Notes under the pieces: model-generated
The model's input: the letters and a program-made list of their open reading frames with translations, nothing else
Databases searched by the model: none
What the model was told of the DNA's origin: nothing
Shown here: positions 1 through 64,000 of the stretch, piece after piece
How positions within the stretch are numbered: the stretch's first letter is position 1
How the letters are laid out: each line of letters starts with the position of its first letter
Translations under genes and position numbers: made by a program
DNA from: a virus
Strand: one strand, 5' to 3'
IMG/VR virus record: IMGVR_UViG_3300050821_008386
Coordinates: 67,761-131,760 of that record
DNA: 64,000 nt

Positions 1-44
1 CCCCTTGGTTACCAGAGGACCCGTTTTGCATTTACTCGATTTTT

Positions 45-710
45 TCATGTCTGATTTGGGAGCGGTTGATGGCAGCAGGGGCAATATTGAACCGTGGTCT
101 GGCCGGTAGACCATTCGTTGGCAAGCTGGATCGCTGTCCCGAGGTAGCTGTTGCAGTCCACTGTTCCTTGTCCCGCTACTCCCGGCACGGTCCCTCCATC
201 AGTATACTGCCAGAGCCACGCGCTGGTCCACGGAGGAGGGACAACAGGCGAACTGGCGTATTGCGCGAGCCAAAGGCGGCGCGGTGCCCAGAACGCTTGA
301 TCCTGCGGGCGGATCGTCTCTTTAATGGTGTTGCCCGAATATAAAACCCCTTGTGTCGGGCGCCCTAATTCCTGTTCAACAGCAACCGTCCAATCGTGCG
401 CTTGCTGGATGTTCATTTGCGAGGTGTTGTCCTCGTAATCCAAGGCAAACAGATCCTGCGGATTGAGTGCGGCGTGCGACAAGAAATTCTTGGCCTGCGC
501 GGTCACAGAACTGCCGTCGCCGAAATGGAGCGCGCCCCAAAGAAGCCCTGCGCCGACCGCTTTCTCGCGTTCTGGCGCGTAGGTGGCGTCCACATAGGAA
601 CTGCCTTGAGTCGCCTTGTAAATCACGCCGACAATGCCTGACGCTTTGATTTTGGCGTAATCGGTTACGTCGTCCCAATGGGAGAGATCAATTACCAGCA
701 GGTTTATCAT
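45..710 (-). CDS. GH25 muramidase (endolysin)
   Basis: IDLSHWD, YKATQG, ALDYED, LWLAQY, WLWQYT and VDCN are GH25 lysozyme motifs. Confidence 0.92.
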   Translation of the reverse strand: MINLLVIDLSHWDDVTDYAKIKASGIVGVIYKATQGSSYVDATYAPEREKAVGAGLLWGALHFGDGSSVTAQAKNFLSHAALNPQDLFALDYEDNTSQMNIQQAHDWTVAVEQELGRPTQGVLYSGNTIKETIRPQDQAFWAPRRLWLAQYASSPVVPPPWTSAWLWQYTDGGTVPGVAGQGTVDCNSYLGTAIQLANEWSTGQTTVQYCPCCHQPLPNQT

Positions 711-984
711 CTTTTGGTGGTGGGACAGTTTTAGCGACCGGGATAGGGTCAGGAGAGTTGGAAACGTTCACGTCTTTCTGGTAATAACCTCTGATTGCGG
801 TGTTGATGGCTTTCAATCCCGCAACGATGTAGATGACCAGTTTCGTTGTGTCGCTGGTCCCAGGGAAAGCGTTGGCCAGAACAAAGCCAGCGAGTCCTTC
901 GAGGGCGGCTCCCGAGATTCCGAGCAGAGTCGTCTTCCAACTCGGGCCAAGAAGTTTTACCATCTCATCTGACAACTGACTCAT
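688..984 (-). CDS. Holin-like membrane protein
   Basis: 98 aa, SWKTTLLG start, two hydrophobic segments, directly upstream of the endolysin. Confidence 0.65.
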   Translation of the reverse strand: MSQLSDEMVKLLGPSWKTTLLGISGAALEGLAGFVLANAFPGTSDTTKLVIYIVAGLKAINTAIRGYYQKDVNVSNSPDPIPVAKTVPPPKDDKPAGN

Positions 985-1018
985 TTGTAAACTGTAATTC
1001 AGAAATCACGCGGATTCA

Positions 1019-2011
1019 TTACAGAACTCTTCCCTGAGAGACGGGAATGACCGCAGCGGGCGCGAAGCTCGCGATTGCGGCGTTGTATTCGACTGCTGAA
1101 GTTTGGGTGAACGTCGCCGCAAAACTTCCTGTCGCGCTAGTGACAAAGACTTCCGCCTCGATCCTGGCGTTGGCGAATCCGGGTGTCGCCGTCCAGCCTG
1201 CGGTCGCTCCGGTGACGTTGCTCTGACAGATGCAAATCCCACAAAGAACGTCGGCAATAAATGCCGTGGACAAAAACCCGCTGGAGACTGCGGTACCGGT
1301 GTTGCCCGTACCAGAGGAAACGCCGAACGCATCAATGGGATTGCTCAGGCTGACACCGCTATATTCCCAGAAGAACGAGTAAACAAGGTTGGTTCCGGTG
1401 GTATGGACAAGGATGGCAGGTTTGGTGCCGCTCCCGGCGGTGATCGGAGCAACCCAGATGGTCAAAGTGGTCGAACCCGAATCAATGTTAGTGACCGAAT
1501 TCTGGTAAAGGTTACCGGCGGCATCCGTAACACCCGTGATGTTGGTTGGAGAATTAATGGCCGCTGCGACAATCAGGACGTTTCCGGCAGTGATGTTGTT
1601 GCTTGGTGTGATCTGACCAGAGTTGCCGCTCATCGTCGAAGACGATTTGGACTGAATTAATTTGGGCGTAAAAGTAGCCAAAGGTTGGCTCACCTCGCTT
1701 GCCCCGAATGTTTCTGCGCTAGGCAGAGCGTGCAATTGGACAATTACGGGCGACACTATCCCAATCACTCCGAACGCGGCCAAGCTAGGGATTCCCGTCA
1801 GATTGGCAACCTTCGGTGCCGTGATCGCCTGGGTGCCGAACGCTGCCAGACTTGGTATCCCGGTGAGCTGGATATTGACCGATCCAGTGGGCTGAAAGGC
1901 AGCGGTACCGAACGTTCCCGCGCTGGGAATACCGGTTAAAGTAGCGGACGAAGGATTACCGACGTCGTACACCAGCGGCGAATCGTACGGTATACTCCAG
2001 TCGTAAGGCAT
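1019..2011 (-). CDS. Virion/fibre-associated protein with LTGIPSxxxFG repeats and a beta-rich domain
   Basis: 4 LxG/ALPS..FG repeats; AGNVLIV..VTDAAGNLY domain shared with neighbours; ends GRVL. Confidence 0.7.
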   Translation of the reverse strand: MPYDWSIPYDSPLVYDVGNPSSATLTGIPSAGTFGTAAFQPTGSVNIQLTGIPSLAAFGTQAITAPKVANLTGIPSLAAFGVIGIVSPVIVQLHALPSAETFGASEVSQPLATFTPKLIQSKSSSTMSGNSGQITPSNNITAGNVLIVAAAINSPTNITGVTDAAGNLYQNSVTNIDSGSTTLTIWVAPITAGSGTKPAILVHTTGTNLVYSFFWEYSGVSLSNPIDAFGVSSGTGNTGTAVSSGFLSTAFIADVLCGICICQSNVTGATAGWTATPGFANARIEAEVFVTSATGSFAATFTQTSAVEYNAAIASFAPAAVIPVSQGRVL

Positions 2012-2023
2012 TGAGTTACGATA

Positions 2024-5000
2024 TCACAATACCCGGCCCATCCGCGCTGACTGACCCTGAATCGTGACTCTGATATTCCCAAACGCGTTGGCAGAGATTA
2101 TTCCGGTCAGGAATATCTGGGCCGGAGACGACACGATGATGGTGCCGAATTTTTCCGCGCTGACTATTCCTGAGAGTTGTACCGTAGCGGTCCCGGTCGG
2201 AACCAGAGTGAGCGTCCCAAACGCTTGCGCGGAAAGGATACCAGTCAGGGAAATGAACTGGTCGCCAGTGTTCCCTATGGTATCCATCCCGAACTTTTCC
2301 GCGCTCTGTATTCCTGTGAGGAATATCTGAGCGGGAGAAAGGACTGTCGCCGTTCCAAATGTTTCTGCGGTAAGGATGCCGGATAGCGCAATGCTCGCCG
2401 GAGCTTGCACCGCGATGACACCGAACGTTTCCCCGCTGATGATCCCACTGGCCTGACTGGTGAACGTCCCGGTCGCCTGAACCACCGTGGCCCCGAATGT
2501 TTCTGCGGAAAGAATGCCTGAGAGCGTGACGGTAGCCGGGGCAACCACCGTCGGGTGTCCGAACGTTTCCCCGCTGATAATTCCAGTCAGTTGCACCGTT
2601 CTGGAAGCTGTCACGCTGGCCTGCCCGAACGCGCTCGCGCTAACGATTCCGATCAGTCCGATGGTCTGAGGCGTTGGTCCGCCCGCAGGCGCTTTCAGGG
2701 CCAGAACCTGCATGATCCACGCCGAAGAAGTGCTCAGAGATGCGGTGCCTGAAAATGATCCGGCAGAAGCCGCGATCCGGTCTTCTGTGATCAGGCGCGA
2801 GGTGAGATCACGTTGAGTGTAACCTGATCCTGCGGTCAAAGGGCCACCCGCTGAACTCGCTGCCCCAACCAGAATATCGTTCCCTTGCGTGGTAGTGAAC
2901 GGTCCTGTGGTTGGCGCGGTCGAGGTGCCGGTATTGGTGCTCTTGACGTCCAGAGACGATGTACCGGTCAGACCAGCGTATTCCATTACCGCCATGTCGA
3001 TATTGGTGGCAGTCCCTGAAAACGTCACGGTAACCGGGTTAAATCCTGTGGGAGCAGTGGATGCTGGAGGATCGACTCCGTTGACGAACCTGTACCCGGC
3101 GGGGAGGATCACGCTAGTGAACGTCGTCGTCTGCTGCGGATTAGTCGGATCGACCGGCGGCCAGGTCAATGTTCCGAACCAAGTTGGCTTTGACGTCATT
3201 AATAGAGAATTCGGAACCGTCTGGGTGGTCGCGTTAAACCATATCGTCCCGGTGTTTCCGGCACCCGCCACAGTCGCGCAGTTGTAATCTCCCGCGATGA
3301 TGCTTGTGGTGTACGGAAGGCTATTGTCAGATCCTCCACCTCCGTCAGCTAAAGAACTGTATCCAAAGGTGTACCCATACGACCCATCATCATATGATCT
3401 GGAAGTATTGGCCGCTATGAGAGCGGTCATCGTCAGATGCGTAGAACCGTCGTTGTAATGGGTTGTCCCAGTTAACAACTGTTTTGACCCTGCAACGTTC
3501 CCTATGAATACCGGGTAGGTGTTCTGCAGGTCTATGTCAAAACAGAAAAGAGCTTGGTAGGTCCACATTTGCGTCCCAAAAGCCCCTCTGCCGGTCGGTG
3601 GCGTTACTGGAACCCAAGTGGTGCCGGTCGCCCAGTTTCTGATATAACAGGCATGACTGTTGGATCCCCAGATGTCGTCGCTGTAGATATGCGGGCAGAC
3701 GTTCCCCTCAAACAGGTTCATCAGCGGATGCGCGCCGTGATTGGGGTTTATTCCAGGATAATTTGCTTGAGGCGTGTTGGCGTCAAACGATCCGCCTATC
3801 CAGTTATACGCAACCACGTTACCGGACGCTCCCCATTCCAGCATGATGCCGACGTGCCCGTGGTAGATGACGTTGTCTATGACAAGATTCCCGCTAGATT
3901 TGCTGGTTATATCGATGTCGCTGTCCGTCTGGCCGGGAGCGTGCAGATAAGCGTCGTGAAAATTGCTGTGCCTTATCTCGCACCTGATTGCGAAATGGAA
4001 ATCAGCAAAGTCGTTCCCGGTGTAATTGACCTCTATGTTGTTAACCCAGCAGTAAAGTGATGAGAAAAACCTGAGAGTACCGGCTCCGTTTCCCTGCCCC
4101 CCGTAGTTGCTGCTGTTATTGTATATCGTCAGGTTCTCTAATCCTGCTCGAACGCATTCCGTGGTGAATGGAATAGCTAACGGAGTCTGGTTGTACGCCC
4201 AATAAAGCGGAGGATCAATACCTATGGTTGTTCCGTTGACAGAGGTGACGAGCGTGGTCTGACCCATTGCTCGTGTCCCGTTGTACAAGTCGTCGTCAAC
4301 CCAGTTTGCGGTGCCCTCGCCGCCGACATTCGATACCGGGATAGAGGCGTCGTTCAACTGGCTGATGATCAGAGTTTTCCCAACGCTGATATTGGCAGCG
4401 CTTGAGACAACGATACTGGTAGATCCTTGAGTAAGTCCTCCGGTGATCGATACCTGATTTGTCGTGGTGGGTGCCGTGTCACTCAGCGATCCAAACGCCA
4501 CGTTAGCATTACCCGATCCCGTGTAATTGAGGAGAGTAAAGGTGGTTTGCTGATTCGTTCCGACCGGTCCTCCCATGGATTGAGGGCCCGCGCCACGCAA
4601 AACTTTTCCAGAAGGAATCTGTATGCCCGCACCAGCAATTTGGAAGGTTCCCGGTCCTAGAAGGACCACGCTGTTTACAGGTGCGGCAACCAGCGCAGCA
4701 TTGATCGCCGCCGTCTGGTCTGCGCCCGTGGTAGTGATCGTGGCATTGATCGGCCAACCTGCGGACGGAATACCTCCGGGAATACCGGAAATAGTCCAGT
4801 CGATGAACCTTCCAGAAGGTATGATCGGACTGCTCACGGTGGGCTGGATCACCACAATTTTCGGATGATCGCTTAACGGGAGGCCAGAGATGGTCATTAC
4901 CCCGCCAGAGAGCGTGTGACTGTACGCTGAAAGCGGCGTCGAGACGCAGAGGATCAGGTCGTAGAGGTACGATGAATTCGAGAACGTGCCAGTGTAGGGA

Positions 5001-6064
5001 AAACTCACCGTGCAAGTACCCGAGGTCGGAGGAGCGTTGACAGAAGCGTTCCCTACCCAATAAGCGGCAATCGTTTTGGTTGAACCCGTGTAAAGGTATC
5101 CGAACGGTTGAACCGGTGCCGTGTAGGTGACGCTGACGTTACTGATCGTGAGGCCAGAGGTGGTGTACTGATTTGCCGTCCCGGTCACGCCCTGCATCGC
5201 GTTGATGAACCGCATGTACAGCCCGTACGCCAGTTTGAACGCGCCACCCGAAAGAGTGACACCAAACAGGTCCGTGCCCGAGTTGTCCATGTACTCGTAG
5301 ATGAAGCTGTGCTCGACGTTGAACGCGGTCAGCATGCAGAGACGCCGCAACAGGTAACAGGCTTGCTGATCTTGACTGAGTCCGGTCACCGTTTCCGCGC
5401 CCCATTCGGTTTCCCAGATTGGCAACGCGGTCGCGGCATTCAGCGCCGCAATCCATTGGGGATATTCGTTGGTGTACGTGTTGTAGGGCGGTTCGTAGAC
5501 AAGTTCAGGGACAATATCCGGTGAAGTACCCGGATCATACGGATGAACCACTACACCGTTCATCGTGGCTTGTGGTAAGAGGTTCAGGATGGTTGACCCC
5601 TGATATCCCAGTCCGATTACCTGACAATTGGTGTTGGTCACCGCTACCGCTGCGTAAACCGTATTAACTAAAGTGATGTAGTTCTGTTCGCCGGCAGTGG
5701 TATTGAACGCCGAAATATTGTTCGGTTCATTTAAGATCTCGACTGCGCCGACAATCCCCGCGTAATGGCCTGCAAACCACGCGCAAAACGCTGCCATCTG
5801 CGTCGGGTCATACGGAGGATTGGTCCCGACCGCTGCGTTAGATCCAATGATCGCCACGACCTGTAAACCGGCGGCGCCTGCGGCTTGTAACCACCCGTCA
5901 TCGGTGGTGTCAGTCTGGAATACGCCGTTACTCGGGTTCATCGAGGCCCAACTGACGTCGTCACGAATCCATCCTACACCGGTCGCGGCAACCGCTGGCA
6001 TCAAGGTTTTAGACCAACCTTGGCCGAAATGTGTCGCAAACCCGAACCGTGTATCTCCTGCCAT
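2024..6064 (-). CDS. Tailspike/depolymerase: clan GH-A glycoside hydrolase + pectate-lyase-like beta-helix + LxGIxSAExFG repeats
   Basis: EILNEPN, VHPY and IWETEWG (GH-A acid/base and nucleophile); INAAL..VVLLGPGTF..GKVLRGAGP beta-helix start; C-terminal ~22-aa repeats. Confidence 0.8.
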   Translation of the reverse strand: MAGDTRFGFATHFGQGWSKTLMPAVAATGVGWIRDDVSWASMNPSNGVFQTDTTDDGWLQAAGAAGLQVVAIIGSNAAVGTNPPYDPTQMAAFCAWFAGHYAGIVGAVEILNEPNNISAFNTTAGEQNYITLVNTVYAAVAVTNTNCQVIGLGYQGSTILNLLPQATMNGVVVHPYDPGTSPDIVPELVYEPPYNTYTNEYPQWIAALNAATALPIWETEWGAETVTGLSQDQQACYLLRRLCMLTAFNVEHSFIYEYMDNSGTDLFGVTLSGGAFKLAYGLYMRFINAMQGVTGTANQYTTSGLTISNVSVTYTAPVQPFGYLYTGSTKTIAAYWVGNASVNAPPTSGTCTVSFPYTGTFSNSSYLYDLILCVSTPLSAYSHTLSGGVMTISGLPLSDHPKIVVIQPTVSSPIIPSGRFIDWTISGIPGGIPSAGWPINATITTTGADQTAAINAALVAAPVNSVVLLGPGTFQIAGAGIQIPSGKVLRGAGPQSMGGPVGTNQQTTFTLLNYTGSGNANVAFGSLSDTAPTTTNQVSITGGLTQGSTSIVVSSAANISVGKTLIISQLNDASIPVSNVGGEGTANWVDDDLYNGTRAMGQTTLVTSVNGTTIGIDPPLYWAYNQTPLAIPFTTECVRAGLENLTIYNNSSNYGGQGNGAGTLRFFSSLYCWVNNIEVNYTGNDFADFHFAIRCEIRHSNFHDAYLHAPGQTDSDIDITSKSSGNLVIDNVIYHGHVGIMLEWGASGNVVAYNWIGGSFDANTPQANYPGINPNHGAHPLMNLFEGNVCPHIYSDDIWGSNSHACYIRNWATGTTWVPVTPPTGRGAFGTQMWTYQALFCFDIDLQNTYPVFIGNVAGSKQLLTGTTHYNDGSTHLTMTALIAANTSRSYDDGSYGYTFGYSSLADGGGGSDNSLPYTTSIIAGDYNCATVAGAGNTGTIWFNATTQTVPNSLLMTSKPTWFGTLTWPPVDPTNPQQTTTFTSVILPAGYRFVNGVDPPASTAPTGFNPVTVTFSGTATNIDMAVMEYAGLTGTSSLDVKSTNTGTSTAPTTGPFTTTQGNDILVGAASSAGGPLTAGSGYTQRDLTSRLITEDRIAASAGSFSGTASLSTSSAWIMQVLALKAPAGGPTPQTIGLIGIVSASAFGQASVTASRTVQLTGIISGETFGHPTVVAPATVTLSGILSAETFGATVVQATGTFTSQASGIISGETFGVIAVQAPASIALSGILTAETFGTATVLSPAQIFLTGIQSAEKFGMDTIGNTGDQFISLTGILSAQAFGTLTLVPTGTATVQLSGIVSAEKFGTIIVSSPAQIFLTGIISANAFGNIRVTIQGQSARMGRVL

Positions 6065-6065
6065 G

Positions 6066-8381
6066 CTAGATAGGGGAAGTGTACATCCATTGGGTTAAGG
6101 TTCCTACCGTGGTCGGGCCTGCTTGCAAAGTGTACGTGTGCCCTGCCTGATCGGTCAGCGAGGTGATAGTGATCGCCGCAGTGCTGGCAGTCGCGATCAC
6201 GATGACGTTCAAGTCGCCTATCGTTTGTGCCGCAGTGAACGGCACCGTCAAGGTATTGGTTGCGGTCGTGCTGCCCGTCGCGCCCTGAACGAATTGCGGA
6301 GGCGTATTGGTTGTGGTGCCCGAAACCGAGGTCGAGAACGGGCTCGTGTTAGGGATCGGGTTAGTAGCCGAAACCCGATACCAGTAAGTGGTCGAGGGAG
6401 AAAGTCCGGTATCGGTGAAGGTCAGCCCTGTTCCAGTGCCGGGTATGGCGGACCCTCCTGTCACTGTCGCGTACGTCCCGGCTTGGGTGGTGCTTCTCTG
6501 GAGGTTGTAGGTAAGTTGGGTAGCCGGGAAACCGGTGTCCGTGGTGTCCGGCCAGACAACGGTCAATGAAGTCGAGGACGCTGCGGTCACCGAAGTGATG
6601 GTCGGTTGCACCGGAGTGCTGTTTGGCGCAGAAGGGGTCGTGACCGCTGCGGCAATCGATACGTACGCCGATATATTAGGAGGCGAGGTGGTATCTTCTG
6701 ACCGCATCCTGAAGTTGTACGTGGTCAGGGCGGCAAGCCCAGTCACCGTGAATGTCGTCACCCCTACCGGAACCGTCCCAAGCTGGGTAAACGTCGAGAA
6801 TGTCCCGCCCGAAATCTCGATCGGATAAAGAATCTGGGAGGGCGACAACCCTTGTTGGCCTGTTCCCGTGTCGGTTGATCCGGTCCAGGTCAGGGTAATC
6901 GACGCTGAAGACGCTGGCGTGCCCGCGAAGTTGGATGGAAGGGTCGGAGGGACAGTAGCAGGAGAACCTACCGCTGCCTTGAACGCGATTGCGGACGAGT
7001 TAATTCCGTCCGAGGTCGGCGTTATATTCGCCTGGTAGGTGTTGGTCCAATTGAACGGGACGGCGACATTGGCTGTGGGATTGTAGTAAAACCCGTTCCC
7101 GTCCGAGTTATCCATCACGTCGACGTCGGTTTGGCCACCGTAGGTCGTAGTGACAAAAGTCGCCGCGCCGGAAGACGTAGCGTTGGGACTGTCCAGAGAA
7201 GTGGTCGGTCCCGTTCCGTTAGTCGCTTGCGCGATGATTAAGCCATTCGCAGTCGACGGAGTGATTGTCGGGAATCCCGTAAACGAATGAGTACCTTGAC
7301 TGGTCGAAATCGTGGTCTGACTCTGGGGTATTCCAGCAACAGAGTCGTAGGGAGACGTCTGCGCACCTATGATGTCGTACATGATGAACGACAAGAAATA
7401 ACCGCTCGGCAACGTCGGGGTGATCGTCATCGTATCGGTGGCAGTCGTGACATTAGCGGCGTACCAATACTGTCCGTAAGCCCCGGTTCCGCTCGGGTCT
7501 GGTGCCTTAGTCCATGTCAAAGCAGGAGAAGTGGTGACCGCAGAAACGTTTTGAGCGCTCGGTTGGAAGGTGGTAGATAAAACGAGAAGGTTGCCACGCG
7601 TAGGCCAACGCATAAACGTCGTCGGGTTCGCGCCCGCCGACATCAATTCGTGCTGGATTCCAAGCACTCGAATACCGGAAGAAGGAGGAGCCGTTCCAGA
7701 TGATGTTGTGGCAGGTATAAAGACCACCGTGATGCAGTTAAAAGTGTCCCCAGACCCGCCAACGGCGATTGTCGGATTTACGCTTACGCTTCCTGTGCTG
7801 ATCTGGTATTGAGTGCAGTATCCCCACTGGATGCCGCACGTCATGAACGTGAACCCGGTCGATTTCGTGATCTGTGTGACGTTACGATTCGCGTTCTGTC
7901 CCGCGCTATCGATCATGCACATGTAGATCAGGTCGCCTGCGGTCGGGACCACGGCACCGGAAGAGATCGTGGTTGTTCCGGTAGAACTGCCATTAGTGGT
8001 TCTGACCGGAGATGACATTGCTACGTTGTAGAATTCCGCGAGAGAAAAATGTCCGTCGAAAACCGCTTTATCGAACGTGATCGTGATCTGTTTACATGGT
8101 TTAGAGTTCGGAACGTAGTAAATCGAGGTAATCGTCCCTCCCGTTCCGCTAGGGGTATTGACGCTTTTTGCTAAGGTCCAGGTGTTGCTTCCCCCAGAGG
8201 CATCGTCTGCGATGGTGATCGTGCGCCCGGTGACGAAATCAGCGCTCACCTCCATGATGAGCAGGTTCCCGACCAGAGTCGTGTTTGGGAACGATATATG
8301 GAACGGATTGCCGGTGAATCCTTCTTCGGATTCGTTTACAAAACTGCTAAGCGTCTGAACCAGTGTTGGTGTCGCTGGCAT
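6066..8381 (-). CDS. Virion protein with two fibronectin type III domains
   Basis: ITLTWTGS..TGLAALTTYNFRM and LTVVW..FTDTGLSPSTTYWYRVSATN; N-terminal part paralogous to 8383..10443. Confidence 0.78.
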   Translation of the reverse strand: MPATPTLVQTLSSFVNESEEGFTGNPFHISFPNTTLVGNLLIMEVSADFVTGRTITIADDASGGSNTWTLAKSVNTPSGTGGTITSIYYVPNSKPCKQITITFDKAVFDGHFSLAEFYNVAMSSPVRTTNGSSTGTTTISSGAVVPTAGDLIYMCMIDSAGQNANRNVTQITKSTGFTFMTCGIQWGYCTQYQISTGSVSVNPTIAVGGSGDTFNCITVVFIPATTSSGTAPPSSGIRVLGIQHELMSAGANPTTFMRWPTRGNLLVLSTTFQPSAQNVSAVTTSPALTWTKAPDPSGTGAYGQYWYAANVTTATDTMTITPTLPSGYFLSFIMYDIIGAQTSPYDSVAGIPQSQTTISTSQGTHSFTGFPTITPSTANGLIIAQATNGTGPTTSLDSPNATSSGAATFVTTTYGGQTDVDVMDNSDGNGFYYNPTANVAVPFNWTNTYQANITPTSDGINSSAIAFKAAVGSPATVPPTLPSNFAGTPASSASITLTWTGSTDTGTGQQGLSPSQILYPIEISGGTFSTFTQLGTVPVGVTTFTVTGLAALTTYNFRMRSEDTTSPPNISAYVSIAAAVTTPSAPNSTPVQPTITSVTAASSTSLTVVWPDTTDTGFPATQLTYNLQRSTTQAGTYATVTGGSAIPGTGTGLTFTDTGLSPSTTYWYRVSATNPIPNTSPFSTSVSGTTTNTPPQFVQGATGSTTATNTLTVPFTAAQTIGDLNVIVIATASTAAITITSLTDQAGHTYTLQAGPTTVGTLTQWMYTSPI

Positions 8382-8382
8382 G

Positions 8383-10443
8383 TCACGGGAACAGGAAGTG
8401 CGGGTTAGTCGCTACTGTCGGGTTGATAGCCGTGACTCCCGGCTTAAACGCAAACGCCTGGAACGAAGCGGTGTTCGGGAGTGAACTTGAGTTAAACGTC
8501 CACTGCCATGTCAGCGTGCTGGTGTTGGGGTTGTAGTAATGACTGTACCCGTCCGCGTTGACCAAGTTGTCCGCATCAGTCTGCCCGGTGTACGTGTCGG
8601 CGTCGAATGAACCTGAAGGGGTTAATAACGCCGTGGTCGGGCCTGCGCCGTTTTCCACGAAACCGAACACAATACCGTTGGAGACAGACGGAGTGATCGT
8701 CGCGGAACTGAAGGTTTCATTTACCGGAAGCGTGGTTCCGGTAGTGATGGTGATTTGTTGTTGAGGTATCCCGGCAGTCGAGTCATACGGACTGGTAGCC
8801 GCATTGACGATGTCGTAAAACTGGACGGTCAAAAACGGATTAGCCGTAACCGTTGGCGTCATCGTCAGGTTGTCGCCGGGAGTAGCGTTGGCGCAATACC
8901 ACATCTGACCGTATGCCGTGGTGTTAGTGCCAGCGACATGGGTCCAGGTATTTCCCAGATTGGACGCGTTCGCTGTCCAATTCATCTGGGTCGTATTGAA
9001 GTTGGTGTAGGCGACGAAGAGGTTTCCTTTGGTCGCAAACTGCAGTATCCCGGCGTTACCGCTCGGGTTATCGATCAAGGTCGTCCACCGATTGACCACC
9101 CGCATGGCGGTCGAGGACGGAGCGGTGCCTGCGCTCGCCGCTTTGAAAGCTACCGCGAAACAAACGAATAAATCGGTCGATCCGGCCAGTGAACAAGTGG
9201 CGTTAATCGCCGCCGCAGTGGTCTGAATCGTGTAATGGAGGCATTTCGCGGTCGTCTGATCGTTCGTGTACGAGGTCAGTGGTCGGAATCCGGGCCCTGC
9301 AGCGTACGAACTGGCTAAAGGGGTGTTGGTATCCCAATCGTTCGCGTAAACGAGGATCAAATCGCCGCTCGAACCCGGTGTAAACGATCCAGAAGAGAGC
9401 GTAGGACCATTTCCTAACAGATTATTGGCTCCCGAACCGTCTTCAGGACTGCTGGTCGCAATATTGTAGTACTCCAGAATCTCAAATGTCGAGAAAGTCT
9501 GGGTGCCAAACGTGAATGTGACCTTTTGGACGCCTGCACTAGCGTTTGCGAGGTAGAAAACCCAGTGTGTCGTAAAATTTGAGCCGTCCGAAAGAGGGTA
9601 TCCGGTCGCTTTGGTCCAGGTATGGCTTTGATCGTCGGTAACAGTCAGGGTTTGCGAGGTCTGGAACCCGGCAGAGACAAAAGCGATCAGGCAATTATTG
9701 GCTAAAGTCGGATTAGGGTAATTGATGAAGTAGGGACCTCCCGAAACCGCGCCTGAAGCAGCAGTGGAAGCATGCTGAACCATGGTCGGGATGGTTCCCG
9801 TAAATACCGGAGCGGTTTTCTGGATCGCTACCTGCCCAACTACCCACCAATCGTTGGTCGCGCTCACCGTTGCCGTGTGCGCGGTCGCGCTGGCACTCGT
9901 TTTGATCGTGTAGACCAGCGATTTCTTATTGGTCGCCGTGGTGACCGCAACTGTCCCGGAGGTCACCGTGGTGACACCGCCAGTGCCGGTCGTGATAAAC
10001 CCGATCACCAGCGTATTGGCAGTCACCGTGGTCATCGATTGGGATGCCGTAGTGGTATGGCCCGTGGTCGCGGTTCCCAGAACGTCTACATACCCGAATC
10101 CGTTATCGCTTGTCCATGAACCGACGCAAACCGTAGCGGTAGCTTGTGACGCAGCGAATTTGACCGTGACCGTATTGGCGCTAGATGCCGCGGCGGCGAC
10201 ATTGGCACACACGTAAATCGTCTGCATGCCGCCGGCAGCGTTACCAGCGTTCTGATTGGCGTACGCCTGATAATAGATATTGGATTCAGTGTCGGTAACC
10301 GAATTGATTACCTGCGTCAGGCCCGAGGTCCAGATCGAGACGGCGATCAGATCGCCTGCCGACTGCGCCCACGTCATCACCGTGGTATAGGTCGCGGAAG
10401 CTGCATTCTCGGTGGAAGCCGCGTTGACGAAAGTGATTGCCAT
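8383..10443 (-). CDS. Thr/Ser/Ala-rich virion (fibre) protein with repeated beta-sandwich-like domains
   Basis: AGDLI..SVTDTESNIY..NTVTVKF domain; paralogous to 6066..8381. Confidence 0.7.
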   Translation of the reverse strand: MAITFVNAASTENAASATYTTVMTWAQSAGDLIAVSIWTSGLTQVINSVTDTESNIYYQAYANQNAGNAAGGMQTIYVCANVAAAASSANTVTVKFAASQATATVCVGSWTSDNGFGYVDVLGTATTGHTTTASQSMTTVTANTLVIGFITTGTGGVTTVTSGTVAVTTATNKKSLVYTIKTSASATAHTATVSATNDWWVVGQVAIQKTAPVFTGTIPTMVQHASTAASGAVSGGPYFINYPNPTLANNCLIAFVSAGFQTSQTLTVTDDQSHTWTKATGYPLSDGSNFTTHWVFYLANASAGVQKVTFTFGTQTFSTFEILEYYNIATSSPEDGSGANNLLGNGPTLSSGSFTPGSSGDLILVYANDWDTNTPLASSYAAGPGFRPLTSYTNDQTTAKCLHYTIQTTAAAINATCSLAGSTDLFVCFAVAFKAASAGTAPSSTAMRVVNRWTTLIDNPSGNAGILQFATKGNLFVAYTNFNTTQMNWTANASNLGNTWTHVAGTNTTAYGQMWYCANATPGDNLTMTPTVTANPFLTVQFYDIVNAATSPYDSTAGIPQQQITITTGTTLPVNETFSSATITPSVSNGIVFGFVENGAGPTTALLTPSGSFDADTYTGQTDADNLVNADGYSHYYNPNTSTLTWQWTFNSSSLPNTASFQAFAFKPGVTAINPTVATNPHFLFP

Positions 10444-10444
10444 A

Positions 10445-11071
10445 TCAGCCTGCTACCAAGGTCCATCCTGTGGTGGACATGTAATCGGGTTCGGGACTGT
10501 TGCCGCCGGTCAACCGTAAGTACGAGACAAGATTAGAAGTCCTGACGTGTTGTGGTCCGACAGCTTTAGCCAAAGACGCGACATCGGTTGCGGACAGTGC
10601 GGCACCGTAAATCATCGGAAACGCGATCGTCCCCAGCGTTCCCGCAGCGACTGCTCCGTTGAATTTGACGCTTCCTATATAGCTCGAATCGCAGGTTCCG
10701 GGGGTAACCGAAACCGTACTATTTGTTGATCCTCCTCCGTTGACGTAACAGGTCCTCGAGGTAGCGCTGGTGAAGACGCAGGCCACATGATAAGTGGTCG
10801 ACGCTGACAGGGTGGTTGAGGATGCCGCAGTATTGTCAGTCGTGCTGCCCGCGTCATTGGAGATGTAACAGCACATCTTCGCGGAAGCGGTTAAAAACTT
10901 CATCGCAAACAAGCTGAAATGGGTCGAGGTGCCGCTGGCGATCCCCATCACATACGCGTCCGCGCTGATCGACGAAGGAGTGGTGAATAAACAGCAAAAG
11001 GTCATCGGTGCCGCTGAGACCAGCGCCGATGCTTTGGTTATGTAGTTGGCACCGTCAAATGTGAGAGCCAT
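10445..11071 (-). CDS. LamG/concanavalin A-like lectin-domain protein
   Basis: TTYHVACVF..CYVNG..YIGS..IYGAALSATDVASL pattern. Confidence 0.72.
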   Translation of the reverse strand: MALTFDGANYITKASALVSAAPMTFCCLFTTPSSISADAYVMGIASGTSTHFSLFAMKFLTASAKMCCYISNDAGSTTDNTAASSTTLSASTTYHVACVFTSATSRTCYVNGGGSTNSTVSVTPGTCDSSYIGSVKFNGAVAAGTLGTIAFPMIYGAALSATDVASLAKAVGPQHVRTSNLVSYLRLTGGNSPEPDYMSTTGWTLVAG

Positions 11072-14000
11072 TTAGGTTCCAGCGGAACGAATTTCAACAA
11101 AATGAACTTCAGCAATATCGGCCATGGTATCCGATCCAGAGGTTCCCAACCGATAAACGTTGACCACAAAGACGTCTCCGGCCGCTACGCTGTTCAGGTT
11201 GCCGGATGTCACCGCGACCGTGGAAATTGTCACCTGATCGACCGTTCCCGTCGTAGCCGAGGTCACCGTATTGGCTGTGCCGAAACTGGTCGAAGCAATC
11301 GATGCGGCGGCGTTCAGGCGAGCAAACGCGACATCCCAAACCACGTTGCCGGTCGTAGCCGTGTGCGCGCTCCAATGGATCAAAACGTTTACGCCGCTGC
11401 CAAGGTTGGCGTTGATCGGCATGGCGTCGATAAAGATCATGTCCGTCCGAACCGACTGAGCGCAATCCAATACCGGAAGTCCGTAAGCGCCTCGGGTATT
11501 AAAGGCTGGGTAAGTGGTGGAAAACGGGATGTTATCCGAGGCTTTAAACCGACTGTAAGTGATTGTCGGGGTGGTCCAGGTCGCGTCACCGCGCAGATAT
11601 TGATAGGTATTGTTCGGGGGCGTCGGGACGTATCCCACTGTGGTTGCGGTGGCGCTCGGGGGCGTCGCAAACGTAGCGTCACCTCTAAGGAAAGTGGTGA
11701 CGTTATTGGGCGGCGTCGGGACGTATCCGGCAACCGTTGCTGTAGCGCTGGGAGGGGTGATAAACGTCGCGGCGCCAGAGAGAAATGTGGTGGTGTTATT
11801 CGGCGGGACAGGGATCATCCCGCTCGTTGTCGCGGTAGCCAGTCCCCCCACGCCTGCAGCATAAAACGCAGGTTGCTGGCTCGCAGTCGATCCGGCGTTA
11901 TTGGTGTTCCCATTGTTCCTGATCGTGATCGAGGTGCCCGAATTGACCGCAGTCACTTCGCAAACGCCAAGTCCGGGAGCGTACAGCCCCATGTTCTGGC
12001 GCATGTTCGAGCTCGAATCGACTGTGACCGTCACCGTTCCGGCAACTGCAGGCCAGGTGAACGTTGCCGTCGAGATGGCAAGTGGCGGCCCTTGCACCCA
12101 AGAGGAATCGCCTCTTAACCATTTGTCCGTACCGTTGGATGCCGGCAGAACCGGGACCAGACCGCTGACCGACGTGGTAGCAGGCCCGATAACGTCGGTA
12201 CCGCCCGTGACGTGCGTCGCTTCGTGTAGTGGTGGCGCGGTCGGAATCGAGCCAAGACTTGAGTAAGCCAGTGTCCCGAATGCGCCCGTGCCCAAGAGGA
12301 CTTTGGTAGCGTCATTAGGCGGGACTGGAAGCATACCGGAAGCGGTAGTGGTAGCCAGTGCGCCTGCAGTCCCTATGAAAATGCTGGTGCCCGAATTAAC
12401 CGTTCCTGAAGTGGCGTTCCCGCTGTTTCCGTTATTCCTTAAAACGCAATGGGTAGAGTCAGCGATGCTCGTGACTTCCGCGACGCCGAAGGCAGGCACA
12501 TAGACTGCGGCGCCGACCATCATCTGGCTGCTTGACCCGACAAGGATCGAGCTAGTGGACGATCCTACCGCAGGCCAAGTGAAGTTGGCTCCCGCAGTAG
12601 TGGATGCGCCGCCGGGAGGTGTGGCAAACGTTCCATCCCCACGCAAATAGGTCGAAGTACTGCCCGAACTGGTTCCCGGAACAAGCCCAGCCGTAGTCGT
12701 GCCTGACCAAGTCGGAACAGCGGCCCATGTCGCGTCACCGCGCAAAAACGTGGTAGTGGTGTTCGGAGGCAGAGGAACCAGACCGACGTTGCCCGCACCC
12801 GCAGAAACCTTGGCGACACCGGGCGACACCACAAAGACAAGGCAGGTCGGAATCGTGGTAACCGGGGCGGGATTGGTGATGTACCCCTGATTGGTCATCA
12901 CCAGATGCGTGCCGTCCGTGACTGTGGTCACTTCCAGGTAGCAGCATGTGGCACCGCTGCCGGTCGCGAAAAAGAGCGTCATCCCGACATCCCAATTGGA
13001 TGTGCTGGTGAACGTGACCGAAACCGTTGATCCTACCGCTGGTAAAGAAAACGATGCCGTAGTGGCATTGGAATCAGGTAGGAACGCCCACGAGTTATCC
13101 GCTCTGAGCCATTGCGTAGTCTGGCCTGTCGCCGGTAACCCGGCTACGATACCCGCCACGCCCGTGGATGCCAGAGCAAGTCCGCTCGGCGCTGACCATG
13201 TGCCGTCTGCTCTGAGGAAGTTGCTCGTCGATCCGGTCAGGGTCAGGAGCAATCCTGCGTTGCTACTGGTTGCCAGAGGGAAACTGTTCGAGGCAAACCA
13301 ACCGCGTGTTCCGCCCGAACTGGTCCCGTAAACCATCGAGTTGCCGGGTGAAGCAGTGTCGTTGACCAGGTTGAGCGTCAGGTCAGCGTTGAGTTGTCCG
13401 CCCCCAGTCAGAGAATACTGGGTATTGACGTTCCGGGTCAGCGGAACGCCGGTAGTTGGAGGCGCAACCCATGAACCGTTAGCACAGAGAAACTGTGTTG
13501 AATTTCCGGTCGGAACAGGAGTGATACCCGCTCCGGTCGAGGTCATCACCGGGGGGCCGTTCAGATTGACTTGGCCTGCGTTGACCGTCGATGCCGCTGC
13601 GGTGTTCCCAGTCGCCCCGAGGTTAACCAGGACCGCAGTGGTGCCGTTAGCAATCGATTGGACCGTGTAATAATTGGTGACCGGCGTGGTATCGACAGTC
13701 GCGATACACATTCCGGCCTGTAGATTGGTCGTACTGAGGAACGTGACCGAAACCGTGCCGGAAATAGCAGGCTGAGTGAATGAAGCGGAGATCGTCCAGT
13801 AAAACGGGATATTGACCCATGTGGCGTCGCCCCTGAGCCATTGACTGGTGCCATTAGATGCCGGGAGAACAGGCGCGAGTCCCGCGACACTGGTCGATAC
13901 CGCTGGGACAACAGCATACGTTCCGTCGCCACGGAAGAAGTGCGCCGTGTTCCCGTCATAAGCCGTGATCAGGCCGGGAGTTGATCCAGTGACATTCGGA

Positions 14001-17000
14001 ACCACTGTCCACGTTGCGTCGCCACGAAGGAATTTAGCGGTCGGGGCTGAAGACGGGAGAACCGGAACCAGACCTGTCCTGACGCCAGCGACTACCGGGA
14101 TTGTATCGGTGCCGTTATCGAGGTGAGTCGCTTCATGTCCGCTCGGAGTGAACGTGCTCGGGACACCGGTCAACTGCGAGTAAGCGATCGAGAGACTGGA
14201 AATCAGCGCAAACGCGTTGAGTCCATTCGCGTAATAAGTCGCTCCTGCGGAGGCCGGGAGTTGCGCCAGAAGTCCCGCAGCGCTGGTTGTGGCGAGGCCT
14301 GGCCCGCTCGGTGTCGTTGCCCATGTTCCGTCCGCGCGTAAAAAGAACGTTGTCCCGACACCATTGGAACCGGGAACCAATCCGCTCGTAGTGGTCGAAG
14401 TCGAGAAGTTGGAAATTGGATCAGCGCCCGTACTGATGTGGCTGGAGGCATGCGCGCTCGGAGCGAATGTCATAGGCAGGCCGGACAGAGACGCATAAGC
14501 GATCTGTGCCGATAACGTCGACATCAACACCCACGTGTTATCGCCTCTCAAGACGGATGTCGCCTGATTAGTTGCCGGAAGGCCCGCGACTGCGCCTGCG
14601 GTGCCCGTAGTTGCTAATGCGCCGACCGCCGGGACTGCCCAAGTCGCATCCCCCCTCAAAAACTGAGTTGTGCCACCGGGCGCTGAAGGCGCGTATCCGA
14701 CCGCTCCAACGGTGACCGTTGGCGGAATCGAGAACGTGCCATCTGAACGCAGGAAATTGATCGTGTCATTGAGACTGGCTGGAACAAAACCGGGTTTACC
14801 GCCGGCAGCAACTCCGGGTCCAGCAAGAGTGACAGCGGATGACGTGGCGAATGTGACTGATCCCGTGGTCGAAAAAGCGTATCCGCGATTGTTGAGGACC
14901 GCATGAATCCCGTCGCCATTGACCGAGATGACCTCAAGGAACGCCTGGTTCGGCGGAACGTTGCTGTCTTCCACCACGATCGTGGATCCGACAGTCATCC
15001 CCACGTTAGTGACAAAAGCTACGTTAACAGTGGCGCCGACACCCGGCAGAACAAAGGTGCCGTTCGTCTCCCAACTGTAAGAGAGCGGCAACCAACCCCT
15101 GTTTCCAGTAGCGTCAGTCGAATAAAACCTGAAGGGGCCCGGATTAAGCTGGTCCGAAACCAGTTGGACCGGAGAACCAACCGAACCTGTGCCCGAAACG
15201 GAGTATTGCGTCGTGACAGTGCTTAACCCGCCCGCGCCCGGAGGCACTTGCCATGAACCTTGACCGTTCAAAAACAGGTTCGAATTATTGGGCAGCGTAG
15301 GAACGAACCCAGCGGACGTCCCCGCAGCAACTCCCGGCCCGATAATGAACGCTTGCCCACCCGGTATTTGCGTTCCGGGCGCGGGATTGGTCTGATACCC
15401 CTGATTAGTGAGATTGACCAGACCGACCCCGATCCCAGTCACCTCCATGAAACATTCAGTCGAATTATCCGACCCTTGAACGCCCATGAAGAGCGTCATC
15501 CCCAGATCGAGAATCACCGTGCTGTTGACCGGGACATTGGTCACCGCTGAACCGACAGCAGGCATCGTGAACGGCGATGAAATAAGGATGCTGTTTAAAG
15601 GTAATTCCCATGAATTATCTCCGCGCAACCAGTAGTTGGTGGCAGCAGAACTCGGCAACCCGGCGAGATAACCTGATGTACCGCTGGAAGCTAGAAGCGG
15701 AGTAGCGAAATTACCGTCGCCTCGAAGGAACACCGCAGCGCTTCCTCCGCTATTTGCTGGAACTAATCCCGCTGTCGTGGTCCCGCTGAATACAGGCACG
15801 CCCGTGATCTGGGTAAAAGCGATAGAGAGCGCACTGATCAGTTGCCATGTATCGTCGCCTCTCAGGTAATAAGACGCCTGAGACGACGATTGCAGCGCGG
15901 GAATGATGCCGCCAGAACTGGTGGTCGCAAGCTGCGCGGACGGCGGCGCGGCCCATCCACCATCTGCCCGCAGGAAATTGACTGTACCGCCTCCGCTTAA
16001 CGGCGCATAGCCCGGTGTCGTCGCGGTGAATGCTGGAGGGGTAATGAAGGTCGCTGCACCCGAGAGGAACACTGCGGCGCTGCCTGTAGGTGTAGGAACT
16101 AATCCAGCAACCGATGATGTTGCTTGCGGCATCGATACGGAAGCGAACCAACCGCGTGTTCCACCAGAATTAGTGCCGTAGAAAGAGGATGCGGCAGGTG
16201 TGGTCTGGTCGTTGACCAGATTAAAGGTCCGCGGCGCGCTCAGATCGCCACCGCCCGCGATCGATTGTTGGCCGGTCAAGGTTTCGGTATGCAGAACGTC
16301 ACCGGAACCTGTGGGTGTCGTCCATGTGCCCGAAGAATTGAGATAGGTGCCCGCAGATCCGGCTACCGGCACCAACCCGGTCGAGGACGATGTAAAGACC
16401 GGAATCAGGTCAGTCGCTGTTCCTCCACTGATATGAGTGGTGGCGTGCGCGGTCGGAGTAAAGGTTGTCGGTACTCCTGAGATACTGGAATAAGGGACCG
16501 AAATCCAAGTGCCGGAACCGCTTAAAAACGTCGTAAGATTGCCAGGAAACGGCGCGACAATGCCCGCAACTGTAGTGCTGACCGCCGGGAGTTGCTGGAA
16601 TGTGGCGTCACCGCGCAACCAGAAGCTCGTGTTGTTATTGGGTGCCGGAAGAAGTCCGCTAGTCGTCCCGGTCGCGACCGGTATCGAGGCCCAACTAGCG
16701 TCGCCACGTAAGAAATTGGTGGTCGGAGATACCGTTGGCAAAACAGGGACAAGACCGTTCTGAGAAGTCGTTGGCGGACCAATCGGGTCACTGCCGCCGG
16801 CGCGATGCGTCGCAGCGTGCGCGCTCGGCGTAAACGAAGTAGGAATCGTTCCCGACGCGATCTGACTCCACGTGATCGACAGAGTCGAAAGAAGCGTCCA
16901 GGCGTTTGCCCCATTGAGGTAATACGTCGCTCCGGCAGTCGCTGGCAACTGCGCCACGGCTCCTATCGAAGAGGTGGTGACCACTGAACCCGCAGGTGCC

Positions 17001-18115
17001 GCATAAACGCCGTCTGCTCGCAGGAAATTGGCGGTGCCACCTGCGCTGGTCGGAACTAATCCGGCAGAACTGCCAGCGAAAATCGGCACACCAGTGATCT
17101 GGCTATAAGTCAGGGATAATCCGCTGATCAGATGCGGTTCATTGTCGCCGCCCCAGTAATAGGTGATCTGGTTGGTCGACGGCAACTGGTTCATCAACCC
17201 AGCGCCTGAACTTGAGGCAACGCCACCGCCGCCGGGAGGAACGTTCCATGTCCCGTCCGCCCGCAGATAAGCTGAACTGCCACCGGGCGATCCCGGCACT
17301 AACCCGGAAGTTGCTCCTGAAATTGCGAAGTTAGGAATGACATCCGTTCCACCTGTGACGTGAGTGCTTTCGTGCGGACTCGGAGCGAATGTGGCCGGAA
17401 TCGACGCGAGTTGCGAGTAGACCGGTTGAGCGAATGATCCGTCTCCACGATAGAACGTAAGCGCGTTATTCGGTAACTGAGGCGATAAGCCCGGAGCGGT
17501 GATACTGGCGATCGGGATGGGATTCCACGTGGCGTCGCCACGCAGGAAATAAGTCGGTTGATTGGCAGCAACCGGGAGGACGGGCACTAACCCGTTGGTC
17601 GAGGTTGTCGGGGGCCCGATCGGATCGCTACCGCTGGTTCGGTGCGTGGCGGCATGCGGACTTGGCGGGAAACTCAGAGGAATAGCAGTCAATTGCGCCC
17701 ATCCGATCGACAGTCCGCTGGTCAATTGCCAGGAACCGTCGCCGCGGAGGTAATAAGAAAATCCTGAACTCCCCGGCAAAATAGGGACTAAACCCGCTAC
17801 CGTGGTCGTGACCACGCCGTAGACCTGGCCGGGAGGTGCAGCGAACGTCCCATCTGCTCTCAGGAATAAAGCCGTGCCACCCGGCAGAGAAGTGATTCCA
17901 GTATAGGGAACCTGAGTGGCAACAAGAGCTTTATCGACGTATCCGGCGCCGGGATTAATCGTCGCGAAAACGCTCTGCATCATATCGCCGTTTCCGCCTC
18001 CACCGCCGGAATTGGTGATCGTGATGACGCCTAATGCCGCAAGATTGAAAGTAGCGACTTCAGTCTGCGTCAAAGGGACAAGTGCAAGATTGTCTACGAC
18101 TTGGACTGTAGGCAT
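11072..18115 (-). CDS. Giant repetitive tail fibre protein (2347 aa)
   Basis: Dozens of GLVP..FLRGDxTW repeats, HAxTHxxGGxD motifs and repeated FTxPAVG domains. Confidence 0.8.
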   Translation of the reverse strand: MPTVQVVDNLALVPLTQTEVATFNLAALGVITITNSGGGGGNGDMMQSVFATINPGAGYVDKALVATQVPYTGITSLPGGTALFLRADGTFAAPPGQVYGVVTTTVAGLVPILPGSSGFSYYLRGDGSWQLTSGLSIGWAQLTAIPLSFPPSPHAATHRTSGSDPIGPPTTSTNGLVPVLPVAANQPTYFLRGDATWNPIPIASITAPGLSPQLPNNALTFYRGDGSFAQPVYSQLASIPATFAPSPHESTHVTGGTDVIPNFAISGATSGLVPGSPGGSSAYLRADGTWNVPPGGGGVASSSGAGLMNQLPSTNQITYYWGGDNEPHLISGLSLTYSQITGVPIFAGSSAGLVPTSAGGTANFLRADGVYAAPAGSVVTTSSIGAVAQLPATAGATYYLNGANAWTLLSTLSITWSQIASGTIPTSFTPSAHAATHRAGGSDPIGPPTTSQNGLVPVLPTVSPTTNFLRGDASWASIPVATGTTSGLLPAPNNNTSFWLRGDATFQQLPAVSTTVAGIVAPFPGNLTTFLSGSGTWISVPYSSISGVPTTFTPTAHATTHISGGTATDLIPVFTSSSTGLVPVAGSAGTYLNSSGTWTTPTGSGDVLHTETLTGQQSIAGGGDLSAPRTFNLVNDQTTPAASSFYGTNSGGTRGWFASVSMPQATSSVAGLVPTPTGSAAVFLSGAATFITPPAFTATTPGYAPLSGGGTVNFLRADGGWAAPPSAQLATTSSGGIIPALQSSSQASYYLRGDDTWQLISALSIAFTQITGVPVFSGTTTAGLVPANSGGSAAVFLRGDGNFATPLLASSGTSGYLAGLPSSAATNYWLRGDNSWELPLNSILISSPFTMPAVGSAVTNVPVNSTVILDLGMTLFMGVQGSDNSTECFMEVTGIGVGLVNLTNQGYQTNPAPGTQIPGGQAFIIGPGVAAGTSAGFVPTLPNNSNLFLNGQGSWQVPPGAGGLSTVTTQYSVSGTGSVGSPVQLVSDQLNPGPFRFYSTDATGNRGWLPLSYSWETNGTFVLPGVGATVNVAFVTNVGMTVGSTIVVEDSNVPPNQAFLEVISVNGDGIHAVLNNRGYAFSTTGSVTFATSSAVTLAGPGVAAGGKPGFVPASLNDTINFLRSDGTFSIPPTVTVGAVGYAPSAPGGTTQFLRGDATWAVPAVGALATTGTAGAVAGLPATNQATSVLRGDNTWVLMSTLSAQIAYASLSGLPMTFAPSAHASSHISTGADPISNFSTSTTTSGLVPGSNGVGTTFFLRADGTWATTPSGPGLATTSAAGLLAQLPASAGATYYANGLNAFALISSLSIAYSQLTGVPSTFTPSGHEATHLDNGTDTIPVVAGVRTGLVPVLPSSAPTAKFLRGDATWTVVPNVTGSTPGLITAYDGNTAHFFRGDGTYAVVPAVSTSVAGLAPVLPASNGTSQWLRGDATWVNIPFYWTISASFTQPAISGTVSVTFLSTTNLQAGMCIATVDTTPVTNYYTVQSIANGTTAVLVNLGATGNTAAASTVNAGQVNLNGPPVMTSTGAGITPVPTGNSTQFLCANGSWVAPPTTGVPLTRNVNTQYSLTGGGQLNADLTLNLVNDTASPGNSMVYGTSSGGTRGWFASNSFPLATSSNAGLLLTLTGSTSNFLRADGTWSAPSGLALASTGVAGIVAGLPATGQTTQWLRADNSWAFLPDSNATTASFSLPAVGSTVSVTFTSTSNWDVGMTLFFATGSGATCCYLEVTTVTDGTHLVMTNQGYITNPAPVTTIPTCLVFVVSPGVAKVSAGAGNVGLVPLPPNTTTTFLRGDATWAAVPTWSGTTTAGLVPGTSSGSTSTYLRGDGTFATPPGGASTTAGANFTWPAVGSSTSSILVGSSSQMMVGAAVYVPAFGVAEVTSIADSTHCVLRNNGNSGNATSGTVNSGTSIFIGTAGALATTTASGMLPVPPNDATKVLLGTGAFGTLAYSSLGSIPTAPPLHEATHVTGGTDVIGPATTSVSGLVPVLPASNGTDKWLRGDSSWVQGPPLAISTATFTWPAVAGTVTVTVDSSSNMRQNMGLYAPGLGVCEVTAVNSGTSITIRNNGNTNNAGSTASQQPAFYAAGVGGLATATTSGMIPVPPNNTTTFLSGAATFITPPSATATVAGYVPTPPNNVTTFLRGDATFATPPSATATTVGYVPTPPNNTYQYLRGDATWTTPTITYSRFKASDNIPFSTTYPAFNTRGAYGLPVLDCAQSVRTDMIFIDAMPINANLGSGVNVLIHWSAHTATTGNVVWDVAFARLNAAASIASTSFGTANTVTSATTGTVDQVTISTVAVTSGNLNSVAAGDVFVVNVYRLGTSGSDTMADIAEVHFVEIRSAGT

Positions 18116-18742
18116 TTATGGGTCTGGTAAAATTTGGAGTTCGCCGTGAAGACAGGTGACGAGATAAGGGCCCGGTGAAGGGTCAGATGTCGCGTATCGG
18201 ACGTAAAACGGATAGAGTCCGACAGGCACACTGGTGATCGAGGAGGGAATGATCATGACCGTCTGACCTACCTGCCCGAGTTGATAAACGTTGGATCCTT
18301 GCGCCACTGTTCCAGTGGACAGATTTCCTTCCAGCCCTGCGTTCTGGATCACCGCGTTAAACCCGTCTGTCACCGAGACGATGGTATAAACCCCTGCGCC
18401 AGTGATAAAAAGTTGCTGGCCTGCGTTGAATTGTCCGGTCGACATGAACGTTGCCGACACCGAAGCGTTAAATGCCGGGATCGTAATGCCGGGAGTAGCC
18501 ACCTGCGTAATCGGCGTACCCGTCGATGGTGCCTGAATAGTCCAGGTCACCGTTTGCGTTCCTGCCGGCAGCGTTACGCTAAAGGTGAAGGTCCATCCCG
18601 CTATGTTGATCGGTTGCCCGTTCAACGTTAGCGTGATCAACGTCGCCTTAACGTCGCCTTGTCGCCTTTGCAGGATCGTAAACGGCAAGTCGGTAGGCAA
18701 CGTCGTCGGAGACGGAATCGTTGCGCCGTAAGGGTAACTCAC
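18116..18742 (-). CDS. Virion structural/fibre adaptor protein
   Basis: QGD..PINIAGWTF N-terminus typical of phage adaptor proteins; contains one copy of the fibre FTxPA domain. Confidence 0.6.
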   Translation of the reverse strand: MSYPYGATIPSPTTLPTDLPFTILQRRQGDVKATLITLTLNGQPINIAGWTFTFSVTLPAGTQTVTWTIQAPSTGTPITQVATPGITIPAFNASVSATFMSTGQFNAGQQLFITGAGVYTIVSVTDGFNAVIQNAGLEGNLSTGTVAQGSNVYQLGQVGQTVMIIPSSITSVPVGLYPFYVRYATSDPSPGPYLVTCLHGELQILPDP

Positions 18743-19179
18743 AATTTAAAGAGGTGATTAGCTCCCGTATCGATGTTGATCGTGATATTCGATCCGTTGG
18801 AAGTAACCGGCAGACCGGTCGCATTCGCCGAATCGATGTAGGCAATCAGGTTCGAGGTCGCCGCAACCGTGGTGTTGCGAACGATGACCACCGCGTTGAC
18901 CACGAACCCGCTGGTGACCGCCGTAAAAACAATCGACGCGCAACTGGCGACGCCAGCTGCCGCTGTCTTACTGGTCAAAGCAACCAGCGACGGTGCCGCA
19001 ATCGCTCCAGTGGGAATGATTGAGTAAAACTGGTCTGTCCCAGAAGCCACCGTGTACGAGGACGACACAAGCGTAGCGGCAATCGTACTGGTCAGCCAAT
19101 CGATCGCCCCGCCAGAACCGCCCGAACCGCTCGCGCTTAAGAAGGCGTTCCGGCCTAGGTCATAGAGAAATGTTGCCAT
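18739..19179 (-). CDS. Conserved small virion structural protein
   Basis: LYDLGRNAFL..IDW..LIAYID..TGLPVTSNGSNITI..GANHLFKL resembles a widespread phage structural family (recalled, not searched). Confidence 0.65.
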   Translation of the reverse strand: MATFLYDLGRNAFLSASGSGGSGGAIDWLTSTIAATLVSSSYTVASGTDQFYSIIPTGAIAAPSLVALTSKTAAAGVASCASIVFTAVTSGFVVNAVVIVRNTTVAATSNLIAYIDSANATGLPVTSNGSNITINIDTGANHLFKL

Positions 19180-19269
19180 AATTTAGGTTGGGACTTGTTC
19201 GAATAATGATATTAGCAGGAATATGCGAAACAGCATTGTTGTAATTACGCGTTCGCGTATACTTACAGC

Positions 19270-20109
19270 ATGCAAGACATGACAGGACAGAAATTCGGAA
19301 AATGGACCGTTCTTCACAGGACTGAAGAGGTGTCCACAGATAAGAGAACTTATTGGATATGCGAGTGCGGAGGATGCGGAAGGAAGTTCCGAGTGGATGG
19401 GCATAATCTCAGGTCCGGTTCCACTACGCAGTGTCGATATTGCGGGTACGCCTCCATCCGTGGAAGGAAGGACGCAGTTCGTCCCAACTTGGTGGGGAAA
19501 CGCTTTAATATGCTGACCGTACTCAGCAGAGCGGATAACATCGGATCGCATCCCGCTTGGCGTGTGAAATGCGAACGCTGTGGCACTGAGAAAGTTATTA
19601 GAGAACAGGCCATTACGAGCCTTAGAACCAAGAGTTGCGGATGCTATCAAAAGCAGGGGCAAATAGAGGCCCACACAAAGCACGGAATGGCACGGTCTAG
19701 GGAATACGGTATCTGGCGCAGCATGAGGAAACGATGCCAAGACCCAAAGCATCCATCCTACGAAGGATATGGCGGCAGAGGCATAAGAGTATGCGAGAGA
19801 TGGGATAAGTCGTTTGCAGACTTTATAGCGGATGTAGGCAGAGCACCCTCGAAACATCATCAACTCCACAGGAAGGAGAACAATGGGAATTATGAACCGA
19901 ATAACTGGGAATGGAGCACTCGCACGGACAATATGCGCAACCGTAGAAATACCCGATACATCGAAGTCGCTGGGAAAAAGCTTCCGCTTATTACCTTCTG
20001 TGAGTCTATCGGAATCTCCGTTAAGGCAGTCGCGTATCATCTGGATAATGGAAAATCATTAGCGGAGGCAATAGCAATAATACGTCCTGTGACTACGGAG
20101 GTGATATGA
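19270..20109 (+). CDS. HNH homing-endonuclease-like protein
   Basis: Two G.KFG.WTV/CxCG modules, HG..REYGIWRSMRKRC, YGGRGIRVCERW, LHRKENNGNYEPNN. Confidence 0.88.
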   Translation: MQDMTGQKFGKWTVLHRTEEVSTDKRTYWICECGGCGRKFRVDGHNLRSGSTTQCRYCGYASIRGRKDAVRPNLVGKRFNMLTVLSRADNIGSHPAWRVKCERCGTEKVIREQAITSLRTKSCGCYQKQGQIEAHTKHGMARSREYGIWRSMRKRCQDPKHPSYEGYGGRGIRVCERWDKSFADFIADVGRAPSKHHQLHRKENNGNYEPNNWEWSTRTDNMRNRRNTRYIEVAGKKLPLITFCESIGISVKAVAYHLDNGKSLAEAIAIIRPVTTEVI

Positions 20110-20384
20110 ACCTCTGTACTAAAAAAATCGCATGTCCTAAATGCGGAGAAAAGCGAACTAAGGATGGTCAAGATCCCTGCATAGCTAATCTTCCGGGAGT
20201 GATAAATGCATGTTGCGGACATGGGGTTAAAGAAGGATACGTGATGTTCGATAACGGGATAGTGATTAGAGGAATATTTGAAAGAGATCACTTTAAGGAC
20301 CACGTTTTTAACCGAGATCTGAGGGAAAACGGATTCTTAGGTATCGAGTCGCAAGATCCAAAGAATAGGTTACTGAAACAGTAG
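20106..20384 (+). CDS. Small Cys/His-rich phage protein
   Basis: CPKCG..DPCIANLPGVINACCGHG; ATGA overlap with the HNH gene. Confidence 0.7.
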   Translation: MNLCTKKIACPKCGEKRTKDGQDPCIANLPGVINACCGHGVKEGYVMFDNGIVIRGIFERDHFKDHVFNRDLRENGFLGIESQDPKNRLLKQ

Positions 20385-20407
20385 ACATCTTCTACTTCCT
20401 GCATCTT

Positions 20408-20441
20408 AAAAGGGAGAGCCTGATATAGCTCTCCCTTTTTT
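20408..20441. terminator. Bidirectional intrinsic terminator
   Basis: AAAAGGGAGAGC-CTGATATA-GCTCTCCCTTTTTT between convergent genes. Confidence 0.88.
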
Positions 20442-20451
20442 GTTCAATCCA

Positions 20452-21693
20452 TCACAAACTAAATAGGGTCGACGTGCCGGGATAACTGGTCTGCGTCGTA
20501 AAATTAAACGAAGGGAAGGACCTCTGATACGCGATCGGGATAACGGCATGGGGACGCTCGGGGCGGTACGCGCGTATCATCTGGTATATGTGATATCCGT
20601 AGTCTCCCCAGATGTTGCAATCGTTATCGCGTAGCACAACGAATTCAAGTTCCCCTTGCGTGAATTGGGCCGGGAAACGCCAGTCGCCAACGCCCAAGTA
20701 CTGTTCAGGCACTAAGCGTCGGAACGAGTTAGCGAACACGATGAAACCGATTTCGTACTGCGCTTGCCGGTAGGCCGGGTTGGCTCGCGACGCGTACCCG
20801 TTCGTGACAGGAACCGCGATTTCAGGTTCGATCAGGTTCGGGATCAATTGCCCGTTCACCGTGGTGAAGGTATTGAACCGTAACGGCTGCTGATCGACGC
20901 CTAGTCCAATGCCCAAATAGGGTCCTTCCCAGGTATATCCCGTGATTGTCTCTTCACCGATGTCGTATCTGCCGGTCGTTAAGTACTGAAAATCCTGATG
21001 GATACCGACCTCAGAACGCAGGTAGTTCAACTGCGGTTGCGACCCGATAAACTTGGCGACAGCGCCGCGCTCGGATTCGAACGGTTCAGCCAAGAGATCT
21101 TCGTGCGCCCATGCTACGAGATACTGGAGAAACTCCATGGTGCACGGAGCGTTCGGGACCGTCGAATCAACGAAGCTGACGTCAATCTGTTGCACGTCAC
21201 CGTTGATCATCGACTCAAACGTCCGACCCGTGTTGCATTTGGCTTTTACGCCGGAACGCATCAGGAGGGTCGAACGAACATCGACGTTCGCCAGATACAG
21301 GAGTTGCTTCTGCAAACCGTCCTGAACAGCTGCGTACGAGTTCTGGAACGCGGAACGCATCTGTTTCACACACACTTTTGGTCCGCGACCGCGGAGTGTT
21401 CCAAGTTGCGTGACGTACTCAGTGCTTCCCACCTCAGCGACCTCACCCAACGTTCCGCAGGTGCTTAGGTCAGCGTCAAATTCAGGCATCACCAAGGATT
21501 GACCGAGGATCGGTCGCTCAATGACAACGTTTCTCTGTTGATCGGAAATTCCGTTTTCGAAAGTCCCGCCTTCAAGAATGTCGGCATAAGGAGCTCTTCG
21601 CATCAGCAAAAGCGTGATGTTTCCAACAAGCCGGTTGATATCCCGCGAAGCAAAGTCAACGCTTTGCTGCGGGGTTAACATGCAGTCGCCCAT
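20452..21693 (-). CDS. Probable major capsid protein
   Basis: 413 aa; FASRDINRLVGNI..PYADILEGGTF..LRGRGPKVCVKQ resembles capsid proteins of uncultured phages (recalled); own leader and terminator. Confidence 0.72.
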   Translation of the reverse strand: MGDCMLTPQQSVDFASRDINRLVGNITLLLMRRAPYADILEGGTFENGISDQQRNVVIERPILGQSLVMPEFDADLSTCGTLGEVAEVGSTEYVTQLGTLRGRGPKVCVKQMRSAFQNSYAAVQDGLQKQLLYLANVDVRSTLLMRSGVKAKCNTGRTFESMINGDVQQIDVSFVDSTVPNAPCTMEFLQYLVAWAHEDLLAEPFESERGAVAKFIGSQPQLNYLRSEVGIHQDFQYLTTGRYDIGEETITGYTWEGPYLGIGLGVDQQPLRFNTFTTVNGQLIPNLIEPEIAVPVTNGYASRANPAYRQAQYEIGFIVFANSFRRLVPEQYLGVGDWRFPAQFTQGELEFVVLRDNDCNIWGDYGYHIYQMIRAYRPERPHAVIPIAYQRSFPSFNFTTQTSYPGTSTLFSL

Positions 21694-21914
21694 ACAGGTA
21701 AATAATTAGGTCACGGGTCCTGATGCCCCGAATCGAAAATTGGTGGACGACGTCCGGTTCAGGAATTCGGGCGCCGTGTTGTTTGTGTTAAAAGACCGAA
21801 ACTACCCACCGTTTTTGAGTCCCGTGACCGGACTTACTGACCGACTTCTTTTACAGCGCGGTTAGAGAAAGCTGCGTAAGAAATCTCACACGTATTTCTG
21901 GCGGCTACAAGGAC

Positions 21915-22586
21915 TTACCAAACTTCGACCCACTTATTCTGCGTGGCGTAATCGTGAAACCCTTCACAATAGGTTCTCGGATATCGGTGCAGAAAGTTTT
22001 TTCCCTGTAAAGGGAAGGTATCAGCCAAAAGGAAAAATGGTCCATCCATCAGGTGCAGTTCGCGTGCGCCCAGCATGGCGTCCCGATAGCAGAGGATGCT
22101 CTTTAAACGGTTGTTTCCCGGTCGGAACACATTGCCTTTCGGCAACCGGGAATAATCGAGACTGAATCCGCGGGACCGATCGTCATGGACGAAAATGTAA
22201 TCTTTAGCGTCGACCTGATCTTGTTCCACATGGAACGAGGCTTCTGGTATCGGTGAGCTCACCCACCTGTGCGCGTATTCCACTCCCATCTTGATGTAGG
22301 AACGGTGCAGGAAGTCCAGGCGTTCGATCTGAGGCGCTATTACCGCTTGAGCGTTCAATCCATCGACGAACTCTTTTAACTGCGTCTCCTGCCATTCCTG
22401 AGTGGTCTGGGGCAGGCCCGTAACTTCGATTTCGGGATAAGAACGAAAGAAGCTCAAGACGCTGACCATGTTTTTGCCCAGCGTACGGAACCTGACTGGA
22501 TGCCCCATCTTATGCTTGGCGACAGCGGCTCCTGCCATCCCGATGCAATCGCCTAACCCGGTTGCCAGTAGATCGAACGTGGTCAC
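21915..22586 (-). CDS. Putative glycosyltransferase (GT-B-like), paralog of 31261..31896
   Basis: GLGD start, YIFVHDDxxR, ARELHLMD, LHRYPR. Confidence 0.6.
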   Translation of the reverse strand: MTTFDLLATGLGDCIGMAGAAVAKHKMGHPVRFRTLGKNMVSVLSFFRSYPEIEVTGLPQTTQEWQETQLKEFVDGLNAQAVIAPQIERLDFLHRSYIKMGVEYAHRWVSSPIPEASFHVEQDQVDAKDYIFVHDDRSRGFSLDYSRLPKGNVFRPGNNRLKSILCYRDAMLGARELHLMDGPFFLLADTFPLQGKNFLHRYPRTYCEGFHDYATQNKWVEVW

Positions 22587-23440
22587 GCAACCATCTCTTG
22601 AGCAAAGGATGCCGCGCCTTTTTCCACCAGTTGTTCGCGCACAAAGCGTCTGGCGTCCTGACCGACTTTGCCTTGTACCCCATGATAAAGCGCCGGCGAC
22701 ACTCCGTTCTTGATCAGGTGCGGCATTTCCACTCTCGAAATCACGCCGCGTTTGTAATGTTGCAGGATCAAATTGGTGTCTAACCCCACCTTCAGGTACT
22801 GCTCTTTATTGCAGAAATCCCAACCCAGATTGGTGGTGAACCGGGTTACCCAAGTGTGCCGTTGCCGGATGTCGGGCCGTAAAATCATGTTGCCGTTGAT
22901 ATGCTCGTTGCCCGGTCGGTCGTCCCGATGTCCCATCACCTCGTACTTCGGCCATCCAGCGTTTTTCCCTTGTTCCGGGTTAGCTTCTTCGTCGTTCCAT
23001 TCGCCGGCGGCAATCACGCGTTCGTTCCATTCTTTGGTCAATGCCGAGATCCAGTCTTTGCGCAACGGTACGCAGTCCGGTTCAAATGTCAGAACACCGT
23101 TATACGGGAAGCTCCCCCTGTTTTTCGGCACTTTCTGGTGTTCGTTCCATTGGCCTTCTGCTTCGGTCAACGCCGAGAGCCAGAGCATATTGGATCCGTA
23201 CGGATGGCCTTCGGCATCGTTTCGCGCAATGTACCCGATCGTTTTGAACTTGGTCGATAACGCCTGGACGCAAGCGTTACGCATGTCGATCGGGCATTTC
23301 TTGGAGAACACGCACATGAAAAAACAATCAGAACGATAATCTTCCTCGATGTCCGCGATCAATTTAGCGAGTTCGACTGCGGCACCGATATCGCCTTTGC
23401 CGAACGCGTTTCCGTGCGCCTGTAAACAGAGTGCTAACAT
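22583..23440 (-). CDS. Putative GT-A-like glycosyltransferase
   Basis: GHPYGSN, TFEPDCVPLRKDW (ExD motif), HINGN, LYHGV. Confidence 0.5.
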   Translation of the reverse strand: MLALCLQAHGNAFGKGDIGAAVELAKLIADIEEDYRSDCFFMCVFSKKCPIDMRNACVQALSTKFKTIGYIARNDAEGHPYGSNMLWLSALTEAEGQWNEHQKVPKNRGSFPYNGVLTFEPDCVPLRKDWISALTKEWNERVIAAGEWNDEEANPEQGKNAGWPKYEVMGHRDDRPGNEHINGNMILRPDIRQRHTWVTRFTTNLGWDFCNKEQYLKVGLDTNLILQHYKRGVISRVEMPHLIKNGVSPALYHGVQGKVGQDARRFVREQLVEKGAASFAQEMVA

Positions 23441-23446
23441 AAACTT

Positions 23447-24343
23447 TTAGGGAACGTTTGATGATGGTTCGGGAATGCGTGCGATGACAGCGTCGACCAC
23501 TGTCGTTACCTCAATCGCGTCCGGGCATTCCACATAATCAAAACGCGAGTAAAAATGTTCTGCTAACCTCGTGCTGACAATCTTGGTCTGTAAACCGTAA
23601 TTGTGGATCTCCCACGGACTGGTGCAGGTGAAGAGCGATACGGTCGGCACATTGTACCCGATCGCGATATGCATCGGCAAACTGTCCCCGGACAAGACCA
23701 GTTTATGCCCCCGGACATCGGCCATATGGGATCGTAACCCGTTTCGTCTCGGCAAAAAGTTGACCGCATACCCTTTAGCCTCCAGTCGGCGCTTGGTTTC
23801 CTTATAGCCACTCCAACGTTTCATTGGCCAAGTCGGTCCCGCATCAGGACAGATCGCGATATCGCCGTACAACTGCCCCTCTTTGACTTGCGGCATCAGG
23901 TACTGTTGATCGACGAACTCTGACCCAAAACATCTGAACAAGATATCCTGATAACTCCTGCGATTGATGAACTTCAGGTTGTCGGCAGCATTTCGCCCTA
24001 ACCGACTGATCAGACTCATATCAAACCACGGATCGGCATCAGGCGTGTAGGTCATCCCGCCGAATTCGCGCGCCCCGAACAGTTGATCGTACTGCATGGT
24101 CTGAAGAAAATGCGCAGTGCCGATATCGTCTTCCAGATTGATTGCCAGATCGAATTTGTGGTGGCGCACGATCTCTTTATGCATCCATCCCACAGGAGTC
24201 AGTTGTTCGGATAAACTTAAAAGCGCGATGTTCTCATCCGAAGTAATCCACGTCACGTGATCATCTTTAAAAAGCGCGAGCAAAGGCGTGGTCCGAAGCA
24301 CGTCTCCGGCCGCCCCGAGCTTAATCAGTAAAATCTTCCTCAC
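23447..24343 (-). CDS. Glycosyltransferase family 9 (heptosyltransferase-like)
   Basis: KILLIKLGAAGDVLRTTPLL, KRW, SGDSLPMHIA. Confidence 0.88.
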   Translation of the reverse strand: MRKILLIKLGAAGDVLRTTPLLALFKDDHVTWITSDENIALLSLSEQLTPVGWMHKEIVRHHKFDLAINLEDDIGTAHFLQTMQYDQLFGAREFGGMTYTPDADPWFDMSLISRLGRNAADNLKFINRRSYQDILFRCFGSEFVDQQYLMPQVKEGQLYGDIAICPDAGPTWPMKRWSGYKETKRRLEAKGYAVNFLPRRNGLRSHMADVRGHKLVLSGDSLPMHIAIGYNVPTVSLFTCTSPWEIHNYGLQTKIVSTRLAEHFYSRFDYVECPDAIEVTTVVDAVIARIPEPSSNVP

Positions 24344-25623
24344 TTCAACGCGCTCTCTGTCACGGGTTCGACGGTGGCTTCTTTGATTGTTCTGACGATT
24401 CCTTTACCCACTTGAGCACCGTAACTGTACTGATGTTTGCCGAGTCCCGGCCAGATCACTTTGGGATCGCTGCCCAGACATTCCGAGATGCACGCATGGA
24501 CATAATCATCGGACTTTGGCGGGACCAGTATGTTGGTCTGGAAATCGAGCACCGTCTCAGGCCGATCAGTTTCGTACCGGCACGTGATGCAGGGTATCCC
24601 CAGAATAGTCGATTCCTCCTGTAACCCGCCGCTGTCAGTGTAAAGCGCTCGTGTCTCGTATTTGAGGTAGCGAACCACGTCGAGGTAGGAAGCGGTCTGG
24701 AGACTGATCTTGACCTCGTGCTTGACCAGATCCTCGATGTCGTCCTTCTGCCACGCGGTGCCTTTACAGTTCTGCATGCTCCGGGTGATCACGAACTCGA
24801 TCTCATGCCCGTCATTCGCCAGTCTCTTTAACCCTCCGAAAACCGCGCTCAACCTTTCATGAGTCAGATTCTCTCTCCGGTGAATATCGACTCTCAGCTT
24901 TTTGGATCCTGTAGTGCAGGTGCCCAAATGCGCCTCGGCGTATTTCACCGCATCAACACTGGGCGAACCCGACTGGTAAATGACCGCATCGAATCCTTCC
25001 CTCCAGAGATTACGGACGTTGCGCTCGACCGGCGCGTACAACTGTTGACTGGCTACCGTGGCGATCCGGGTGCATAACCCTTCAGGAAACGGTCGTGTAG
25101 GCGAGCCGTCCCACGGCATAAAGCGTTGGTGAAGAAAACTCCTGCCATTGATCCAATCCCATCTGGGCGATTCCGATCGTAACCCGGCTTCGACGTGAAC
25201 GCTGCGTTGCCCGGTGATCATGTACCAGGCGAACGGTGCCACTCCAGCGGTCAGAGTGTCGCCGCAGACGCACAAGAGGGCCTGTCTTGCTCCGAGGACC
25301 TTTAAGCGCGCCCAGAGCGAATTGAGCGTCTCGAATAAAGCTGAGCTTTTCCCAACCAAATCGCCCTGCAAATGCATCGAACCATGGATCAGATCGATGT
25401 ATTTCAGTTCGTTAGCGCCTTCGGTCAGGAGCGGTTCGTAATGCTGACCGCTTTGTAATGCCAGAAACGGGTAATCATCTTCAGCCAATGCCCGGACCAA
25501 TCCAGAAAACTTGATGTAGCACGCTTTGGTGGCAATCAGACAGATCAGAAGGGGATAACCGCTCTTGATCGATTTCTCGATCTGGTGAACGACTTTTTCT
25601 TCGTAAAGATTGACCGAGGTCAT
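24340..25623 (-). CDS. wecB: UDP-N-acetylglucosamine 2-epimerase
   Basis: SGQHY, VCGDT, HVEAGLRS, HRREN, TDSGGLQEE, TDRPE. Confidence 0.88.
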   Translation of the reverse strand: MTSVNLYEEKVVHQIEKSIKSGYPLLICLIATKACYIKFSGLVRALAEDDYPFLALQSGQHYEPLLTEGANELKYIDLIHGSMHLQGDLVGKSSALFETLNSLWARLKVLGARQALLCVCGDTLTAGVAPFAWYMITGQRSVHVEAGLRSESPRWDWINGRSFLHQRFMPWDGSPTRPFPEGLCTRIATVASQQLYAPVERNVRNLWREGFDAVIYQSGSPSVDAVKYAEAHLGTCTTGSKKLRVDIHRRENLTHERLSAVFGGLKRLANDGHEIEFVITRSMQNCKGTAWQKDDIEDLVKHEVKISLQTASYLDVVRYLKYETRALYTDSGGLQEESTILGIPCITCRYETDRPETVLDFQTNILVPPKSDDYVHACISECLGSDPKVIWPGLGKHQYSYGAQVGKGIVRTIKEATVEPVTESALK

Positions 25624-26306
25624 AAACAGATGATGTCGGTCCTTTCGCTCGACCAGTTGCCGCTGATGAAATGGTGTCGGTACTTGTGTTTATCGAGAAA
25701 ATCTTTGATATCTTTCGCGGTATGCCCCCGGTGACTGAGCGTGTGCCGGTTCACTTCGATCACCAGCGTTGGATGATGCACCCGGATAGTTTCCTCGCCG
25801 CCTTTCAAAATCTCAGGTTCGCACCCTTCCGCATCGATCTTGATCAGGCTCAACGGTCGATAAGCCACGATGTCGGACAAGTCTTCGTCTAGTGTCGACA
25901 TTTTCACAGGAAGATCTTCAGGATGCCCTCGGATATAGGAACTCCCGGCATCGTCCCCCGGTTCCATGTGGAGTTGTTCAATCCCGATATGGTCCCCGAG
26001 CGCGTAAGGGAAATTGATCGCTTCAGGACAGTTGCGGCACAAACATTCGTACAGGACCGGGTGCGGTTCATACGCGACCACCGAACCGTTAAGTCCGACT
26101 GCCTGCAGGTATCCGATCGTGTGGTCACCGATGTTTGCTCCAATATCAACCGCTAACGATCCCGGCGTTATGTGACGCGAGATCAGTTTCACGAACCCGT
26201 GGTCGGCGTCCAGTCGACGCTCTCTTTTTACGCTCTCGCTTAGGCGGTCCCCCTTGCGGACCCACACCCCCTCCGGCGTCATCTCTATCTGGCTCTCGAT
26301 TTCCAT
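25620..26306 (-). CDS. FkbM-family methyltransferase
   Basis: VDIGANIG, VAYEPHP, IKIDAEGCE. Confidence 0.9.
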   Translation of the reverse strand: MEIESQIEMTPEGVWVRKGDRLSESVKRERRLDADHGFVKLISRHITPGSLAVDIGANIGDHTIGYLQAVGLNGSVVAYEPHPVLYECLCRNCPEAINFPYALGDHIGIEQLHMEPGDDAGSSYIRGHPEDLPVKMSTLDEDLSDIVAYRPLSLIKIDAEGCEPEILKGGEETIRVHHPTLVIEVNRHTLSHRGHTAKDIKDFLDKHKYRHHFISGNWSSERTDIICL

Positions 26307-27033
26307 TTAAAAGTATTTCCATCCGCGCGCGGGTGACATCGTTCCAATCATGAATCCGGTGATATTGCCGGACGCGATCATGCCAATGATGCGGCAAGCC
26401 TTCTGGCGTAAACATTTCATCGGTATGCCGCCACGTGTACAAAGGCCGTTGGAAAACGAACGCGTGAAACCCGAGGATATTGAATTCGGTCCAGGTCGGC
26501 GCGTTATGCATCAGGTCTTCGATCCGACACCCGTGCATCTGCTCAATCCGTTCCCGGCATTCTTTCAAGGTCCCGCGATGATAGGTGAACGGGAAACAGC
26601 GCATGAATTCGTGCAGTGGCGTCAAAGCCATCACCTGGCTAACCAGTAATTTCCATGGCGCATTTAACCGCTCGTATTCGGTGTACCAGATGATCGGTTT
26701 ACCCTCGATAAACAAGCTCTCCAGAGTGGTCGGCATCGCCAGCATAGCGTCCGAATCCATGAACGTGATGTACTCGCCGTTACAATAGTTGTCGGCGTGC
26801 ATCTTCATGTATTGCTGGTGCAGATAGCCTTTGTCGGGCCATTGATCCATCGGTGCCAGTTCAATCGGGTGACCGAGTACATCCTGCAATTTCTTCAGCG
26901 GTTCAGTGCAATCGTGCGGCGCCGAGATGACAAACTGCGATTCGGTTAACCAATTCTTTTTCAGGAACTTGAATGCCCACTCAAGGAATCCCAGATCTTC
27001 CAACTGCGTTTTAATGAAGACCGAGGACGTCAT
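26146..27033 (-). CDS. GT-A-like protein (DUF6492-like); start moved to 27033
   Basis: GYLHQQYMKMHAD, FMDSDAML, EFMR, EFNILG; ATGA overlap with the upstream gene. Confidence 0.65.
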   Translation of the reverse strand: MTSSVFIKTQLEDLGFLEWAFKFLKKNWLTESQFVISAPHDCTEPLKKLQDVLGHPIELAPMDQWPDKGYLHQQYMKMHADNYCNGEYITFMDSDAMLAMPTTLESLFIEGKPIIWYTEYERLNAPWKLLVSQVMALTPLHEFMRCFPFTYHRGTLKECRERIEQMHGCRIEDLMHNAPTWTEFNILGFHAFVFQRPLYTWRHTDEMFTPEGLPHHWHDRVRQYHRIHDWNDVTRARMEILLNGNREPDRDDAGGGVGPQGGPPKRERKKRASTGRRPRVRETDLASHNAGIVSG

Positions 27034-27836
27034 GCGCTCAATATCTCCGTGACCTGATGCACCACGCCTTCGATTGACCATTCTGGAGGCGGGATACACT
27101 GCAGTTTCCACCGGGCCCGGTATTCCTGCGTGTTCGGATCCTGACTCCAACTGTGGAATTGTTTGATCAGGTCGGGCCCAGCGTCTTTTGGCAACCTGAA
27201 CTCGTATTGATCATGCTCGAAATAATGAGCGAATGTTCCCATGAAATTAAACTCGCTCATCTGCCCGGAATGATAGCGGGTGAGTAACTCCATCAGAGTC
27301 ACGCCTGCGCGTGTTTCCATCACTTTGCGCATATCGCGGATAGTCGAGGTCCAGAAAAAGAACGGGTGCCGGCGCATGAACTCGTACTGTGGGCGCACCC
27401 CTAAAAGTTCTTCTGCTGCGCTCTGATAACCTCTTAAACAGATCCGGTCAGGCTCGATCGCGTCCTTGAGTATCTCATCGTAATCTTCCATCACCACGAT
27501 GGGTTTGCCGTTGTGCGCGAAGGATTCTGCGGTCACCGGGCGGTTGAACAGGCAATCCGAATCAGTGTGTAAGAGCAGCGGCGCTTTAGTGTAAGTGTCG
27601 CTCATCATCTTGATGTACTGTTGACCGAGACGACCGTCAGAGCGTTTGGGTTCGTACCGGACGCTGCATCCCAGTTCCTTGACGACTCTGGGCATCATCT
27701 TCTCGCATTCCGGTGTCGCGATGATCAACGGCGCGTAATCGCTTCGCCAGAACTTCTGCACGCTCCGCAAACAGGCGTTGAGCCAGTTCAGATCGCGTTC
27801 CCAAGTCAGGACGCAGAGTTGCGCGTCAAAGGTCAT
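27030..27836 (-). CDS. GT-A-like protein (DUF6492-like)
   Basis: GQQYIKMMSD, TDSDCLF, EFMRRHP, SEFNFMG, QFHSW. Confidence 0.68.
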   Translation of the reverse strand: MTFDAQLCVLTWERDLNWLNACLRSVQKFWRSDYAPLIIATPECEKMMPRVVKELGCSVRYEPKRSDGRLGQQYIKMMSDTYTKAPLLLHTDSDCLFNRPVTAESFAHNGKPIVVMEDYDEILKDAIEPDRICLRGYQSAAEELLGVRPQYEFMRRHPFFFWTSTIRDMRKVMETRAGVTLMELLTRYHSGQMSEFNFMGTFAHYFEHDQYEFRLPKDAGPDLIKQFHSWSQDPNTQEYRARWKLQCIPPPEWSIEGVVHQVTEILSA

Positions 27837-27951
27837 TTGCGAAAACTCCTACACTGCGTGCCTGTCCACTGTATCCTCTTCATCTTGAGTTTTATCAGAT
27901 CCATCCGAGAGCACAGTTCAGCAACCAGCGCTTTATCATAGGCGGCGTCGT

Positions 27952-28200
27952 TCACGATATCTCCACCTCGATCTCATACATTTTTTTGCTGCCGCTTTTA
28001 AAGGCGTTCCACGCGTCTTCAAATCCTGGCCGGAAATCCCTGACTCCATGCGCCTGCAACAGTCCGCCGTACCGATGCACCATGGCGTCCCATCCGGCCG
28101 CGAAACCTTTCAGCGCCTCGTGGTATTTCGGCGGTTCTTTTGCCAGCATCGCTTCCACTAATGTCATCGCAGTCCGTTCATGAAATCCGGCCTCCACCAT
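27952..28200 (-). CDS. Hypothetical phage protein
   Basis: In-operon small ORF; GFAAGWDA motif. Confidence 0.45.
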   Translation of the reverse strand: MVEAGFHERTAMTLVEAMLAKEPPKYHEALKGFAAGWDAMVHRYGGLLQAHGVRDFRPGFEDAWNAFKSGSKKMYEIEVEIS

Positions 28201-28523
28201 TTGCTCTTCATTACCTTCGACTCGATCGCGTCACACAACTGGGGCCTTGAGGGCAGATGATCTTTCACGTGCATTGTGGTTGTCAGATAACCTGCAAGCG
28301 CGATCAACGGTTCGTTATCGACTTCGACCTCGCGGCAGATCTGGTCGAGATCTTCCCATCGCTCTTCCCTGATCAGGCGTTCAACCCGATCGTATATGGC
28401 GTCCAGCATCATTTGCGCGCGTTTTAACGCTTTTGGAGTATCGCGCCTCCTGCGACGTAACTGTGGGTAGGGTGAGTTGAGTGATGCCATGCCAGAAAGT
28501 CGGGTATATCCGATAGATTCCAT
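28164..28523 (-). CDS. Hypothetical protein (true start probably near 28412)
   Basis: In-operon ORF; N-terminus overlaps the upstream gene. Confidence 0.45.
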   Translation of the reverse strand: MESIGYTRLSGMASLNSPYPQLRRRRRDTPKALKRAQMMLDAIYDRVERLIREERWEDLDQICREVEVDNEPLIALAGYLTTTMHVKDHLPSRPQLCDAIESKVMKSKWWRPDFMNGLR

Positions 28524-29095
28524 TGCGGCGACCGAGTGTTCCCGAACGCCGGATGAAACCAGATTTGTTCTTCGAACGTCTTGAGGGTCATCGGCGTCTC
28601 GTTGCGCGGATAAGCCATCCCCATCTCAGGTTCCACAAGGTCAAAGGTGATCCCGAGACATCCACCGGGTCGCAACACGCGCACGATCTCGTCAATCGCC
28701 AGTTGTTTGTTCGGTTGATGTTCGATCACACTGAAACTGGTTACCCAATCAAAATGGTTGTCCATGAACGGCAACCTCTCGTCTCTGACTATCCGGCAAT
28801 CACCCCGAAAATCTGGATTGGTTTCGACCATCGTTACCCGGTAACCGTACATCGCGCTTAACCACCGCGGCATAGGCGACGCGCCGCTCCCGATATCCAG
28901 CAAATGGTCGCAATCGTCTTTATCCGCATCGTACGACGCAAGGCCGTGATGAAAGATCCATGGATATTCCCAACGCCGGCAATATTGAACCGGACGTTTG
29001 TCGTAGTTCTCAAGGTCAGTCAGGAAAGCCCGGAACGAATCTGACTCCACTTCAGTCACGCTTCCGACCGCCGCTCTGTTGATGATGCCGGTCAT
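28424..29095 (-). CDS. Class I SAM-dependent methyltransferase; start moved to 29095
   Basis: RRWEYPW, LLDIGSG, LPFMDNHFDWVTSFSVIEH, RVLRPGG; ATGA overlap. Confidence 0.85.
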   Translation of the reverse strand: MTGIINRAAVGSVTEVESDSFRAFLTDLENYDKRPVQYCRRWEYPWIFHHGLASYDADKDDCDHLLDIGSGASPMPRWLSAMYGYRVTMVETNPDFRGDCRIVRDERLPFMDNHFDWVTSFSVIEHQPNKQLAIDEIVRVLRPGGCLGITFDLVEPEMGMAYPRNETPMTLKTFEEQIWFHPAFGNTRSPQWNLSDIPDFLAWHHSTHPTHSYVAGGAILQKR

Positions 29096-30339
29096 ACCCC
29101 CACCAACCTCACTTCCGGCAATGGAAAGATCATCTTGGTGCCCTTCTGTAACATGATCTTCTCGCGCTCCTTGAATTCCTTTTCGAAATGCCATGGTAAC
29201 ACCAGATAATAATCCGGGTTCATCGCACGCGATTCTTCTTCACTAATAATCTTGATGCCGCTCCCCAACATCGTGCATCCGTGTTTGTTCGGGTTCCGGT
29301 CTGCGGCGTATTCCACGAGGTTATAGTTGATGCGGCACCATTGCAGGATGGTATTACCCTTGGTCGAGGCACCGTAAACGTGGATAATCTTACCTTGCGC
29401 ACGCAAGTGAATCAAAAGATCCATCAGATCTTTTTTGCAGCCTTCGATCCGTTGCATGAACCCCTCGTAATCCGGCCCTGCCTCGCTCACCGCCAGTTTG
29501 CGCATATGTTCTGACCTGGTCTGGGTATGGTAAGCGCGACATTCTTCCCGGCAGGCGTATACCCGGATACTGCCGCCATTCGCCTCAGTCAGCGATGCCA
29601 TGAAGGGACGCAGTCCGCCGCGGTTCAGGATGTATTCCAGATCGGTGAACGCGTAATACTCCAGATGTTCAGCGCAAATGGTGTCGTACGAATTGTTCTT
29701 CAGCATCGTGGGCATGTGCGAGACTTCGATGACAAAGATGCCTTCAGGTTCCAGGAGTTCGCGAACGGCTCGTACGCATTCCACCGGATCTTCCAGATCA
29801 TAGAACATGGCTATTGCGGTCACGATGGCGAGTTTCCGGCCGTTTAAGCAGGTGACCAGTTCCATCGAGGGGAACATTTCCCCGATAATCTTGAATTCCA
29901 GCGCGGCATCTAAGCTGCGCGCATGCTCGCGCATAGCGACATTGGACGGGTCCACGCCTATCTTGGTGAACGAACGAGGATAATGCGACAGGAGCGTCCC
30001 ATCGTTACAACCGATATCGAGCACGGTCCCGCGCTGATTCGGGTAGATCGTCATCGCCTGATCGACGATCGCCTTGAGGTGATCGCGCATTGTGGCGTTG
30101 GTACCGCTCTGGTAGGCGTACCGCGAATAGAGCACGCTGGGGTTGACCGTGTTCTCCATCTGGAGCAGTCCGCACATATCGCAGGCGGCCAATGCGGTCG
30201 GGAACTTCTTGTCAGTAAAGAGCGAAGACGATTCCGAGTCAGGGAACATGCCTTGCAGATATTGTTCCCCCAGATCGATCACGCGTATCAGGGGCGCACC
30301 ACATACCCGGCACGTCCTATGCGGTTTCAGGATTTGCAT
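29092..30339 (-). CDS. NDP-hexose C-methyltransferase
   Basis: CRVCG/CDMCG Zn site, LDIGCNDGTLL, EHLEYY, YGASTKGNTILQ, LVLPWHF. Confidence 0.9.
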   Translation of the reverse strand: MQILKPHRTCRVCGAPLIRVIDLGEQYLQGMFPDSESSSLFTDKKFPTALAACDMCGLLQMENTVNPSVLYSRYAYQSGTNATMRDHLKAIVDQAMTIYPNQRGTVLDIGCNDGTLLSHYPRSFTKIGVDPSNVAMREHARSLDAALEFKIIGEMFPSMELVTCLNGRKLAIVTAIAMFYDLEDPVECVRAVRELLEPEGIFVIEVSHMPTMLKNNSYDTICAEHLEYYAFTDLEYILNRGGLRPFMASLTEANGGSIRVYACREECRAYHTQTRSEHMRKLAVSEAGPDYEGFMQRIEGCKKDLMDLLIHLRAQGKIIHVYGASTKGNTILQWCRINYNLVEYAADRNPNKHGCTMLGSGIKIISEEESRAMNPDYYLVLPWHFEKEFKEREKIMLQKGTKMIFPLPEVRLVGV

Positions 30340-30758
30340 AAGTCACTGAACACTTCGTCGATCGCTTCTTTGTAATCGTTGCGCTCATGGTTGAGCGCCG
30401 CCAACCGTTTAACGATCCTGGCCCATTCTTCTGGCGGAAGTTCGTCAGTCGGTCGATGGGATTTATCGACTTCATGCCAGAGATCGGAATTGACGTCAGC
30501 CAACTCCGAGAAGAGCGATCCGATCTCCCGAATGACAATCGGTGAACCGTTCCGCCCACCCGTCTTAAACGCTGGGTGCGTCAGTTTATGGTACGGAATA
30601 TCGCCTGCTATCGCGCCATGAACAAAGGTGTCGATCTCTTCTTGCAGATCGAACACCTGATCATCCAAGGCGCGGTAGACAGGCATCTCGTCGGTATGCC
30701 ATTGCCGGATCTTGAGCACTGACAATTTATCCAGCAAGGAACCGAGAGTTTCCGCCAT
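30327..30758 (-). CDS. DUF4254-like helical protein
   Basis: LGSLLDKLSVLKIRQWH; VNSDLWHEVD..LNHERN. Confidence 0.7.
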   Translation of the reverse strand: MAETLGSLLDKLSVLKIRQWHTDEMPVYRALDDQVFDLQEEIDTFVHGAIAGDIPYHKLTHPAFKTGGRNGSPIVIREIGSLFSELADVNSDLWHEVDKSHRPTDELPPEEWARIVKRLAALNHERNDYKEAIDEVFSDLCKS

Positions 30759-30763
30759 GAGAG

Positions 30764-31279
30764 CTAATGCACCGTAGTTGAAGTGACATTCGAGAGAGCG
30801 CTCTCGGTGCCGCTAGAGTTGTAAGAGGTTATCCCAAAATAGAATGTGGTCCCCAGACTTAACCCGGTCACTTCAATCGAGGTGATGGTGGCCCCGACAA
30901 TCGTCAAAGGCGAACCGGGAATAGGTGCCGACATCCCGCTCACTAACGCCGCAGGATTGGTGGTGTAATAGAGATGGTACCCTATAACGCTAGGGTCAGT
31001 ATCCTGATTCCACGCGAGACTGACGTCACCCATGGGCAACGGGGTCGGTGTCGCAGTCGGACTGGGCGTGGGTGTTGGTGTCGGCTTAGGAGTCGGGGTT
31101 GGAGTGGGTTTAGGCGTTGCTGTAGGCGTTGCACTCGGAGTCGGCGTGGGCGTCGGATGATGCCTCGGAGTCGGTGTCGGTGTCGGTCTGCGAAACCGCA
31201 ATTCTGGTTCGCTGAATGCCTGGAGTGTGATCGCCATTAGTACGAGTCCTTGTAAGATAGTCACACTAAAACTGTCCAA
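30764..31279 (-). CDS. Exported protein with Pro-Thr linker and FN3 domain
   Basis: Hydrophobic N-terminus, (PT)n tract, VSLAW..GYHLYY..VTGL..FYFGITSYN..ES. Confidence 0.8.
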   Translation of the reverse strand: MDSFSVTILQGLVLMAITLQAFSEPELRFRRPTPTPTPRHHPTPTPTPSATPTATPKPTPTPTPKPTPTPTPSPTATPTPLPMGDVSLAWNQDTDPSVIGYHLYYTTNPAALVSGMSAPIPGSPLTIVGATITSIEVTGLSLGTTFYFGITSYNSSGTESALSNVTSTTVH

Positions 31280-31896
31280 TGATGCGGACTCTGTGTCGAA
31301 TCGAGCACGTGATTAAACGGTGTTCGAGCGTACTGGTGCAGATACAATCGGCCAGTCGGTTCCAGAGAACTCACCAACTCTTTCATGCTCGAGGGTATTA
31401 CATGGATTTCCTGCGCGTTCTCGATCTGCGCTTGGCATTCCAGCATTGAATCCCATGACGCGCGCGGCCGGACCACAAGACAGTTGGTGTCTAACCGGGT
31501 GATTGGCCGTTCGATATCGTCATGGACAAATATGTACGGTTGATCGGGCACGCCTTCCTGAATCACGTCGTCGCAGGCGTCTCTGATCGCGGTCGATTCC
31601 CATCGAATCTCGATCGGCAAATGCATCTGGCGATAGAACCAGCGATCCAGCGACTCTTTCCCGTTAGGTTCGCCGCCGGCGTGCCCAGTCACGATGCCTT
31701 TACCCATCGAGCGCATATCCGCTTCGTTGTTAGCCGGATAAACTGTCACGTTCGGATAACTCGCGAAGATCGATTCGAATGTTGGCACATCCCGAGGTAA
31801 CGCCGGGAACTCGATCTCGTCATCTTTCGCGAAGAGCAACGCTGCCGGGACCAAGATTAATCCGTCACCCAACCCGAGGTTACGGATTAAATTCAA
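31261..31896 (-). CDS. Putative glycosyltransferase, paralog of 21915..22586
   Basis: LGLGDG, YIFVHDD, NAQEIHVIPSS, LHQYAR. Confidence 0.6.
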   Translation of the reverse strand: MNLIRNLGLGDGLILVPAALLFAKDDEIEFPALPRDVPTFESIFASYPNVTVYPANNEADMRSMGKGIVTGHAGGEPNGKESLDRWFYRQMHLPIEIRWESTAIRDACDDVIQEGVPDQPYIFVHDDIERPITRLDTNCLVVRPRASWDSMLECQAQIENAQEIHVIPSSMKELVSSLEPTGRLYLHQYARTPFNHVLDSTQSPHHWTVLV

Positions 31897-32087
31897 GGTT
31901 TCCTCCCAGTTGCCGCCAGCGTAACCACGTTCTCCACTGCGTCAGAAGCGCTTTGCCACGCGTTCTTCTCCATCTGCGGCAAATCATCCCAGACTTTGAA
32001 CGGATGCGGCATAACCTCCACTGAACGCGTTGATCGCCTGATAAAACCTGTGTACGTCTCGTACGCTATTTGACCTTTTGATTTCAC
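31893..32087 (-). CDS. Small phage protein (GQxAYE..W.DL..AW family)
   Basis: KGQIAYETY..WDDLP..NAWQSA; tandem paralog at 32111..32287. Confidence 0.65.
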   Translation of the reverse strand: MKSKGQIAYETYTGFIRRSTRSVEVMPHPFKVWDDLPQMEKNAWQSASDAVENVVTLAATGRKP

Positions 32088-32110
32088 AATTGTTAAGGTT
32101 CACTGTTTTC

Positions 32111-32287
32111 CTAGTCTGGCGCACGAAGCATCCTAGTTAGTATCGCGCACTCCACCGCTCGGGCCGCGCATTCCCACGCCGACCATAGACTGACATCCAG
32201 ATCTGCCCATTCCGGCAACGTGGCTTTATCCTCTTCTGCGTAACTGCGGAATGCTTCGTACGCTGTTTGTCCGATTGGTTTATCCAC
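32111..32287 (-). CDS. Small phage protein (58 aa, not in ORF track), paralog of 31893..32087
   Basis: Hand translation from GTG: MDKPIGQTAYEAFRSY..LPEWADLDVSLWSAWECAARAV.. Confidence 0.7.
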   Translation of the reverse strand: MDKPIGQTAYEAFRSYAEEDKATLPEWADLDVSLWSAWECAARAVECAILTRMLRAPD

Positions 32288-32543
32288 GTAAGAACGCCTC
32301 GATATCTACCGGAACACCCAAAGTCCGCGCCATCCAGTCTTCGCCAGCAATCGCGCATTCGTACGCACAGAACTGCAGTTTCTCCGGGGTATCGTGAATA
32401 TGCGGCAACCGATATTGATTGATCGTCCCGGTGTAACCCTTGTCGCGTTCTCCTGTGAAATTGTTGGGCGTATTGTTCCCGCGCCAGCGCACCGTGTACT
32501 CTTTGCCTTTAACCGTCAGAACCAACCGATTGTCGTTATTCAT
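32280..32543 (-). CDS. Hypothetical protein
   Basis: In-operon ORF with ATGA overlap. Confidence 0.5.
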   Translation of the reverse strand: MNNDNRLVLTVKGKEYTVRWRGNNTPNNFTGERDKGYTGTINQYRLPHIHDTPEKLQFCAYECAIAGEDWMARTLGVPVDIEAFLRG

Positions 32544-33265
32544 GCCAGTATTCGTTGAACTTCTCTTAAATCTTCACCTTTTGTCGGGTCCATGCATCCG
32601 CTGAATATGCGGATCGGCGCTGCTGGACATTCTTTTGCCGGAACTAACTGATATGAATTACGTTCTTTACTCCAGATATGTGTTCCGACCACATTCCCGA
32701 ATGACCAATATTCCGGGCAGTAATTGCGCATGATGACTGCCATCGGACGTTTGGACCGCTCTTCTATTATTTCACGTGTCCGCCGGACACTGTGCCGATA
32801 AAACACTAGCGGTTCGCGTGCGGTATAATCGTAGACTGAATCGACGTCGAGCAGATCGTCTGCGGTATCTTTGCGGTTCACTACGCAGCTTGGGTCGGCA
32901 CCGGGCCGCGCCACCGCTTCTGCGTAGCTTTCGACTGCCAGAATCGGTTTGCGCGTCGAATCAGTGAACGTGGCAATCGAACAGGGCCTCGTGAACATCC
33001 CGCGGACATCCATGCATAAGACCATGGGCGCTGAGAGATAACAGTCGATGGTCATCCGCACATACGCGTGTTGCGCGACAGGCTTGAGGACCACGGTGCA
33101 TTTGAGTTCGTACACCACGCTTGGCAACTCGTTCCGACATTCAGGTGGCACCACGATGATGGGTGCGTACGCGCCTTCCCAGAAGCGTTTGATACTTCGA
33201 AGGGAGCAGTTTAACCAGGGTAAATCCCGCGATCCAGCGCAAACCAAGATCTCCGCATCGAGCAT
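32540..33265 (-). CDS. Divergent DUF6492-like GT-A paralog lacking DxD
   Basis: RDLPWLNCSLRSIKRFW matches 27030..27836, but the DSD position reads DVR. Confidence 0.6.
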   Translation of the reverse strand: MLDAEILVCAGSRDLPWLNCSLRSIKRFWEGAYAPIIVVPPECRNELPSVVYELKCTVVLKPVAQHAYVRMTIDCYLSAPMVLCMDVRGMFTRPCSIATFTDSTRKPILAVESYAEAVARPGADPSCVVNRKDTADDLLDVDSVYDYTAREPLVFYRHSVRRTREIIEERSKRPMAVIMRNYCPEYWSFGNVVGTHIWSKERNSYQLVPAKECPAAPIRIFSGCMDPTKGEDLREVQRILA

Positions 33266-33286
33266 TTCGGTACTCTAATTTCTATC

Positions 33287-34777
33287 TCATGACTGAGCGT
33301 TCATCGTGTTCACAACTCCGTTGTGAATCGATTGGGATGGGGTGTATGCGTATCTGCCGATATGAGCTGCGAACAGCTCAGTATCCAAATACAGCTTGAA
33401 CCCGGCTTTCCGGGCAAGCATCGAAAGTTTAACATCTTCGCCCTCGTTGGCTGTAGGCGTGAAGAACGGATAGGGCTCCCCTGCCATCTTCGGCGTGAGC
33501 TCAGGGAACTTCTTGCGAATCGTTTCGAAGACCACCCGGTGAACGAGGCAATAGCCTGCGCTCAGCCATTCGACTTCGAGTAATCCTTTCGCTTGATTGC
33601 GCCTGATCTCGTCGCTCTTCTGGATATCCGACTTGTTCCGAGGATGCAGATCAGGCTGGGTGACGAGCGGGCCTTCCCGGCGCCGGGTCGCGTAAACGCC
33701 GCCAACAAACGGTTTGTTATGGCTCAAGAACCGTTTAATGAAATCGTAACTAGCGGTTGTGCTGGACACTGATGAATCCCTGACGATTGCTCGCCACCAC
33801 ATCTCGTTACCAATTGTCGGCAGAACGTCTGCATCCAACCAAAGCGACCAAGTTGCCTTTCCCTTTAGGAACATATCGGCAATTAAATTGCGCGACCGAA
33901 TAATAATCGTGTCAGTCAACATCTTCTGACCCAACCCGTACTTGGCCGCCGCAGTCGTGAACACCCAGTGAACAACCGGCGGAATATCGCCTTTAACCGC
34001 TAAACACAGATCGATCGGCAACTCTTCTTTTGTGTGGTCACGACTGAAACTGCCTTCCAGCGTGTCTTCCATGAAGACGCGTTCAGCCACATCGAGATAT
34101 TGCTTTTGCGCTGGGGGACTCTTGTCCAGAACCGCTTGAACAGCGGACAGCGGCGGTTCTCGATCTTTCATCCAGGATTCGATTGTGGCCTCGGTCTTGC
34201 CGAAAAATTCCGCGGCTTTCGTTACTCCATACTTCTTGATGAACGTTCGAGGTAACGCCGCCAACTGGACCGTGGACGGTACATGCGCGCCTTTAGATAG
34301 AGGAGCAGTCTGGAGGGATGGCGGATCGTCGATCACCGGCGCAGCGTACGCGTCCGGTTCATCGGTGGCGGCGTCGATGATCGCTTCCTGCACTTCACCT
34401 AACTTGTCCCAATTAGGTTTCATCTTCTCGTCCATCTCTTCCGCCGATAGTACACGACTCATCCGGGGGACAATCCGTTGCGGCGCAGTCATCTCGGTCG
34501 GGCGCGCCAATTGATGGTCTGGCAACGCTTCCGGTAACGCTTCTGCTTCAGCCTTGGTGCCCAACCGTTCAGCTAACGTTGAGCCAGGTCCCATCTTGTG
34601 AAACGTTTTGCGCTGGATCGGTTTACCGACAGCAATGGCCGCCGGCATCATAGGTTCGCCCGTAGCCGGGTCGAACGCTGCCGGAGGGATATCAGTGGTC
34701 CCTGTGCTGACAACGCCCAGTGATGGATCAATCTGGATCGAGGCTGGATTGAGAAAGTTTGCGCCGGGTTCTGCCAT
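33287..34777 (-). CDS. Low-complexity N-terminus + HTH-like segment + GT-A (GT2-like) domain
   Basis: KAAEFFGKTEATIESW; RSRNLIA..SLWLDADV..GGVY..SAGYCLVHRVVFE..GEDV..HIG. Confidence 0.68.
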   Translation of the reverse strand: MAEPGANFLNPASIQIDPSLGVVSTGTTDIPPAAFDPATGEPMMPAAIAVGKPIQRKTFHKMGPGSTLAERLGTKAEAEALPEALPDHQLARPTEMTAPQRIVPRMSRVLSAEEMDEKMKPNWDKLGEVQEAIIDAATDEPDAYAAPVIDDPPSLQTAPLSKGAHVPSTVQLAALPRTFIKKYGVTKAAEFFGKTEATIESWMKDREPPLSAVQAVLDKSPPAQKQYLDVAERVFMEDTLEGSFSRDHTKEELPIDLCLAVKGDIPPVVHWVFTTAAAKYGLGQKMLTDTIIIRSRNLIADMFLKGKATWSLWLDADVLPTIGNEMWWRAIVRDSSVSSTTASYDFIKRFLSHNKPFVGGVYATRRREGPLVTQPDLHPRNKSDIQKSDEIRRNQAKGLLEVEWLSAGYCLVHRVVFETIRKKFPELTPKMAGEPYPFFTPTANEGEDVKLSMLARKAGFKLYLDTELFAAHIGRYAYTPSQSIHNGVVNTMNAQS

Positions 34778-34781
34778 TGAT

Positions 34782-36254
34782 TTAGCCTTGTGGCAGATCT
34801 TCGAAAGCCTTATCCAGACCGCGGCGACCGCTCATTTCTGATAACTTTTTCTTTTGCGGTTCTGGTTTGCCGCCGATCCCTGCACCGTTGCGTAACGGCG
34901 CGTCGGATACTTTGCGTTTGGTGGCGACTTCGTCACGGAGCTTTTTGATTTCAGATTCCAGCGTTTTGATATGGGTTTCTTTCTCAGTGACCGTCTTCTC
35001 TAATTCCGGCAACCGCGTCCGCATCTCGATGAAATCCAGGGCGTACCGGGCGGCCGTGCGCGGGCCTTTATTGAATTCGCCAATAACATTCGAAAACTGG
35101 CGTTCGAGTTCAGCAAATCTCTGATTGTGCTGATTGATCTCAGCGATCTTTGCCGGATCAGTCACGCCTTTAGTTTCCAGCGGCAACAGAGGTTTCAGAT
35201 GCGCTTTATCGCTAGAAATCGCTTTCTCGACCTCGTCTCTGATCTGGAACGCGTAATCGTTACTGAACTGGGCGTTGCGCTCGTTCTGCCATTTCTGGTA
35301 GGCGTTAGGATCTTTGCCATATGTCTCAACAGCTTTATCGTGTTTCTCCTGTACCCGGAGCAGATCCGCGACTTTCGAGAGAACTTTCTGGCGAACAGCG
35401 TTATCCGCTTTGGTCATCGCGCCGATGACATTGTCACTCCACCATTTGCTATCTACATCTTGTGGTTTGTAGTTCGTGGTCATCGTCTCCAGGAACTTGT
35501 CCACTTGCTCTTTGGGCGCGTCGAAATATTTGCTGGCTTCCTGCAGGACATCCACATACGCCTCCTGCATCGGCTTGAGGTAAGTGTCCTGATATTCTTT
35601 GGACTGTTTGTAATCAACCGCACGCGCCAGTCCGCGCAGAGTGTCTAGCTCTTTAGTGACTTCGGGCGAAAGCGCGTTAGTCTTCCACCCCTTAACTTTA
35701 GGCGCCAGATCGTCGAGGGTCGCAGCGATATCCTCGGGCGTATCCTGATAATTGTATCCAAGATCTCTCAGGAGCGGCCCGAGTTTATCGTATGCTTGCG
35801 CTTTAGCTTTGAACCCTTTGGCGATCGCTTTGACCTTCGCGAATTGCCCCTTCTGCTCTTCACTGGCCGAAGGCTGAAGCTCGAGCGAATCTATGTCGCC
35901 TGGAACGGCACCCACTGAGGCTGGGGCCGCTGGGCTAACCGGCGATTCTTTGGCCGTTTCCTTCTGTTCTGTTGGCGCAGTTGATTCCTCTGGAGCGGCA
36001 GACTCTTTGTCGGTTTCATTATTAACCGGTTCGGGTCTAGGCTCTTCTTTGGATTCCCTGACTGGTTCAGGACTGGGTTCAGTTGCAGCTTTTTCGTCCT
36101 GTTCCTTGAAAAAGGATGCAAACGTATCATCCAGTTCTCGCCTCTGCTTAGGCGTGGTGATCGTCTTGTCTAGCTGCGGATTAACGTAGTCGGGTTGTCC
36201 AGAGGGATGAACTAGAGGATCGTCCATTGAGGTGGAAGACCGTACCGCTGACAA
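34782..36254 (-). CDS. Probable capsid scaffolding protein (ATG start probably 36227)
   Basis: Acidic Pro-rich N-terminus followed by long coiled coil; same strand as and upstream of the capsid gene. Confidence 0.5.
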   Translation of the reverse strand: MSAVRSSTSMDDPLVHPSGQPDYVNPQLDKTITTPKQRRELDDTFASFFKEQDEKAATEPSPEPVRESKEEPRPEPVNNETDKESAAPEESTAPTEQKETAKESPVSPAAPASVGAVPGDIDSLELQPSASEEQKGQFAKVKAIAKGFKAKAQAYDKLGPLLRDLGYNYQDTPEDIAATLDDLAPKVKGWKTNALSPEVTKELDTLRGLARAVDYKQSKEYQDTYLKPMQEAYVDVLQEASKYFDAPKEQVDKFLETMTTNYKPQDVDSKWWSDNVIGAMTKADNAVRQKVLSKVADLLRVQEKHDKAVETYGKDPNAYQKWQNERNAQFSNDYAFQIRDEVEKAISSDKAHLKPLLPLETKGVTDPAKIAEINQHNQRFAELERQFSNVIGEFNKGPRTAARYALDFIEMRTRLPELEKTVTEKETHIKTLESEIKKLRDEVATKRKVSDAPLRNGAGIGGKPEPQKKKLSEMSGRRGLDKAFEDLPQG

Positions 36255-36281
36255 GCGTGCGATTGCAAACTAATTCGGCGT

Positions 36282-36533
36282 TCAATCTCGCACTGGATCT
36301 ATCGGCATCACGCCGAAATGGTCATCTACACGGACTGGTTGAACTAACCTGACCAAATATTTGATCGCATCACGCCATCCTTTACCCTCGCGCAATGAGA
36401 TGTCGTACAGGCGATCGCTCTTGGCATCTTTGAGCGTCATCTCCTCAAATCCGTTGCGCCCTTCTTCCAGCCAAACCTTGGCAGCTTCTGAGGCTAGAAA
36501 TGCTCTAACCTGCGATTTGTCATTCTCTGTCAT
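36282..36533 (-). CDS. Hypothetical phage protein
   Basis: 83 aa, upstream of the scaffold-like gene. Confidence 0.55.
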   Translation of the reverse strand: MTENDKSQVRAFLASEAAKVWLEEGRNGFEEMTLKDAKSDRLYDISLREGKGWRDAIKYLVRLVQPVRVDDHFGVMPIDPVRD

Positions 36534-36589
36534 TTGAGCACGTTACGACCGAACCAATTGGCGCAGAAACAAAAAAGGGGTTGGTATAT

Positions 36590-36811
36590 TCACCTTTTTA
36601 GAGTCCGAATGCCTGATGCGATCTTCATCAATTCATTGGCCGCGACGAGAATCGCCATGTTGATATCGCCTTTCCGGTCTAAGTCAAACTCTAAAATCTG
36701 CCGACTTTCGATATGGCAAACGCGAATACGCCCCTTGATGAAATCTACGCCGTACCTGAAGTCAGGATAAAGGCATTCAAGCAAATCGGGACGAAGATAG
36801 GTCAATGCCAT
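36590..36811 (-). CDS. Hypothetical protein
   Basis: ATG ORF in the operon direction. Confidence 0.45.
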   Translation of the reverse strand: MALTYLRPDLLECLYPDFRYGVDFIKGRIRVCHIESRQILEFDLDRKGDINMAILVAANELMKIASGIRTLKR

Positions 36812-36846
36812 TATTTGGACTCCCTCATTCGATAGGTGCTCATATT

Positions 36847-37173
36847 TTATCTCCCGATGGCAAAGAAGTCAGGTAAGGTGACGTGAAGTTGGATGAGGTG
36901 ACCTTCCCGGCTATGCGCGAGGTACTGAAACACTCCTGCACCGTCATTGTCTTCGTGCTTCATCGAGTGAATGCCGAGTTCAGGCAATGTGGCAATCAGG
37001 CGTTTGGCTACTTCAGTAGCGAGGGCAGCGTTCTTGAACCCTTCGTTATCGTGGTCTTCGTCGTATAACGTTTCGTCGAGTTCATATTGCCAAGTGAAAT
37101 CAGCGATTGGATCAACCGGGCTGAAAGCGGCGTCCAGATCGTAGGCGGTGGCGTAAATCTTGTGGGTGCTCAT
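36847..37173 (-). CDS. Hypothetical acidic protein
   Basis: ATG ORF immediately downstream of a sigma70-like promoter. Confidence 0.55.
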   Translation of the reverse strand: MSTHKIYATAYDLDAAFSPVDPIADFTWQYELDETLYDEDHDNEGFKNAALATEVAKRLIATLPELGIHSMKHEDNDGAGVFQYLAHSREGHLIQLHVTLPDFFAIGR

Positions 37174-37179
37174 GTCTCC

Positions 37180-37208
37180 AACCTATACCCGCTCGTTATT
37201 TTAGTCAA
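37180..37208 (-). promoter_or_regulatory. sigma70-like promoter (possibly leaderless transcript)
   Basis: TTGACT-17-TAGGTT, with ATG 6 nt after the -10 box. Confidence 0.55.
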
Positions 37209-37261
37209 GCGACCAAATAAAGAAATCTCATTTTATTTTTAAATTCATCGGAAAAACTTTC

Positions 37262-37309
37262 TTGACTTGCATTGCAAAACGGAGGACAACCCCATGCAAG
37301 CGTATGCAT
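37262..37309 (+). promoter_or_regulatory. T4SS operon promoter with palindromic operator
   Basis: TTGACT-17-GACAAC, then ATGCA-AGCGTA-TGCAT (37294-37309) over the probable start codon. Confidence 0.55.
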
Positions 37310-37585
37310 TACATAATTCTCAATAATATCCTTGGCTTGCTTGCAGCGACGATGGATGTCGATACGGCTATTGGAAAGCTACTCGGCCTCATCGTCAAGT
37401 TCGGTTGGGTGGGCGGCGTGGGGCTGATGGTGCTCGGCGGCGTCTCAGCGTGGAGAGAGCATAATCTGACTGCGATTTCCGGTATTCTGATCGCTATTGG
37501 TGTCGCCTGTTGCGGTCCTTCGATTGTCGGCACGTTGATGGCGGCAATGAGCGGATTGAACGCGCAGCTTAACCCCACAGATTAA
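37304..37585 (+). CDS. VirB2/TrbC-like pilin
   Basis: ~93 aa, leader plus two hydrophobic helices, first gene before VirB3/VirB4. Confidence 0.68.
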   Translation: MHYIILNNILGLLAATMDVDTAIGKLLGLIVKFGWVGGVGLMVLGGVSAWREHNLTAISGILIAIGVACCGPSIVGTLMAAMSGLNAQLNPTD

Positions 37586-37588
37586 AAA

Positions 37589-37963
37589 ATGGCGGATACT
37601 CCCCCGCAGTTACAGATGATCCGCAACGACAACGCGGATGAGGTTCGGCCCGGTTGGGGCGTATTCGCAGGCCGATGGTCGATTGTTCCCTTTATCGCAG
37701 GGGCATGTTTCATCAGCCTGATGAACATCTCAGCGTTCATGGGACTGGATCTGGTCAGTTCACTCATCTTTGCGCTCTCCCCGGCAACCTTGATGACGGT
37801 GGCTGTCATTGTTTTCGTAAACCAGAAACCGCCGGGATACCCCTTGGAACTGGCTCAGATGTTCTGGTTCCGAGGGCACGAATGGCTCTACATCCATGGG
37901 TACACAGACGAGCCGCCTCAGATCTGGTATTCAGGTAAACCAGTGAGGCACCCGAGGTCATGA
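37589..37963 (+). CDS. VirB3-like inner-membrane protein
   Basis: Two TM segments then KPPGY; ATGA overlap with virB4. Confidence 0.62.
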   Translation: MADTPPQLQMIRNDNADEVRPGWGVFAGRWSIVPFIAGACFISLMNISAFMGLDLVSSLIFALSPATLMTVAVIVFVNQKPPGYPLELAQMFWFRGHEWLYIHGYTDEPPQIWYSGKPVRHPRS

Positions 37964-40620
37964 ACCGCATCCCGAACGGTTACCTGATCGATCGCTGCAA
38001 AGTCTGGTGCGAACCGGATGGTCAATTCGTGGTCAGTAAAGGGTCCAAAGCGGAGTTTCCCGATCTCTCGACCTCCGATGGGCAACATTGGTTGAACCTT
38101 GAATCGTCTTTACGCCAGTTGATGCGGTCAGTGAACGAGAGTGAACGCGTCCAGATCCTGTTCTATACCGGGCACGAGTTTAATCAACCTCTCGATCGTT
38201 ATGACCAGAAGACAGGGGCATGCAGGATAGAAATCTGCCGCGAAATACGCGAAGAGGTGTCGACCTATTTCCGTGATCGGATGCTGAACCAGAGTCTCGT
38301 CAACGCCAACGTCGAGATTCACGTCTCCAGCAAGTTCAAAGCTAAATCGTCGATGTTCGAGGATGCATTTGACGTTGTCCGCCGGAACGTCGAAGAACGA
38401 GGCGATTATTTCGATATGGTGGTCCGAGGGTTGGGCGGTTCAACTCAGCCTTTGGAGGACCGAGGTCATTACAACGCTCTGATGCGGCATTGGAGTCCCG
38501 GCACACCGTGTGGCAAGACGGACGATATTGATCTCAGTTCGTGTTTGGAAGATCTGGTCAGGCGTTCAGATGTGGCACCGAGAAACGGCAGCCGGGAAAC
38601 CGCGCACGGCTTTTATCTGGACGGCAAATATGTCGGCGTTTTCGTCGTTAAAAAGATGCCAAACGCTACATGGCAAAAGACCATGCAACCTTTTGTCACG
38701 ATGGCGATTCCAGGGCTGCGGATTTGCCTCAATATGCGCAAACTCTCTTCATTGGCTGAAGAGATGCATGATGACAAACGGGATTCCACGCTCTCGAAAA
38801 ACGCTGATAGCGCACGGGCTGTAGCCGGGAGACTCAAACATTTTGATCGGATCGTTCGGTTACAGAAAAACGAGGTGATGCCGTTCGCCGCTCAATTAAT
38901 CATCAGCATTTATGCCGATTCACCAGATCAATTGGATAGCCGGATGAACGCGACTCGTGTGGCGCTCGAACATTGCGGATGCCAAGCGTTTAATCCTGCG
39001 CTGACCACGAGCTCAGTCGCTCTCTTTAATTGCTCGACACCGGGATACGGACCATGGACAGGCTACACACCTTACTGGCTCAAGATCGACGACATTCATC
39101 TGGCGCATATGTGCCCGGTGGGGTCGACGCCAACGGGTAAACTCGATCAAGCCGATTGGTTGGTTTGTGGTAACCAGAATAATCTGGTTGGGTTCCCGTT
39201 CTTTATCGGCAGCCAACCATCTGATCTCATCGTCATGGGGAGTAAAGGCGGCGGTAAAAGCGCTACTACCCAGTACATGCTGCTTCAGGGCGCCCATCAA
39301 TTCGGGTTCTTAGGGTTTATCGATGAAGGCGCCTCATGGATCGAGACGGCAAGTCTTTTGGATCCGACATCGCGCCCGATTATTGTCGGCTCAAATTCAG
39401 GGCACACCTTTAATCCACTGGATACAAAAGGACTCGCTAAATCGCCGCAGCATACACGCAGTGCAATTGCTCTGATTCAACTGTTGGCTGGCAGAAGCGA
39501 CGATAAAGATCGGGATGCTGATCAGGCAGCGTTGATATCGCAAACCGTCAAAGCCTTGTACGAACGCGAGTTCGCTTATTGGAAGGTCAGGAATCCCAAT
39601 GATTATTATCAAGCGTGCCGGATAGCGAATTTGGCGTTACGAACTGTGGGCGAACATTTCGTGGATGCCGTTCAATGGCTCAAAGAAATGAAGCGGACGT
39701 CCCCGGACAAATATCGCGAAATCGACGGTGCATTGTCCGAGTCCGATGCCATGGCGTTAGCGAACGATCGCGACCTGAGTCATTTCATCAGTGACGCAGC
39801 GTTTTCCATGTGGACGCCCGATATGTTCCCGACGCTCTTTCATCTATGGGACGAACTGAACGCTCGTAAACGCGAGAAAGGCGCGTCACCGCTCTACGGT
39901 CCTTTAGCTTCACGATTAGAGCAATGGTTAGCGAACGGCGATTACGGGCCGATCGTCGATGGCGCGTCCAATATCGATTTAGGCACCAAGTTCATCACGC
40001 CTGAGAGTCCTCTGAAAGTGGTCCACTTCGAACTCGGCGAGATGAACAAATCAGAAGCGCGATTGAAAGAGGTCTTAGGATTTCTCCTCGCTAACGAGAT
40101 GCGCGCAGTGGTGCAGAATATGCCGAGGGCGATCCGTAAAGGGGTGATCATCGAGGAAATGACCAGTTTCTTGCGAGTCCCTAATGCGCAGGAAATCGTC
40201 ATCGATTACTCCGAGCGGATGCGGAAATACAATTGCTGGTTGGGATACGTCTTTCAGCAATATTCAGGACTGCTCAAAGCCGACAAACAGGTGGCTGAAG
40301 CGATCGTGGGTAATTCCTTGGCAATGATGCTGATGATGAATAAAAACCCCGAAGACCTGATTGCCCTCAACGATTACGTGCGAATCCCTGAACCGATCCG
40401 GCAAGCCGTTCAACAGTTTCCGCCACCTGAAAGTCTCCGTGGACGTAAAGACGCTTATGCCGGGTGCGTTTACGTGGATAAATCAGGGGCCCGCCCGGAG
40501 TTCACGATCTGCCGGGTGATGATGAGTGAGAAAGTCGAAGCAATCACCAATTCAAGCGGCGACAGGTTCGACGCTAAACGCAAAGCACTGATGCAACCAA
40601 GAGAGATGGCTACCGTATGA
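37960..40620 (+). CDS. virB4: VirB4-family T4SS ATPase
   Basis: 886 aa; Walker A GSKGGGKS, FIDEGASW, TFNPLD, YGPIVDG, Walker B IIEE, RMRKYN..QQ. Confidence 0.88.
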   Translation: MNRIPNGYLIDRCKVWCEPDGQFVVSKGSKAEFPDLSTSDGQHWLNLESSLRQLMRSVNESERVQILFYTGHEFNQPLDRYDQKTGACRIEICREIREEVSTYFRDRMLNQSLVNANVEIHVSSKFKAKSSMFEDAFDVVRRNVEERGDYFDMVVRGLGGSTQPLEDRGHYNALMRHWSPGTPCGKTDDIDLSSCLEDLVRRSDVAPRNGSRETAHGFYLDGKYVGVFVVKKMPNATWQKTMQPFVTMAIPGLRICLNMRKLSSLAEEMHDDKRDSTLSKNADSARAVAGRLKHFDRIVRLQKNEVMPFAAQLIISIYADSPDQLDSRMNATRVALEHCGCQAFNPALTTSSVALFNCSTPGYGPWTGYTPYWLKIDDIHLAHMCPVGSTPTGKLDQADWLVCGNQNNLVGFPFFIGSQPSDLIVMGSKGGGKSATTQYMLLQGAHQFGFLGFIDEGASWIETASLLDPTSRPIIVGSNSGHTFNPLDTKGLAKSPQHTRSAIALIQLLAGRSDDKDRDADQAALISQTVKALYEREFAYWKVRNPNDYYQACRIANLALRTVGEHFVDAVQWLKEMKRTSPDKYREIDGALSESDAMALANDRDLSHFISDAAFSMWTPDMFPTLFHLWDELNARKREKGASPLYGPLASRLEQWLANGDYGPIVDGASNIDLGTKFITPESPLKVVHFELGEMNKSEARLKEVLGFLLANEMRAVVQNMPRAIRKGVIIEEMTSFLRVPNAQEIVIDYSERMRKYNCWLGYVFQQYSGLLKADKQVAEAIVGNSLAMMLMMNKNPEDLIALNDYVRIPEPIRQAVQQFPPPESLRGRKDAYAGCVYVDKSGARPEFTICRVMMSEKVEAITNSSGDRFDAKRKALMQPREMATV

Positions 40621-40958
40621 TGATTCCCCGAACCGCGATAATCTTCGCGCTCTTTACCGCCGGATGCGCGGCGCCGCGCCAGTATCAAGGATACCAAGTC
40701 GGGCGCGACTATTACGCGCACCTCGATTCTAAACAGAAAGAGGTCTTCGATGCCGGTGCCGAGTATGCTACCAACGATATGGTCCAGCGGGAGTACGACG
40801 TTGAACGCCGAGCGATGCGTCATGATCTGCCAGGTGCGCGGCAAACGACTCAATTAAACAAGAAAATCGTGCCCGTCTCCGTCGACAGTTATACCGGTCC
40901 AGACGGTGTCGAGCATGATGCCGGTTACAAGTTTATCGAACTGAATTCGGTCCAGTAG
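40617..40958 (+). CDS. T4SS-associated lipoprotein
   Basis: Lipobox TAGC after a hydrophobic leader; ATGA overlap. Confidence 0.7.
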   Translation: MMIPRTAIIFALFTAGCAAPRQYQGYQVGRDYYAHLDSKQKEVFDAGAEYATNDMVQREYDVERRAMRHDLPGARQTTQLNKKIVPVSVDSYTGPDGVEHDAGYKFIELNSVQ

Positions 40959-40964
40959 AAAAGA

Positions 40965-42170
40965 GTGAAACGGTCGTGGCTGATAGTTGGCGTTCTTTTG
41001 CTCTTCGTGGGTAGATGCGAAGCGATCTATCCAGTGTACGATGCCGCCAATTACGTTCAGAACGTGCTGAACTATATCAAAGCGGGATTGGCTTACGTTA
41101 AGGACGCAGAGATCGAGGTGAACACGAATTTGACCGTCCTTCATCAGATCACGCAGATAGAAAATGAGATCCTGGAACTAGAGAGAATGGGCGATCCGCG
41201 GGTCCTCATCAACCTTCCCGGCATCGAACAAATCGCTAAACTTCAGCAGATCGTTATCCAAGCCCAGATCGATATCGCCAAGATCCGGGCATTCGTCAGC
41301 GCGGCCGGGATACAGGACAACTGCGACTCGATCATGCGGGCATACGGGTTCAGTTCGTGGCACGGATTCACCAGCGGATGGGGAGTAAAGTATTCGTGCA
41401 CCGTACCGCTCCTGCAATTCTCAACGTCCGATTATCAGGCGGATTCATACGCTCAATCGCGCGTTCAACAGTTGATGACGCAAAAACAGGATCTGCTCGC
41501 GCAACGGGATATTGCGATTGCAGGACAGAAAGCGGCAACCGACGACACCACGAAAATGAGTTATGCCGCCCAGATAACCGCCCTGAACGGCGCTATTGCG
41601 GATCTCGATCAATCGATCAATCAAACACTGGCGTTAGCGAACATCCAAGTGCGGATGAACGGATCAGCGCAGAACGTTTTTAACGGTATGTCAGGGCTAC
41701 AGACCCTAGCGGCATTCCAGCAACAGGAAGAATACGGAATAACGGCATTGGGCGGCACACCAACAGGAACCGCCCCCGGCTTACAGACAAACGGTACAGT
41801 AGTCGGCAACTCCAGCGAGTTCGGCTACATCGATAACCCGGCAATCGGCGGCACGGGCGATCCTGGAACATCCGGTTCATGGGATGTCGGAGCCGGGGGT
41901 GCCAATATCGGGTCACAAAACTCAACCGGGATAAGTTTACCGCTGGCAACCGAAGTCGCGATGTTCGGTAGCGAATCCAATGCGCTCGGTCAGAATGTCA
42001 TGGTGACCAATAATGCGACGGGCGCTTCGACAGTAACACAGATTGTTGATGTTGGGCCCGGCCAGTCATCGGTCGCTAAAGGCAACATCGTAGATCTTAC
42101 GTACGGGACGGCAGCGGCCCTCGGGACTGAGGGAAAATCAACCAACGTAACAGTGAGCAAAGTTCAATGA
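40965..42170 (+). CDS. VirB5/TrbJ-like protein with C-terminal RlpA-like double-psi beta-barrel
   Basis: Signal peptide, PVYDAAN..QITQIEN coiled coil; VMVTN..TG..IVDVGP..IVDLT..AAALG. Confidence 0.65.
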   Translation: MKRSWLIVGVLLLFVGRCEAIYPVYDAANYVQNVLNYIKAGLAYVKDAEIEVNTNLTVLHQITQIENEILELERMGDPRVLINLPGIEQIAKLQQIVIQAQIDIAKIRAFVSAAGIQDNCDSIMRAYGFSSWHGFTSGWGVKYSCTVPLLQFSTSDYQADSYAQSRVQQLMTQKQDLLAQRDIAIAGQKAATDDTTKMSYAAQITALNGAIADLDQSINQTLALANIQVRMNGSAQNVFNGMSGLQTLAAFQQQEEYGITALGGTPTGTAPGLQTNGTVVGNSSEFGYIDNPAIGGTGDPGTSGSWDVGAGGANIGSQNSTGISLPLATEVAMFGSESNALGQNVMVTNNATGASTVTQIVDVGPGQSSVAKGNIVDLTYGTAAALGTEGKSTNVTVSKVQ

Positions 42171-42553
42171 TCAAGGAAGTCATAGCAGCAACCGCGCTTG
42201 CGTCGAGCGCATACGCCAGCGGCAGTTTGCCAGTGGCGCACGAGTATAATCCGGCAAAACATTCTGGTGAATACGTAGCAACGGTCACTCGAGGCGGCCA
42301 ATCAGCGCAGGTCGAGGTCAAGGTATTCGGCCAGGAAGACGTGATCGCCGCACGCCTCGCCGGCGTGGCGCTGACAAGAGGATATCCGAACCATGCGCCA
42401 GCTGCCGAGATGGAAGCAGTGGTCAGGCAGAAAGCGATCGAACGCTGCGGTAACGATGAGGATATGGTCAGGATGTTCGTCAATGATGCCCGTGTTGCTT
42501 ATATCACCCGGATGCGGGCGCTGAACGCCAAGACGGGATTGAGTATCCGATGA
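42167..42553 (+). CDS. Exported hypothetical protein
   Basis: Signal-peptide-like N-terminus; ATGA overlap. Confidence 0.55.
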   Translation: MIKEVIAATALASSAYASGSLPVAHEYNPAKHSGEYVATVTRGGQSAQVEVKVFGQEDVIAARLAGVALTRGYPNHAPAAEMEAVVRQKAIERCGNDEDMVRMFVNDARVAYITRMRALNAKTGLSIR

Positions 42554-42984
42554 AGATCGCGGCAAAACCGACTCGCTATAACGGCGTCGAATTCAAGTCA
42601 CGTCTTGAGGCGCGTTTTGCCGAGATGCTCACGCACAAGCGGATGTTATGGGAGTACGAACCTCTTTCTACTTGGTTCGGGACGTATCAGCCAGATTTCT
42701 ACCTCCGCCATATGGGACACCAAGGCTTGTACGTCGAGATCAAACCTCGGGAATATATCGCAGAATTACAGATGTTCTGGAACGCCATATGGTCCGCTCC
42801 GGCGCCGTGGGTCTGCATAGATAAAGCGCATGGATTCCGAGATCAATGGGTGATAATTCAAGGTAACAGCAGGTTCAAAAGCGGGCTGCAGTTCTCTTCT
42901 GTCACCGTTCCTGTGAGTTTCAAGTCCTCCGGCGATCTCCATTACTTGGAAATAGAGACGGAAGGACTCCTCTATTCGCCATAA
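42550..42984 (+). CDS. Phage-type PD-(D/E)XK nuclease
   Basis: YNGVEFKSRLEARFA, WEYEP, YQPDFYL, YVEIKP. Confidence 0.82.
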   Translation: MKIAAKPTRYNGVEFKSRLEARFAEMLTHKRMLWEYEPLSTWFGTYQPDFYLRHMGHQGLYVEIKPREYIAELQMFWNAIWSAPAPWVCIDKAHGFRDQWVIIQGNSRFKSGLQFSSVTVPVSFKSSGDLHYLEIETEGLLYSP

Positions 42985-42989
42985 AAACC

Positions 42990-43013
42990 TTGACTGTGCT
43001 TGCGATAGCATGG
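42990..43013 (+). promoter_or_regulatory. Internal promoter with operator
   Basis: TTGACT immediately followed by GTGCT-TGCGAT-AGCAT; 17 bp identical to 60493-60509. Confidence 0.6.
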
Positions 43014-43032
43014 TAGACGCAATGCAAATCCG

Positions 43033-43992
43033 ATGACTAACCAGTTCTTACAGGCCATCTTTCCCGGGTTCAGCGCGGGCCTCCAATCCCTCCACAACGT
43101 CCTGATAGGGCCTGCGGCGTTGATCTGTATCGCTGGCATGTACCTACGGCTTCTGAAAGCCGGAGCGTCCACAAACGAAGTCTACGACGTTCTGGTGCGT
43201 GTTGGATTAGTCGTTGTGGTCATCAGCCAGGTGTACACGATTGGCGATATCCTCGTCCAACTGGCGACTGATCTGGTGACAGCTACCGGATGGAAAATCG
43301 ATCAGAACATGTGGCAGGATTATACGGTCGCCGTGATGACCAAATACAATCCGGTCACCCAACCCGGCAACAATAACCCGCTCCAGTTTTTTTCGAACGC
43401 GTTTCAGGGGGCGTGGATTGGCGCATGGGCCACGTTCGTCTATGGATTCTCCATTTTCGCTTCTGGACTGATGATGCTCTCGCGACTTCTGCAATCGATC
43501 CTGATTAATGTTGAGATGGGACTATCTCCCTTGTTCCTCGCGGCGATCGTGGTGCCGTCGCTTGTCACCCTCGCAACGCGTTGGGGTACAACGTTTATAG
43601 CTCTCTGCATGTGGACCGTGGGGTTTGCCATTGCGGACCTCGGCACCAAAGGATTTATGGATTTAGCGGTTAATCCCGGCAATAACGCAGTGCTTGGCGC
43701 GGCCAACGCTGTCGGTGCGTCCACGATGCTTTGGGTTTTCATGGGATTGTGGATCTGTTTCGTCTCGGTGATGGGACCGATACTGATCTGGAAAGCCATC
43801 GTGAGTAACGGCAGTCACGGTCTGCACATGATCCCCATGGCGATGATGGGCGCGGTATTCGCCGGAACCGCGATGGCAAAAGGCGCGATCGGCAACGTTG
43901 CGGCAGGTGGCAACGCCGCAGTGACACTCAGTTCGCCTCCCGCTTCTCGTAACGGCGTTGTCCGTCCCGGCTTTGCTAATTCACGACCATGA
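43033..43992 (+). CDS. virB6: VirB6/TrbL-like polytopic membrane protein
   Basis: ~7 TM segments, LSPLFLA..LATRW, Gly/Ala-rich tail. Confidence 0.75.
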   Translation: MTNQFLQAIFPGFSAGLQSLHNVLIGPAALICIAGMYLRLLKAGASTNEVYDVLVRVGLVVVVISQVYTIGDILVQLATDLVTATGWKIDQNMWQDYTVAVMTKYNPVTQPGNNNPLQFFSNAFQGAWIGAWATFVYGFSIFASGLMMLSRLLQSILINVEMGLSPLFLAAIVVPSLVTLATRWGTTFIALCMWTVGFAIADLGTKGFMDLAVNPGNNAVLGAANAVGASTMLWVFMGLWICFVSVMGPILIWKAIVSNGSHGLHMIPMAMMGAVFAGTAMAKGAIGNVAAGGNAAVTLSSPPASRNGVVRPGFANSRP

Positions 43993-44168
43993 GAAAACCA
44001 ATCCAGCTAACGTCCACATCACAGATATCGAAGGGAACGGGAGAAATCGTCACCACGTTATTCGCGTTGTCGGATGACGGTAAAATGTTCGTCTTAAAAA
44101 AGGGAGAGAAAGAATGGGAATGGATGGAAGTCCCCCCGCTCCCGCAACCGGCAGGACCAGAGTTGTGA
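43989..44168 (+). CDS. Small phage-type protein (59 aa, not in ORF track)
   Basis: Hand translation MRKPIQL..LFALSDDGKMF..WMEVPPLPQ; ATGA overlap. Confidence 0.6.
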   Translation: MRKPIQLTSTSQISKGTGEIVTTLFALSDDGKMFVLKKGEKEWEWMEVPPLPQPAGPEL

Positions 44169-44253
44169 AAGCAATGAAAACGATCCTCTTAATTTACTTT
44201 GCTCTCTCCGTCGTTGAAGCATTCCTCAAACTCTACGTGGCCTTGGCTGCAAA

Positions 44254-44589
44254 ATGACAAAGCCGCACGAATTACACCTGCCGCCGCATGACGACATGAT
44301 CACTCTGTGGTCCGGGGACCATTACACCGTAGCCCTGCACCAAGACGGGTTTATCCTCGCCGTCTATCTTGCGTGGTCACTGATTGGTCTGGCAGTCTAT
44401 CTATTCGGTCACGGACTAGCGCCGCGTCCACGCACTCTCTTAGGTTTATTCTGCGGGCCGGGTGCGTGGATTGCCGCCGGGTACAAATGTTATCACTTGG
44501 AAAAGCATCGGCGCGACGCGCTTCCACCACCTCTGCCGAAGCTCAAACCGCCTCCACTAAGACATTGGGAATTCAAGCCAAGGAACTAA
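44254..44589 (+). CDS. Membrane protein
   Basis: Two hydrophobic segments, LFCGPGAW, Pro-rich tail. Confidence 0.55.
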   Translation: MTKPHELHLPPHDDMITLWSGDHYTVALHQDGFILAVYLAWSLIGLAVYLFGHGLAPRPRTLLGLFCGPGAWIAAGYKCYHLEKHRRDALPPPLPKLKPPPLRHWEFKPRN

Positions 44590-45228
44590 ATGAGCGCAAT
44601 CGGAAATAAGATCAGGTCAGCATCTAAAAGCGCCAAACTATGGGCGACGCTCTTCGTTGTTTACGTGTTTGCCAGAGAAGGCATCGGCGCATGGCAACTC
44701 TATGATGCCACTCATTCCGCCTTGCGCGGATTTGTGGTTAACGATGAGACTTATTACGTCGGTCACGCTGACCCGGTTCTCCAGCAACGCGAAACGCATA
44801 TCCGTCTGGCGAAAACCGCAGCGATCGCAATGTACGGACGCAACCCGTACGGACTGGATCAGATGGAAACCTTGACCCGGATATTCAGTACGCCATGCCA
44901 GAAATTGATTCTGCAACACGTTGGGGATGACGCGGGAACATTCGCTTCATCCAGTATGAGTCAGGATTTCAAGCCGGATCGACCGATCATCGAAGTTGCC
45001 CGTGATAATACCTCTTGCACCATGCTGGTCGAAGGCGACGTGGTTCAGGTACGAGTTGAGCACGGAGTATCGATCCCTGATTCAAAACCGATGCGCCTCG
45101 TTTTTCGCTTGGAACGCAATGCAAGATTCGGTGAAGACGGGAAATTCCCGATGGTGGTCACCAAATTCACTGCGGACTACATCAAAGAGCATTCCCCTGA
45201 AACCCACACTGTAGCGGACACCAAATAA
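44590..45228 (+). CDS. VirB8/TrbF-like protein
   Basis: Single N-terminal TM then ~170 aa NTF2-sized domain; lies between VirB6- and VirB9-like genes. Confidence 0.6.
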   Translation: MSAIGNKIRSASKSAKLWATLFVVYVFAREGIGAWQLYDATHSALRGFVVNDETYYVGHADPVLQQRETHIRLAKTAAIAMYGRNPYGLDQMETLTRIFSTPCQKLILQHVGDDAGTFASSSMSQDFKPDRPIIEVARDNTSCTMLVEGDVVQVRVEHGVSIPDSKPMRLVFRLERNARFGEDGKFPMVVTKFTADYIKEHSPETHTVADTK

Positions 45229-46206
45229 ATGAATCCCCGAACAATCAGGCGAGCGTGGGTCATCACCCTCCTCGTTCTCGCGACGATCTTGTTGATAACG
45301 GATTTGTCGTTCTCGCAAGGTATCTCCACTAAACCCATTAACCCGAAACTGCCGACGCGAATCACCTTAAGCAGGGCCACAAGCACCACTATTTTGTTTC
45401 CTTCACAGTTTTCAGGGGTCTACGCGCTAGGGCTCGTTTTCAAAGATAAAGACACCAAGGGCAACTTGGTCGGGACAGTCCAAGGATGGTACGAAACGCA
45501 GCGACCCACGCCGATTCTGATCCTGCATTCATTAGTCGATAATCTCGACACGTTCATGACCGTCTATATGAACGATCAACTCTACACATTCGAACTGGTT
45601 ACAGGTCCGTATCCTGATGTGTCACTGACACTGACCAGCGGTAACGCGCCAGCGTCTTCAACGAAACTTCCCGAGATCGATGAGGACACTGTGGTCAAGA
45701 TGCGTCCACGATACGAACCGCAACTGTTAGCTGACATCATGGATCTGGCGCGAGAAGCGCCGTTAATCAAAGCGAGTTATCCAGAAGCGTACGCGGGATA
45801 CTCTGAGCGCAACGATATCCCGTACATCTCGGATGACGGTTTCGTACGTACCACAGTCACCCTGATTCAGAAGTTCAGCGATCGGGACGCTATCGTGATC
45901 AGCGGGAAAGCGGAGAACCTGACAAATACTCCTGTTCCATTTGATACCGCCCATGTCAGCATGGCAGTTGGCACTGTCCTGAAACCGATCACGGTTCTTA
46001 CTCCGACACGACCGATTCCGGCCAATAAAGCGGTTAATTTTACCGCGATCACAATAGGGGATGTCGGAGGCGGTCGCGCTGATATTGCGCTGGCAAACGA
46101 GTTCAGGTTGATCGTCGATTCAGGACATCATTCGGCACCCAGTGAGCCAACAGTCCCGGTCTTGCCTCCCGCGCCGCTCCTGCCACCGAAAGGATCCGTA
46201 AAATGA
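45229..46206 (+). CDS. VirB9/TraK-like outer-membrane core protein
   Basis: Signal peptide, ITLSRATSTTILFPS, beta-rich; precedes virB10. Confidence 0.6.
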   Translation: MNPRTIRRAWVITLLVLATILLITDLSFSQGISTKPINPKLPTRITLSRATSTTILFPSQFSGVYALGLVFKDKDTKGNLVGTVQGWYETQRPTPILILHSLVDNLDTFMTVYMNDQLYTFELVTGPYPDVSLTLTSGNAPASSTKLPEIDEDTVVKMRPRYEPQLLADIMDLAREAPLIKASYPEAYAGYSERNDIPYISDDGFVRTTVTLIQKFSDRDAIVISGKAENLTNTPVPFDTAHVSMAVGTVLKPITVLTPTRPIPANKAVNFTAITIGDVGGGRADIALANEFRLIVDSGHHSAPSEPTVPVLPPAPLLPPKGSVK

Positions 46207-47405
46207 GAGCGTTTTTAAAGAACGTCTTCTCGCAAAAAGGCGCGGTCGGACTGGCTATTTGTCTGGTGGGCATCTGGCTGATTCATAACGCGCTAGTAAC
46301 CCGAGAACATAACGCGCAAATGGCGGACGCTAAACGGCCAAAACAACCGTTAGCGCAGACTAATCCGAGTACGGTAGTTAATCCCGCAGTCGCGCAACCT
46401 GCGGTGATTGCGGACGGGAAAGAGCGGACCGGCCTTAACTATCATGCCAACGTCGAACAACCGATCGTGATCGAACCGGAAGCGACGCCGCAACCGAAAG
46501 TCGAAGATCTGCCGCCGATGGTCTTATGCGATTTCCCGGTGCCGACACCGACACCGTCACCGACTCCGAGCGCTCCCAAAGCGCAACGTCTCAAGCGCTG
46601 GTTGCCGCGTGGAGTCTATTTCCGAGTCGAGACACAAGGTGCCTTGATGTCTTCGCACATGGATACTCCCGTGCAGGTCAAGGTGACCGAAGACGTCTAT
46701 CAATGGGACGGCGGCCGTTCTGAATTGATTATTCCCGCCGGGACAAGGTGCAGCGCGTGGGCTACGCAAGGTTACACCCGTGATCGCCTTGAGGTAAAAG
46801 GCGACTGGATAATGGTGTTCCCGACAAACGGGTTCGAGTTGGAGTTCACCGGGATACTTTGCGAACAGGAATTTGACCCGCAACTGAACCAGTTCGGCAA
46901 GTTCGATAAGACAGCAGGGTTATTAGGCAAACTGATCGAGAGCGACGGTTATGTGCGGTTGAAAGCGGCGTTGGGCCTTGTTCTCCAGACGGCAGCGGAT
47001 AGCGCCAGTTCGTTCGCGTCCAGTGCGCTTCAGACCTCGATGCGCGGAGGGACAAGCGTCAGTTATAACGTTCCGTCGACTACACCATTCACCAACGAAT
47101 GGATCGAGCAACTGGTTAACGGCCATCATACGGCGATCAATGATACCCTCTACGTGCTGGTCCCGTCAGGGCATCAGGGATGGATCTTCACCACTTCAGT
47201 CATCGATCCTGACGTAGCCTCTATCGGGGCACGGATACAGGAAGAAGAAAAAGCCCGTAAACAGCGGGAAGAACAGCAGTACGAACGTACACAAAGCCCG
47301 GTCGATGCCGTTCTCCTTAAGCGCCTTCAGCAACCCGCCGAACAAACCCAAATCGATCCATTATCCAATGAACAGAAACCTGTTTCTGCCGCTCATTTTA
47401 ATTAG
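46203..47405 (+). CDS. virB10: VirB10/TrbI-like protein
   Basis: TM anchor, Pro-rich linker, LPRG..PVQVKVTEDVY..LIIPAGT..RDR..AGLLG..VLVPSG. Confidence 0.78.
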   Translation: MRAFLKNVFSQKGAVGLAICLVGIWLIHNALVTREHNAQMADAKRPKQPLAQTNPSTVVNPAVAQPAVIADGKERTGLNYHANVEQPIVIEPEATPQPKVEDLPPMVLCDFPVPTPTPSPTPSAPKAQRLKRWLPRGVYFRVETQGALMSSHMDTPVQVKVTEDVYQWDGGRSELIIPAGTRCSAWATQGYTRDRLEVKGDWIMVFPTNGFELEFTGILCEQEFDPQLNQFGKFDKTAGLLGKLIESDGYVRLKAALGLVLQTAADSASSFASSALQTSMRGGTSVSYNVPSTTPFTNEWIEQLVNGHHTAINDTLYVLVPSGHQGWIFTTSVIDPDVASIGARIQEEEKARKQREEQQYERTQSPVDAVLLKRLQQPAEQTQIDPLSNEQKPVSAAHFN

Positions 47406-47964
47406 CACCCTTGCCGGATGCGCCCAGCAACAAACCAAGACCCGCGAAATAACCGTGGTCAAACTGGATAAACTGCCAGCGTCCGCCAAAAAGAAAGGGC
47501 CAACCCAAAAGTTCACTGCGCAAGTCAACCTGACACCGGGCAAACTCAAGCCGCGGATGGTCGAGATCTATGATATCGGTCCAACCGTCGACAGCGACGG
47601 GAACCTTGTCGGTGAACACAAATATTACAAGGTGGTGGAGACTGAACGCTGGACTTATATCCCCCATACGCCGGCCACATTCCCGGCGTTCAAACAGGGT
47701 AAACCGAAAGTACAAGAGGCGGATGCGGTCGATCAAGCCAAGCGGGTGATGGAAGAGCTCAAAGCGGCGACCGCACAAGCCCGAAGTCAGATGCCTGCGG
47801 TTCAACCCGTAGCTAATCCCGGTCCAGGCGGAAACGCGACAGCAGAAGCACCGTTACCACAGACTGAAGGATTATCCCCGGTCCAGAGCGAGGTGGACAC
47901 CGCTCTTTCTCCTGAGAGGCAACAGGCGCTTAAAACGTTCGATCAACAGGCGCAGCAACCGTGA
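47368..47964 (+). CDS. T4SS-associated lipoprotein; start moved to 47368
   Basis: MNRNLFLPLILISTLAGC lipobox. Confidence 0.7.
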   Translation: MNRNLFLPLILISTLAGCAQQQTKTREITVVKLDKLPASAKKKGPTQKFTAQVNLTPGKLKPRMVEIYDIGPTVDSDGNLVGEHKYYKVVETERWTYIPHTPATFPAFKQGKPKVQEADAVDQAKRVMEELKAATAQARSQMPAVQPVANPGPGGNATAEAPLPQTEGLSPVQSEVDTALSPERQQALKTFDQQAQQP

Positions 47965-48839
47965 CCCTGTACGAAACCCTCACGTCCCAACTGATAGGGC
48001 AGAACGAGGTACTGTTCGAGGTTGCGGACCTGTTGGAACGGGCACAGGAAGGAATGTGCTACCAGGGGCAACCGCGTGCGTCAATCTTGATGCTAGGCCC
48101 GACAGGCGTAGGGAAGACTGAATGTGCCTTGATCGCCTGCAAAGCGCTGTACGGGACTCCTGAGCAGTGGATGGCCCGGTTCGATATGTCCGAGTACATG
48201 ACTGCTGACTCTGTGCTTAACCTTCTGGGAACGACACAGTATCGAGGCACGTTCGAGCATAAGACGAAGGCTATGAAAACAGGGGGCGTTATCCTCTTCG
48301 ATGAAATCGAGAAAGCGCACTCCGAAATTCTCAATACGCTCCTGCAGATATTGTCTGCTGGCAGGATAACCACAGGACAGGGAGAAGTCTTGGATCTCAC
48401 GGATTTCATCATTCTCGCGACAACAAACATCGGGTCACGAATCCTGATGGAAAGCCGGGATGACCGATGGGAAGTGGTGAGAGACAGGACCATCCGCGCA
48501 GCGCTTCAAGAGATCAGCCCTGAGATCCTGAATCGATTCGATCTTCTGGCGGCATTCAACAAGCTCAAACCCGAATCAATGGCAGAGATCACGGATCTGC
48601 ATGTGGAAACCGTGATCGCCATCCAAAGAGAGTTGAAAAATCAGGTCACGGTCGATCGATCAGCGCGCGACCATATCCAGAAGGCCGGGTTCAGCGACAT
48701 ATTCGGAGCGCGTCCCGTCCGCCGGGAGGCGATGAAGATCATTTCGAGGGCAATCAGGGAGAAACGGTCGGCGCCGGGTGAATCGGTGTCGGGCACCATC
48801 ACCTATAACGCAAAAACCAATCGCATCAGCATTGCATGA
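47961..48839 (+). CDS. Stand-alone ClpA/ClpB D2-like AAA+ ATPase
   Basis: LIGQ, GPTGVGKTE, RFDMSEY, LFDEIEKAH, TTNIG, PEILNRFD, FGARP. Confidence 0.9.
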   Translation: MTLYETLTSQLIGQNEVLFEVADLLERAQEGMCYQGQPRASILMLGPTGVGKTECALIACKALYGTPEQWMARFDMSEYMTADSVLNLLGTTQYRGTFEHKTKAMKTGGVILFDEIEKAHSEILNTLLQILSAGRITTGQGEVLDLTDFIILATTNIGSRILMESRDDRWEVVRDRTIRAALQEISPEILNRFDLLAAFNKLKPESMAEITDLHVETVIAIQRELKNQVTVDRSARDHIQKAGFSDIFGARPVRREAMKIISRAIREKRSAPGESVSGTITYNAKTNRISIA

Positions 48840-48997
48840 CCGAGAAGGAGCATCTGGACGCGCAAATTACCGTCCGAGTGACCGACGAGACTTACAGCAA
48901 ACTTGAGGCTCAAGCCAAAAAAGAAGGCAAGACCAAAAGCGACCTGATCAGAGAGGCAGCAGAGGAGAAATTAGCTAAACATGATAAAGCCAAGTGA
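48836..48997 (+). CDS. Ribbon-helix-helix (CopG/Arc-like) regulator (53 aa, not in ORF track)
   Basis: Hand translation MTEKEHLDAQITVRVTDETYSKLEAQAKKEGKTKSDLIREAAEEKL; ATGA overlap. Confidence 0.82.
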   Translation: MTEKEHLDAQITVRVTDETYSKLEAQAKKEGKTKSDLIREAAEEKLAKHDKAK

Positions 48998-49325
48998 CAA
49001 GACAGAAACCCTGAGAAGTCGGGTAGCTTCGACTTCTCCCAGTGATCTCACGGACCAGAAATATCTGCTCCATCATACACAGTTAAAGCGATGGTTCTCG
49101 ATTTGTGCCGGGAGCGCAGTAGGCGAAATGGACCGTGGGATGTACGACGACTGGAGCGGGCCTTATGATGAGATTGCCGTGGTTACCCACAAGAGAGAAT
49201 ACAACTTGGCACCGCGAGTGCGGCAACGGCCACCGTCAGATTATCGCACTGCAGAAGATCTGCAGGCGCAGATTCAGCGGGTCCGAGAAACTCATTGCCG
49301 TCACAACGGCATAGGCATTCACTAA
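48981..49325 (+). CDS. Hypothetical protein
   Basis: ORF filling the gap before a hairpin; start uncertain. Confidence 0.35.
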   Translation: MIKPSDKTETLRSRVASTSPSDLTDQKYLLHHTQLKRWFSICAGSAVGEMDRGMYDDWSGPYDEIAVVTHKREYNLAPRVRQRPPSDYRTAEDLQAQIQRVRETHCRHNGIGIH

Positions 49326-49335
49326 AAACCCTTCA

Positions 49336-49363
49336 GCCGCCCCAATCCGAAAGTTGGGGCGGT
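49336..49363. terminator. GC-rich hairpin between convergent genes
   Basis: CCGCCCCAA-TCCGAAAG-TTGGGGCGG; no clear U-tract. Confidence 0.5.
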
Positions 49364-49377
49364 ATCTACTGGGACCT

Positions 49378-50127
49378 TTAGCCCGTGACAGCGGCGAGAT
49401 CTGATTGCAGCGACGCCATGTCTATTCCTGCCGGTGATTTCCCGGCTTTTAACCAGTCCGGGCTGAGAATGGCGTACGCTTCGTCGCAGTAGGCGTCCCA
49501 GAATTCCCACGACATCCGCATCAGTTGTCCCCACGTCACCACGGTCAGTCCGCCTTTGTCGTATTCAACGACGATGACGCAATGACCGCCCCACGAGCCC
49601 GGTTGACAGTCCGGGTTCCATGTCGGTCCAGCCACTACCCATGACGGTTGGTTCTGAGCCGAGATCGGTAAGGCAACACCGATTAAAACCGTCCCGAAGA
49701 CCAGTAGCGTCTCTTTGACGTGATCTTTGTTCCCGGTTTCCAGAGCGACATAAGCGTCAATCTTGTGGCCGCCGATACCCGTTTGCCGCCAATAGTTGAG
49801 GACATCAACCAGATTGCATCCGTTATCGTTGACGCCAGTGGCCGGGTTATATCCTGACACTGCGGAATAAGCGGCGATGATCTGGCTATCGGGTATTACG
49901 ACGGGGGTCCCGGTATTCTGGGTCCATCCAAGGATCGCGTGGCCGGGTCCGGCTATGGCGCAATCACCGATCGTATCGTTCTTCATCATTCCCCATTGTG
50001 TCCGGCTATCAGTCCAATCTTTGTTGGCCGGGATAGGCGGTAACAGGCTGGGCGAACGGTAGTCCGCGAGGCGTAAAGTGCGCGGGTTGTAAACAAATGG
50101 TTTTTTACCGAGTTTATAGAGAGGCAT
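49378..50127 (-). CDS. Papain-like (C1-type) cysteine peptidase-like protein
   Basis: NDTIGDCAIAG (Cys), WGGHCV (His), VVTWG. Confidence 0.7.
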   Translation of the reverse strand: MPLYKLGKKPFVYNPRTLRLADYRSPSLLPPIPANKDWTDSRTQWGMMKNDTIGDCAIAGPGHAILGWTQNTGTPVVIPDSQIIAAYSAVSGYNPATGVNDNGCNLVDVLNYWRQTGIGGHKIDAYVALETGNKDHVKETLLVFGTVLIGVALPISAQNQPSWVVAGPTWNPDCQPGSWGGHCVIVVEYDKGGLTVVTWGQLMRMSWEFWDAYCDEAYAILSPDWLKAGKSPAGIDMASLQSDLAAVTG

Positions 50128-50148
50128 GAGTAACGGTATTGTGAAAAC

Positions 50149-52002
50149 GTGATCAGGGATATCGGAGAGTTAAGAGACGCGTGCGGGCATTGCACGCAGG
50201 AAGAGATTGTCGAGGCTTGTCAGCAATGTGATCCGCGATGGTTAGAGAAACGCGGATGCCCCGACATCAGCGCGTACGAGGGCGACGGGCAAGCCAAAGA
50301 TTTCATCATGAAAAACCTGATGACTCTTTTGAACGTCAGGCGTTACCGGGCCGCTGCGCGTCTATTATGGGGTATCGAGCTCTTTGATCCGCGCCCGCGC
50401 GGAGTGGAGCGGATGATTAACGCGATCGAGTCGAACGCTAAAGTGATCGTCCTGGGCGCGGCCAGTTCAGGCAAAAGTTATTCGGTGGTCTGCTGGTTGA
50501 TTCTCGATTGGTTGCGCGACCCTGAATATACCGGTGCCAGAATCATTTCAGTGACGGGGAAACACGCTAAATCGAACACCTTTTCCTCGATCCAACGATT
50601 CTACGAGTCAGCGATCATCAAGCTGCCAGGTGAAAGCCAGGACGGGTTTATCGGGCTGAACCCGAAAGATCGGCACGCTTCAATCTCTGTGGTAGCGATT
50701 AAACAAGGCGAATCAGGGACCAACAGTTTGCAGGGGTTTCACCCGATCCGCCGGCGGGAAGCGCATCCGCAATTGGGCGCACTGTCGCGCATCCGCCTGT
50801 TCTTGGATGAAGCGGAAATGATTCCACCGGGCGTCTGGCGCGGTGTAGGCAACCTGCTTTCGAACCTGCATGGCGACGATACAGTCAAAGTGATCGCCGC
50901 AGCGAATCCGTGGGATGTCACTTCGATTCTGGCCGCTACCGCCGAGCCGAAACAAGGTTACGGGAAAGTGGATCCAGACGTGGACAAAGAATGGACCAGT
51001 CGCACCAACTGGAAAGTGGTCCGGGTCGACGCTGCCGATAGCGAGAACGTTAAAGCGCGCAAGATCGTTTACGAAGGTCTGATGACCTACGAAGGGTTTC
51101 AGGAATACCAGTCCAAGACCAATGGAGACGACCCGAATTATTGGTGTTACGCACGCGGCATGTACCCGTTAAAGGGTGCTATCGAGAACTTGATTCCGAT
51201 GAGTTATCTCGACGACTTCTTTGGCGAGTATCTGTTCCAATCGGGAACCGTAGTAGGATGCGCCGGAGTCGATTTAGCGTTCGAGGGCGATGACGAAGCG
51301 GTGTATTTCACGGGCAGGTACGGGAAAGCGCACGCATGGCGACCGGCCGGGACTGCGCTGATGATCCCGCTCGCCAATCCCAGATACGTCCTCCAACTGG
51401 ATCAGTACCGTTCACTCCCGAAACTCAGGACCGAAGGCCAGTTTAACCAGATCCGACAGATATCGGACGCGTTCGGCGTTTCGTACGACTGGTTAGCACT
51501 GGATAAAACAGGCGTTGGCAAAGGTGTGGCGGACCTCTTTTATGAGCGGGGATACCGGAATACGCTGGCGATAGCGTGGGGATCGGCGGCAACACAAGAA
51601 AAGATTCTCGATGAAGATCGGCACGTTGCTCATGATGTCTGTGACGGGATTGCTTACGAGATGTATTGGACGTTTCGAAACTGGCTGGAGTTCGGGTTCG
51701 TCAAAGCCTCTCCAAACATCGACATGAACAAACTCCAGAAAGAGTTGTGCGGTCGCAAACGCAAATCTGCCGGGTTAGGGCCAACCGGTGAACCGCGGTA
51801 CAGGCTGGAGAAAAAAGAAGATTTCAAAGCGAGATACGGATTCAGCCCTGATCGGGCCGATGCCATGGTGATGTGTCTGCACGTAGCAAGGATGCGGGGA
51901 CCGGAACGCGCACAGATGGCGAAGAAGAAGCGACTGGTTGTCAACGCGCCGCAGTACGAGGAGCCAACCAACATTTCCCATATAGATTTCTCTACCGATT
52001 AA
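50149..52002 (+). CDS. terL: Terminase large subunit
   Basis: Walker A GAASSGKS, Walker B LFLDEAE, AANP, nuclease GVDLAFEGDD, DKTGVG, SPDRADA. Confidence 0.9.
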   Translation: MIRDIGELRDACGHCTQEEIVEACQQCDPRWLEKRGCPDISAYEGDGQAKDFIMKNLMTLLNVRRYRAAARLLWGIELFDPRPRGVERMINAIESNAKVIVLGAASSGKSYSVVCWLILDWLRDPEYTGARIISVTGKHAKSNTFSSIQRFYESAIIKLPGESQDGFIGLNPKDRHASISVVAIKQGESGTNSLQGFHPIRRREAHPQLGALSRIRLFLDEAEMIPPGVWRGVGNLLSNLHGDDTVKVIAAANPWDVTSILAATAEPKQGYGKVDPDVDKEWTSRTNWKVVRVDAADSENVKARKIVYEGLMTYEGFQEYQSKTNGDDPNYWCYARGMYPLKGAIENLIPMSYLDDFFGEYLFQSGTVVGCAGVDLAFEGDDEAVYFTGRYGKAHAWRPAGTALMIPLANPRYVLQLDQYRSLPKLRTEGQFNQIRQISDAFGVSYDWLALDKTGVGKGVADLFYERGYRNTLAIAWGSAATQEKILDEDRHVAHDVCDGIAYEMYWTFRNWLEFGFVKASPNIDMNKLQKELCGRKRKSAGLGPTGEPRYRLEKKEDFKARYGFSPDRADAMVMCLHVARMRGPERAQMAKKKRLVVNAPQYEEPTNISHIDFSTD

Positions 52003-52020
52003 AGCGATAGTTTTATTTAT

Positions 52021-52317
52021 ATGAGTGCAACTGTCCCCAGTAGCGGTCTTCTGCCATTCGTTCAGAGTATTTTGAACACCACGGTCGCGCTGACCACAGC
52101 AAACCTCGCCAGTCCCAATACCACGCCCAGCGCAAATAAAGCGACCGTCCCCAATAACAACGGCGCGACCTCGTTGTCCATCACGGCAACCGGGTACGGC
52201 GCGCAGCAGGGCAATTGCGGCAATCCCTCTGCGGACTGGTCAGCGGTGATTCCGCAGCAGATGTGCAACGTCTACAACACGATTCTCACTCAGGCCAATC
52301 TCACGTATCGGATATGA
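52021..52317 (+). CDS. Small Thr/Asn-rich protein
   Basis: ATG ORF directly after the terminase. Confidence 0.55.
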   Translation: MSATVPSSGLLPFVQSILNTTVALTTANLASPNTTPSANKATVPNNNGATSLSITATGYGAQQGNCGNPSADWSAVIPQQMCNVYNTILTQANLTYRI

Positions 52318-52589
52318 CGCCGCCAGCCTCTAAACGGTTCAAGGAATTCAACTCGTTCTGGTCGTACGAAAGCGATCCAGGAAGAGTCCAGACCCTCTTA
52401 AAAAGCGTGTCCGTAAAAGAACCGCTTCGCTACAATCAGTTGATGGTGGCTTACGATCAGGTGCAGGCGATTTACGCCATCTACGCGTCTGGCGGCCATG
52501 TTCGTGACGGTAAACCGTCCCATGATGCGGGTACGCCGTTTGATCTGGTGTTTGATCGCGGCAACCTCCCATCCCAATTCTACCCATGA
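52314..52589 (+). CDS. Hypothetical protein (start MTPPASK)
   Basis: ATGA overlaps on both sides. Confidence 0.55.
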   Translation: MTPPASKRFKEFNSFWSYESDPGRVQTLLKSVSVKEPLRYNQLMVAYDQVQAIYAIYASGGHVRDGKPSHDAGTPFDLVFDRGNLPSQFYP

Positions 52590-52759
52590 TCACCAAAGCT
52601 AAACCCGTCAGAAACAAGACAGGCGCGATACGAAAAGGGTTCGTCAAAACCGTGCACGCGACTCCGTGCGGGTTGCCAAAGTACGGGCCCGGTCTGTCTG
52701 GAGGCGATAAAGGGACGATGAAGAACCCGAGGTCTGAGGAAAAGTGGAAAGGGTAACGA

Positions 52760-53608
52760 GTGTCGAGCACGTTTCCCGGTTCGGCGGACATCTTCAAGAC
52801 CATCCCCACTCCGACAACCACTCCGACTAACCAGTCAGACGCGAGTGACGATACTCTTTCCACCCGGTTACAGCAGCATTCGGACGCCATCTCAGCGGTT
52901 GAAGCGTGGTTACTGGCTAACATCACCTCGCTGACGGAACCGTCTGGGGTCATTAAAGCGTTCGCTGGGACCAGCGCTACCGTGCCTTCGGGATACCTCC
53001 TTTGCGACGGGACCGCTTACAGTCGCACCACCTACAGCACCCTCTATGCTGCGATCGGAGTAACGTTTGGAGCAGGTGACGGGAGCACCACGTTCAATGT
53101 GCCAGACGGTCAGGGGCGCGCGCTGATCGGCGCCGGAGCCGGATCAGGATTAACCAATAGGGTTCTGGCGAGCAAGATTGGTGAAGAAACTCATCAACTC
53201 AGCACTGCTGAGTTAGCATCCCACAATCACACTCAGAACGCCCATACCCACGCTGACGCAGGACACGCGCACTCAGACACTGGGCATACTCACAGTGATA
53301 ACGGTCACGCCCATGGCATCAGCGATCCGGGGCATGTTCACGGATATGTTAATGCGATCCTTTCTTCTCCCGGCAGCAGTGTTGCTGGGGGCACCACTTA
53401 TCAAGCCGGGAACGCCGCGACCAATCCCAGCGGCACCGGTATCGGTATCAACACCGGATTCGCCGCGATCGCTACCGGATTCGCATCCATCGCTACCGGA
53501 TTCGCGTCCATCGGTGCAGTGACGCCAACCAACAACGCCGCCGGAAGCGGTACGGCTCACAACAATATCCAGCCCAGCCTGGTTTGTAACTGGATCATCA
53601 AGACGTAG
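52760..53608 (+). CDS. Phage tail-collar domain fibre protein
   Basis: SGVIKAFAG..YLLCDG..SRTTYSTLYAAIG..GDGSTTFNVPD; repeated HxH; HNNIQP..WIIKT. Confidence 0.9.
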   Translation: MSSTFPGSADIFKTIPTPTTTPTNQSDASDDTLSTRLQQHSDAISAVEAWLLANITSLTEPSGVIKAFAGTSATVPSGYLLCDGTAYSRTTYSTLYAAIGVTFGAGDGSTTFNVPDGQGRALIGAGAGSGLTNRVLASKIGEETHQLSTAELASHNHTQNAHTHADAGHAHSDTGHTHSDNGHAHGISDPGHVHGYVNAILSSPGSSVAGGTTYQAGNAATNPSGTGIGINTGFAAIATGFASIATGFASIGAVTPTNNAAGSGTAHNNIQPSLVCNWIIKT

Positions 53609-53696
53609 GTCCGCATAAATGGATAGTGGCTATAACGGAATGTTCGGAAACGTTCCTTGGAACAAGTCATAAAATCCGCTTACCGTTACTGTTATC

Positions 53697-53885
53697 ATGA
53701 AAAGAGTCCCGAAGCTCAAAACCCATTCAGACGCCAAGGCGCACAACGGATCCGCAGAAGCATTTGACGACGCCAAGATCAAGGGTGCCAAGACCATCCC
53801 GACACCGGAAAAGGGTGGCCGGGACGGATTCACTAAACGCGTCTACACGACTGCGTGCGGCAAAGGAAATTTGCCCAGAGGGTGA
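53697..53885 (+). CDS. Small basic protein
   Basis: ATG ORF whose stop overlaps the next gene. Confidence 0.45.
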   Translation: MKRVPKLKTHSDAKAHNGSAEAFDDAKIKGAKTIPTPEKGGRDGFTKRVYTTACGKGNLPRG

Positions 53886-54505
53886 TCAATAATTCGATCA
53901 AGCTAATGGTGGTCCCACCCGGCGGTTGGCATTTTTTCCAACCGATTGAGGGCGGTACAACCATGAAGATTGAGGCGCAAAGTTATCCTCAACTGGAAGA
54001 TCGCGTCTTCGATTTCCGTATCCACAACACCGACGTTATCCCGAGCGGCAGTTCGGATCGGGCGCGAGTTCGGGAAGATTTGAGGATGCAAATCTGCGCC
54101 CGGTTCCCAGAACAGTGCGTCGGCAGTTGGACCATTCCTGAACGTCATCATCCGGCTCGCGATCACGGAATGGGGTACGTGGCACCAATACAGCGCATCG
54201 AGGATTGGTTCAAGGTTATCTCGACCAAAGAGATCCAGTGGAAAGATGCTTCGCGCGCATGGGCCGCGGCGGACGCTTGCGCGACCTGTCCACAGAACAT
54301 CAAGTGGCAAACCGATTGCCGCCCGTGCTCAAGTGCAATCGATAAACGGATCATGCGGTATAAAGGGGACCGCTCGACACCCTTGGATCATCAACTGAAC
54401 GCATGCCGGTTATTCGGCCATCACAACTCTCTGGCGGTCTGGATGGAAGAGACGCATACCACGACCACTTCTGAAATCCCGGAGTTTTGCTGGCACAACA
54501 AATGA
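53855..54505 (+). CDS. Cys-rich phage protein (start probably 53882 or later)
   Basis: VPPGGWHF; CATCPQN..CRPC..C..PEFCW. Confidence 0.6.
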   Translation: MRQRKFAQRVINNSIKLMVVPPGGWHFFQPIEGGTTMKIEAQSYPQLEDRVFDFRIHNTDVIPSGSSDRARVREDLRMQICARFPEQCVGSWTIPERHHPARDHGMGYVAPIQRIEDWFKVISTKEIQWKDASRAWAAADACATCPQNIKWQTDCRPCSSAIDKRIMRYKGDRSTPLDHQLNACRLFGHHNSLAVWMEETHTTTTSEIPEFCWHNK

Positions 54506-54535
54506 CCGACTTCACAAAGGTTCCAATGAATAGAT

Positions 54536-54835
54536 ATGAACATTGCCGCCGAAATGCCGCACCTGGAGGGAGTCAGCTCAACTGCCGCGCTGATCACCGG
54601 ATTAGCTCTTATCGTTGTTCAGCTAATCACGAGCATTTTTAACCTGATCCAATCCAAGAAAAACTTCCATCACATGAACGGACGGATGGAACAGTTGCTC
54701 GAGTCGGTGAGGCACGGAGCGTATGAGCGAGGCAAGATGGACGGTATTCAGGAAGAAAAAGCCAAGCACGTCATGAGGCTGGAACGGCGCCAGCAGGAAC
54801 GGGACAGGGAAGCAGAAGGAGACAGGGAGAAATGA
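54536..54835 (+). CDS. Single-TM protein
   Basis: TM helix followed by HHMNGRMEQLL coiled segment. Confidence 0.55.
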   Translation: MNIAAEMPHLEGVSSTAALITGLALIVVQLITSIFNLIQSKKNFHHMNGRMEQLLESVRHGAYERGKMDGIQEEKAKHVMRLERRQQERDREAEGDREK

Positions 54836-55150
54836 TATTTCCAGAGTTGACCAAAGAAACAAAATTCACGCTCACATGCTGGTTTACCGCGCTGGTTTAT
54901 CTCGGACTGTGCGGAGTTGCAGTGCTGATTCCATTTTCAAAGGATAAAGGATGACAAACAAAGAACAGATCGAAGCGCTCCGGCGCGAAGTCGCAGAACT
55001 GAAAGGGATGGTTCAGACGCTCCTGATGCGACAACCGTGCCTGCCAAACGTCTATCCGTGCCTTCCCAGTCATCCACCATACAGTCCGTTCCCTCTGTAT
55101 CCAAACACGAGTGATCCGTGGTGCGGCACTACTTCGCGAACGGCCTGCTA

Positions 55151-57610
55151 ATGCCACGCAGTTCACAAAGTACGTACAGTCCGGGGAACGATCGGGTGAC
55201 CGAGATCGGAGCGTTCAATCAACCGGACATCAGCGATTCAGGGAAGATCAAGAACCGACCGGTATCGAGTGCGTTACAGGCGTTCAATATCTATCAGCGG
55301 TTCGAGAGGCATAACCTTCACCGGGCCGTGCGCAACGCTCAAGTGGCGAGAGCGTACAACGGTGAGCATCCATTCGATCAGAGCAAACTCAACGCTGCCG
55401 GCCAAGGTTGGCGTTCAAACTGGTCAACCTTACCATTCGTCAATACGGTCGACCGGGTTAAGCCCCGGTTCACTAAAGCGGTAGCAGACCAGAAATACCT
55501 GACAAACAGCGTTCTCCCAGACAGCTTTCCCGACGCCAGCGATAAGACCGACACTTTTCAGGAAACAATCACCCGAACTATCCGGCAATGGAGCGGGTGG
55601 ATGGATTTCGTGGACCGGCTCGCTACCGAGAACATCATCTATGGATACTCAGCTTCCGTACATTTATCTCAGTACGATTGGCGACCGCGTACCTTCCGGC
55701 AGGAAGACGTCCTCTTTGACGATAATTCCCCTACTCATGCGTCCAACCTCGAGTGTTTCGTCGTCAAGGTCGATTACTTTATCCACGAGCTCCTCGACCT
55801 CATCGAAGAAGAAGATTATGCGCGGGATCTCGGGTACAACGTAGAGAACATCATCGAAGCAATCCGGTACGCGATGCCGCCACGGGATTCGCTGGTTTAT
55901 AATCCGCGCCAGTTGGCGGACATGATACGTGATGGAACGATGTTTTATTCCCGGCAAAAAGAAAGCCGGATGATCCAGACCGCGCATTTGTTCGTTAAAA
56001 ATTACTCAGGCCAAATCGATCATTGGTGGATCAATCGGTCGACGCTCGCCAAAGCGAAAACCGATAACGCGACAAACGAACAGGACACCAGAGGCGATGC
56101 CGAACCGGAAGCGGGCGAAGACGGGATCGAACTGATGTTCTGTGAGGCGTATGCCACCTCGATGGAGGACGTTATTACGCTGTTCACGTTCGAGCCCGGT
56201 AACGGATTCGTTCACGGGTCCAAAGGGATGGGGCGGAAACTCTATAACGTCTCACTGGCGATCGATAAACTGCGCAACACGATGCTGGACAACATCTATT
56301 TGTCCGCACTCCTGATGGGGACACGCGATTCGGCCAAGATCGCCGCGATGCAACCGGTGGTTCGCAGTCCGTTCATGGAATTGCCGGATGGATTTGTGTT
56401 AGCGGACCAACCGCAAATGCAAATCAACATGCAAGCGTTCGAATACGCTAATAACCAGCTTCAGGCGTTATTGGACCAAGTGGCGGGCACCTTCATGCCT
56501 GACCAGTATCAGGCGTCGAGCGGCGCCCATATCACGGATACGACCGCGACCGAAGCGTCATTGGACGCAGCGCGGGAAGATGAAATCAAGCAGGCGGGAT
56601 TAAATCGGTTCTGGGGACAGGTACAACAATGCGTCCAGGCGTCGCAGCGCCGGATGTGTTCCAAAGAGAATATTCAGGCAGCATTAGAATTCAAGGAAGC
56701 GAAAGACAAAGCTAGGGACGAAGGCAAAACGCTGGTTTCCCAAGAGGTCATCGAAGTGATCGCATCGTTCAACGTGAACGCGACCGACGGTTTCGAGCAG
56801 GAACCAGATCTGATGAACGCCGACATCGAAGCAGTCAAGGCGTTGGTCGGATTGATGGAGAACGGATTGTCGCCTGAAGAGATCTTTGTCATTGCGAGAC
56901 AACCATCAACCGACTACTCAGCGGGAGTAGGTGCGGCGGAAGATCAACGGATCATCCAGTTCACGCAAGCTATTCAGGCCGATCCGCAATTTGCCGCCTA
57001 TTTCGACCAGGGGAAGTTAGCTAAGATGGCAGCGTACGCCGCTATCGGTACGGCGAAAACGGACGAACTGTTTAATCCGATGCCGCAACAGACGACAAAC
57101 GTTGCCGCTGATCGACAACAGAAAATGGAGTTCGGCAACATGATCGGAGGCGAACCGATGCCGGTCGATCCGCGTGATCCGCATGAAATCCATCTTCAGA
57201 CACTGGCTGGGAAGATGGCTGGATGGTTCCAGACCATGGCTCAGATGCCGCCAGCGGCCGTTCCGCATGAGCAATTAGTCGCGGCCAAACTGATGATCGA
57301 ACACGAAGGCGATCATCTCGACCAGATGCTCAAACAAGGAGCTACACAAGCCAGTTTGAAGAACGAGTTCGCGGCGTTCCGTGAACACGAGAAAGCACTG
57401 GCTGAAATAGGCGATCGGGTCCAGAAAGCGCAGGCGCAACAGCAAGCTATGCAACAGGCCGCTCAACAGTTGCAAGCGCGCCAACGCGGCGTTCCCGGTC
57501 CCGGCGGCCCAGTCCCGGCAATGAGTGTGCCGCCGGGGATATTTCCTCCGGGTCAACAAGGGCAAGTCCCTCAACAGATTCAAGGTCCGGGCGCGGGTCC
57601 GTCCCAATAA
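55151..57610 (+). CDS. Probable portal protein (start MPRSSQ)
   Basis: ~820 aa downstream of the terminase; TTATEA motif, DPHEIH, Gln/Pro-rich tail typical of podovirus-like portals. Confidence 0.7.
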   Translation: MPRSSQSTYSPGNDRVTEIGAFNQPDISDSGKIKNRPVSSALQAFNIYQRFERHNLHRAVRNAQVARAYNGEHPFDQSKLNAAGQGWRSNWSTLPFVNTVDRVKPRFTKAVADQKYLTNSVLPDSFPDASDKTDTFQETITRTIRQWSGWMDFVDRLATENIIYGYSASVHLSQYDWRPRTFRQEDVLFDDNSPTHASNLECFVVKVDYFIHELLDLIEEEDYARDLGYNVENIIEAIRYAMPPRDSLVYNPRQLADMIRDGTMFYSRQKESRMIQTAHLFVKNYSGQIDHWWINRSTLAKAKTDNATNEQDTRGDAEPEAGEDGIELMFCEAYATSMEDVITLFTFEPGNGFVHGSKGMGRKLYNVSLAIDKLRNTMLDNIYLSALLMGTRDSAKIAAMQPVVRSPFMELPDGFVLADQPQMQINMQAFEYANNQLQALLDQVAGTFMPDQYQASSGAHITDTTATEASLDAAREDEIKQAGLNRFWGQVQQCVQASQRRMCSKENIQAALEFKEAKDKARDEGKTLVSQEVIEVIASFNVNATDGFEQEPDLMNADIEAVKALVGLMENGLSPEEIFVIARQPSTDYSAGVGAAEDQRIIQFTQAIQADPQFAAYFDQGKLAKMAAYAAIGTAKTDELFNPMPQQTTNVAADRQQKMEFGNMIGGEPMPVDPRDPHEIHLQTLAGKMAGWFQTMAQMPPAAVPHEQLVAAKLMIEHEGDHLDQMLKQGATQASLKNEFAAFREHEKALAEIGDRVQKAQAQQQAMQQAAQQLQARQRGVPGPGGPVPAMSVPPGIFPPGQQGQVPQQIQGPGAGPSQ

Positions 57611-57616
57611 AGTTCT

Positions 57617-57802
57617 ATGGCTGAAAAGAAAAAATGGATTCAGGACGCGCACATTAAAAAAGGCGCGTTACGCAAAGAGTTGGGCGTCAAAAGTGGCGAG
57701 AAAATACCAGAAAAGAAACTAGCAGCAGCCGCCAAAAAAGGCGGCACGGAAGGCAAACGGGCACGCTTAGCTGAAACCTTCAAGAAAATGCGGAAGAAGT
57801 AA
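57617..57802 (+). CDS. Small Lys-rich phage protein
   Basis: WIQDA..KGALRKELGV..KIP..GKRARLAETFKK. Confidence 0.75.
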   Translation: MAEKKKWIQDAHIKKGALRKELGVKSGEKIPEKKLAAAAKKGGTEGKRARLAETFKKMRKK

Positions 57803-57867
57803 CAATCGCGTGACACTCGCTCTCTGCATTAGCGGACCACGATTATTTTGCGTTATCGTATTTCAAT

Positions 57868-58905
57868 ATGCCATTTCCACGAGTCCTCTTTTGCCTCAGA
57901 GAACGCGATAATCCTTATGGATGCGATCCTCCCGGCGCCAAACACCTGTCGAGCGGTCTTTTCAATTCAGCCAAGTTCGTGTCCGACATGCTGGTCAGCC
58001 TGGGATTTGTCTCCAGTGTTGTTCATGTAGTCGACAATAACGGTATCCACGCTGCGGTCACTAAGGCTAAGGCGGATGTCTGCGTCATCGAATCGCTTTG
58101 GGTGGTTCCTAGCAAATTCGATGAACTCAAGAAAGTCCTCCCTAAAGTCATGTTCGTCGTTCGAAGTCATTCGGACGTCCCGTTCATGGCGAATGAAGGA
58201 TGCGCCCTGACGTGGATCTATGGGTATCTGCCCAAGACCAACGTGGTGGTGGCGACTAATTCGCAAAGGGCTCTGGGCGACTTGCAATTCCTGGCGCATT
58301 CCGCCGGCGGAAAACATAATCCGGTCGTTCTCCTTCCGAACTATTATCCGACTGCCGGCGCGATTCTCGGGCCTCCGCGCCCGGTAGGGTCAATCATCCA
58401 GATAGGTTGTTTCGGCGCTATCCGACCACTGAAGAATCAATTGATCCAAGCGGAGGCCGCGCTCCGGTACGGGTATAGCGTCCGCAAAAACGTCTGGTTC
58501 CATATGAACGGTGGCAGAATCGAGCAGAACGGTTCGCCTATCTTGAAAAACCTGATGGCAATGTTCGATAACTCGCCCGGTAACGAGCTTGTCCTGCACC
58601 CGTGGTTGCCGCACGACCAGTTCATGAACCTGACCGCAGAGATGGATCTGGTCACTCAAGTGTCGTTCTCGGAAACATTCAACATCGTTGCCGCAGACGC
58701 AGTCGTTTCAGGAGTGCCGGTAGTGGTTAGCGACCAGATCACGTGGGTGAACTCCGCTTACCGTACCAGCACGGACGATTCCAGCGCGATCTCGGAAACG
58801 ATGGCAGCAGCAATCCGCCATCCAACCGGGCCCAACCTCTACGGACTGGAACAGTACGACCAGCGCTCGATCGTCAGTTGGCTCAAATTCCTGTCCCAGT
58901 TCTAG
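57868..58905 (+). CDS. GT-B glycosyltransferase (GT4-like)
   Basis: IGCFGAIRPLKN, QVSFSETFNIVAAD..GVPVVVS. Confidence 0.75.
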   Translation: MPFPRVLFCLRERDNPYGCDPPGAKHLSSGLFNSAKFVSDMLVSLGFVSSVVHVVDNNGIHAAVTKAKADVCVIESLWVVPSKFDELKKVLPKVMFVVRSHSDVPFMANEGCALTWIYGYLPKTNVVVATNSQRALGDLQFLAHSAGGKHNPVVLLPNYYPTAGAILGPPRPVGSIIQIGCFGAIRPLKNQLIQAEAALRYGYSVRKNVWFHMNGGRIEQNGSPILKNLMAMFDNSPGNELVLHPWLPHDQFMNLTAEMDLVTQVSFSETFNIVAADAVVSGVPVVVSDQITWVNSAYRTSTDDSSAISETMAAAIRHPTGPNLYGLEQYDQRSIVSWLKFLSQF

Positions 58906-59291
58906 TTTGAAGTGGTGCGAGGACTCGTTTTGGGCGGGAAAAAGTAGGTCTTATCAGCGTGCAACCAAGCATCGAGATTCCAGGTCTTGGTATCCACGAT
59001 GAGGAGATCTTTCCCGTCCAAAAGCGAGCTTGATTTAGCCATGACAGGCGCGGGACTCACGGGTGTCTGGTGAGGGCGCATCCACGCCAATCCGATCAGA
59101 ACGGCGCAGATAACCGCCATGACGCCGAACGCTTTATTGCGCCGGCGGTCGAGATAGACCGTCAAGGCAGCTTGCGCTAAAACGGCGGCGCGAATCGGAT
59201 CGTTCTCCGGTATCCCGTGTTCTGCCAAACTGGTACGCAGAAATTCGCGTACATTGACTGGCAGATCAGCGCTCGCCTGATCGAAGTTCAT
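58902..59291 (-). CDS. Single-TM hypothetical protein
   Basis: Helical N-terminus (EHGIPENDP), central TM. Confidence 0.55.
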   Translation of the reverse strand: MNFDQASADLPVNVREFLRTSLAEHGIPENDPIRAAVLAQAALTVYLDRRRNKAFGVMAVICAVLIGLAWMRPHQTPVSPAPVMAKSSSLLDGKDLLIVDTKTWNLDAWLHADKTYFFPPKTSPRTTSN

Positions 59292-59500
59292 AGACCGAAT
59301 CCGTGACTTTGGATGAGGTGGATGATGATAGCGTAAATGACCAGAATCAACGCTAATGAACTGCAGATTACTCCCACGATAGCGACGTGGAACGTCCGTC
59401 GATTGATCATGGTATTGCTTTTGATCGCGGTTTTGAGACGGTCAACCGGCGTCTCTTCTCCAATGTGTCCCGCGTGCTCAATCCTTTGGATACTCATCAT
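59288..59500 (-). CDS. Small membrane protein
   Basis: C-terminal TM; overlap with the next gene. Confidence 0.5.
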   Translation of the reverse strand: MMSIQRIEHAGHIGEETPVDRLKTAIKSNTMINRRTFHVAIVGVICSSLALILVIYAIIIHLIQSHGFGL

Positions 59501-59543
59501 TAATTTCTCCTCCGCTTTTTAACCGAGTTAATTGCAGGGCAAA

Positions 59544-60038
59544 CTATTCCACCTCCAGCGCGACTGGAGACATACTTTTTTGTGAAGTTACTTCCCAGCG
59601 AAATTTGGTTTGTCCGTAGATCGGTTGCCAGACGCGGTCCCTGTCGGCGGATGACCAACCGTTTTTGTGACCTTTACACACGGCTTTCATGTTCCAGCCA
59701 GCCCCTTTAAGGCTTGAACCTGATTCGCTCTCTAGCGTGTACGTGACCATCCGAGTGCCTCCCATTTGCTGCCAGATCCGCCAGCAACGTCCGTAGAGGA
59801 AGCTGTTTGTGCCTTTAGGCGCATTATCTAAGACGCATGTTCGAAGTATTTCAGTCGTAAAATTATCGTCGAGAATGCGAGAAAGAGGGCGACCTACGAT
59901 AGCCACGCCGACCAGATGCGTATCATGCTCACACCCGATGGCATATTTGCCACCGTCACGCGACGTACGCCCATTATGTCTGTGATGGGATTCGATAAAA
60001 TCGTTCGCTTCTCGGAGCGTCATGGGGACAACCTTCAT
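59544..60038 (-). CDS. XF1762/Mom-like GNAT-fold protein
   Basis: LREANDFIESHHRH, GVAIVGRPLSR, SFLYG, TYTLESESGSSLKGAGW. Confidence 0.78.
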   Translation of the reverse strand: MKVVPMTLREANDFIESHHRHNGRTSRDGGKYAIGCEHDTHLVGVAIVGRPLSRILDDNFTTEILRTCVLDNAPKGTNSFLYGRCWRIWQQMGGTRMVTYTLESESGSSLKGAGWNMKAVCKGHKNGWSSADRDRVWQPIYGQTKFRWEVTSQKSMSPVALEVE

Positions 60039-60346
60039 TCGATTATCTGAAGTGGCTCCCTTGATGCCTCTGGCTTCTTGACGTTCACCACCTTGACCTT
60101 CGGTTTAGAGACAGGTTCAGGACGTATGCCGTAGGGAAGTGGCCGGGACCGCGCCCGGTTGCGATTGCACCAGTTGCAGATAGCGGTTGGGTGCACACTG
60201 AGTGAGAAATCCCGCCGGAGGATGTCGCTGATCTCCTGCCAAGTGGCCCGAGTACATCGCAATCCCTCGATCAAATCCTTGTGCGCCCAAAGAGGCGACC
60301 GGAACGGCGCAGGCTTATTGCGCGGTGGAGTGCGGCGATTATTCAT
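60035..60346 (-). CDS. HTH-like DNA-binding protein
   Basis: SPLWAHKDLIEGLR..ATWQEISDILRRDFSLSVHPTAICNW. Confidence 0.65.
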   Translation of the reverse strand: MNNRRTPPRNKPAPFRSPLWAHKDLIEGLRCTRATWQEISDILRRDFSLSVHPTAICNWCNRNRARSRPLPYGIRPEPVSKPKVKVVNVKKPEASREPLQIIE

Positions 60347-60534
60347 TCCTATGCATTCCTATGCATCAGACTGGCGATCGCGTCAACTGATAAGGCATTA
60401 GTATAACCCTTTCCAATAAAAACCAAAACCGGGTGGGACGGGATTTGACGAGGGCACATATGGATAGAAATGAATAGAAATGCATAGATCAATGCTTGCG
60501 ATAGCATGGGTATTGAGCGATAATAGGCGTTTAT
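60347..60534. promoter_or_regulatory. Divergent control region with operator palindromes and 10-bp repeats
   Basis: ATGCA-TTCCTA-TGCAT (60351), ATGCT-TGCGAT-AGCAT (60492), three ATG(G/A/C)ATAGA repeats (60460-60488). Confidence 0.6.
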
Positions 60535-60888
60535 ATGCGGATACTTAACGAGATTTTAGGGCGCCAGATATCGTGGTTGCGAGCGCTGGGGATGATGGCA
60601 ATCGCGGTGCAGTTGGGAAATGGTGTTTTGAACGGGTTTTGGTTTGCGGTGGCGCAGATAGCGTGGTCGGCGCTGATCACGGCACTGGAGACAACGTTTG
60701 CGAGAGTAGCAATGGAGGACCAGAAAAATGGACGAGTTGCTGAAGACGAGGCTGATTGAGAAGGCTTTAGAGAGGGAGGAGCGATTAAAACAAATTGCTC
60801 CGTGGGCGAGCGGTGACCGGGACGATACGGCAGCGGATCTGGCGTTGAGAGAGAACACGAGGCTTTTGGAGGAACTGAAAGGCGAGGA

Positions 60889-62013
60889 ATGACGAAACTT
60901 ACGGAGTGGGAAAAGAGGCTCATATTGGCGGCAACGGATCATAATACGCCGTTGAGGATATTGGAGAGAAAAATGACAAAACTTGAAGAAGCGAAAGAAC
61001 GACTGCGGGTAGCGCAGGAAGAGGTGAGGAAAGCGGAAGAAGCTATGGAACTCAGTCACGAGTATCCGGTGGAATTTCCGTTTGTGGTCGGGATGGAGGT
61101 AGCAGAAGATGGGCGCTTCTACACAGGCGGACATTTCTATCATGGGCCAGCTGTAGCACCCGGAGTATGGGCGTGGGACGATCTACCGGAGGCGAAGCGG
61201 CGCTGGGAAGATTACGGGAAGATGAGTGCGGAACTGGAGAGCGTGAAAGTGATCGAAAACTCGCGCATCAAGGTTCTAGAGAATGATCTGGTACGCCTGA
61301 AGTCGGAGATCGAACGCCTGGAGAAGGTAAACGCGGAACTGGAGTTCCTTAAGGTTCAGGAGAAAATCGATCTGGCAAAGACCTGCGAAGAACTTCGCAA
61401 AGGATTCGAGATAGATCTTGAGCGGGAGAAGAAACGGTTATCCGATCAGAGCGCCGCGAATATCATACGCGGATACGGGGGATACGGGGGATACGGGGGA
61501 TACGGGGGATACGGGCCGTTGCCAGCGCCAGGGTTTTTAAACCCAGCGGCGTTAAACCAGCAGATGGCCCAATCACCATTTGCGGCACCGTGTCCGCATG
61601 AATTCGAAGTGGTTGAAACTGAGCATGGGAAAGTGCAGAGATGCCGTAAGTGCCACATTAGCGCGGCGGATTACCAGAGAAGTACGGAAGAGTGGCAGGC
61701 TTTACACCGGTCCGAGGCGATGACCGCTACGCAGGTAAGAGCCGATCAGGAGGTGTCAGCTAAGGAAAACGAGCGACTTCAGAATTTGCTCAAAGAGTCC
61801 GAGGAACAGTGTCAGCGTTGGAGGGTGAAAGTAGAAACTCTGGATGCGCGGGCTAAGGTCTACTTGGACCTCATAAGTTGGTTCGAACGAAGTACTACAG
61901 CGTACCTAAACGAAGATCCGTACGCTGGAGGAACGTGGGCTAAGGGCTTAATGAATGCGCGAGGGCGTCTGTGGGCTGCTGTCGAGGATGCCAGAAAACT
62001 TCTAGGACGATAA
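60889..62013 (+). CDS. Mosaic coiled-coil early protein with GYG repeat and Zn-ribbon
   Basis: Coiled coils, (GYG)5, CPHEF..CRKC. Confidence 0.65.
   Translation: MTKLTEWEKRLILAATDHNTPLRILERKMTKLEEAKERLRVAQEEVRKAEEAMELSHEYPVEFPFVVGMEVAEDGRFYTGGHFYHGPAVAPGVWAWDDLPEAKRRWEDYGKMSAELESVKVIENSRIKVLENDLVRLKSEIERLEKVNAELEFLKVQEKIDLAKTCEELRKGFEIDLEREKKRLSDQSAANIIRGYGGYGGYGGYGGYGPLPAPGFLNPAALNQQMAQSPFAAPCPHEFEVVETEHGKVQRCRKCHISAADYQRSTEEWQALHRSEAMTATQVRADQEVSAKENERLQNLLKESEEQCQRWRVKVETLDARAKVYLDLISWFERSTTAYLNEDPYAGGTWAKGLMNARGRLWAAVEDARKLLGR
61471..61515 (+). repeat. Perfect tandem repeat (GGATACGGG)x5
   Basis: Read directly from the sequence. Confidence 0.95.
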
Positions 62014-62451
62014 AGCGTTGTAGGAAACTTGGCAGGCGTTGACTGCGGCATCCCTCGATCCATAAACACCGACGATTGAACTGGAACCACCTAGATTGGC
62101 CGCTACGACAGGTGTCCCCACCGGGCTAGTCTGATTGATGTTGCGGATGATCGCGTAATTGTCCGCAGCAGGCCCCAGTTGAGATTGAACGCAGTAATCT
62201 GAGGGGCACGGGATGAACTGGAGTTGTCCGATTGACGCGTAGTTGGTCTGGCAAGCGTTCATGGCGGCCTCACGGGTGGTGTAACTGCCGATGACTGAAC
62301 CGGCTCCCGTGAGAGAGAGGGCGACCCAGGATTGAACGGGACTCGTGTTGTTCAGGTTGCGGATAACGGCATAGATGCTGGAACCGATGATCGACTGGAA
62401 ACAGTATCCTGCCGGCGAGTTGGTGAACGCGAGTTGACCGATGATTGCCAT
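62002..62451 (-). CDS. Protein made of two ~72-aa internal repeats
   Basis: IGQL.F..P..YC.QS..YA.IRN.N.TSPV..R.AA.NACQ..Y occurs twice. Confidence 0.75.
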   Translation of the reverse strand: MAIIGQLAFTNSPAGYCFQSIIGSSIYAVIRNLNNTSPVQSWVALSLTGAGSVIGSYTTREAAMNACQTNYASIGQLQFIPCPSDYCVQSQLGPAADNYAIIRNINQTSPVGTPVVAANLGGSSSIVGVYGSRDAAVNACQVSYNALSS

Positions 62452-62495
62452 GATTAAAAATGTATCACTGAGGAAGTTGCGATGAAAGAGCGAGT

Positions 62496-62825
62496 ATGAG
62501 TCACCTAGATGACGAAGACGCCAAGGTCAGGAGCGACCTTCAGGCGATAGCGAAGACGGTCGATCGGCAGTTGCCGTATGGATGGGGATTCGTGGTCCTG
62601 ACATTCCCGTTCACTTCCGGCGGTCGACTGAACTACATAGCCAACGCTGAACGCTCAGACGTGGTCAGGGTAATGTACGAATTCATCGAGTCGACCAAGG
62701 AAAAGTTCGGGGAACATATCGCTGAGATGGGAGCGGCAGCGGAAGACGAACAAATAGGCCGACTCCGTCAGCGGGTATCTGAGCTTGAGGAAGAAAACCG
62801 TAAACTCAAGGCAAAACGCGATTGA
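62496..62825 (+). CDS. Hypothetical phage protein
   Basis: GFVVLTFPF..NYIANAERSD; C-terminal coil. Confidence 0.65.
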   Translation: MSHLDDEDAKVRSDLQAIAKTVDRQLPYGWGFVVLTFPFTSGGRLNYIANAERSDVVRVMYEFIESTKEKFGEHIAEMGAAAEDEQIGRLRQRVSELEEENRKLKAKRD

Positions 62826-62850
62826 CTTCATGCAATCGCAAGCATATGAC
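62822..62850 (+). promoter_or_regulatory. sigma70-like promoter with operator in the spacer
   Basis: TTGACT-17-TATGAC with ATGCA-ATCGCA-AGCAT (62830-62845). Confidence 0.68.
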
Positions 62851-62986
62851 CGTGTAGTGCAACCGGAGCATCAGGCGTGACGAAAAGGTCAGACACAAGA
62901 AGTAGTAGCGATCGGACACAGGACCGCGTCACGCCGCCACCGGGACTCCCGGCACGTTTATTGCGAGAAGATTATCGGAGAGAAAC

Positions 62987-63223
62987 ATGAGTAGTCTGCA
63001 CGAGGAAGGGGCACGCCGGGGTGAACTGGTTTTGCGAATAAGGGAGCAAGATCTCGTAATCGAAATGATGAACGAGGCGCACAAACTGTTGATTGCTGAG
63101 AAAGACGCCGAGATCGAGCGGTTGAAGGCGCTGATTACCGAACTCTGCGATGCGCTGGAGCAACAATCTTGTTGGTCAACTAAAATGGAATTGATCCAAC
63201 GCGCACGCGAGGCGACACGATGA
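62987..63223 (+). CDS. Small early protein, cassette 1
   Basis: KDAEIERLKA, LITELCDA, ends QRAREATR. Confidence 0.65.
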   Translation: MSSLHEEGARRGELVLRIREQDLVIEMMNEAHKLLIAEKDAEIERLKALITELCDALEQQSCWSTKMELIQRAREATR

Positions 63224-63447
63224 GCGATTTACAAATACCTCAATGGCAACAGATAGAGACTCCTATCCCTTGGCCTGATCCAACACCTGAGATGCTTAAG
63301 GATCCAGAGTTTGAGGCAATCTGGCAGGTTATCAAGACCTGGGACATCAACGTTCCTCGCGCCTACTATGGTTATTGCGGAGCCACCGGCAACCATGTCC
63401 GAGCCATTCTTGACGGACTTCACCGCGCGCGGGAGGCGACACGATGA
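63220..63447 (+). CDS. Small early protein, cassette 2
   Basis: DPEFEAIWQVIKTWDI..ATGNHVRAILD; ends RAREATR. Confidence 0.7.
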   Translation: MSDLQIPQWQQIETPIPWPDPTPEMLKDPEFEAIWQVIKTWDINVPRAYYGYCGATGNHVRAILDGLHRAREATR

Positions 63448-63734
63448 GCTTTTTTGAGAAGTACACTCAGGATGAGGTTCGCGTGATAGTAGCTTCCAAA
63501 GACGCCGAGATCGAGAGGCTGAAAGCTGTCATTGAATCACAGAACTATTCGATTGATAAACACCTTGGGCTGATCACCGAACTCTGCGATGCGCACCAGT
63601 GTCAAGAATGTGGGAGAAAAGACGCCATCATTGCGGCTCAGCAAATTCATTGCGAAGGGCAAAGCGCCGAGATTGCGCGGTTGAAACTCCTGAGATCCAG
63701 CGCGCAAGGGAGGCCGCACGATGAAAGTTACTGA
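63444..63734 (+). CDS. Small early protein, cassette 3
   Basis: KDAEIERLKA, LITELCDA; terminal repeat read out of frame. Confidence 0.6.
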   Translation: MSFFEKYTQDEVRVIVASKDAEIERLKAVIESQNYSIDKHLGLITELCDAHQCQECGRKDAIIAAQQIHCEGQSAEIARLKLLRSSAQGRPHDESY

Positions 63735-63912
63735 CTGGGTGCGGACGACATTGCCTATAGTTCGGCGGCGAAGGAAATGTGAGCGCGAGTGTCAAACGGT
63801 CACTGGGTCACGCTACATTGAAAACCCATCTTTCGGCTATTGCCCTAAGCACGACATCTGGAGGTGTGATTGCGAGAATTTACTCCAACGCGCACGGGAG
63901 GTGACACGATGA
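63721..63912 (+). CDS. Small Cys-rich early protein, cassette 4
   Basis: Ends QRAREVTR. Confidence 0.55.
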   Translation: MKVTDWVRTTLPIVRRRRKCERECQTVTGSRYIENPSFGYCPKHDIWRCDCENLLQRAREVTR

Positions 63913-64000
63913 TTACTTACGAATTTCGATCTAACGGAAAGGATGTCGTGATTAAAAAGCCAGTCGGAGGACGGTGGTATATCATCATTGACGGGCTGTG

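Follow-up and report, generated by a model that had tools for sequence, protein, structure and literature searches.

Phage-plasmids (P1, N15, SSU5 and related families) resemble the element described here in being circular and extrachromosomal, with no integrase found, and in carrying virion genes beside plasmid-type genes. According to a 2025 review, the combination of spread as virus particles with cell-to-cell DNA transfer had not been found. Other described elements bring the two functions together in various ways. [quoted passage not shown] The Hodor conjugative megaplasmids join a type IV secretion system (T4SS) and complete tailed-phage gene sets in one extrachromosomal molecule; they exceed 300 kb and carry the phages as passengers, in the form of contiguous, integrase-bearing, excisable prophages (PMC12934698). 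Phage and conjugation functions also travel together in the Streptococcus phage-ICE tandems, which are described as tandem accretions (PMC13651849), and the 'conjugative prophage' Phi1207.3 is described as a prophage transferring conjugally (PMC4260502); these descriptions set both apart from the present case.

Here, we describe a circular element of ~131.7 kb from soil, in which a single contig carries tailed-phage genes for capsid, packaging and fibres together with a complete set of bacterial conjugation genes, the latter lying at three sites between phage genes. The window, that is, the whole stretch of 64,000 nucleotides that was analysed, forms the right half of the closed circle; its features are collected in the table.

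The circular element and its phage part

The contig is a closed circle because an 11-bp overlap between its ends restores, when they are joined, a 58-aa ORF, which terminates in a cassette motif common to the ORFs at both contig ends. The element is extrachromosomal, and in agreement with the first-pass annotation, which had noticed no integrase, no match to PF00589 or PF00239 was found anywhere in the contig. Its plasmid-type genes comprise a DnaB and a ParA-like P-loop protein, the match of the latter being confined to the P-loop, which weakens the reading of a plasmid backbone; no replication initiator was identified on the element.

The element is a real tailed-phage genome of a podophage-like, uncultured lineage. 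The capsid model has 279 Foldseek matches in the PDB at E<=1e-3, with podophage and HK97 capsids on top, and the protein has 764 homologues. Of the 16 genes common to three relatives (G012, G014 and G019), the element has 14, all with open frames and colinear save for an inverted terL-portal block. The large terminase is 44-45% identical to its homologue in these three, and homologues of the portal candidate (41-43% identical), which has no family or PDB match, come after terL in the relatives. The gene on the left border of the operon, without a family match, shares 23% identity with the gene next after the portal in G012 and G014. A YcaO-TfuA pair and a giant protein are also common to the element and this lineage.

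The relatives, in contrast, carry no T4SS, relaxase or coupling protein, and their early regions differ from that of the element, whose 0-40 kb region gives 5 short matches among its ORFs to the 74-78 kb relatives. The element is 1.7-2.3x larger than every relative that is >=90% complete (58-78 kb, 17 records), with ~55 kb added in the form of the T4SS block, a glycan island, fibre genes and a longer giant protein. Since the genome is much larger and the capsid protein similar to those of the smaller relatives (65-73% identical to the 17 near-complete ones), the whole 132 kb may not fit the capsid, and it is doubtful that a capsid of this podophage-like lineage holds such a genome.

The T4SS operon

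Positions 37304-48997 of the window form a tightly coupled operon, with every listed frame open, 4-bp overlaps at eight junctions and two further genes that adjoin without a gap. The operon encodes a very divergent diderm-type T4SS, the mating-pair-formation part of a conjugation system, and lies between the scaffold-like gene and terL, at the breakpoint of the inversion. A near-complete T4SS operon among phage head genes, as proposed in the first-pass annotation, is borne out by VirB4 at the sequence level, by VirB10/TrbI through transitive profile homology and by VirB9 at the level of the fold. Of the other proposed assignments, those of VirB5, VirB6 and VirB8 are less firm, and VirB2 and VirB3 are candidates by position, topology and conservation in relatives only; the left neighbour is likewise 'scaffold-like' by position only. 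The two lipoproteins, the AAA+ ATPase and the ribbon-helix-helix (RHH) gene were correctly recognised, as their lipoboxes and Pfam matches confirm. Neither VirB11 nor a recognisable VirB1 was seen among the proteins scanned.

Table. Features of the window (positions in the window; an empty strand cell means that none is assigned)
Feature	Position	Strand	Basis or remark
HK97-fold major capsid protein	20452..21693	-	AF2 pLDDT 73.7; Foldseek PDB
Scaffold-like gene, left border of operon	34782..36254	-	'Scaffold-like' by position only
16-bp palindrome ATGCW-N6-WGCAT, candidate operator	37294..37309		Overlaps start codon of first operon gene
VirB2-like pilin candidate, 93 aa from internal ATG	37304..37585	+	Two hydrophobic helices, position
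VirB3-like small membrane protein	37589..37963	+	Two hydrophobic helices; 4-bp overlap with VirB4
VirB4/TraC-family ATPase	37960..40620	+	Profile matches; Walker A at residue 427
Small lipoprotein, VirB7-like by position only	40617..40958	+	Lipobox at residues 14-17
VirB5-like secreted protein, extra C-terminal domain of ~105 aa	40965..42170	+	Signal-like N-terminus
Two small inserted genes, 128 aa and 144 aa (endonuclease-like)	42167..42984	+	PHROG matches
VirB6/TrbL-like polytopic membrane protein	43033..43992	+	4 hydrophobic segments
Two small ORFs, 59 aa and 111 aa (one TM helix)	43989..44589	+	ORF calls
VirB8-like protein	44590..45228	+	ESM-Atlas neighbours (lead)
VirB9 homologue (outer-membrane core complex)	45229..46206	+	Predicted fold
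VirB10/TrbI homologue	46203..47405	+	Transitive profile homology; N-terminal TM helix
Second lipoprotein, 198 aa from internal Met	47368..47964	+	Lipobox LAGC
Single-domain Clp/ClpB-D2-type AAA+ ATPase	47961..48839	+	AAA_2 7.6e-33, ClpB_D2-small 9e-8 (Pfam)
RHH protein, NikA-like, candidate relaxosome accessory factor	48836..48997	+	RHH_1 3.7e-9, NikA-like 8.8e-9 (Pfam)
114-aa ORF	48981..49325	+	ORF; 9/9 listed strain differences synonymous, third-position
Perfect 9-bp hairpin	49337..49362		Between convergent genes
Phage protein	49378..50127	-	phrog_19005 1.6e-32
Large terminase (terL)	50149..52002	+	phrog_2 1.1e-12; tblastn to annotated phage terminases 3e-5
Portal candidate	55118..57610	+	Position and size only

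The VirB4 protein matches the NCBIfam TraC-F-type (E 5e-18), CD1110 VirB4-like (2e-10) and VirB4_CagE (2e-9) families, all far below the curated cut-offs, and a profile of 12 sequences matches the VirB4 C-terminal domain in the PDB (4ag5, 1.7e-10); tblastn gave no match to it in 50,697 GenBank phage records. The VirB10 protein itself has no Pfam match, but Pfam TrbI is matched by 99 of its 104 aligned profile relatives (best 1.6e-21), whose profile also matches VirB10 in the PDB (6gyb, 2.4e-6). The AF2 model of VirB9 (pLDDT 83.5) has T4SS VirB9 homologues as its 10 best Foldseek PDB matches, with VIA-align Z of 9.6-13.1 for the top 8 and 6.7 for the next.

Among 113 related loci, orthologues of the VirB6-like protein occur in 62, of the VirB8-like protein in 60 and of the VirB5-like protein in 17, the last being 263-289 aa long in the relatives. 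When 123 VirB5 and VirB6 orthologues were scanned, 11 matched Pfam TrbL (VirB6-like), 29 matched DUF4141 and 6 matched PF07996, which we take to be the VirB5 family. The ESM-Atlas feature and structure neighbours of the VirB6-like protein are TrbL/VirB6 clusters (TM 0.63-0.66 by query), and those of the VirB8-like protein are VirB8/TraE/DotI clusters (features 0.93, structure TM 0.66-0.76); both are leads, and a profile search of the PDB with the VirB8-like protein gave no match. Neither the VirB2-like nor the VirB3-like protein has a family match, the former sharing 30% identity across 93 aa with the ORF in the corresponding place of the IMG/VR record G001, and the latter having homologues immediately 5' of VirB4 in 28 of the 113 loci. 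The AAA+ ATPase is found in 63 of these loci and is a conserved member of the T4SS family. Among the remaining genes, the VirB7-like lipoprotein has a homologue in G002, the second lipoprotein has no family match and weak homologues of the 111-aa ORF occur in G003 and L078. The two inserted genes match phrog_21138 (1.5e-11) and Holliday-junction-resolvase and endonuclease PHROGs (2.5e-6 and 3.3e-5), and have no homologue in related operons.

The palindrome at the start of the operon occurs 4 times in the window (0.12 expected) and 8 times in the whole contig: by our own ORF calls, 5 copies are intergenic and 2 fall within ORFs, and the remaining one covers the first start codon of the operon. 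This operator-like sequence is thus common to the operon start and the 0-40 kb (replication/recombination) region, which has sites at genome positions 19869, 31048 and 36663. The hairpin downstream of the operon is probably the end of its transcript. Synonymous changes account for 37 of 40 listed differences from a ~95%-identical strain of another study, and for 23 of 26 listed strain differences in the VirB4 gene, a pattern that shows purifying selection on the few genes sampled.

Relaxase, coupling protein and relatives of the system

Two further conjugation genes, unseen in the first-pass annotation, lie outside the window on the same circular contig, ~24 kb and more away from the operon. 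One encodes a TrwC-type relaxase-helicase (TrwC 5e-53, plus an AAA_30 helicase domain) that aligns to TrwC 1omh (1.5e-22) and has the His triad; the DNA upstream of its gene showed no oriT-like inverted repeat. The other encodes a coupling-protein-like ATPase with TrwB_AAD_bind (3e-12) and TraG-D_C (4e-9) matches and a Walker A motif, a soluble protein with no predicted TM helix, whose sole PDB sequence match is weak (DotL, 1e-3). Together with the NikA-like RHH protein, the two favour, among the functions first offered for the operon, conjugative DNA transfer over protein delivery or competitor killing.

Most relatives of the operon come from MAGs labelled Verrucomicrobiota, and many of them sit on large contigs, which makes ICEs or plasmids of that phylum the probable source of the system; the host is presumably a Verrucomicrobiota bacterium. 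The T4SS family also occurs on a 39-kb integrase-bearing circle (G001). VirB4 is present in 0 of 49 capsid relatives, so that among these the operon shows the absence from close relatives that the first-pass annotation had named as speaking against its reading. Domestication of a T4SS by the phage, as first proposed, is therefore confined to this sublineage; a mosaic phage-plasmid is the better description.

The combination of phage and T4SS recurs in a second, structurally unrelated phage lineage, represented by G003 (65,084 bp, DTR) and G053 (66,519 bp). Both carry a virion module (Portal_Mu 4.7e-65, head protease, major head, major tail and tape-measure proteins) and a conjugation module with the same T4SS, coupling protein and TrwC relaxase, in one colinear order. 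Their proteins are 36-79% identical and blastn gives no match between the two genomes, which shows long-term co-inheritance of the modules.

Interpretation

The element is probably a phage-plasmid mosaic or hybrid that also transfers itself by conjugation. It would consist of the virion and packaging module of a podophage-like lineage joined to a plasmid-like backbone that encodes a full conjugation system. The operon would most likely serve mating-pair formation and move the element's own DNA, as a single strand, into adjacent cells, and virions may still be made. If this is true, the element would spread both by conjugation and, provided that the capsid holds the genome, as virus particles. 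An unlikely, though still serious, alternative is a phage-derived conjugative plasmid that is too large to package and spreads by conjugation only, its virion genes being a remnant or serving another use, such as gene-transfer-agent-like partial headful packaging. The size of the element beside that of its near-complete relatives, their similar capsid proteins and the ~55 kb added all speak for it, and Pfeifer & Rocha 2024 describe a precedent in P1-like phage-plasmids whose packaging was lost and which acquired mobilisation genes (PMC10879196). Yet the 14 virion and packaging genes kept from the lineage core all have open frames, the 131.76-kb record has a CheckV completeness of 91%, which would mean that the reference was about as large or larger, and G003 and G053 combine the two modules in genomes of normal siphovirus size.

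A recent cointegrate, in which a conjugative plasmid and a phage(-plasmid) fused or a prophage rides as a passenger without functional integration, would account for how little the 0-40 kb region shares with the phage relatives and for the occurrence of the T4SS family elsewhere in MAG contigs and in G001, and has precedents in the Hodor megaplasmids and p1002-1. We regard it as quite improbable: a single insertion cannot explain the layout because the phage genes form two blocks, the operon sits exactly at the inversion breakpoint and the relaxase and coupling protein are distant. The missing integrase, the shared palindrome and a uniform composition (GC3 0.605 in both the operon and the structural block, with matching tetranucleotide usage) also argue against it, as do the long-term co-inheritance in G003 and G053 and the G002 fragment, which likewise joins fibre genes, early genes and the T4SS. 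It is less probable still that the T4SS was repurposed for effector or toxin delivery, for a pilus that alters receptors or excludes rivals, or for help in phage DNA entry or exit. The operon does lie directly 5' of terL on the same strand in both the element (G000) and G003, the VirB5-like protein shares a domain (residues 284-387; 36% identity, E 1e-13) with the giant virion protein of G012, a phage that lacks the T4SS, an unfoldase-type AAA+ ATPase specific to the family takes the place where VirB11 might be expected, and the coupling protein has no membrane anchor. However, in both phage lineages and in G001 the T4SS is inherited together with an intact MOBF-type relaxase-helicase with its catalytic His triad, a coupling-protein-like ATPase and a NikA-like RHH protein, and Verrucomicrobiota loci without phage genes within 10 kb commonly hold this operon along with its AAA+ ATPase. 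That the assembly merged a phage and a plasmid of one soil sample into a chimera is hardly credible; low depth (3-5x in the short Logan contigs over the region) and loose ends near 49471-49503 in several runs could be cited for it. At least 4 false joins would be needed, and besides the ORF-restoring overlap, the uniform composition and the independent cases G002, G003 and G053, contigs of other runs, among those listed, bridge the left junction (36846-37363, two further runs) and the junction between the 249-aa gene and terL (50095-50272, one). No joints are reported in the Logan contigs placed on the region, X1 has even depth (30/30 bins) and, in a 2022 run, 29/30 bins are covered by a 95% variant, phage and T4SS genes alike. 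The core parts are thus physically linked on a circular molecule.

Comparison with known systems

The conjugation machinery is closest in kind to the VirB/Trw-type conjugative T4SSs with a MOBF relaxase (R388 TrwC/TrwB/TrwF/TrwE, pKM101, F TraK/TraB), with which it shares VirB9, VirB10/TrbI, VirB4, a TrwC-like relaxase with its His triad and a VirB-like gene order; the VirB9 fold superposes on TrwF with a Z of 12.0 and an rmsd of 2.0 over 96 residues (VIA-align). It differs from them in that no window protein reaches any curated cut-off, in the extra Clp-type AAA+ ATPase and in the coupling protein without a TM helix, in addition to VirB11 and VirB1, which were not seen among the proteins scanned. 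In PLSDB, a related VirB4 is present in only two plasmids, both from Opitutaceae and typed as mobilizable or non-mobilizable. Unlike P1, N15 and SSU5, the element has mating-pair-formation genes, a coupling protein and a relaxase, and its sequence is unrelated to the named families. Compared with the Hodor megaplasmids, it has no integrase and holds its T4SS inside the virion and packaging region. Set against p1002-1, it shows interleaved modules and a T4SS of unrecognised type in place of two fused parents, and in G003 and G053, the combination has been conserved without detectable DNA identity.

Composition of the T4SS operon

The genes that the first-pass annotation had read as a near-complete VirB operon among the head genes of a tailed phage form a compact unit, in which eight junctions are 4-bp overlaps and two further genes abut without a gap. 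The VirB4-like protein carries a Walker A motif and matches the NCBIfam family TraC-F-type (5e-18), the CD1110 family (2e-10) and VirB4_CagE (2e-9); the first is the best curated match in the operon, at 64 bits, far under its 567-bit cut-off. A profile of 12 homologues reached PDB 4ag5, the solved C-terminal domain of VirB4, at 1.7e-10, and these matches identify a VirB4-family ATPase of type IV secretion systems (T4SSs). The VirB10-like protein by itself matched no Pfam family, and the NCBIfam VirB10 model at 0.087. A profile search of 1.84 billion representatives recovered 605 relatives, and Pfam TrbI is matched by 99 of the 104 aligned relatives (best 1.6e-21); the VirB10-like profile also found Xanthomonas VirB10 (6gyb, 2.4e-6), TraF (0.005) and TraB (0.006) in the PDB. 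By transitive homology, the protein belongs to VirB10/TrbI.

For the VirB9-like protein, the comparison with AlphaFold and Foldseek that the first-pass annotation had suggested recovered the proposed fold. The model (pLDDT 83.5, built from 43 sequences) returned in its ten best PDB matches nothing other than VirB9 homologues of T4SS core complexes, and the matches include F TraK, pED208, DotH, TrwF, Xanthomonas VirB9 and CagX. VIA-align gave Z scores of 9.6-13.1 for the best eight and 6.7 for the first unrelated match, so the modelled fold identifies a VirB9 homologue of the outer-membrane core. A BFVD search with the same model found no convincing viral VirB9-like protein, the best matches having a TM score of at most 0.23 by query or covering a single beta-sandwich domain.

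The remaining components are less sharply defined. The ESM-Atlas neighbours of the VirB6-like protein, by features and structure, are TrbL/VirB6 clusters (TM 0.63-0.66), leads on which it is counted as a VirB6/TrbL polytopic protein. Those of the VirB8-like protein are VirB8/TraE/DotI clusters, again leads; it has no Pfam match and none in the PDB with a 3-sequence profile, and 3-sequence profiles of the VirB9- and VirB10-like proteins likewise gave no meaningful PDB sequence match. When 123 orthologues of the VirB3-, VirB5-, VirB6- and VirB8-like genes from related loci were scanned singly, Pfam matched TrbL in 11, PF07996 (which we take to be the VirB5 family) in 6 and DUF4141 in 29, a tally that pools all four gene types. 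The VirB2- and VirB3-like candidates have two hydrophobic helices, a fitting operon position and conservation, with no family match, and the pilin-like ORF shares 30% identity with its positional counterpart in G001, a 39-kb circular record. Lipoboxes are present in two operon lipoproteins. The first-pass labels therefore hold for VirB4, VirB9 and VirB10; among VirB2, B3, B5, B6 and B8, the VirB6 label is upheld by the TrbL neighbours and matches, whereas VirB2 and VirB3 are placed by position and topology.

Few operon proteins other than VirB4, the AAA+ ATPase and the RHH protein were recognised by Pfam, PHROGs or NCBIfam, and PHROGs had no match for the core genes. The Pfam matches are a sub-threshold TraG P-loop (886 aa), AAA_2/ClpB-D2 (292 aa) and an RHH/NikA-like protein (53 aa). 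Neither a VirB11 ATPase nor a VirB1 transglycosylase was recognised in the operon by the Pfam and NCBIfam scans, and a Clp-type AAA+ ATPase gene is found near the operon's end. VirB11 and VirB1 are not universal among T4SSs. The AAA+ ATPase, of the single-domain Clp/ClpB-D2 type, is a constant member of the T4SS family, present at 63 of 113 loci.

An endonuclease-like gene and the 128-aa gene preceding it are translationally coupled within the operon. None of the related operons contains them, and they were probably inserted later. The VirB5-like protein has an extra C-terminal domain that is homologous to a domain of a giant virion protein in G012, a podophage-like relative without a T4SS. 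An insert in the VirB6-like proteins of G001 and of the Mu-portal phage G003 resembles, by homology, part of the giant protein of G000, the element studied here. A cell-wall-opening domain common to ejection proteins and T4SSs is possible.

Positions of the features discussed, in the window or in the whole record (genome)
Feature	Window	Genome	Strand	Remarks
HK97-fold major capsid protein	20452-21693		-	413 aa
Scaffold-like gene	34782-36254		-	
Contigs bridging the left junction	36846-37327; 37066-37363			two other runs
Palindrome sites	37294; 60351; 60492; 62830	19869; 31048; 36663; 45018		candidate operator
T4SS operon	37304-48997		+	virB2-like to RHH gene
Extra domain of VirB5-like protein	41814-42125		+	residues 284-387 of 401 aa
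Endonuclease-like gene	42550-42984		+	144 aa
AAA+ ATPase	47961-48839		+	
Short sequence within phrog_19005 gene	49471-49503			~33 bp
Contig bridging the right flank	50095-50272			
Intergenic interval before terL	50128-50148			21 bp
Large terminase (terL)	50149-52002		+	
Tail fibre or collar protein	52760-53608			phrog_9116, 3.6e-28; no core tail protein identified
Rejoined contig ends	63990-64000	1-92		58-aa ORF
TrwC relaxase		9354-12125		fused to AAA_30 helicase domain
Coupling-protein-like ATPase		16856-18232		458 aa
Giant protein		40915-51582		
YcaO-TfuA pair		55421-57963		

Conjugation genes and regulatory signals

Outside the operon, the record encodes the relaxase of a self-transmissible element: the protein matches TrwC at 5e-53 and the structure 1omh at 1.5e-22, and has kept the histidine triad. 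A coupling-protein-like ATPase matches TrwB_AAD_bind (3e-12) and TraG-D_C (4e-9) and has a Walker A motif and no TM helix. With the NikA-like RHH protein and the operon, these two proteins supply every protein class needed for self-transfer, so that a single element has a putative conjugation set. A search for inverted repeats detected nothing resembling an oriT ahead of the relaxase gene, and only short hairpins near the RHH gene.

The 16-bp palindrome ATGCW-N6-WGCAT occurs in eight copies in the contig, against an expectation of 0.12 per window. By the ORF calls, one copy overlaps the start codon with which the T4SS operon begins, two are inside ORFs and the other five are intergenic; three sites share an identical 16-mer and three lie in the first 40 kb of the genome. 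The copy on the operon's start codon, together with the seven elsewhere, suggests control by the element's own regulator, and the palindrome may be an operator common to these sites. Ahead of terL, the operon probably terminates at a perfect hairpin that separates convergent genes. A simple promoter and terminator scan gave no excess of sites over shuffles, and no RNA data set containing the stretch was listed. Only the short interval listed in the table separates the divergent starts of a 249-aa gene and terL, so at least one promoter must lie inside a neighbouring gene.

The phage backbone and its capsid-lineage relatives

The capsid protein has 764 metagenomic homologues and no Pfam or PHROGs match. 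Its model (pLDDT 73.7) identifies it as an HK97-fold major capsid protein: 279 PDB chains match at E<=1e-3, and the best of them are capsids of Pan3, NF5, Shigella phage B2, N4 and DEV. The large terminase is identified by phrog_2 (1.1e-12) and by tblastn to annotated terminases (3e-5), with no Pfam match. The portal candidate is placed after terL and conserved in relatives, with no match in Pfam, PHROGs or the PDB, the last searched with a 2-sequence profile; the scaffold-like protein has none in Pfam or PHROGs. A ParA-like match is limited to the P-loop, DnaB is present and no Rep initiator was identified.

Relatives of the capsid protein are encoded by 421 IMG/VR contigs. Three of these, the complete or near-complete podophage-like genomes G012, G014 and G019 (74-78 kb), have 16 genes in common, 14 of which are open frames in G000. 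The retained core comprises terL, a 216-aa gene, the portal candidate, the scaffold-like, glycosyltransferase-like and capsid genes, two genes of ~620 aa, YcaO, TfuA and the giant protein. The YcaO-TfuA pair is 33-39% identical in the three relatives and belongs to the 16 common genes, which makes it an old part of the phage lineage, not a recent import. Gene order is colinear between G000 and the three relatives, except for an inverted terL-216-portal block, and the T4SS operon sits exactly at the inversion breakpoint. This comparison bears out the first-pass placement of the operon between the scaffold-like gene and the terminase, on a genome with an HK97-fold capsid. The first 40 kb of the genome, with the relaxase, coupling protein, DnaB, RecT and methylases, are shared hardly at all with the three relatives.

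Among the capsid-lineage records compared, the T4SS is confined to G000. VirB4 was found in none of 49 capsid relatives, of which 17 have a completeness of 90% or more and five carry terminal repeats; the 49 are part of 80 capsid-relative loci kept, the remaining 31 all being records of at most 31.5 kb. The absence from close relatives that the first-pass annotation had named as speaking against a T4SS domesticated by the phage is thus what these 49 capsid relatives display.

A second phage lineage with the same T4SS

The same T4SS operon is carried by G003, a record of 65,084 bp with a 123-bp terminal repeat and a CheckV completeness of 100%. On one strand follow the T4SS, the coupling protein (TraG-D_C, 8.8e-10), a TrwC relaxase-helicase (7e-31) and then a virion module. 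In this module, a Mu-type portal (Portal_Mu, 4.7e-65), head protease and major head protein (phrog_1005, 2e-21) are joined by siphovirus-like genes for the major tail, tape-measure and tail assembly proteins. The terL of G000 was not found in G001, G003 or the 36.6-kb fragment G002, and the head module of G003 is of the different, Mu type. G053 (66,519 bp), from a different metagenome, has the genes of G003 in identical order: 42 of the 68 G003 ORFs are matched at 36-79% protein identity, and the two genomes have no blastn match whatsoever. As their T4SS, relaxase and virion genes are similarly diverged, the combination has long been passed on as a single unit. For dual transmission, these 65-66-kb phages are better candidates than G000.

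Probable origin and host of the T4SS family

Searched with the VirB4 profile, one-genome-per-species contigs yielded 102 relatives; of the 80 kept, 67 bear Verrucomicrobiota-lineage names, and many are on contigs from hundreds of kb to 4.6 Mb. The profile also recovered 33 soil metagenome contigs. The VirB6-, VirB8-, VirB9- and VirB10-like genes and the AAA+ ATPase each recur in 56-63 of 113 related loci, and no homologue of the capsid, terL or portal of G000 or G003 lies within 10 kb at these loci. Among 72,556 PLSDB plasmids, two have a related VirB4 (CP007054.1 and NZ_CP109797.1). Both are from Opitutaceae, one typed mobilizable and the other non-mobilizable, and the matched genes are annotated as hypothetical; PLSDB plasmid typing may be missing this T4SS family. 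The names of the VirB4 relatives, the conservation of the loci and the PLSDB result together place the operon in a T4SS family that is associated with Verrucomicrobiota and escapes curated tools, and Verrucomicrobiota are the probable host of G000.

In GC, GC3 and tetranucleotide usage the operon is indistinguishable from the virion block. A 102,662-bp Logan contig encodes a VirB4 that is 80% identical and a VirB9-like protein that is 65% identical. Single-protein scans of IMG/VR with VirB4 and the relaxase found no relative, nor did tblastn of VirB4 against 50,697 GenBank phage records. G001 combines a T4SS, relaxase, coupling protein, ParA and tyrosine recombinase; of the phage proteins compared (capsid and terL from G000, Mu-type portal from G003), none has a match in it, and it looks like a plasmid or excised ICE.

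Contiguity of the record and alternative explanations

The 131,760-bp record, of which the window forms positions 67761-131760, is classed as linear in IMG/VR and rated 91% complete by CheckV. Its first and last 11 bases are identical, an exact terminal overlap with a chance of ~2e-7, and joining the ends restores a 58-aa ORF whose C-terminal motif and ATGA stop/start overlap are those of the cassette ORFs at both contig ends. The overlap and the restored ORF indicate a closed circle of ~131.7 kb or a circularly permuted genome assembled as a circle. An array of small cassette ORFs spans the contig-end junction. The short sequence inside the phrog_19005 gene is the sole match for contigs of all four runs compared, which are unlike the record on both sides of it; it is a short sequence common to other elements in these soils.

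If the contig were an assembly chimera of phage and plasmid, at least four false joins would be required, and the circle closes cleanly. At the operon flanks, where the first-pass annotation had advised a look at coverage, contigs from two other runs bridge the left junction and one contig bridges the right flank, with no joints reported; these bridging contigs are short and of low depth. The best-covering run has 30 of 30 bins at 1.3-5.9x, and a ~95%-identical strain, from a 2022 run in a separate study, reaches 29 of the 30 across phage and T4SS genes alike; among its 310 differences, 37 of the 40 listed are synonymous. On the fragment G002, too, homologues of early and fibre-like genes of G000 are joined to the beginning of the T4SS operon. 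An ICE beside a chromosomal prophage was ruled out by the closed circle and the absence of flanking host genes and of an integrase, in keeping with the first-pass remark that no integrase had been noticed: neither Phage_integrase (PF00589) nor Resolvase (PF00239) was found anywhere in the record, by searches that were positive in control genomes and found PF00589 in G001.

The main doubt concerns what G000 has become. Its genome exceeds that of every near-complete capsid relative by a factor of 1.7-2.3, even though its capsid protein is 65-73% identical to theirs, and for this reason it may have become a conjugative plasmid of phage descent that has ceased to package itself, the kind of transition described by Pfeifer & Rocha for P1-like elements (PMC10879196). 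A more far-reaching reading, possible rather than probable, is that at least two stable lineages of true tailed phages with unrelated virion modules have fixed a complete conjugation system beside their packaging genes. A system so fixed and wired into the element's own regulation would let the genome choose between lytic particles and contact-dependent, receptor-independent spread through the T4SS. In such a transfer, the relaxase, aided by the RHH protein, would nick a putative oriT, and the coupling ATPase would pass the nucleoprotein to a VirB4-powered channel of VirB6, VirB8 and VirB10, with an outer-membrane complex of VirB9, VirB10 and lipoprotein. Contact would be made through a pilus of the VirB2-like protein with the VirB5-like protein at its tip, and the AAA+ ATPase might replace VirB11 or unfold substrates.

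Significance and comparison with known systems

Mobile elements are usually classed by their mode of travel, whether inside capsids or by way of mating pores. If the proposed dual route is true, an element encoding both would blur this division, the phage could enter cells without its receptor and the plasmid could leave a dying or isolated host. The occurrence of the combination in two unrelated phage backbones, and its conservation without DNA identity in one of them, argues for selection rather than accident. The host is probably an uncultured soil phylum. Verrucomicrobiota are abundant in soil, and such hybrids are filed in IMG/VR as mere 'virus'; because the T4SS family falls below all curated cut-offs and its two PLSDB carriers are typed as mobilizable or non-mobilizable, the conjugative elements of this phylum may be undercounted.

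[quoted passage not shown] A limited literature search found no interleaved conjugative tailed phage in print, although supplementary tables (Table S4 of PMC7969092, on phages that carry plasmid or conjugation genes; Supplementary Table 3 of 10.64898/2025.12.20.690322) may list precedents. Physical linkage of the two kinds of system does have precedents in the fused E. coli 'conjugative phage-plasmid' p1002-1 (10.1101/2025.03.14.643293), the Hodor megaplasmids with passenger prophages (PMC12934698) and phage-ICE tandems (PMC13651849), and such hybrids have also been mentioned in passing. What sets the present case apart is the interleaved combination, long-conserved in one lineage and built on an unrecognised type of T4SS.

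Follow-up and report, generated by a model that had tools for sequence, protein, structure and literature searches.

A stand-alone Clp-type ATPase encoded with a predicted VirB11-less type IV secretion system of Verrucomicrobiota and of a soil phage-like element

Current models of type IV secretion systems (T4SSs) hold three ATPase families: VirB4, the VirD4-type coupling proteins and VirB11. VirB11 and its counterparts TrbB, TrwD and DotB are soluble cytoplasmic ATPases that are encoded with the mating-pair-formation genes and stand third beside VirB4 and the coupling protein. Among conjugative plasmids, the IncW plasmid R388 has the relaxase-helicase TrwC, the coupling protein TrwB and the ribbon–helix–helix protein TrwA. 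AAA+ ATPases serve as accessories of other secretion machines, namely ClpV/TssH of the type VI and EccA of the type VII system, which have intact pore loops and either extra domains or two rings. Many T4SS classes function without a third ATPase (PMC4027160), and the absence of VirB11 is by itself ordinary. Among open-access papers and preprints, supplements such as the profile lists of PMC4027160 aside, we found none that ties a Clp-type ATPase to a T4SS operon, and the terms ‘Clp’, ‘AAA+’ and ‘phage’ are absent from the main text of a 2025 review of T4SS nomenclature (PMC12857230).

The DNA analysed here (the window) is a stretch of 64,000 nucleotides that makes up the latter half of a virus record of 131,760 bp (CheckV 91%), on which terminase and tail genes are encoded. 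Seven soil-metagenome DNA datasets were found to hold the sequence and no RNA dataset was, which has no bearing on expression.

The operon and its two ATPases

The T4SS-like operon spans positions 37262–49325 of the window and is laid out as follows.

37262–37585, plus strand: 107-aa protein with two hydrophobic, TM-like helices, pilin (VirB2)-like by position only
37589–37963, plus strand: 124-aa VirB3-like membrane protein with two TM-like segments, directly 5′ of VirB4
37960–40620, plus strand: 886-aa VirB4/TraC-like ATPase, assigned by homology (TIGR02746, NF045971, TIGR00929, P-loop_TraG)
40617–40958, plus strand: 113-aa lipoprotein (lipobox FTAGC, from the N-terminal sequence) in a VirB7-like position
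40965–42170, plus strand: 401-aa secreted protein with a signal-like N terminus, kept in related operons
43033–43992, plus strand: 319-aa polytopic, VirB6-like membrane protein with four TM-like segments
44590–45228, plus strand: 212-aa protein in a VirB8-like position
45229–46206, plus strand: 325-aa secreted protein in a VirB9-like position, placed through homologues
46203–47405, plus strand: 400-aa VirB10/TrbI-like protein with an N-terminal TM segment, assigned through homologues
47368–47964, plus strand: 198-aa lipoprotein (lipobox LAGC, from sequence), its stop overlapping the ATPase start
47961–48839, plus strand: 292-aa stand-alone Clp/Hsp100 D2-type AAA+ ATPase with a GTG start (Pfam, NCBIfam, PHROG, PDB, Foldseek)
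48836–48997, plus strand: 53-aa NikA-like ribbon–helix–helix protein, a candidate relaxosome accessory protein, its ATG overlapping the ATPase TGA
48981–49325, plus strand: 114-aa ORF (from the ORF list), the final gene 5′ of the hairpin
49337–49362, no strand: GC-rich hairpin with a 9-bp stem and an 8-nt loop, read directly, between the convergent operon end and a minus-strand gene at 49378–50127

A sequence-only reading had named VirB4 and the Clp-type protein as the only ATPases of this operon, and this is borne out for the whole span. VirB4 matches TIGR02746 (5.3e-18), NF045971 (1.9e-10) and TIGR00929 (2e-9), each below the curated cut-off, and scores 24.7 bits with P-loop_TraG, a model that members of its lineage match above cut-off. 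It shares 39–40% identity over about 895 aa with VirB4 of G004, L254 and L255 and 26–30% with six VirB4 proteins of Verrucomicrobiota, and its Walker A motif, GxxGxGKS, is invariant (alignment A3).

The remaining assignments come largely from the related operons, among which the viral contigs G004/L105, L090 and L255 have the same synteny as the window. The VirB3-like protein is 34.7% identical to the ORF preceding VirB4 in G004 and 31% identical to those in L254 and L255, and the 113-aa lipoprotein has a weak homologue in G004. Identities to ORFs in G004, L090 and L255 are 26–28% for the 401-aa protein (same position) and 37–39% for the 325-aa protein, for which weaker matches occur in Verrucomicrobiota loci. 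The VirB6-like protein has homologues in G004, L090, L255, L186 and L187 (the L186 counterpart matches TrbL/VirB6 weakly, at 17 bits, below cut-off), and the 212-aa protein has same-position homologues in G004, L090, L255, L187 and L189. The VirB10/TrbI-like protein shares 31% identity (E 9.7e-26) with L186:8055-9272, itself a Pfam TrbI match of 46.4 bits (cut-off 35). Pfam searches gave no match for the putative pilin or the 212-aa protein, and Pfam, PADLOC and PHROG searches gave none for the 114-aa ORF.

Within the operon, the ATPase gene stands 7.3 kb downstream of VirB4. It had been described as closing the operon, which is not strictly so: the ribbon–helix–helix gene (RHH_1, 36.7 bits; NikA-like, 35.8 bits; both above cut-offs) and the 114-aa ORF follow before the hairpin, which is missing from the terminator scan because it has no T run. 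The proposed coupling of the ATPase to the lipoprotein gene is seen locally, the GTG start of the former overlapping the TGA stop of the latter, and does not extend to loci where the ATPase gene precedes VirB4. Lipoproteins homologous to the 198-aa protein, with the motif H..Y.V.E..RW/DLRL, follow VirB10 in G004, L090, L184, L186 and L187, and a homologue is present in 14 of 15 informative metagenome loci. We rejected the lipoprotein as a partner of the ATPase: its gene keeps its place behind VirB10 even in loci with the ATPase gene 5′ of VirB4, and it is an exported protein, while neither a signal nor a TM segment is seen in the ATPase.

Fold and motifs of the stand-alone ATPase

The 292-aa protein is a ClpB-D2-type AAA+ module, as had been read from the sequence. 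Pfam AAA_2 (PF07724) matches residues 38–194 (7.6e-33, 114.3 bits) and ClpB_D2-small (PF10431) residues 202–265 (9.2e-8, 32.5 bits), both above cut-off, and the protein covers positions 559–828 of the 853 of the NCBIfam ClpB model, that is, D2 alone. It matches phrog_4871 at 2.2e-63, the D2 part of ClpV1 (TIGR03345) at 6.4e-34 and, weakly, EccA (TIGR03922). Searching the PDB with phmmer gave ClpB NBD2 at 1.8e-49, and an AF2 model (pLDDT 91.9) had its best Foldseek matches to the same domain (E 1e-27, TM 0.78–0.84, 32% identity). The frame cannot be extended beyond 292 aa, because the ORF list opens each frame at the earliest start codon that follows a stop; P0003, a relative at 69% identity (102,662-bp contig), has the same start residue.

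The closest described fold is NBD2 of ClpB/Hsp104, represented by Thermus thermophilus ClpB (PDB 4LJ4-4LJA, 4FCT-4FD2, 1QVR), with which the ATPase shares the pair of AAA_2 large and D2-small domains. The ATPase motifs are intact: Walker A (K52), Walker B (D114/E115), sensor-1 (N156) and the trans-acting arginine finger (R192) are kept in all 56 members of the stand-alone clade, and the GAR motif of sensor-2 is found as GARP in the window protein. In contrast to ClpB, the protein is a single D2 module without two AAA+ tiers, an N domain, a D1 ring or an M domain, and it is encoded within a T4SS gene cluster rather than as a stress gene. Hydropathy gave no TM segment or signal.

The clade also differs from ClpB, and from ClpV/TssH and EccA, in its pore. 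In a MAFFT multiple alignment, a deletion of 5–6 residues in the stand-alone clade removes the canonical GYVGY loop, so the conserved aromatic GYVG pore loop of Clp/Hsp100 D2 rings is not a feature of the clade. HMMER aligns the tyrosine of Y94-R95-G96 in the window protein with that of ClpB GYVG, whereas MAFFT does not, and most of the 56 sequences carry E, D, S or H in the column of residue 94, where tyrosine is absent among the six commonest residues listed. Because GYVGY is deleted and tyrosine is not common at position 94, an aromatic grip is not a family feature.

Two other affiliations were set aside. A ClpP partner was rejected, as no IGF/IGL-type tripeptide loop is seen by eye in the sequence, and so was membership in the PADLOC defence models PDC-M37B (97 bits) and DolB (65 bits), whose matches are partial and confined to the ATPase core.

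The rest of the conjugative system and the distribution of the ATPase

A six-frame HMM search of the whole 131,760-bp record with PF02534, PF10412, PF12696, PF00437, PF08751, PF03432 and PF01580 (the relaxase profiles MOBQ, MOBV, MOBH and MOBT lay outside the search) found none of these in the window, in agreement with the sequence-only reading, which had noted no coupling protein, relaxase or VirB11 there. That reading had allowed that the genes might lie outside the window, had proposed a search of the complete sequence, and had stated that a coupling protein and a relaxase elsewhere on the contig would make this an ordinary, though phage-borne, conjugative module. Both are encoded in the first half of the record, 49–58 kb before the window.

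G000:C1:9354-12125 (record, outside the window): 923-aa TrwC relaxase-helicase (PF08751, 184.5 bits)
16856-18232 (record, outside the window): 458-aa TrwB/TraG-type coupling protein (TrwB_AAD_bind, 46.6 bits; TraG-D_C, 36.8 bits)

The helicase domain of the TrwC protein matches AAA_30 at 125 bits, its histidine triad aligns with that of PDB 1OMH, and both matches of the coupling protein are above cut-off. Since the first half of the record encodes a relaxase and a coupling protein, the predicted conjugative module is complete: VirB4, coupling protein and relaxase, by which a conjugative system is recognised, all lie on one replicon, and the window appears from its genes to hold the mating-pair-formation half of such a system on a 132-kb phage-like element. 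Non-canonical substrate recruitment, or a machine making only a pilus or channel, is unneeded as an explanation because the TrwC relaxase and the coupling protein are on the contig. The outcome is deflationary for the ‘missing’ genes, which were simply outside the window.

VirB11 was not found in the record, where PF02534 also has no match and the sole PF00437 match is a 14.7-bit P-loop match inside the coupling-protein ORF. PF00437 was also unmatched up to 200 kb from six VirB4 loci, which lie in four genomes, and in G004. With its TrwC-type relaxase and helicase domain, TrwB_AAD_bind-type coupling protein and small ribbon–helix–helix protein, the record resembles R388. It differs in mating-pair-formation proteins too divergent for Pfam models, the lack of a VirB11 homologue, the extra AAA+ ATPase, DNA-transfer genes far from the mating-pair-formation operon and a carrier that is a phage-like element. 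The N-terminal TM helices seen in chromosomal homologues of the coupling protein are absent from the one encoded here.

The ATPase follows one VirB4 lineage across genomes. Its profile was found in 6 of 401 Verrucomicrobiota genomes, and all six loci have this VirB4 within 10 kb. With the VirB4 profile, 49 copies turned up across 36 of the same 401 genomes; of the 46 copies examined (G015:C19, G240:C76 and G132:C8 were left out), 39 have a stand-alone ATPase homologue, with an open frame of 299–470 aa, within 14.4 kb. Placement varies among these 39 loci: 14 resemble the window in having the gene at the end of the operon, 19 have it divergent and 0.7–1.3 kb upstream of VirB4, and 6 have other arrangements. 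The ATPase was not found within the DNA examined at the remaining 7 loci, two of them cut by contig ends, so it may be dispensable. Other viral contigs with enough sequence also have the homologue adjoining this VirB4 lineage; viral-contig searches with a single ATPase or VirB4 protein found none, whereas alignments did find relatives. In the phylum of a Gemmataceae MAG, none of the 301 genomes searched had a VirB4 match (E ≤ 1e-60), and a search of genome contigs with the ATPase alignment gave nothing beyond Clp genes of full length and cut fragments, and so was uninformative on gene context.

An ATPase-specific motif drew 36 metagenome loci, several of which share identical gene spacings and are not independent observations. 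The lipoprotein and VirB10 lie upstream of the ATPase in 14 of the 15 loci with at least 1.5 kb upstream. Where the downstream side extends for 1.5 kb or more (also 15 loci), 8 have a coupling protein directly after the ATPase.

Pairwise identities of ATPase and VirB4 are closely correlated over 41 loci (Mantel r = 0.943, reached by none of 2,000 permutations). Members of an element family share descent, however, and neither this correlation nor several of the metagenome loci amount to independent observations. In a FastTree phylogeny of 96 sequences, the 56 stand-alone ATPases form one clade (support 1.0) apart from 40 D2 domains of cellular and viral full-length Clp proteins, and the window ATPase falls in a sister subclade together with many metagenome proteins of about 305 aa. 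The idea that the AAA+ protein forms part of the secretion machine, for which a survey of its neighbourhoods had been suggested, is strongly supported by VirB4 linkage, clade, co-divergence and metagenome loci.

From these comparisons the ATPase is a conserved part of a predicted VirB11-less DNA-transfer machine of Verrucomicrobiota, carried also by a soil phage-like element. The window shares with the chromosomal elements the link between ATPase and VirB4, the missing VirB11 and the pore-loop deletion; new in the window are the phage-like carrier, on whose virus record terminase and tail genes lie, and the separate ATPase subclade.

Possible roles of the ATPase

We favour, as the probable explanation, a Clp/Hsp100 D2-derived component fixed in one VirB11-less T4SS lineage and serving as its third cytoplasmic ATPase. 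A Clp/Hsp100 protein would have given rise, through its D2 ring, to a cytoplasmic AAA+ ATPase that became fixed in a lineage which spans Verrucomicrobiota chromosomal elements and a sister group of phage-like elements. It may assemble into a ring that is driven by nucleotide and sits on the cytoplasmic side of the machine, as a third ATPase in the place held elsewhere by VirB11/TrbB/DotB, probably works with the coupling protein, whose gene often adjoins, and would remodel the relaxosome or the inner-membrane complex. No threading of polypeptide through a tyrosine-lined pore is proposed, because the loop is deleted. The ATPase occurs exactly where VirB11 is missing (in the record, at the six VirB4 loci and in G004), and we infer an equivalent role by analogy, although the fold families are unrelated (PF00437, T2SSE, for VirB11; AAA_2 for the ATPase). 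‘VirB11 replacement’ is meant as an analogy and implies no necessity, because many T4SS classes lack a third ATPase (PMC4027160).

A stronger version, which we regard as doubtful, makes the Clp-D2 ring a new T4SS motor that displaced VirB11 in one lineage, lost its protein-gripping tyrosine loop and now loads or pumps the relaxase–ssDNA substrate, stacked with the coupling protein. Because the coupling protein of the phage-like element has lost its membrane anchor, a soluble pair of ATPase and coupling protein might then hand phage or element DNA to the channel. A predicted complex of the two proteins scored 0.00 against a mark of 0.32; the run had no controls and was counted neither way.

Rival readings have the ring act on protein or on DNA instead. 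A Clp-type ring that unfolds the 923-aa relaxase bound covalently to the T-strand, and feeds it to the coupling protein and channel, would suit a descendant of a threading motor (ClpB NBD2 in the PDB and Foldseek comparisons) whose gene lies between the mating-pair-formation genes and those for coupling protein and relaxase in many loci. Relaxases need unfolding for transfer, and PMC5826034 poses the question of which enzyme does this. The HMMER placement of the window tyrosine agrees with such an unfoldase, but the loop deletion and the scarcity of tyrosine at position 94 do not, and the N-terminal or M domain that would bind substrates or adaptors is missing. A classical threading unfoldase is doubtful because the canonical loop is deleted though the ATPase motifs are intact; the unfoldase role raised by the sequence-only reading is weakened by this loss, and we consider it unlikely. 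Very unlikely, in our judgement, is a motor that would grip ssDNA or oriT-bound proteins by basic pore residues and help the coupling protein to pump or load the T-strand. RuvB, which shares its AAA+ clade with Clp D2, works as a DNA motor, and arginines flank the conserved Gly96 (12 of 56 sequences at position 95, 20 of 56 at position 97); the basic residue has, however, no fixed position. The gene is translationally coupled to that of the NikA-like protein in the window and adjoins the coupling-protein gene in at least eight metagenome loci, G004 and L207, but the ribbon–helix–helix gene is not conserved beside it in G004, L090 and L186.

An unrelated passenger next to the T4SS genes, whether it acts as a phage chaperone or disaggregase or serves in defence or anti-defence, is disfavoured and highly improbable. 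Phages often carry Clp-like genes, and tblastn matched the ATPase to 183 phage records, all Clp matches at no more than 36% identity; the phrog_4871 match and the partial PADLOC matches point the same way. Against this, the linkage to VirB4 persists through changes of gene order and from chromosomal to phage-like elements, the stand-alone proteins form a single clade apart from cellular and viral full-length Clp D2 domains, and the ATPase co-diverges with VirB4.

A fourth, Clp-derived ATPase fixed in a whole T4SS lineage would extend the three-family picture. The protein would be a concrete candidate for the question of relaxase remodelling or unfolding, as posed in PMC5826034; an unfoldase, if true, would answer which enzyme unfolds T4SS substrates, whereas the deleted pore loop argues for a different mechanism. 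The presence of the module on virion-encoding elements bears on the exchange of machinery between phages and conjugative elements.

Relaxase and coupling protein on the whole record

We ran six-frame profile searches over the whole 131,760-bp IMG/VR virus record, which is classed as linear (CheckV 91%) and of which the window forms bases 67761-131760. The sequence-only reading had found no coupling protein, relaxase or VirB11 in the 64 kb, which these searches bear out, and had allowed that the missing genes could lie outside the window. That is where a relaxase and a coupling protein are found, on the same record, a result that the same reading had said would make this an ordinary conjugative module:

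Record 9354-12125, outside the window: TrwC-type relaxase, 923 aa (TrwC 184.5 bits; 180.9 bits as protein)
Record 16856-18232, outside the window: coupling protein, 458 aa (TrwB_AAD_bind 46.6 bits, TraG-D_C 36.8 bits)

The relaxase also has an AAA_30 helicase domain (125 bits), and its His-rich motif aligns with TrwC of PDB 1OMH. These two DNA-processing (DTR) genes resemble the TrwC plus TrwB type of R388 and are set apart from the mating-pair formation (MPF) operon. PF02534 and PF03432 have no match in the whole record, and PF00437 and PF01580 give P-loop-level matches alone (14.7 and 15.4 bits), both within a single ORF outside the window. VirB11 is truly absent from the record, an absence that is ordinary (Guglielmini et al.). 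On profile evidence the record carries a canonical MOBF relaxase and also a coupling protein, and the conjugative module is predicted to be complete. Because these genes sit outside the window and complete the module, the earlier interpretation is supported only in part, and neither non-canonical substrate recruitment nor a machine that makes only a pilus or channel is needed to explain it; the ATPase is a conserved component of a type IV secretion system (T4SS) lineage without VirB11.

By hydropathy, the coupling proteins of this record and of another phage-like element (G000:C1:16856-18232 and L192:9771-11186; 458 and 471 aa) have no transmembrane-like segment; those of two chromosomal Verrucomicrobiota loci (L186:14860-16353 and L184:107-1639; 497 and 510 aa) carry one or two transmembrane segments at the N terminus.

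Virus-type genes of the record include those for a terminase (phrog_2, 1.1e-12), a tail-fibre-like protein and a tail-collar domain (2.5e-19). Window 22583-30339 (minus strand) is taken up by a series of sugar-modification genes, unusual within a phage-like record, which comprises heptosyltransferase-like, UDP-GlcNAc 2-epimerase-like, FkbM methyltransferase, class I methyltransferase and C-methyltransferase genes and two DUF6492 genes. Three giant ORFs of 2347, 1346 and 3555 aa (window 11072-18115 and 2024-6064, and G000:C1:40915-51582 of the full record; all minus strand) have hardly any family match; the related viral contig G004 encodes a homologue of the 1346-aa one.

A single D2-type module near the operon end

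The ATPase gene overlaps its neighbours on both sides:

47368-47964, plus strand: lipoprotein gene, lipobox LAGC; its TGA stop overlaps the ATPase GTG start
47961-48839, plus strand: stand-alone AAA+ ATPase, GTG start, 292 aa
48836-48997, plus strand: ribbon-helix-helix gene, 53 aa; its ATG overlaps the ATPase stop, and it is translationally coupled to the ATPase
After the ribbon-helix-helix gene: 114-aa ORF, then a GC-rich hairpin at 49337-49362, the operon end

The ATPase was earlier said to close the operon; with the ribbon-helix-helix gene and the 114-aa ORF lying between it and the hairpin, it is near the end and not the last gene. The 53-aa protein matches the RHH_1 and NikA-like mobilisation-protein models, each above cut-off, and could signal an oriT close by; neither the viral contigs G004 and L090 nor the Verrucomicrobiota locus L186 keep this gene beside the ATPase. 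Convergent on the operon is a 249-aa ORF (window 49378-50127, minus strand) that matches PHROG 19005 (unknown function) over its whole length (1.6e-32). Searches of Pfam, PHROG and NCBIfam gave no match for the remaining operon proteins, which are nameable through homologues: the 400-aa protein has 31% identity (E 9.7e-26) to an ORF from Verrucomicrobiota with a TrbI match over cut-off, and the 319-aa protein is polytopic, with a weak TrbL/VirB6 match by its counterpart. Conservation of the lipoprotein, downstream of VirB10, tracks VirB10 and not the ATPase.

In Pfam the ATPase matches AAA_2 (7.6e-33) and ClpB_D2-small (9.2e-8). Because it matches PHROG 4871 ('ATP-dependent protease') at positions 460-751 of 764 and covers positions 559-828 alone of the 853 in the NCBIfam ClpB model, it is a single D2-type AAA+ module that lacks the N domain, D1 and the M domain. 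Its closest solved relatives are Thermus thermophilus ClpB and the isolated NBD2 (1.8e-49). From an alignment of 16 sequences AlphaFold2 gave a model (mean pLDDT 91.9) that retrieves ClpB NBD2 crystal structures in Foldseek (E about 1e-27, TM 0.78-0.84, 32% identity). By fold and catalytic motifs ClpB NBD2 is the closest protein family; hydropathy shows no hydrophobic segment. A length-restricted protein search returned a large set of stand-alone relatives (about 285-330 aa, 40-69% identity), and the ESM Atlas cluster that holds the ATPase has 922 members of about 305 aa, with Verrucomicrobiota the commonest phylum.

Linkage to VirB4 and common descent

Linkage of the ATPase to the T4SS was tested in three independent ways: in viral contigs, Verrucomicrobiota genomes and metagenome contigs. 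The ATPase alignment led to two viral contigs with a stand-alone homologue (43% identity), both in the order of the window: VirB4, a 401-aa protein, VirB6-, VirB8-, VirB9- and VirB10-like proteins, lipoprotein, ATPase. In G004 (66.5 kb, CheckV 100%) the coupling protein directly follows the ATPase, and a TrwC-like relaxase is present. The VirB4 alignment added two viral contigs: in L255 (65 kb) the ATPase lies downstream, and the sequence of L254 stops before the informative region. L090 and L255 may be near-identical elements, as their identity figures to the window protein coincide.

At E <= 1e-90 the ATPase profile matched at least 6 of 401 Verrucomicrobiota genomes, an undercount because five candidates per genome were scored, and all six loci have the VirB4 lineage within 10 kb. 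Pfam searches of their 100 ORFs found AAA_2 in six, P-loop_TraG in six, TrbI in four and TrwB_AAD_bind in two. Pkinase occurs in two of the six loci; in L186, a Ser/Thr protein kinase that also has a peptidoglycan-binding domain (L186:12593-14566, minus strand) separates the T4SS operon from the gene of the coupling protein.

In the reverse direction, a VirB4 profile gave 49 copies, spread over 36 of the 401 genomes. Six-frame searches around 46 of these copies placed a stand-alone ATPase homologue no more than 14.4 kb away at 39 (open frames of 299-470 aa); it was absent from the surrounding DNA searched at the other seven, and contig ends cut two of these. In 14 of the 39 the homologue is placed as in the window, at the end of the operon and 6.5-7.2 kb past VirB4; in the others it lies further downstream (2), divergently 0.7-1.3 kb upstream of VirB4 (19) or upstream on the same strand (4). 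Two VirB4 copies, L164 (G164:C13) and L219 (G161:C10), have one in-frame stop each (one TAG, one TGA) in an otherwise full-length match. No PF00437 gene was found within 200 kb of six VirB4 loci (four genomes) or in G004, and the lineage is therefore without VirB11 throughout the sampled loci.

A search with a degenerate motif that is specific to the stand-alone ATPases drew 79 metagenome loci; 36 have a family match of 150 aa or more, 4 have short fragments only, and the rest are chance pattern matches. Fifteen loci extend 1.5 kb or more upstream, and 14 of them have lipoprotein and VirB10 homologues there on the same strand. Fifteen extend 1.5 kb or more downstream; in 8 of these a coupling protein comes directly next, after a gap of 48-1848 bp, and a relaxase takes its place in one. 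Several loci with identical spacings probably represent one element sampled repeatedly.

Across 41 loci, pairwise ATPase identities correlate with those of VirB4 at r = 0.943, which 0 of 2000 permutations reach; at the sequence level this shows that the two are inherited as one unit, and it is not proof of independent co-evolution because the loci share ancestry. A FastTree phylogeny of 96 sequences (41 ATPases linked to a T4SS, 15 other members of the family, and D2 regions from full-length Clp proteins, 25 cellular and 15 viral) placed 56 of 56 stand-alone sequences in one clade (support 1.0), in which a phage-like and metagenome subclade, including the window ATPase and G004, is sister to a Verrucomicrobiota chromosomal subclade. 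Many of the IMG/VR contigs L091-L169 have a gene for another Clp-like protein (about 670-690 aa), which has its own tree branch and 30-35% identity to the window ATPase across its D2.

A proposed ring and a probable partner

All 56 clade members retain the Walker A Lys, the Walker B Asp-Glu, the sensor-1 Asn and the Arg finger, and the window ATPase has the GAR sensor-2 motif. As the Arg finger acts in trans, an oligomeric, ATP-hydrolysing assembly is implied. Unfolding of the relaxase by such an assembly has to be weighed against the substrate-gripping Tyr loop of every full-length D2 (APPGYVGYEEGG), which is 5-6 residues shorter in the entire stand-alone clade. The window ATPase has Y94-R95-G96 at the loop site, where HMMER pairs the Tyr with the ClpB Tyr, and in the AlphaFold2 model the loop consists of residues 90-96 alone, between two helices. 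Clade-wide, Glu, Asp, Ser or His predominates in this column, so that the pore-loop Tyr, a defining trait of Clp unfoldases, is not a feature of the family (56 stand-alone sequences). For this reason we rank a relaxase unfoldase below a more general ring ATPase. Such a ring would act at the cytoplasmic face as the third ATPase of the lineage, probably together with the coupling protein, a partnership that we propose because the coupling-protein gene so often adjoins that of the ATPase.

The closest functional analogue is VirB11/TrbB/DotB, the soluble T4SS ATPase, although its fold is unrelated. We found no paper tying a Clp-type ATPase to a T4SS operon among the open-access papers and preprints searched, and the main text of a 2025 nomenclature review (PMC12857230) does not contain the terms 'Clp', 'AAA+' or 'phage'; the ATPase as a component of a T4SS lineage is apparently unpublished. 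Judged from sequence, it is a real and conserved component of a VirB11-less lineage, with its pore loop deleted. New here are its carriage on a virus record, a distinct ATPase subclade, DTR genes away from the MPF operon and a coupling protein predicted to have no transmembrane helices.
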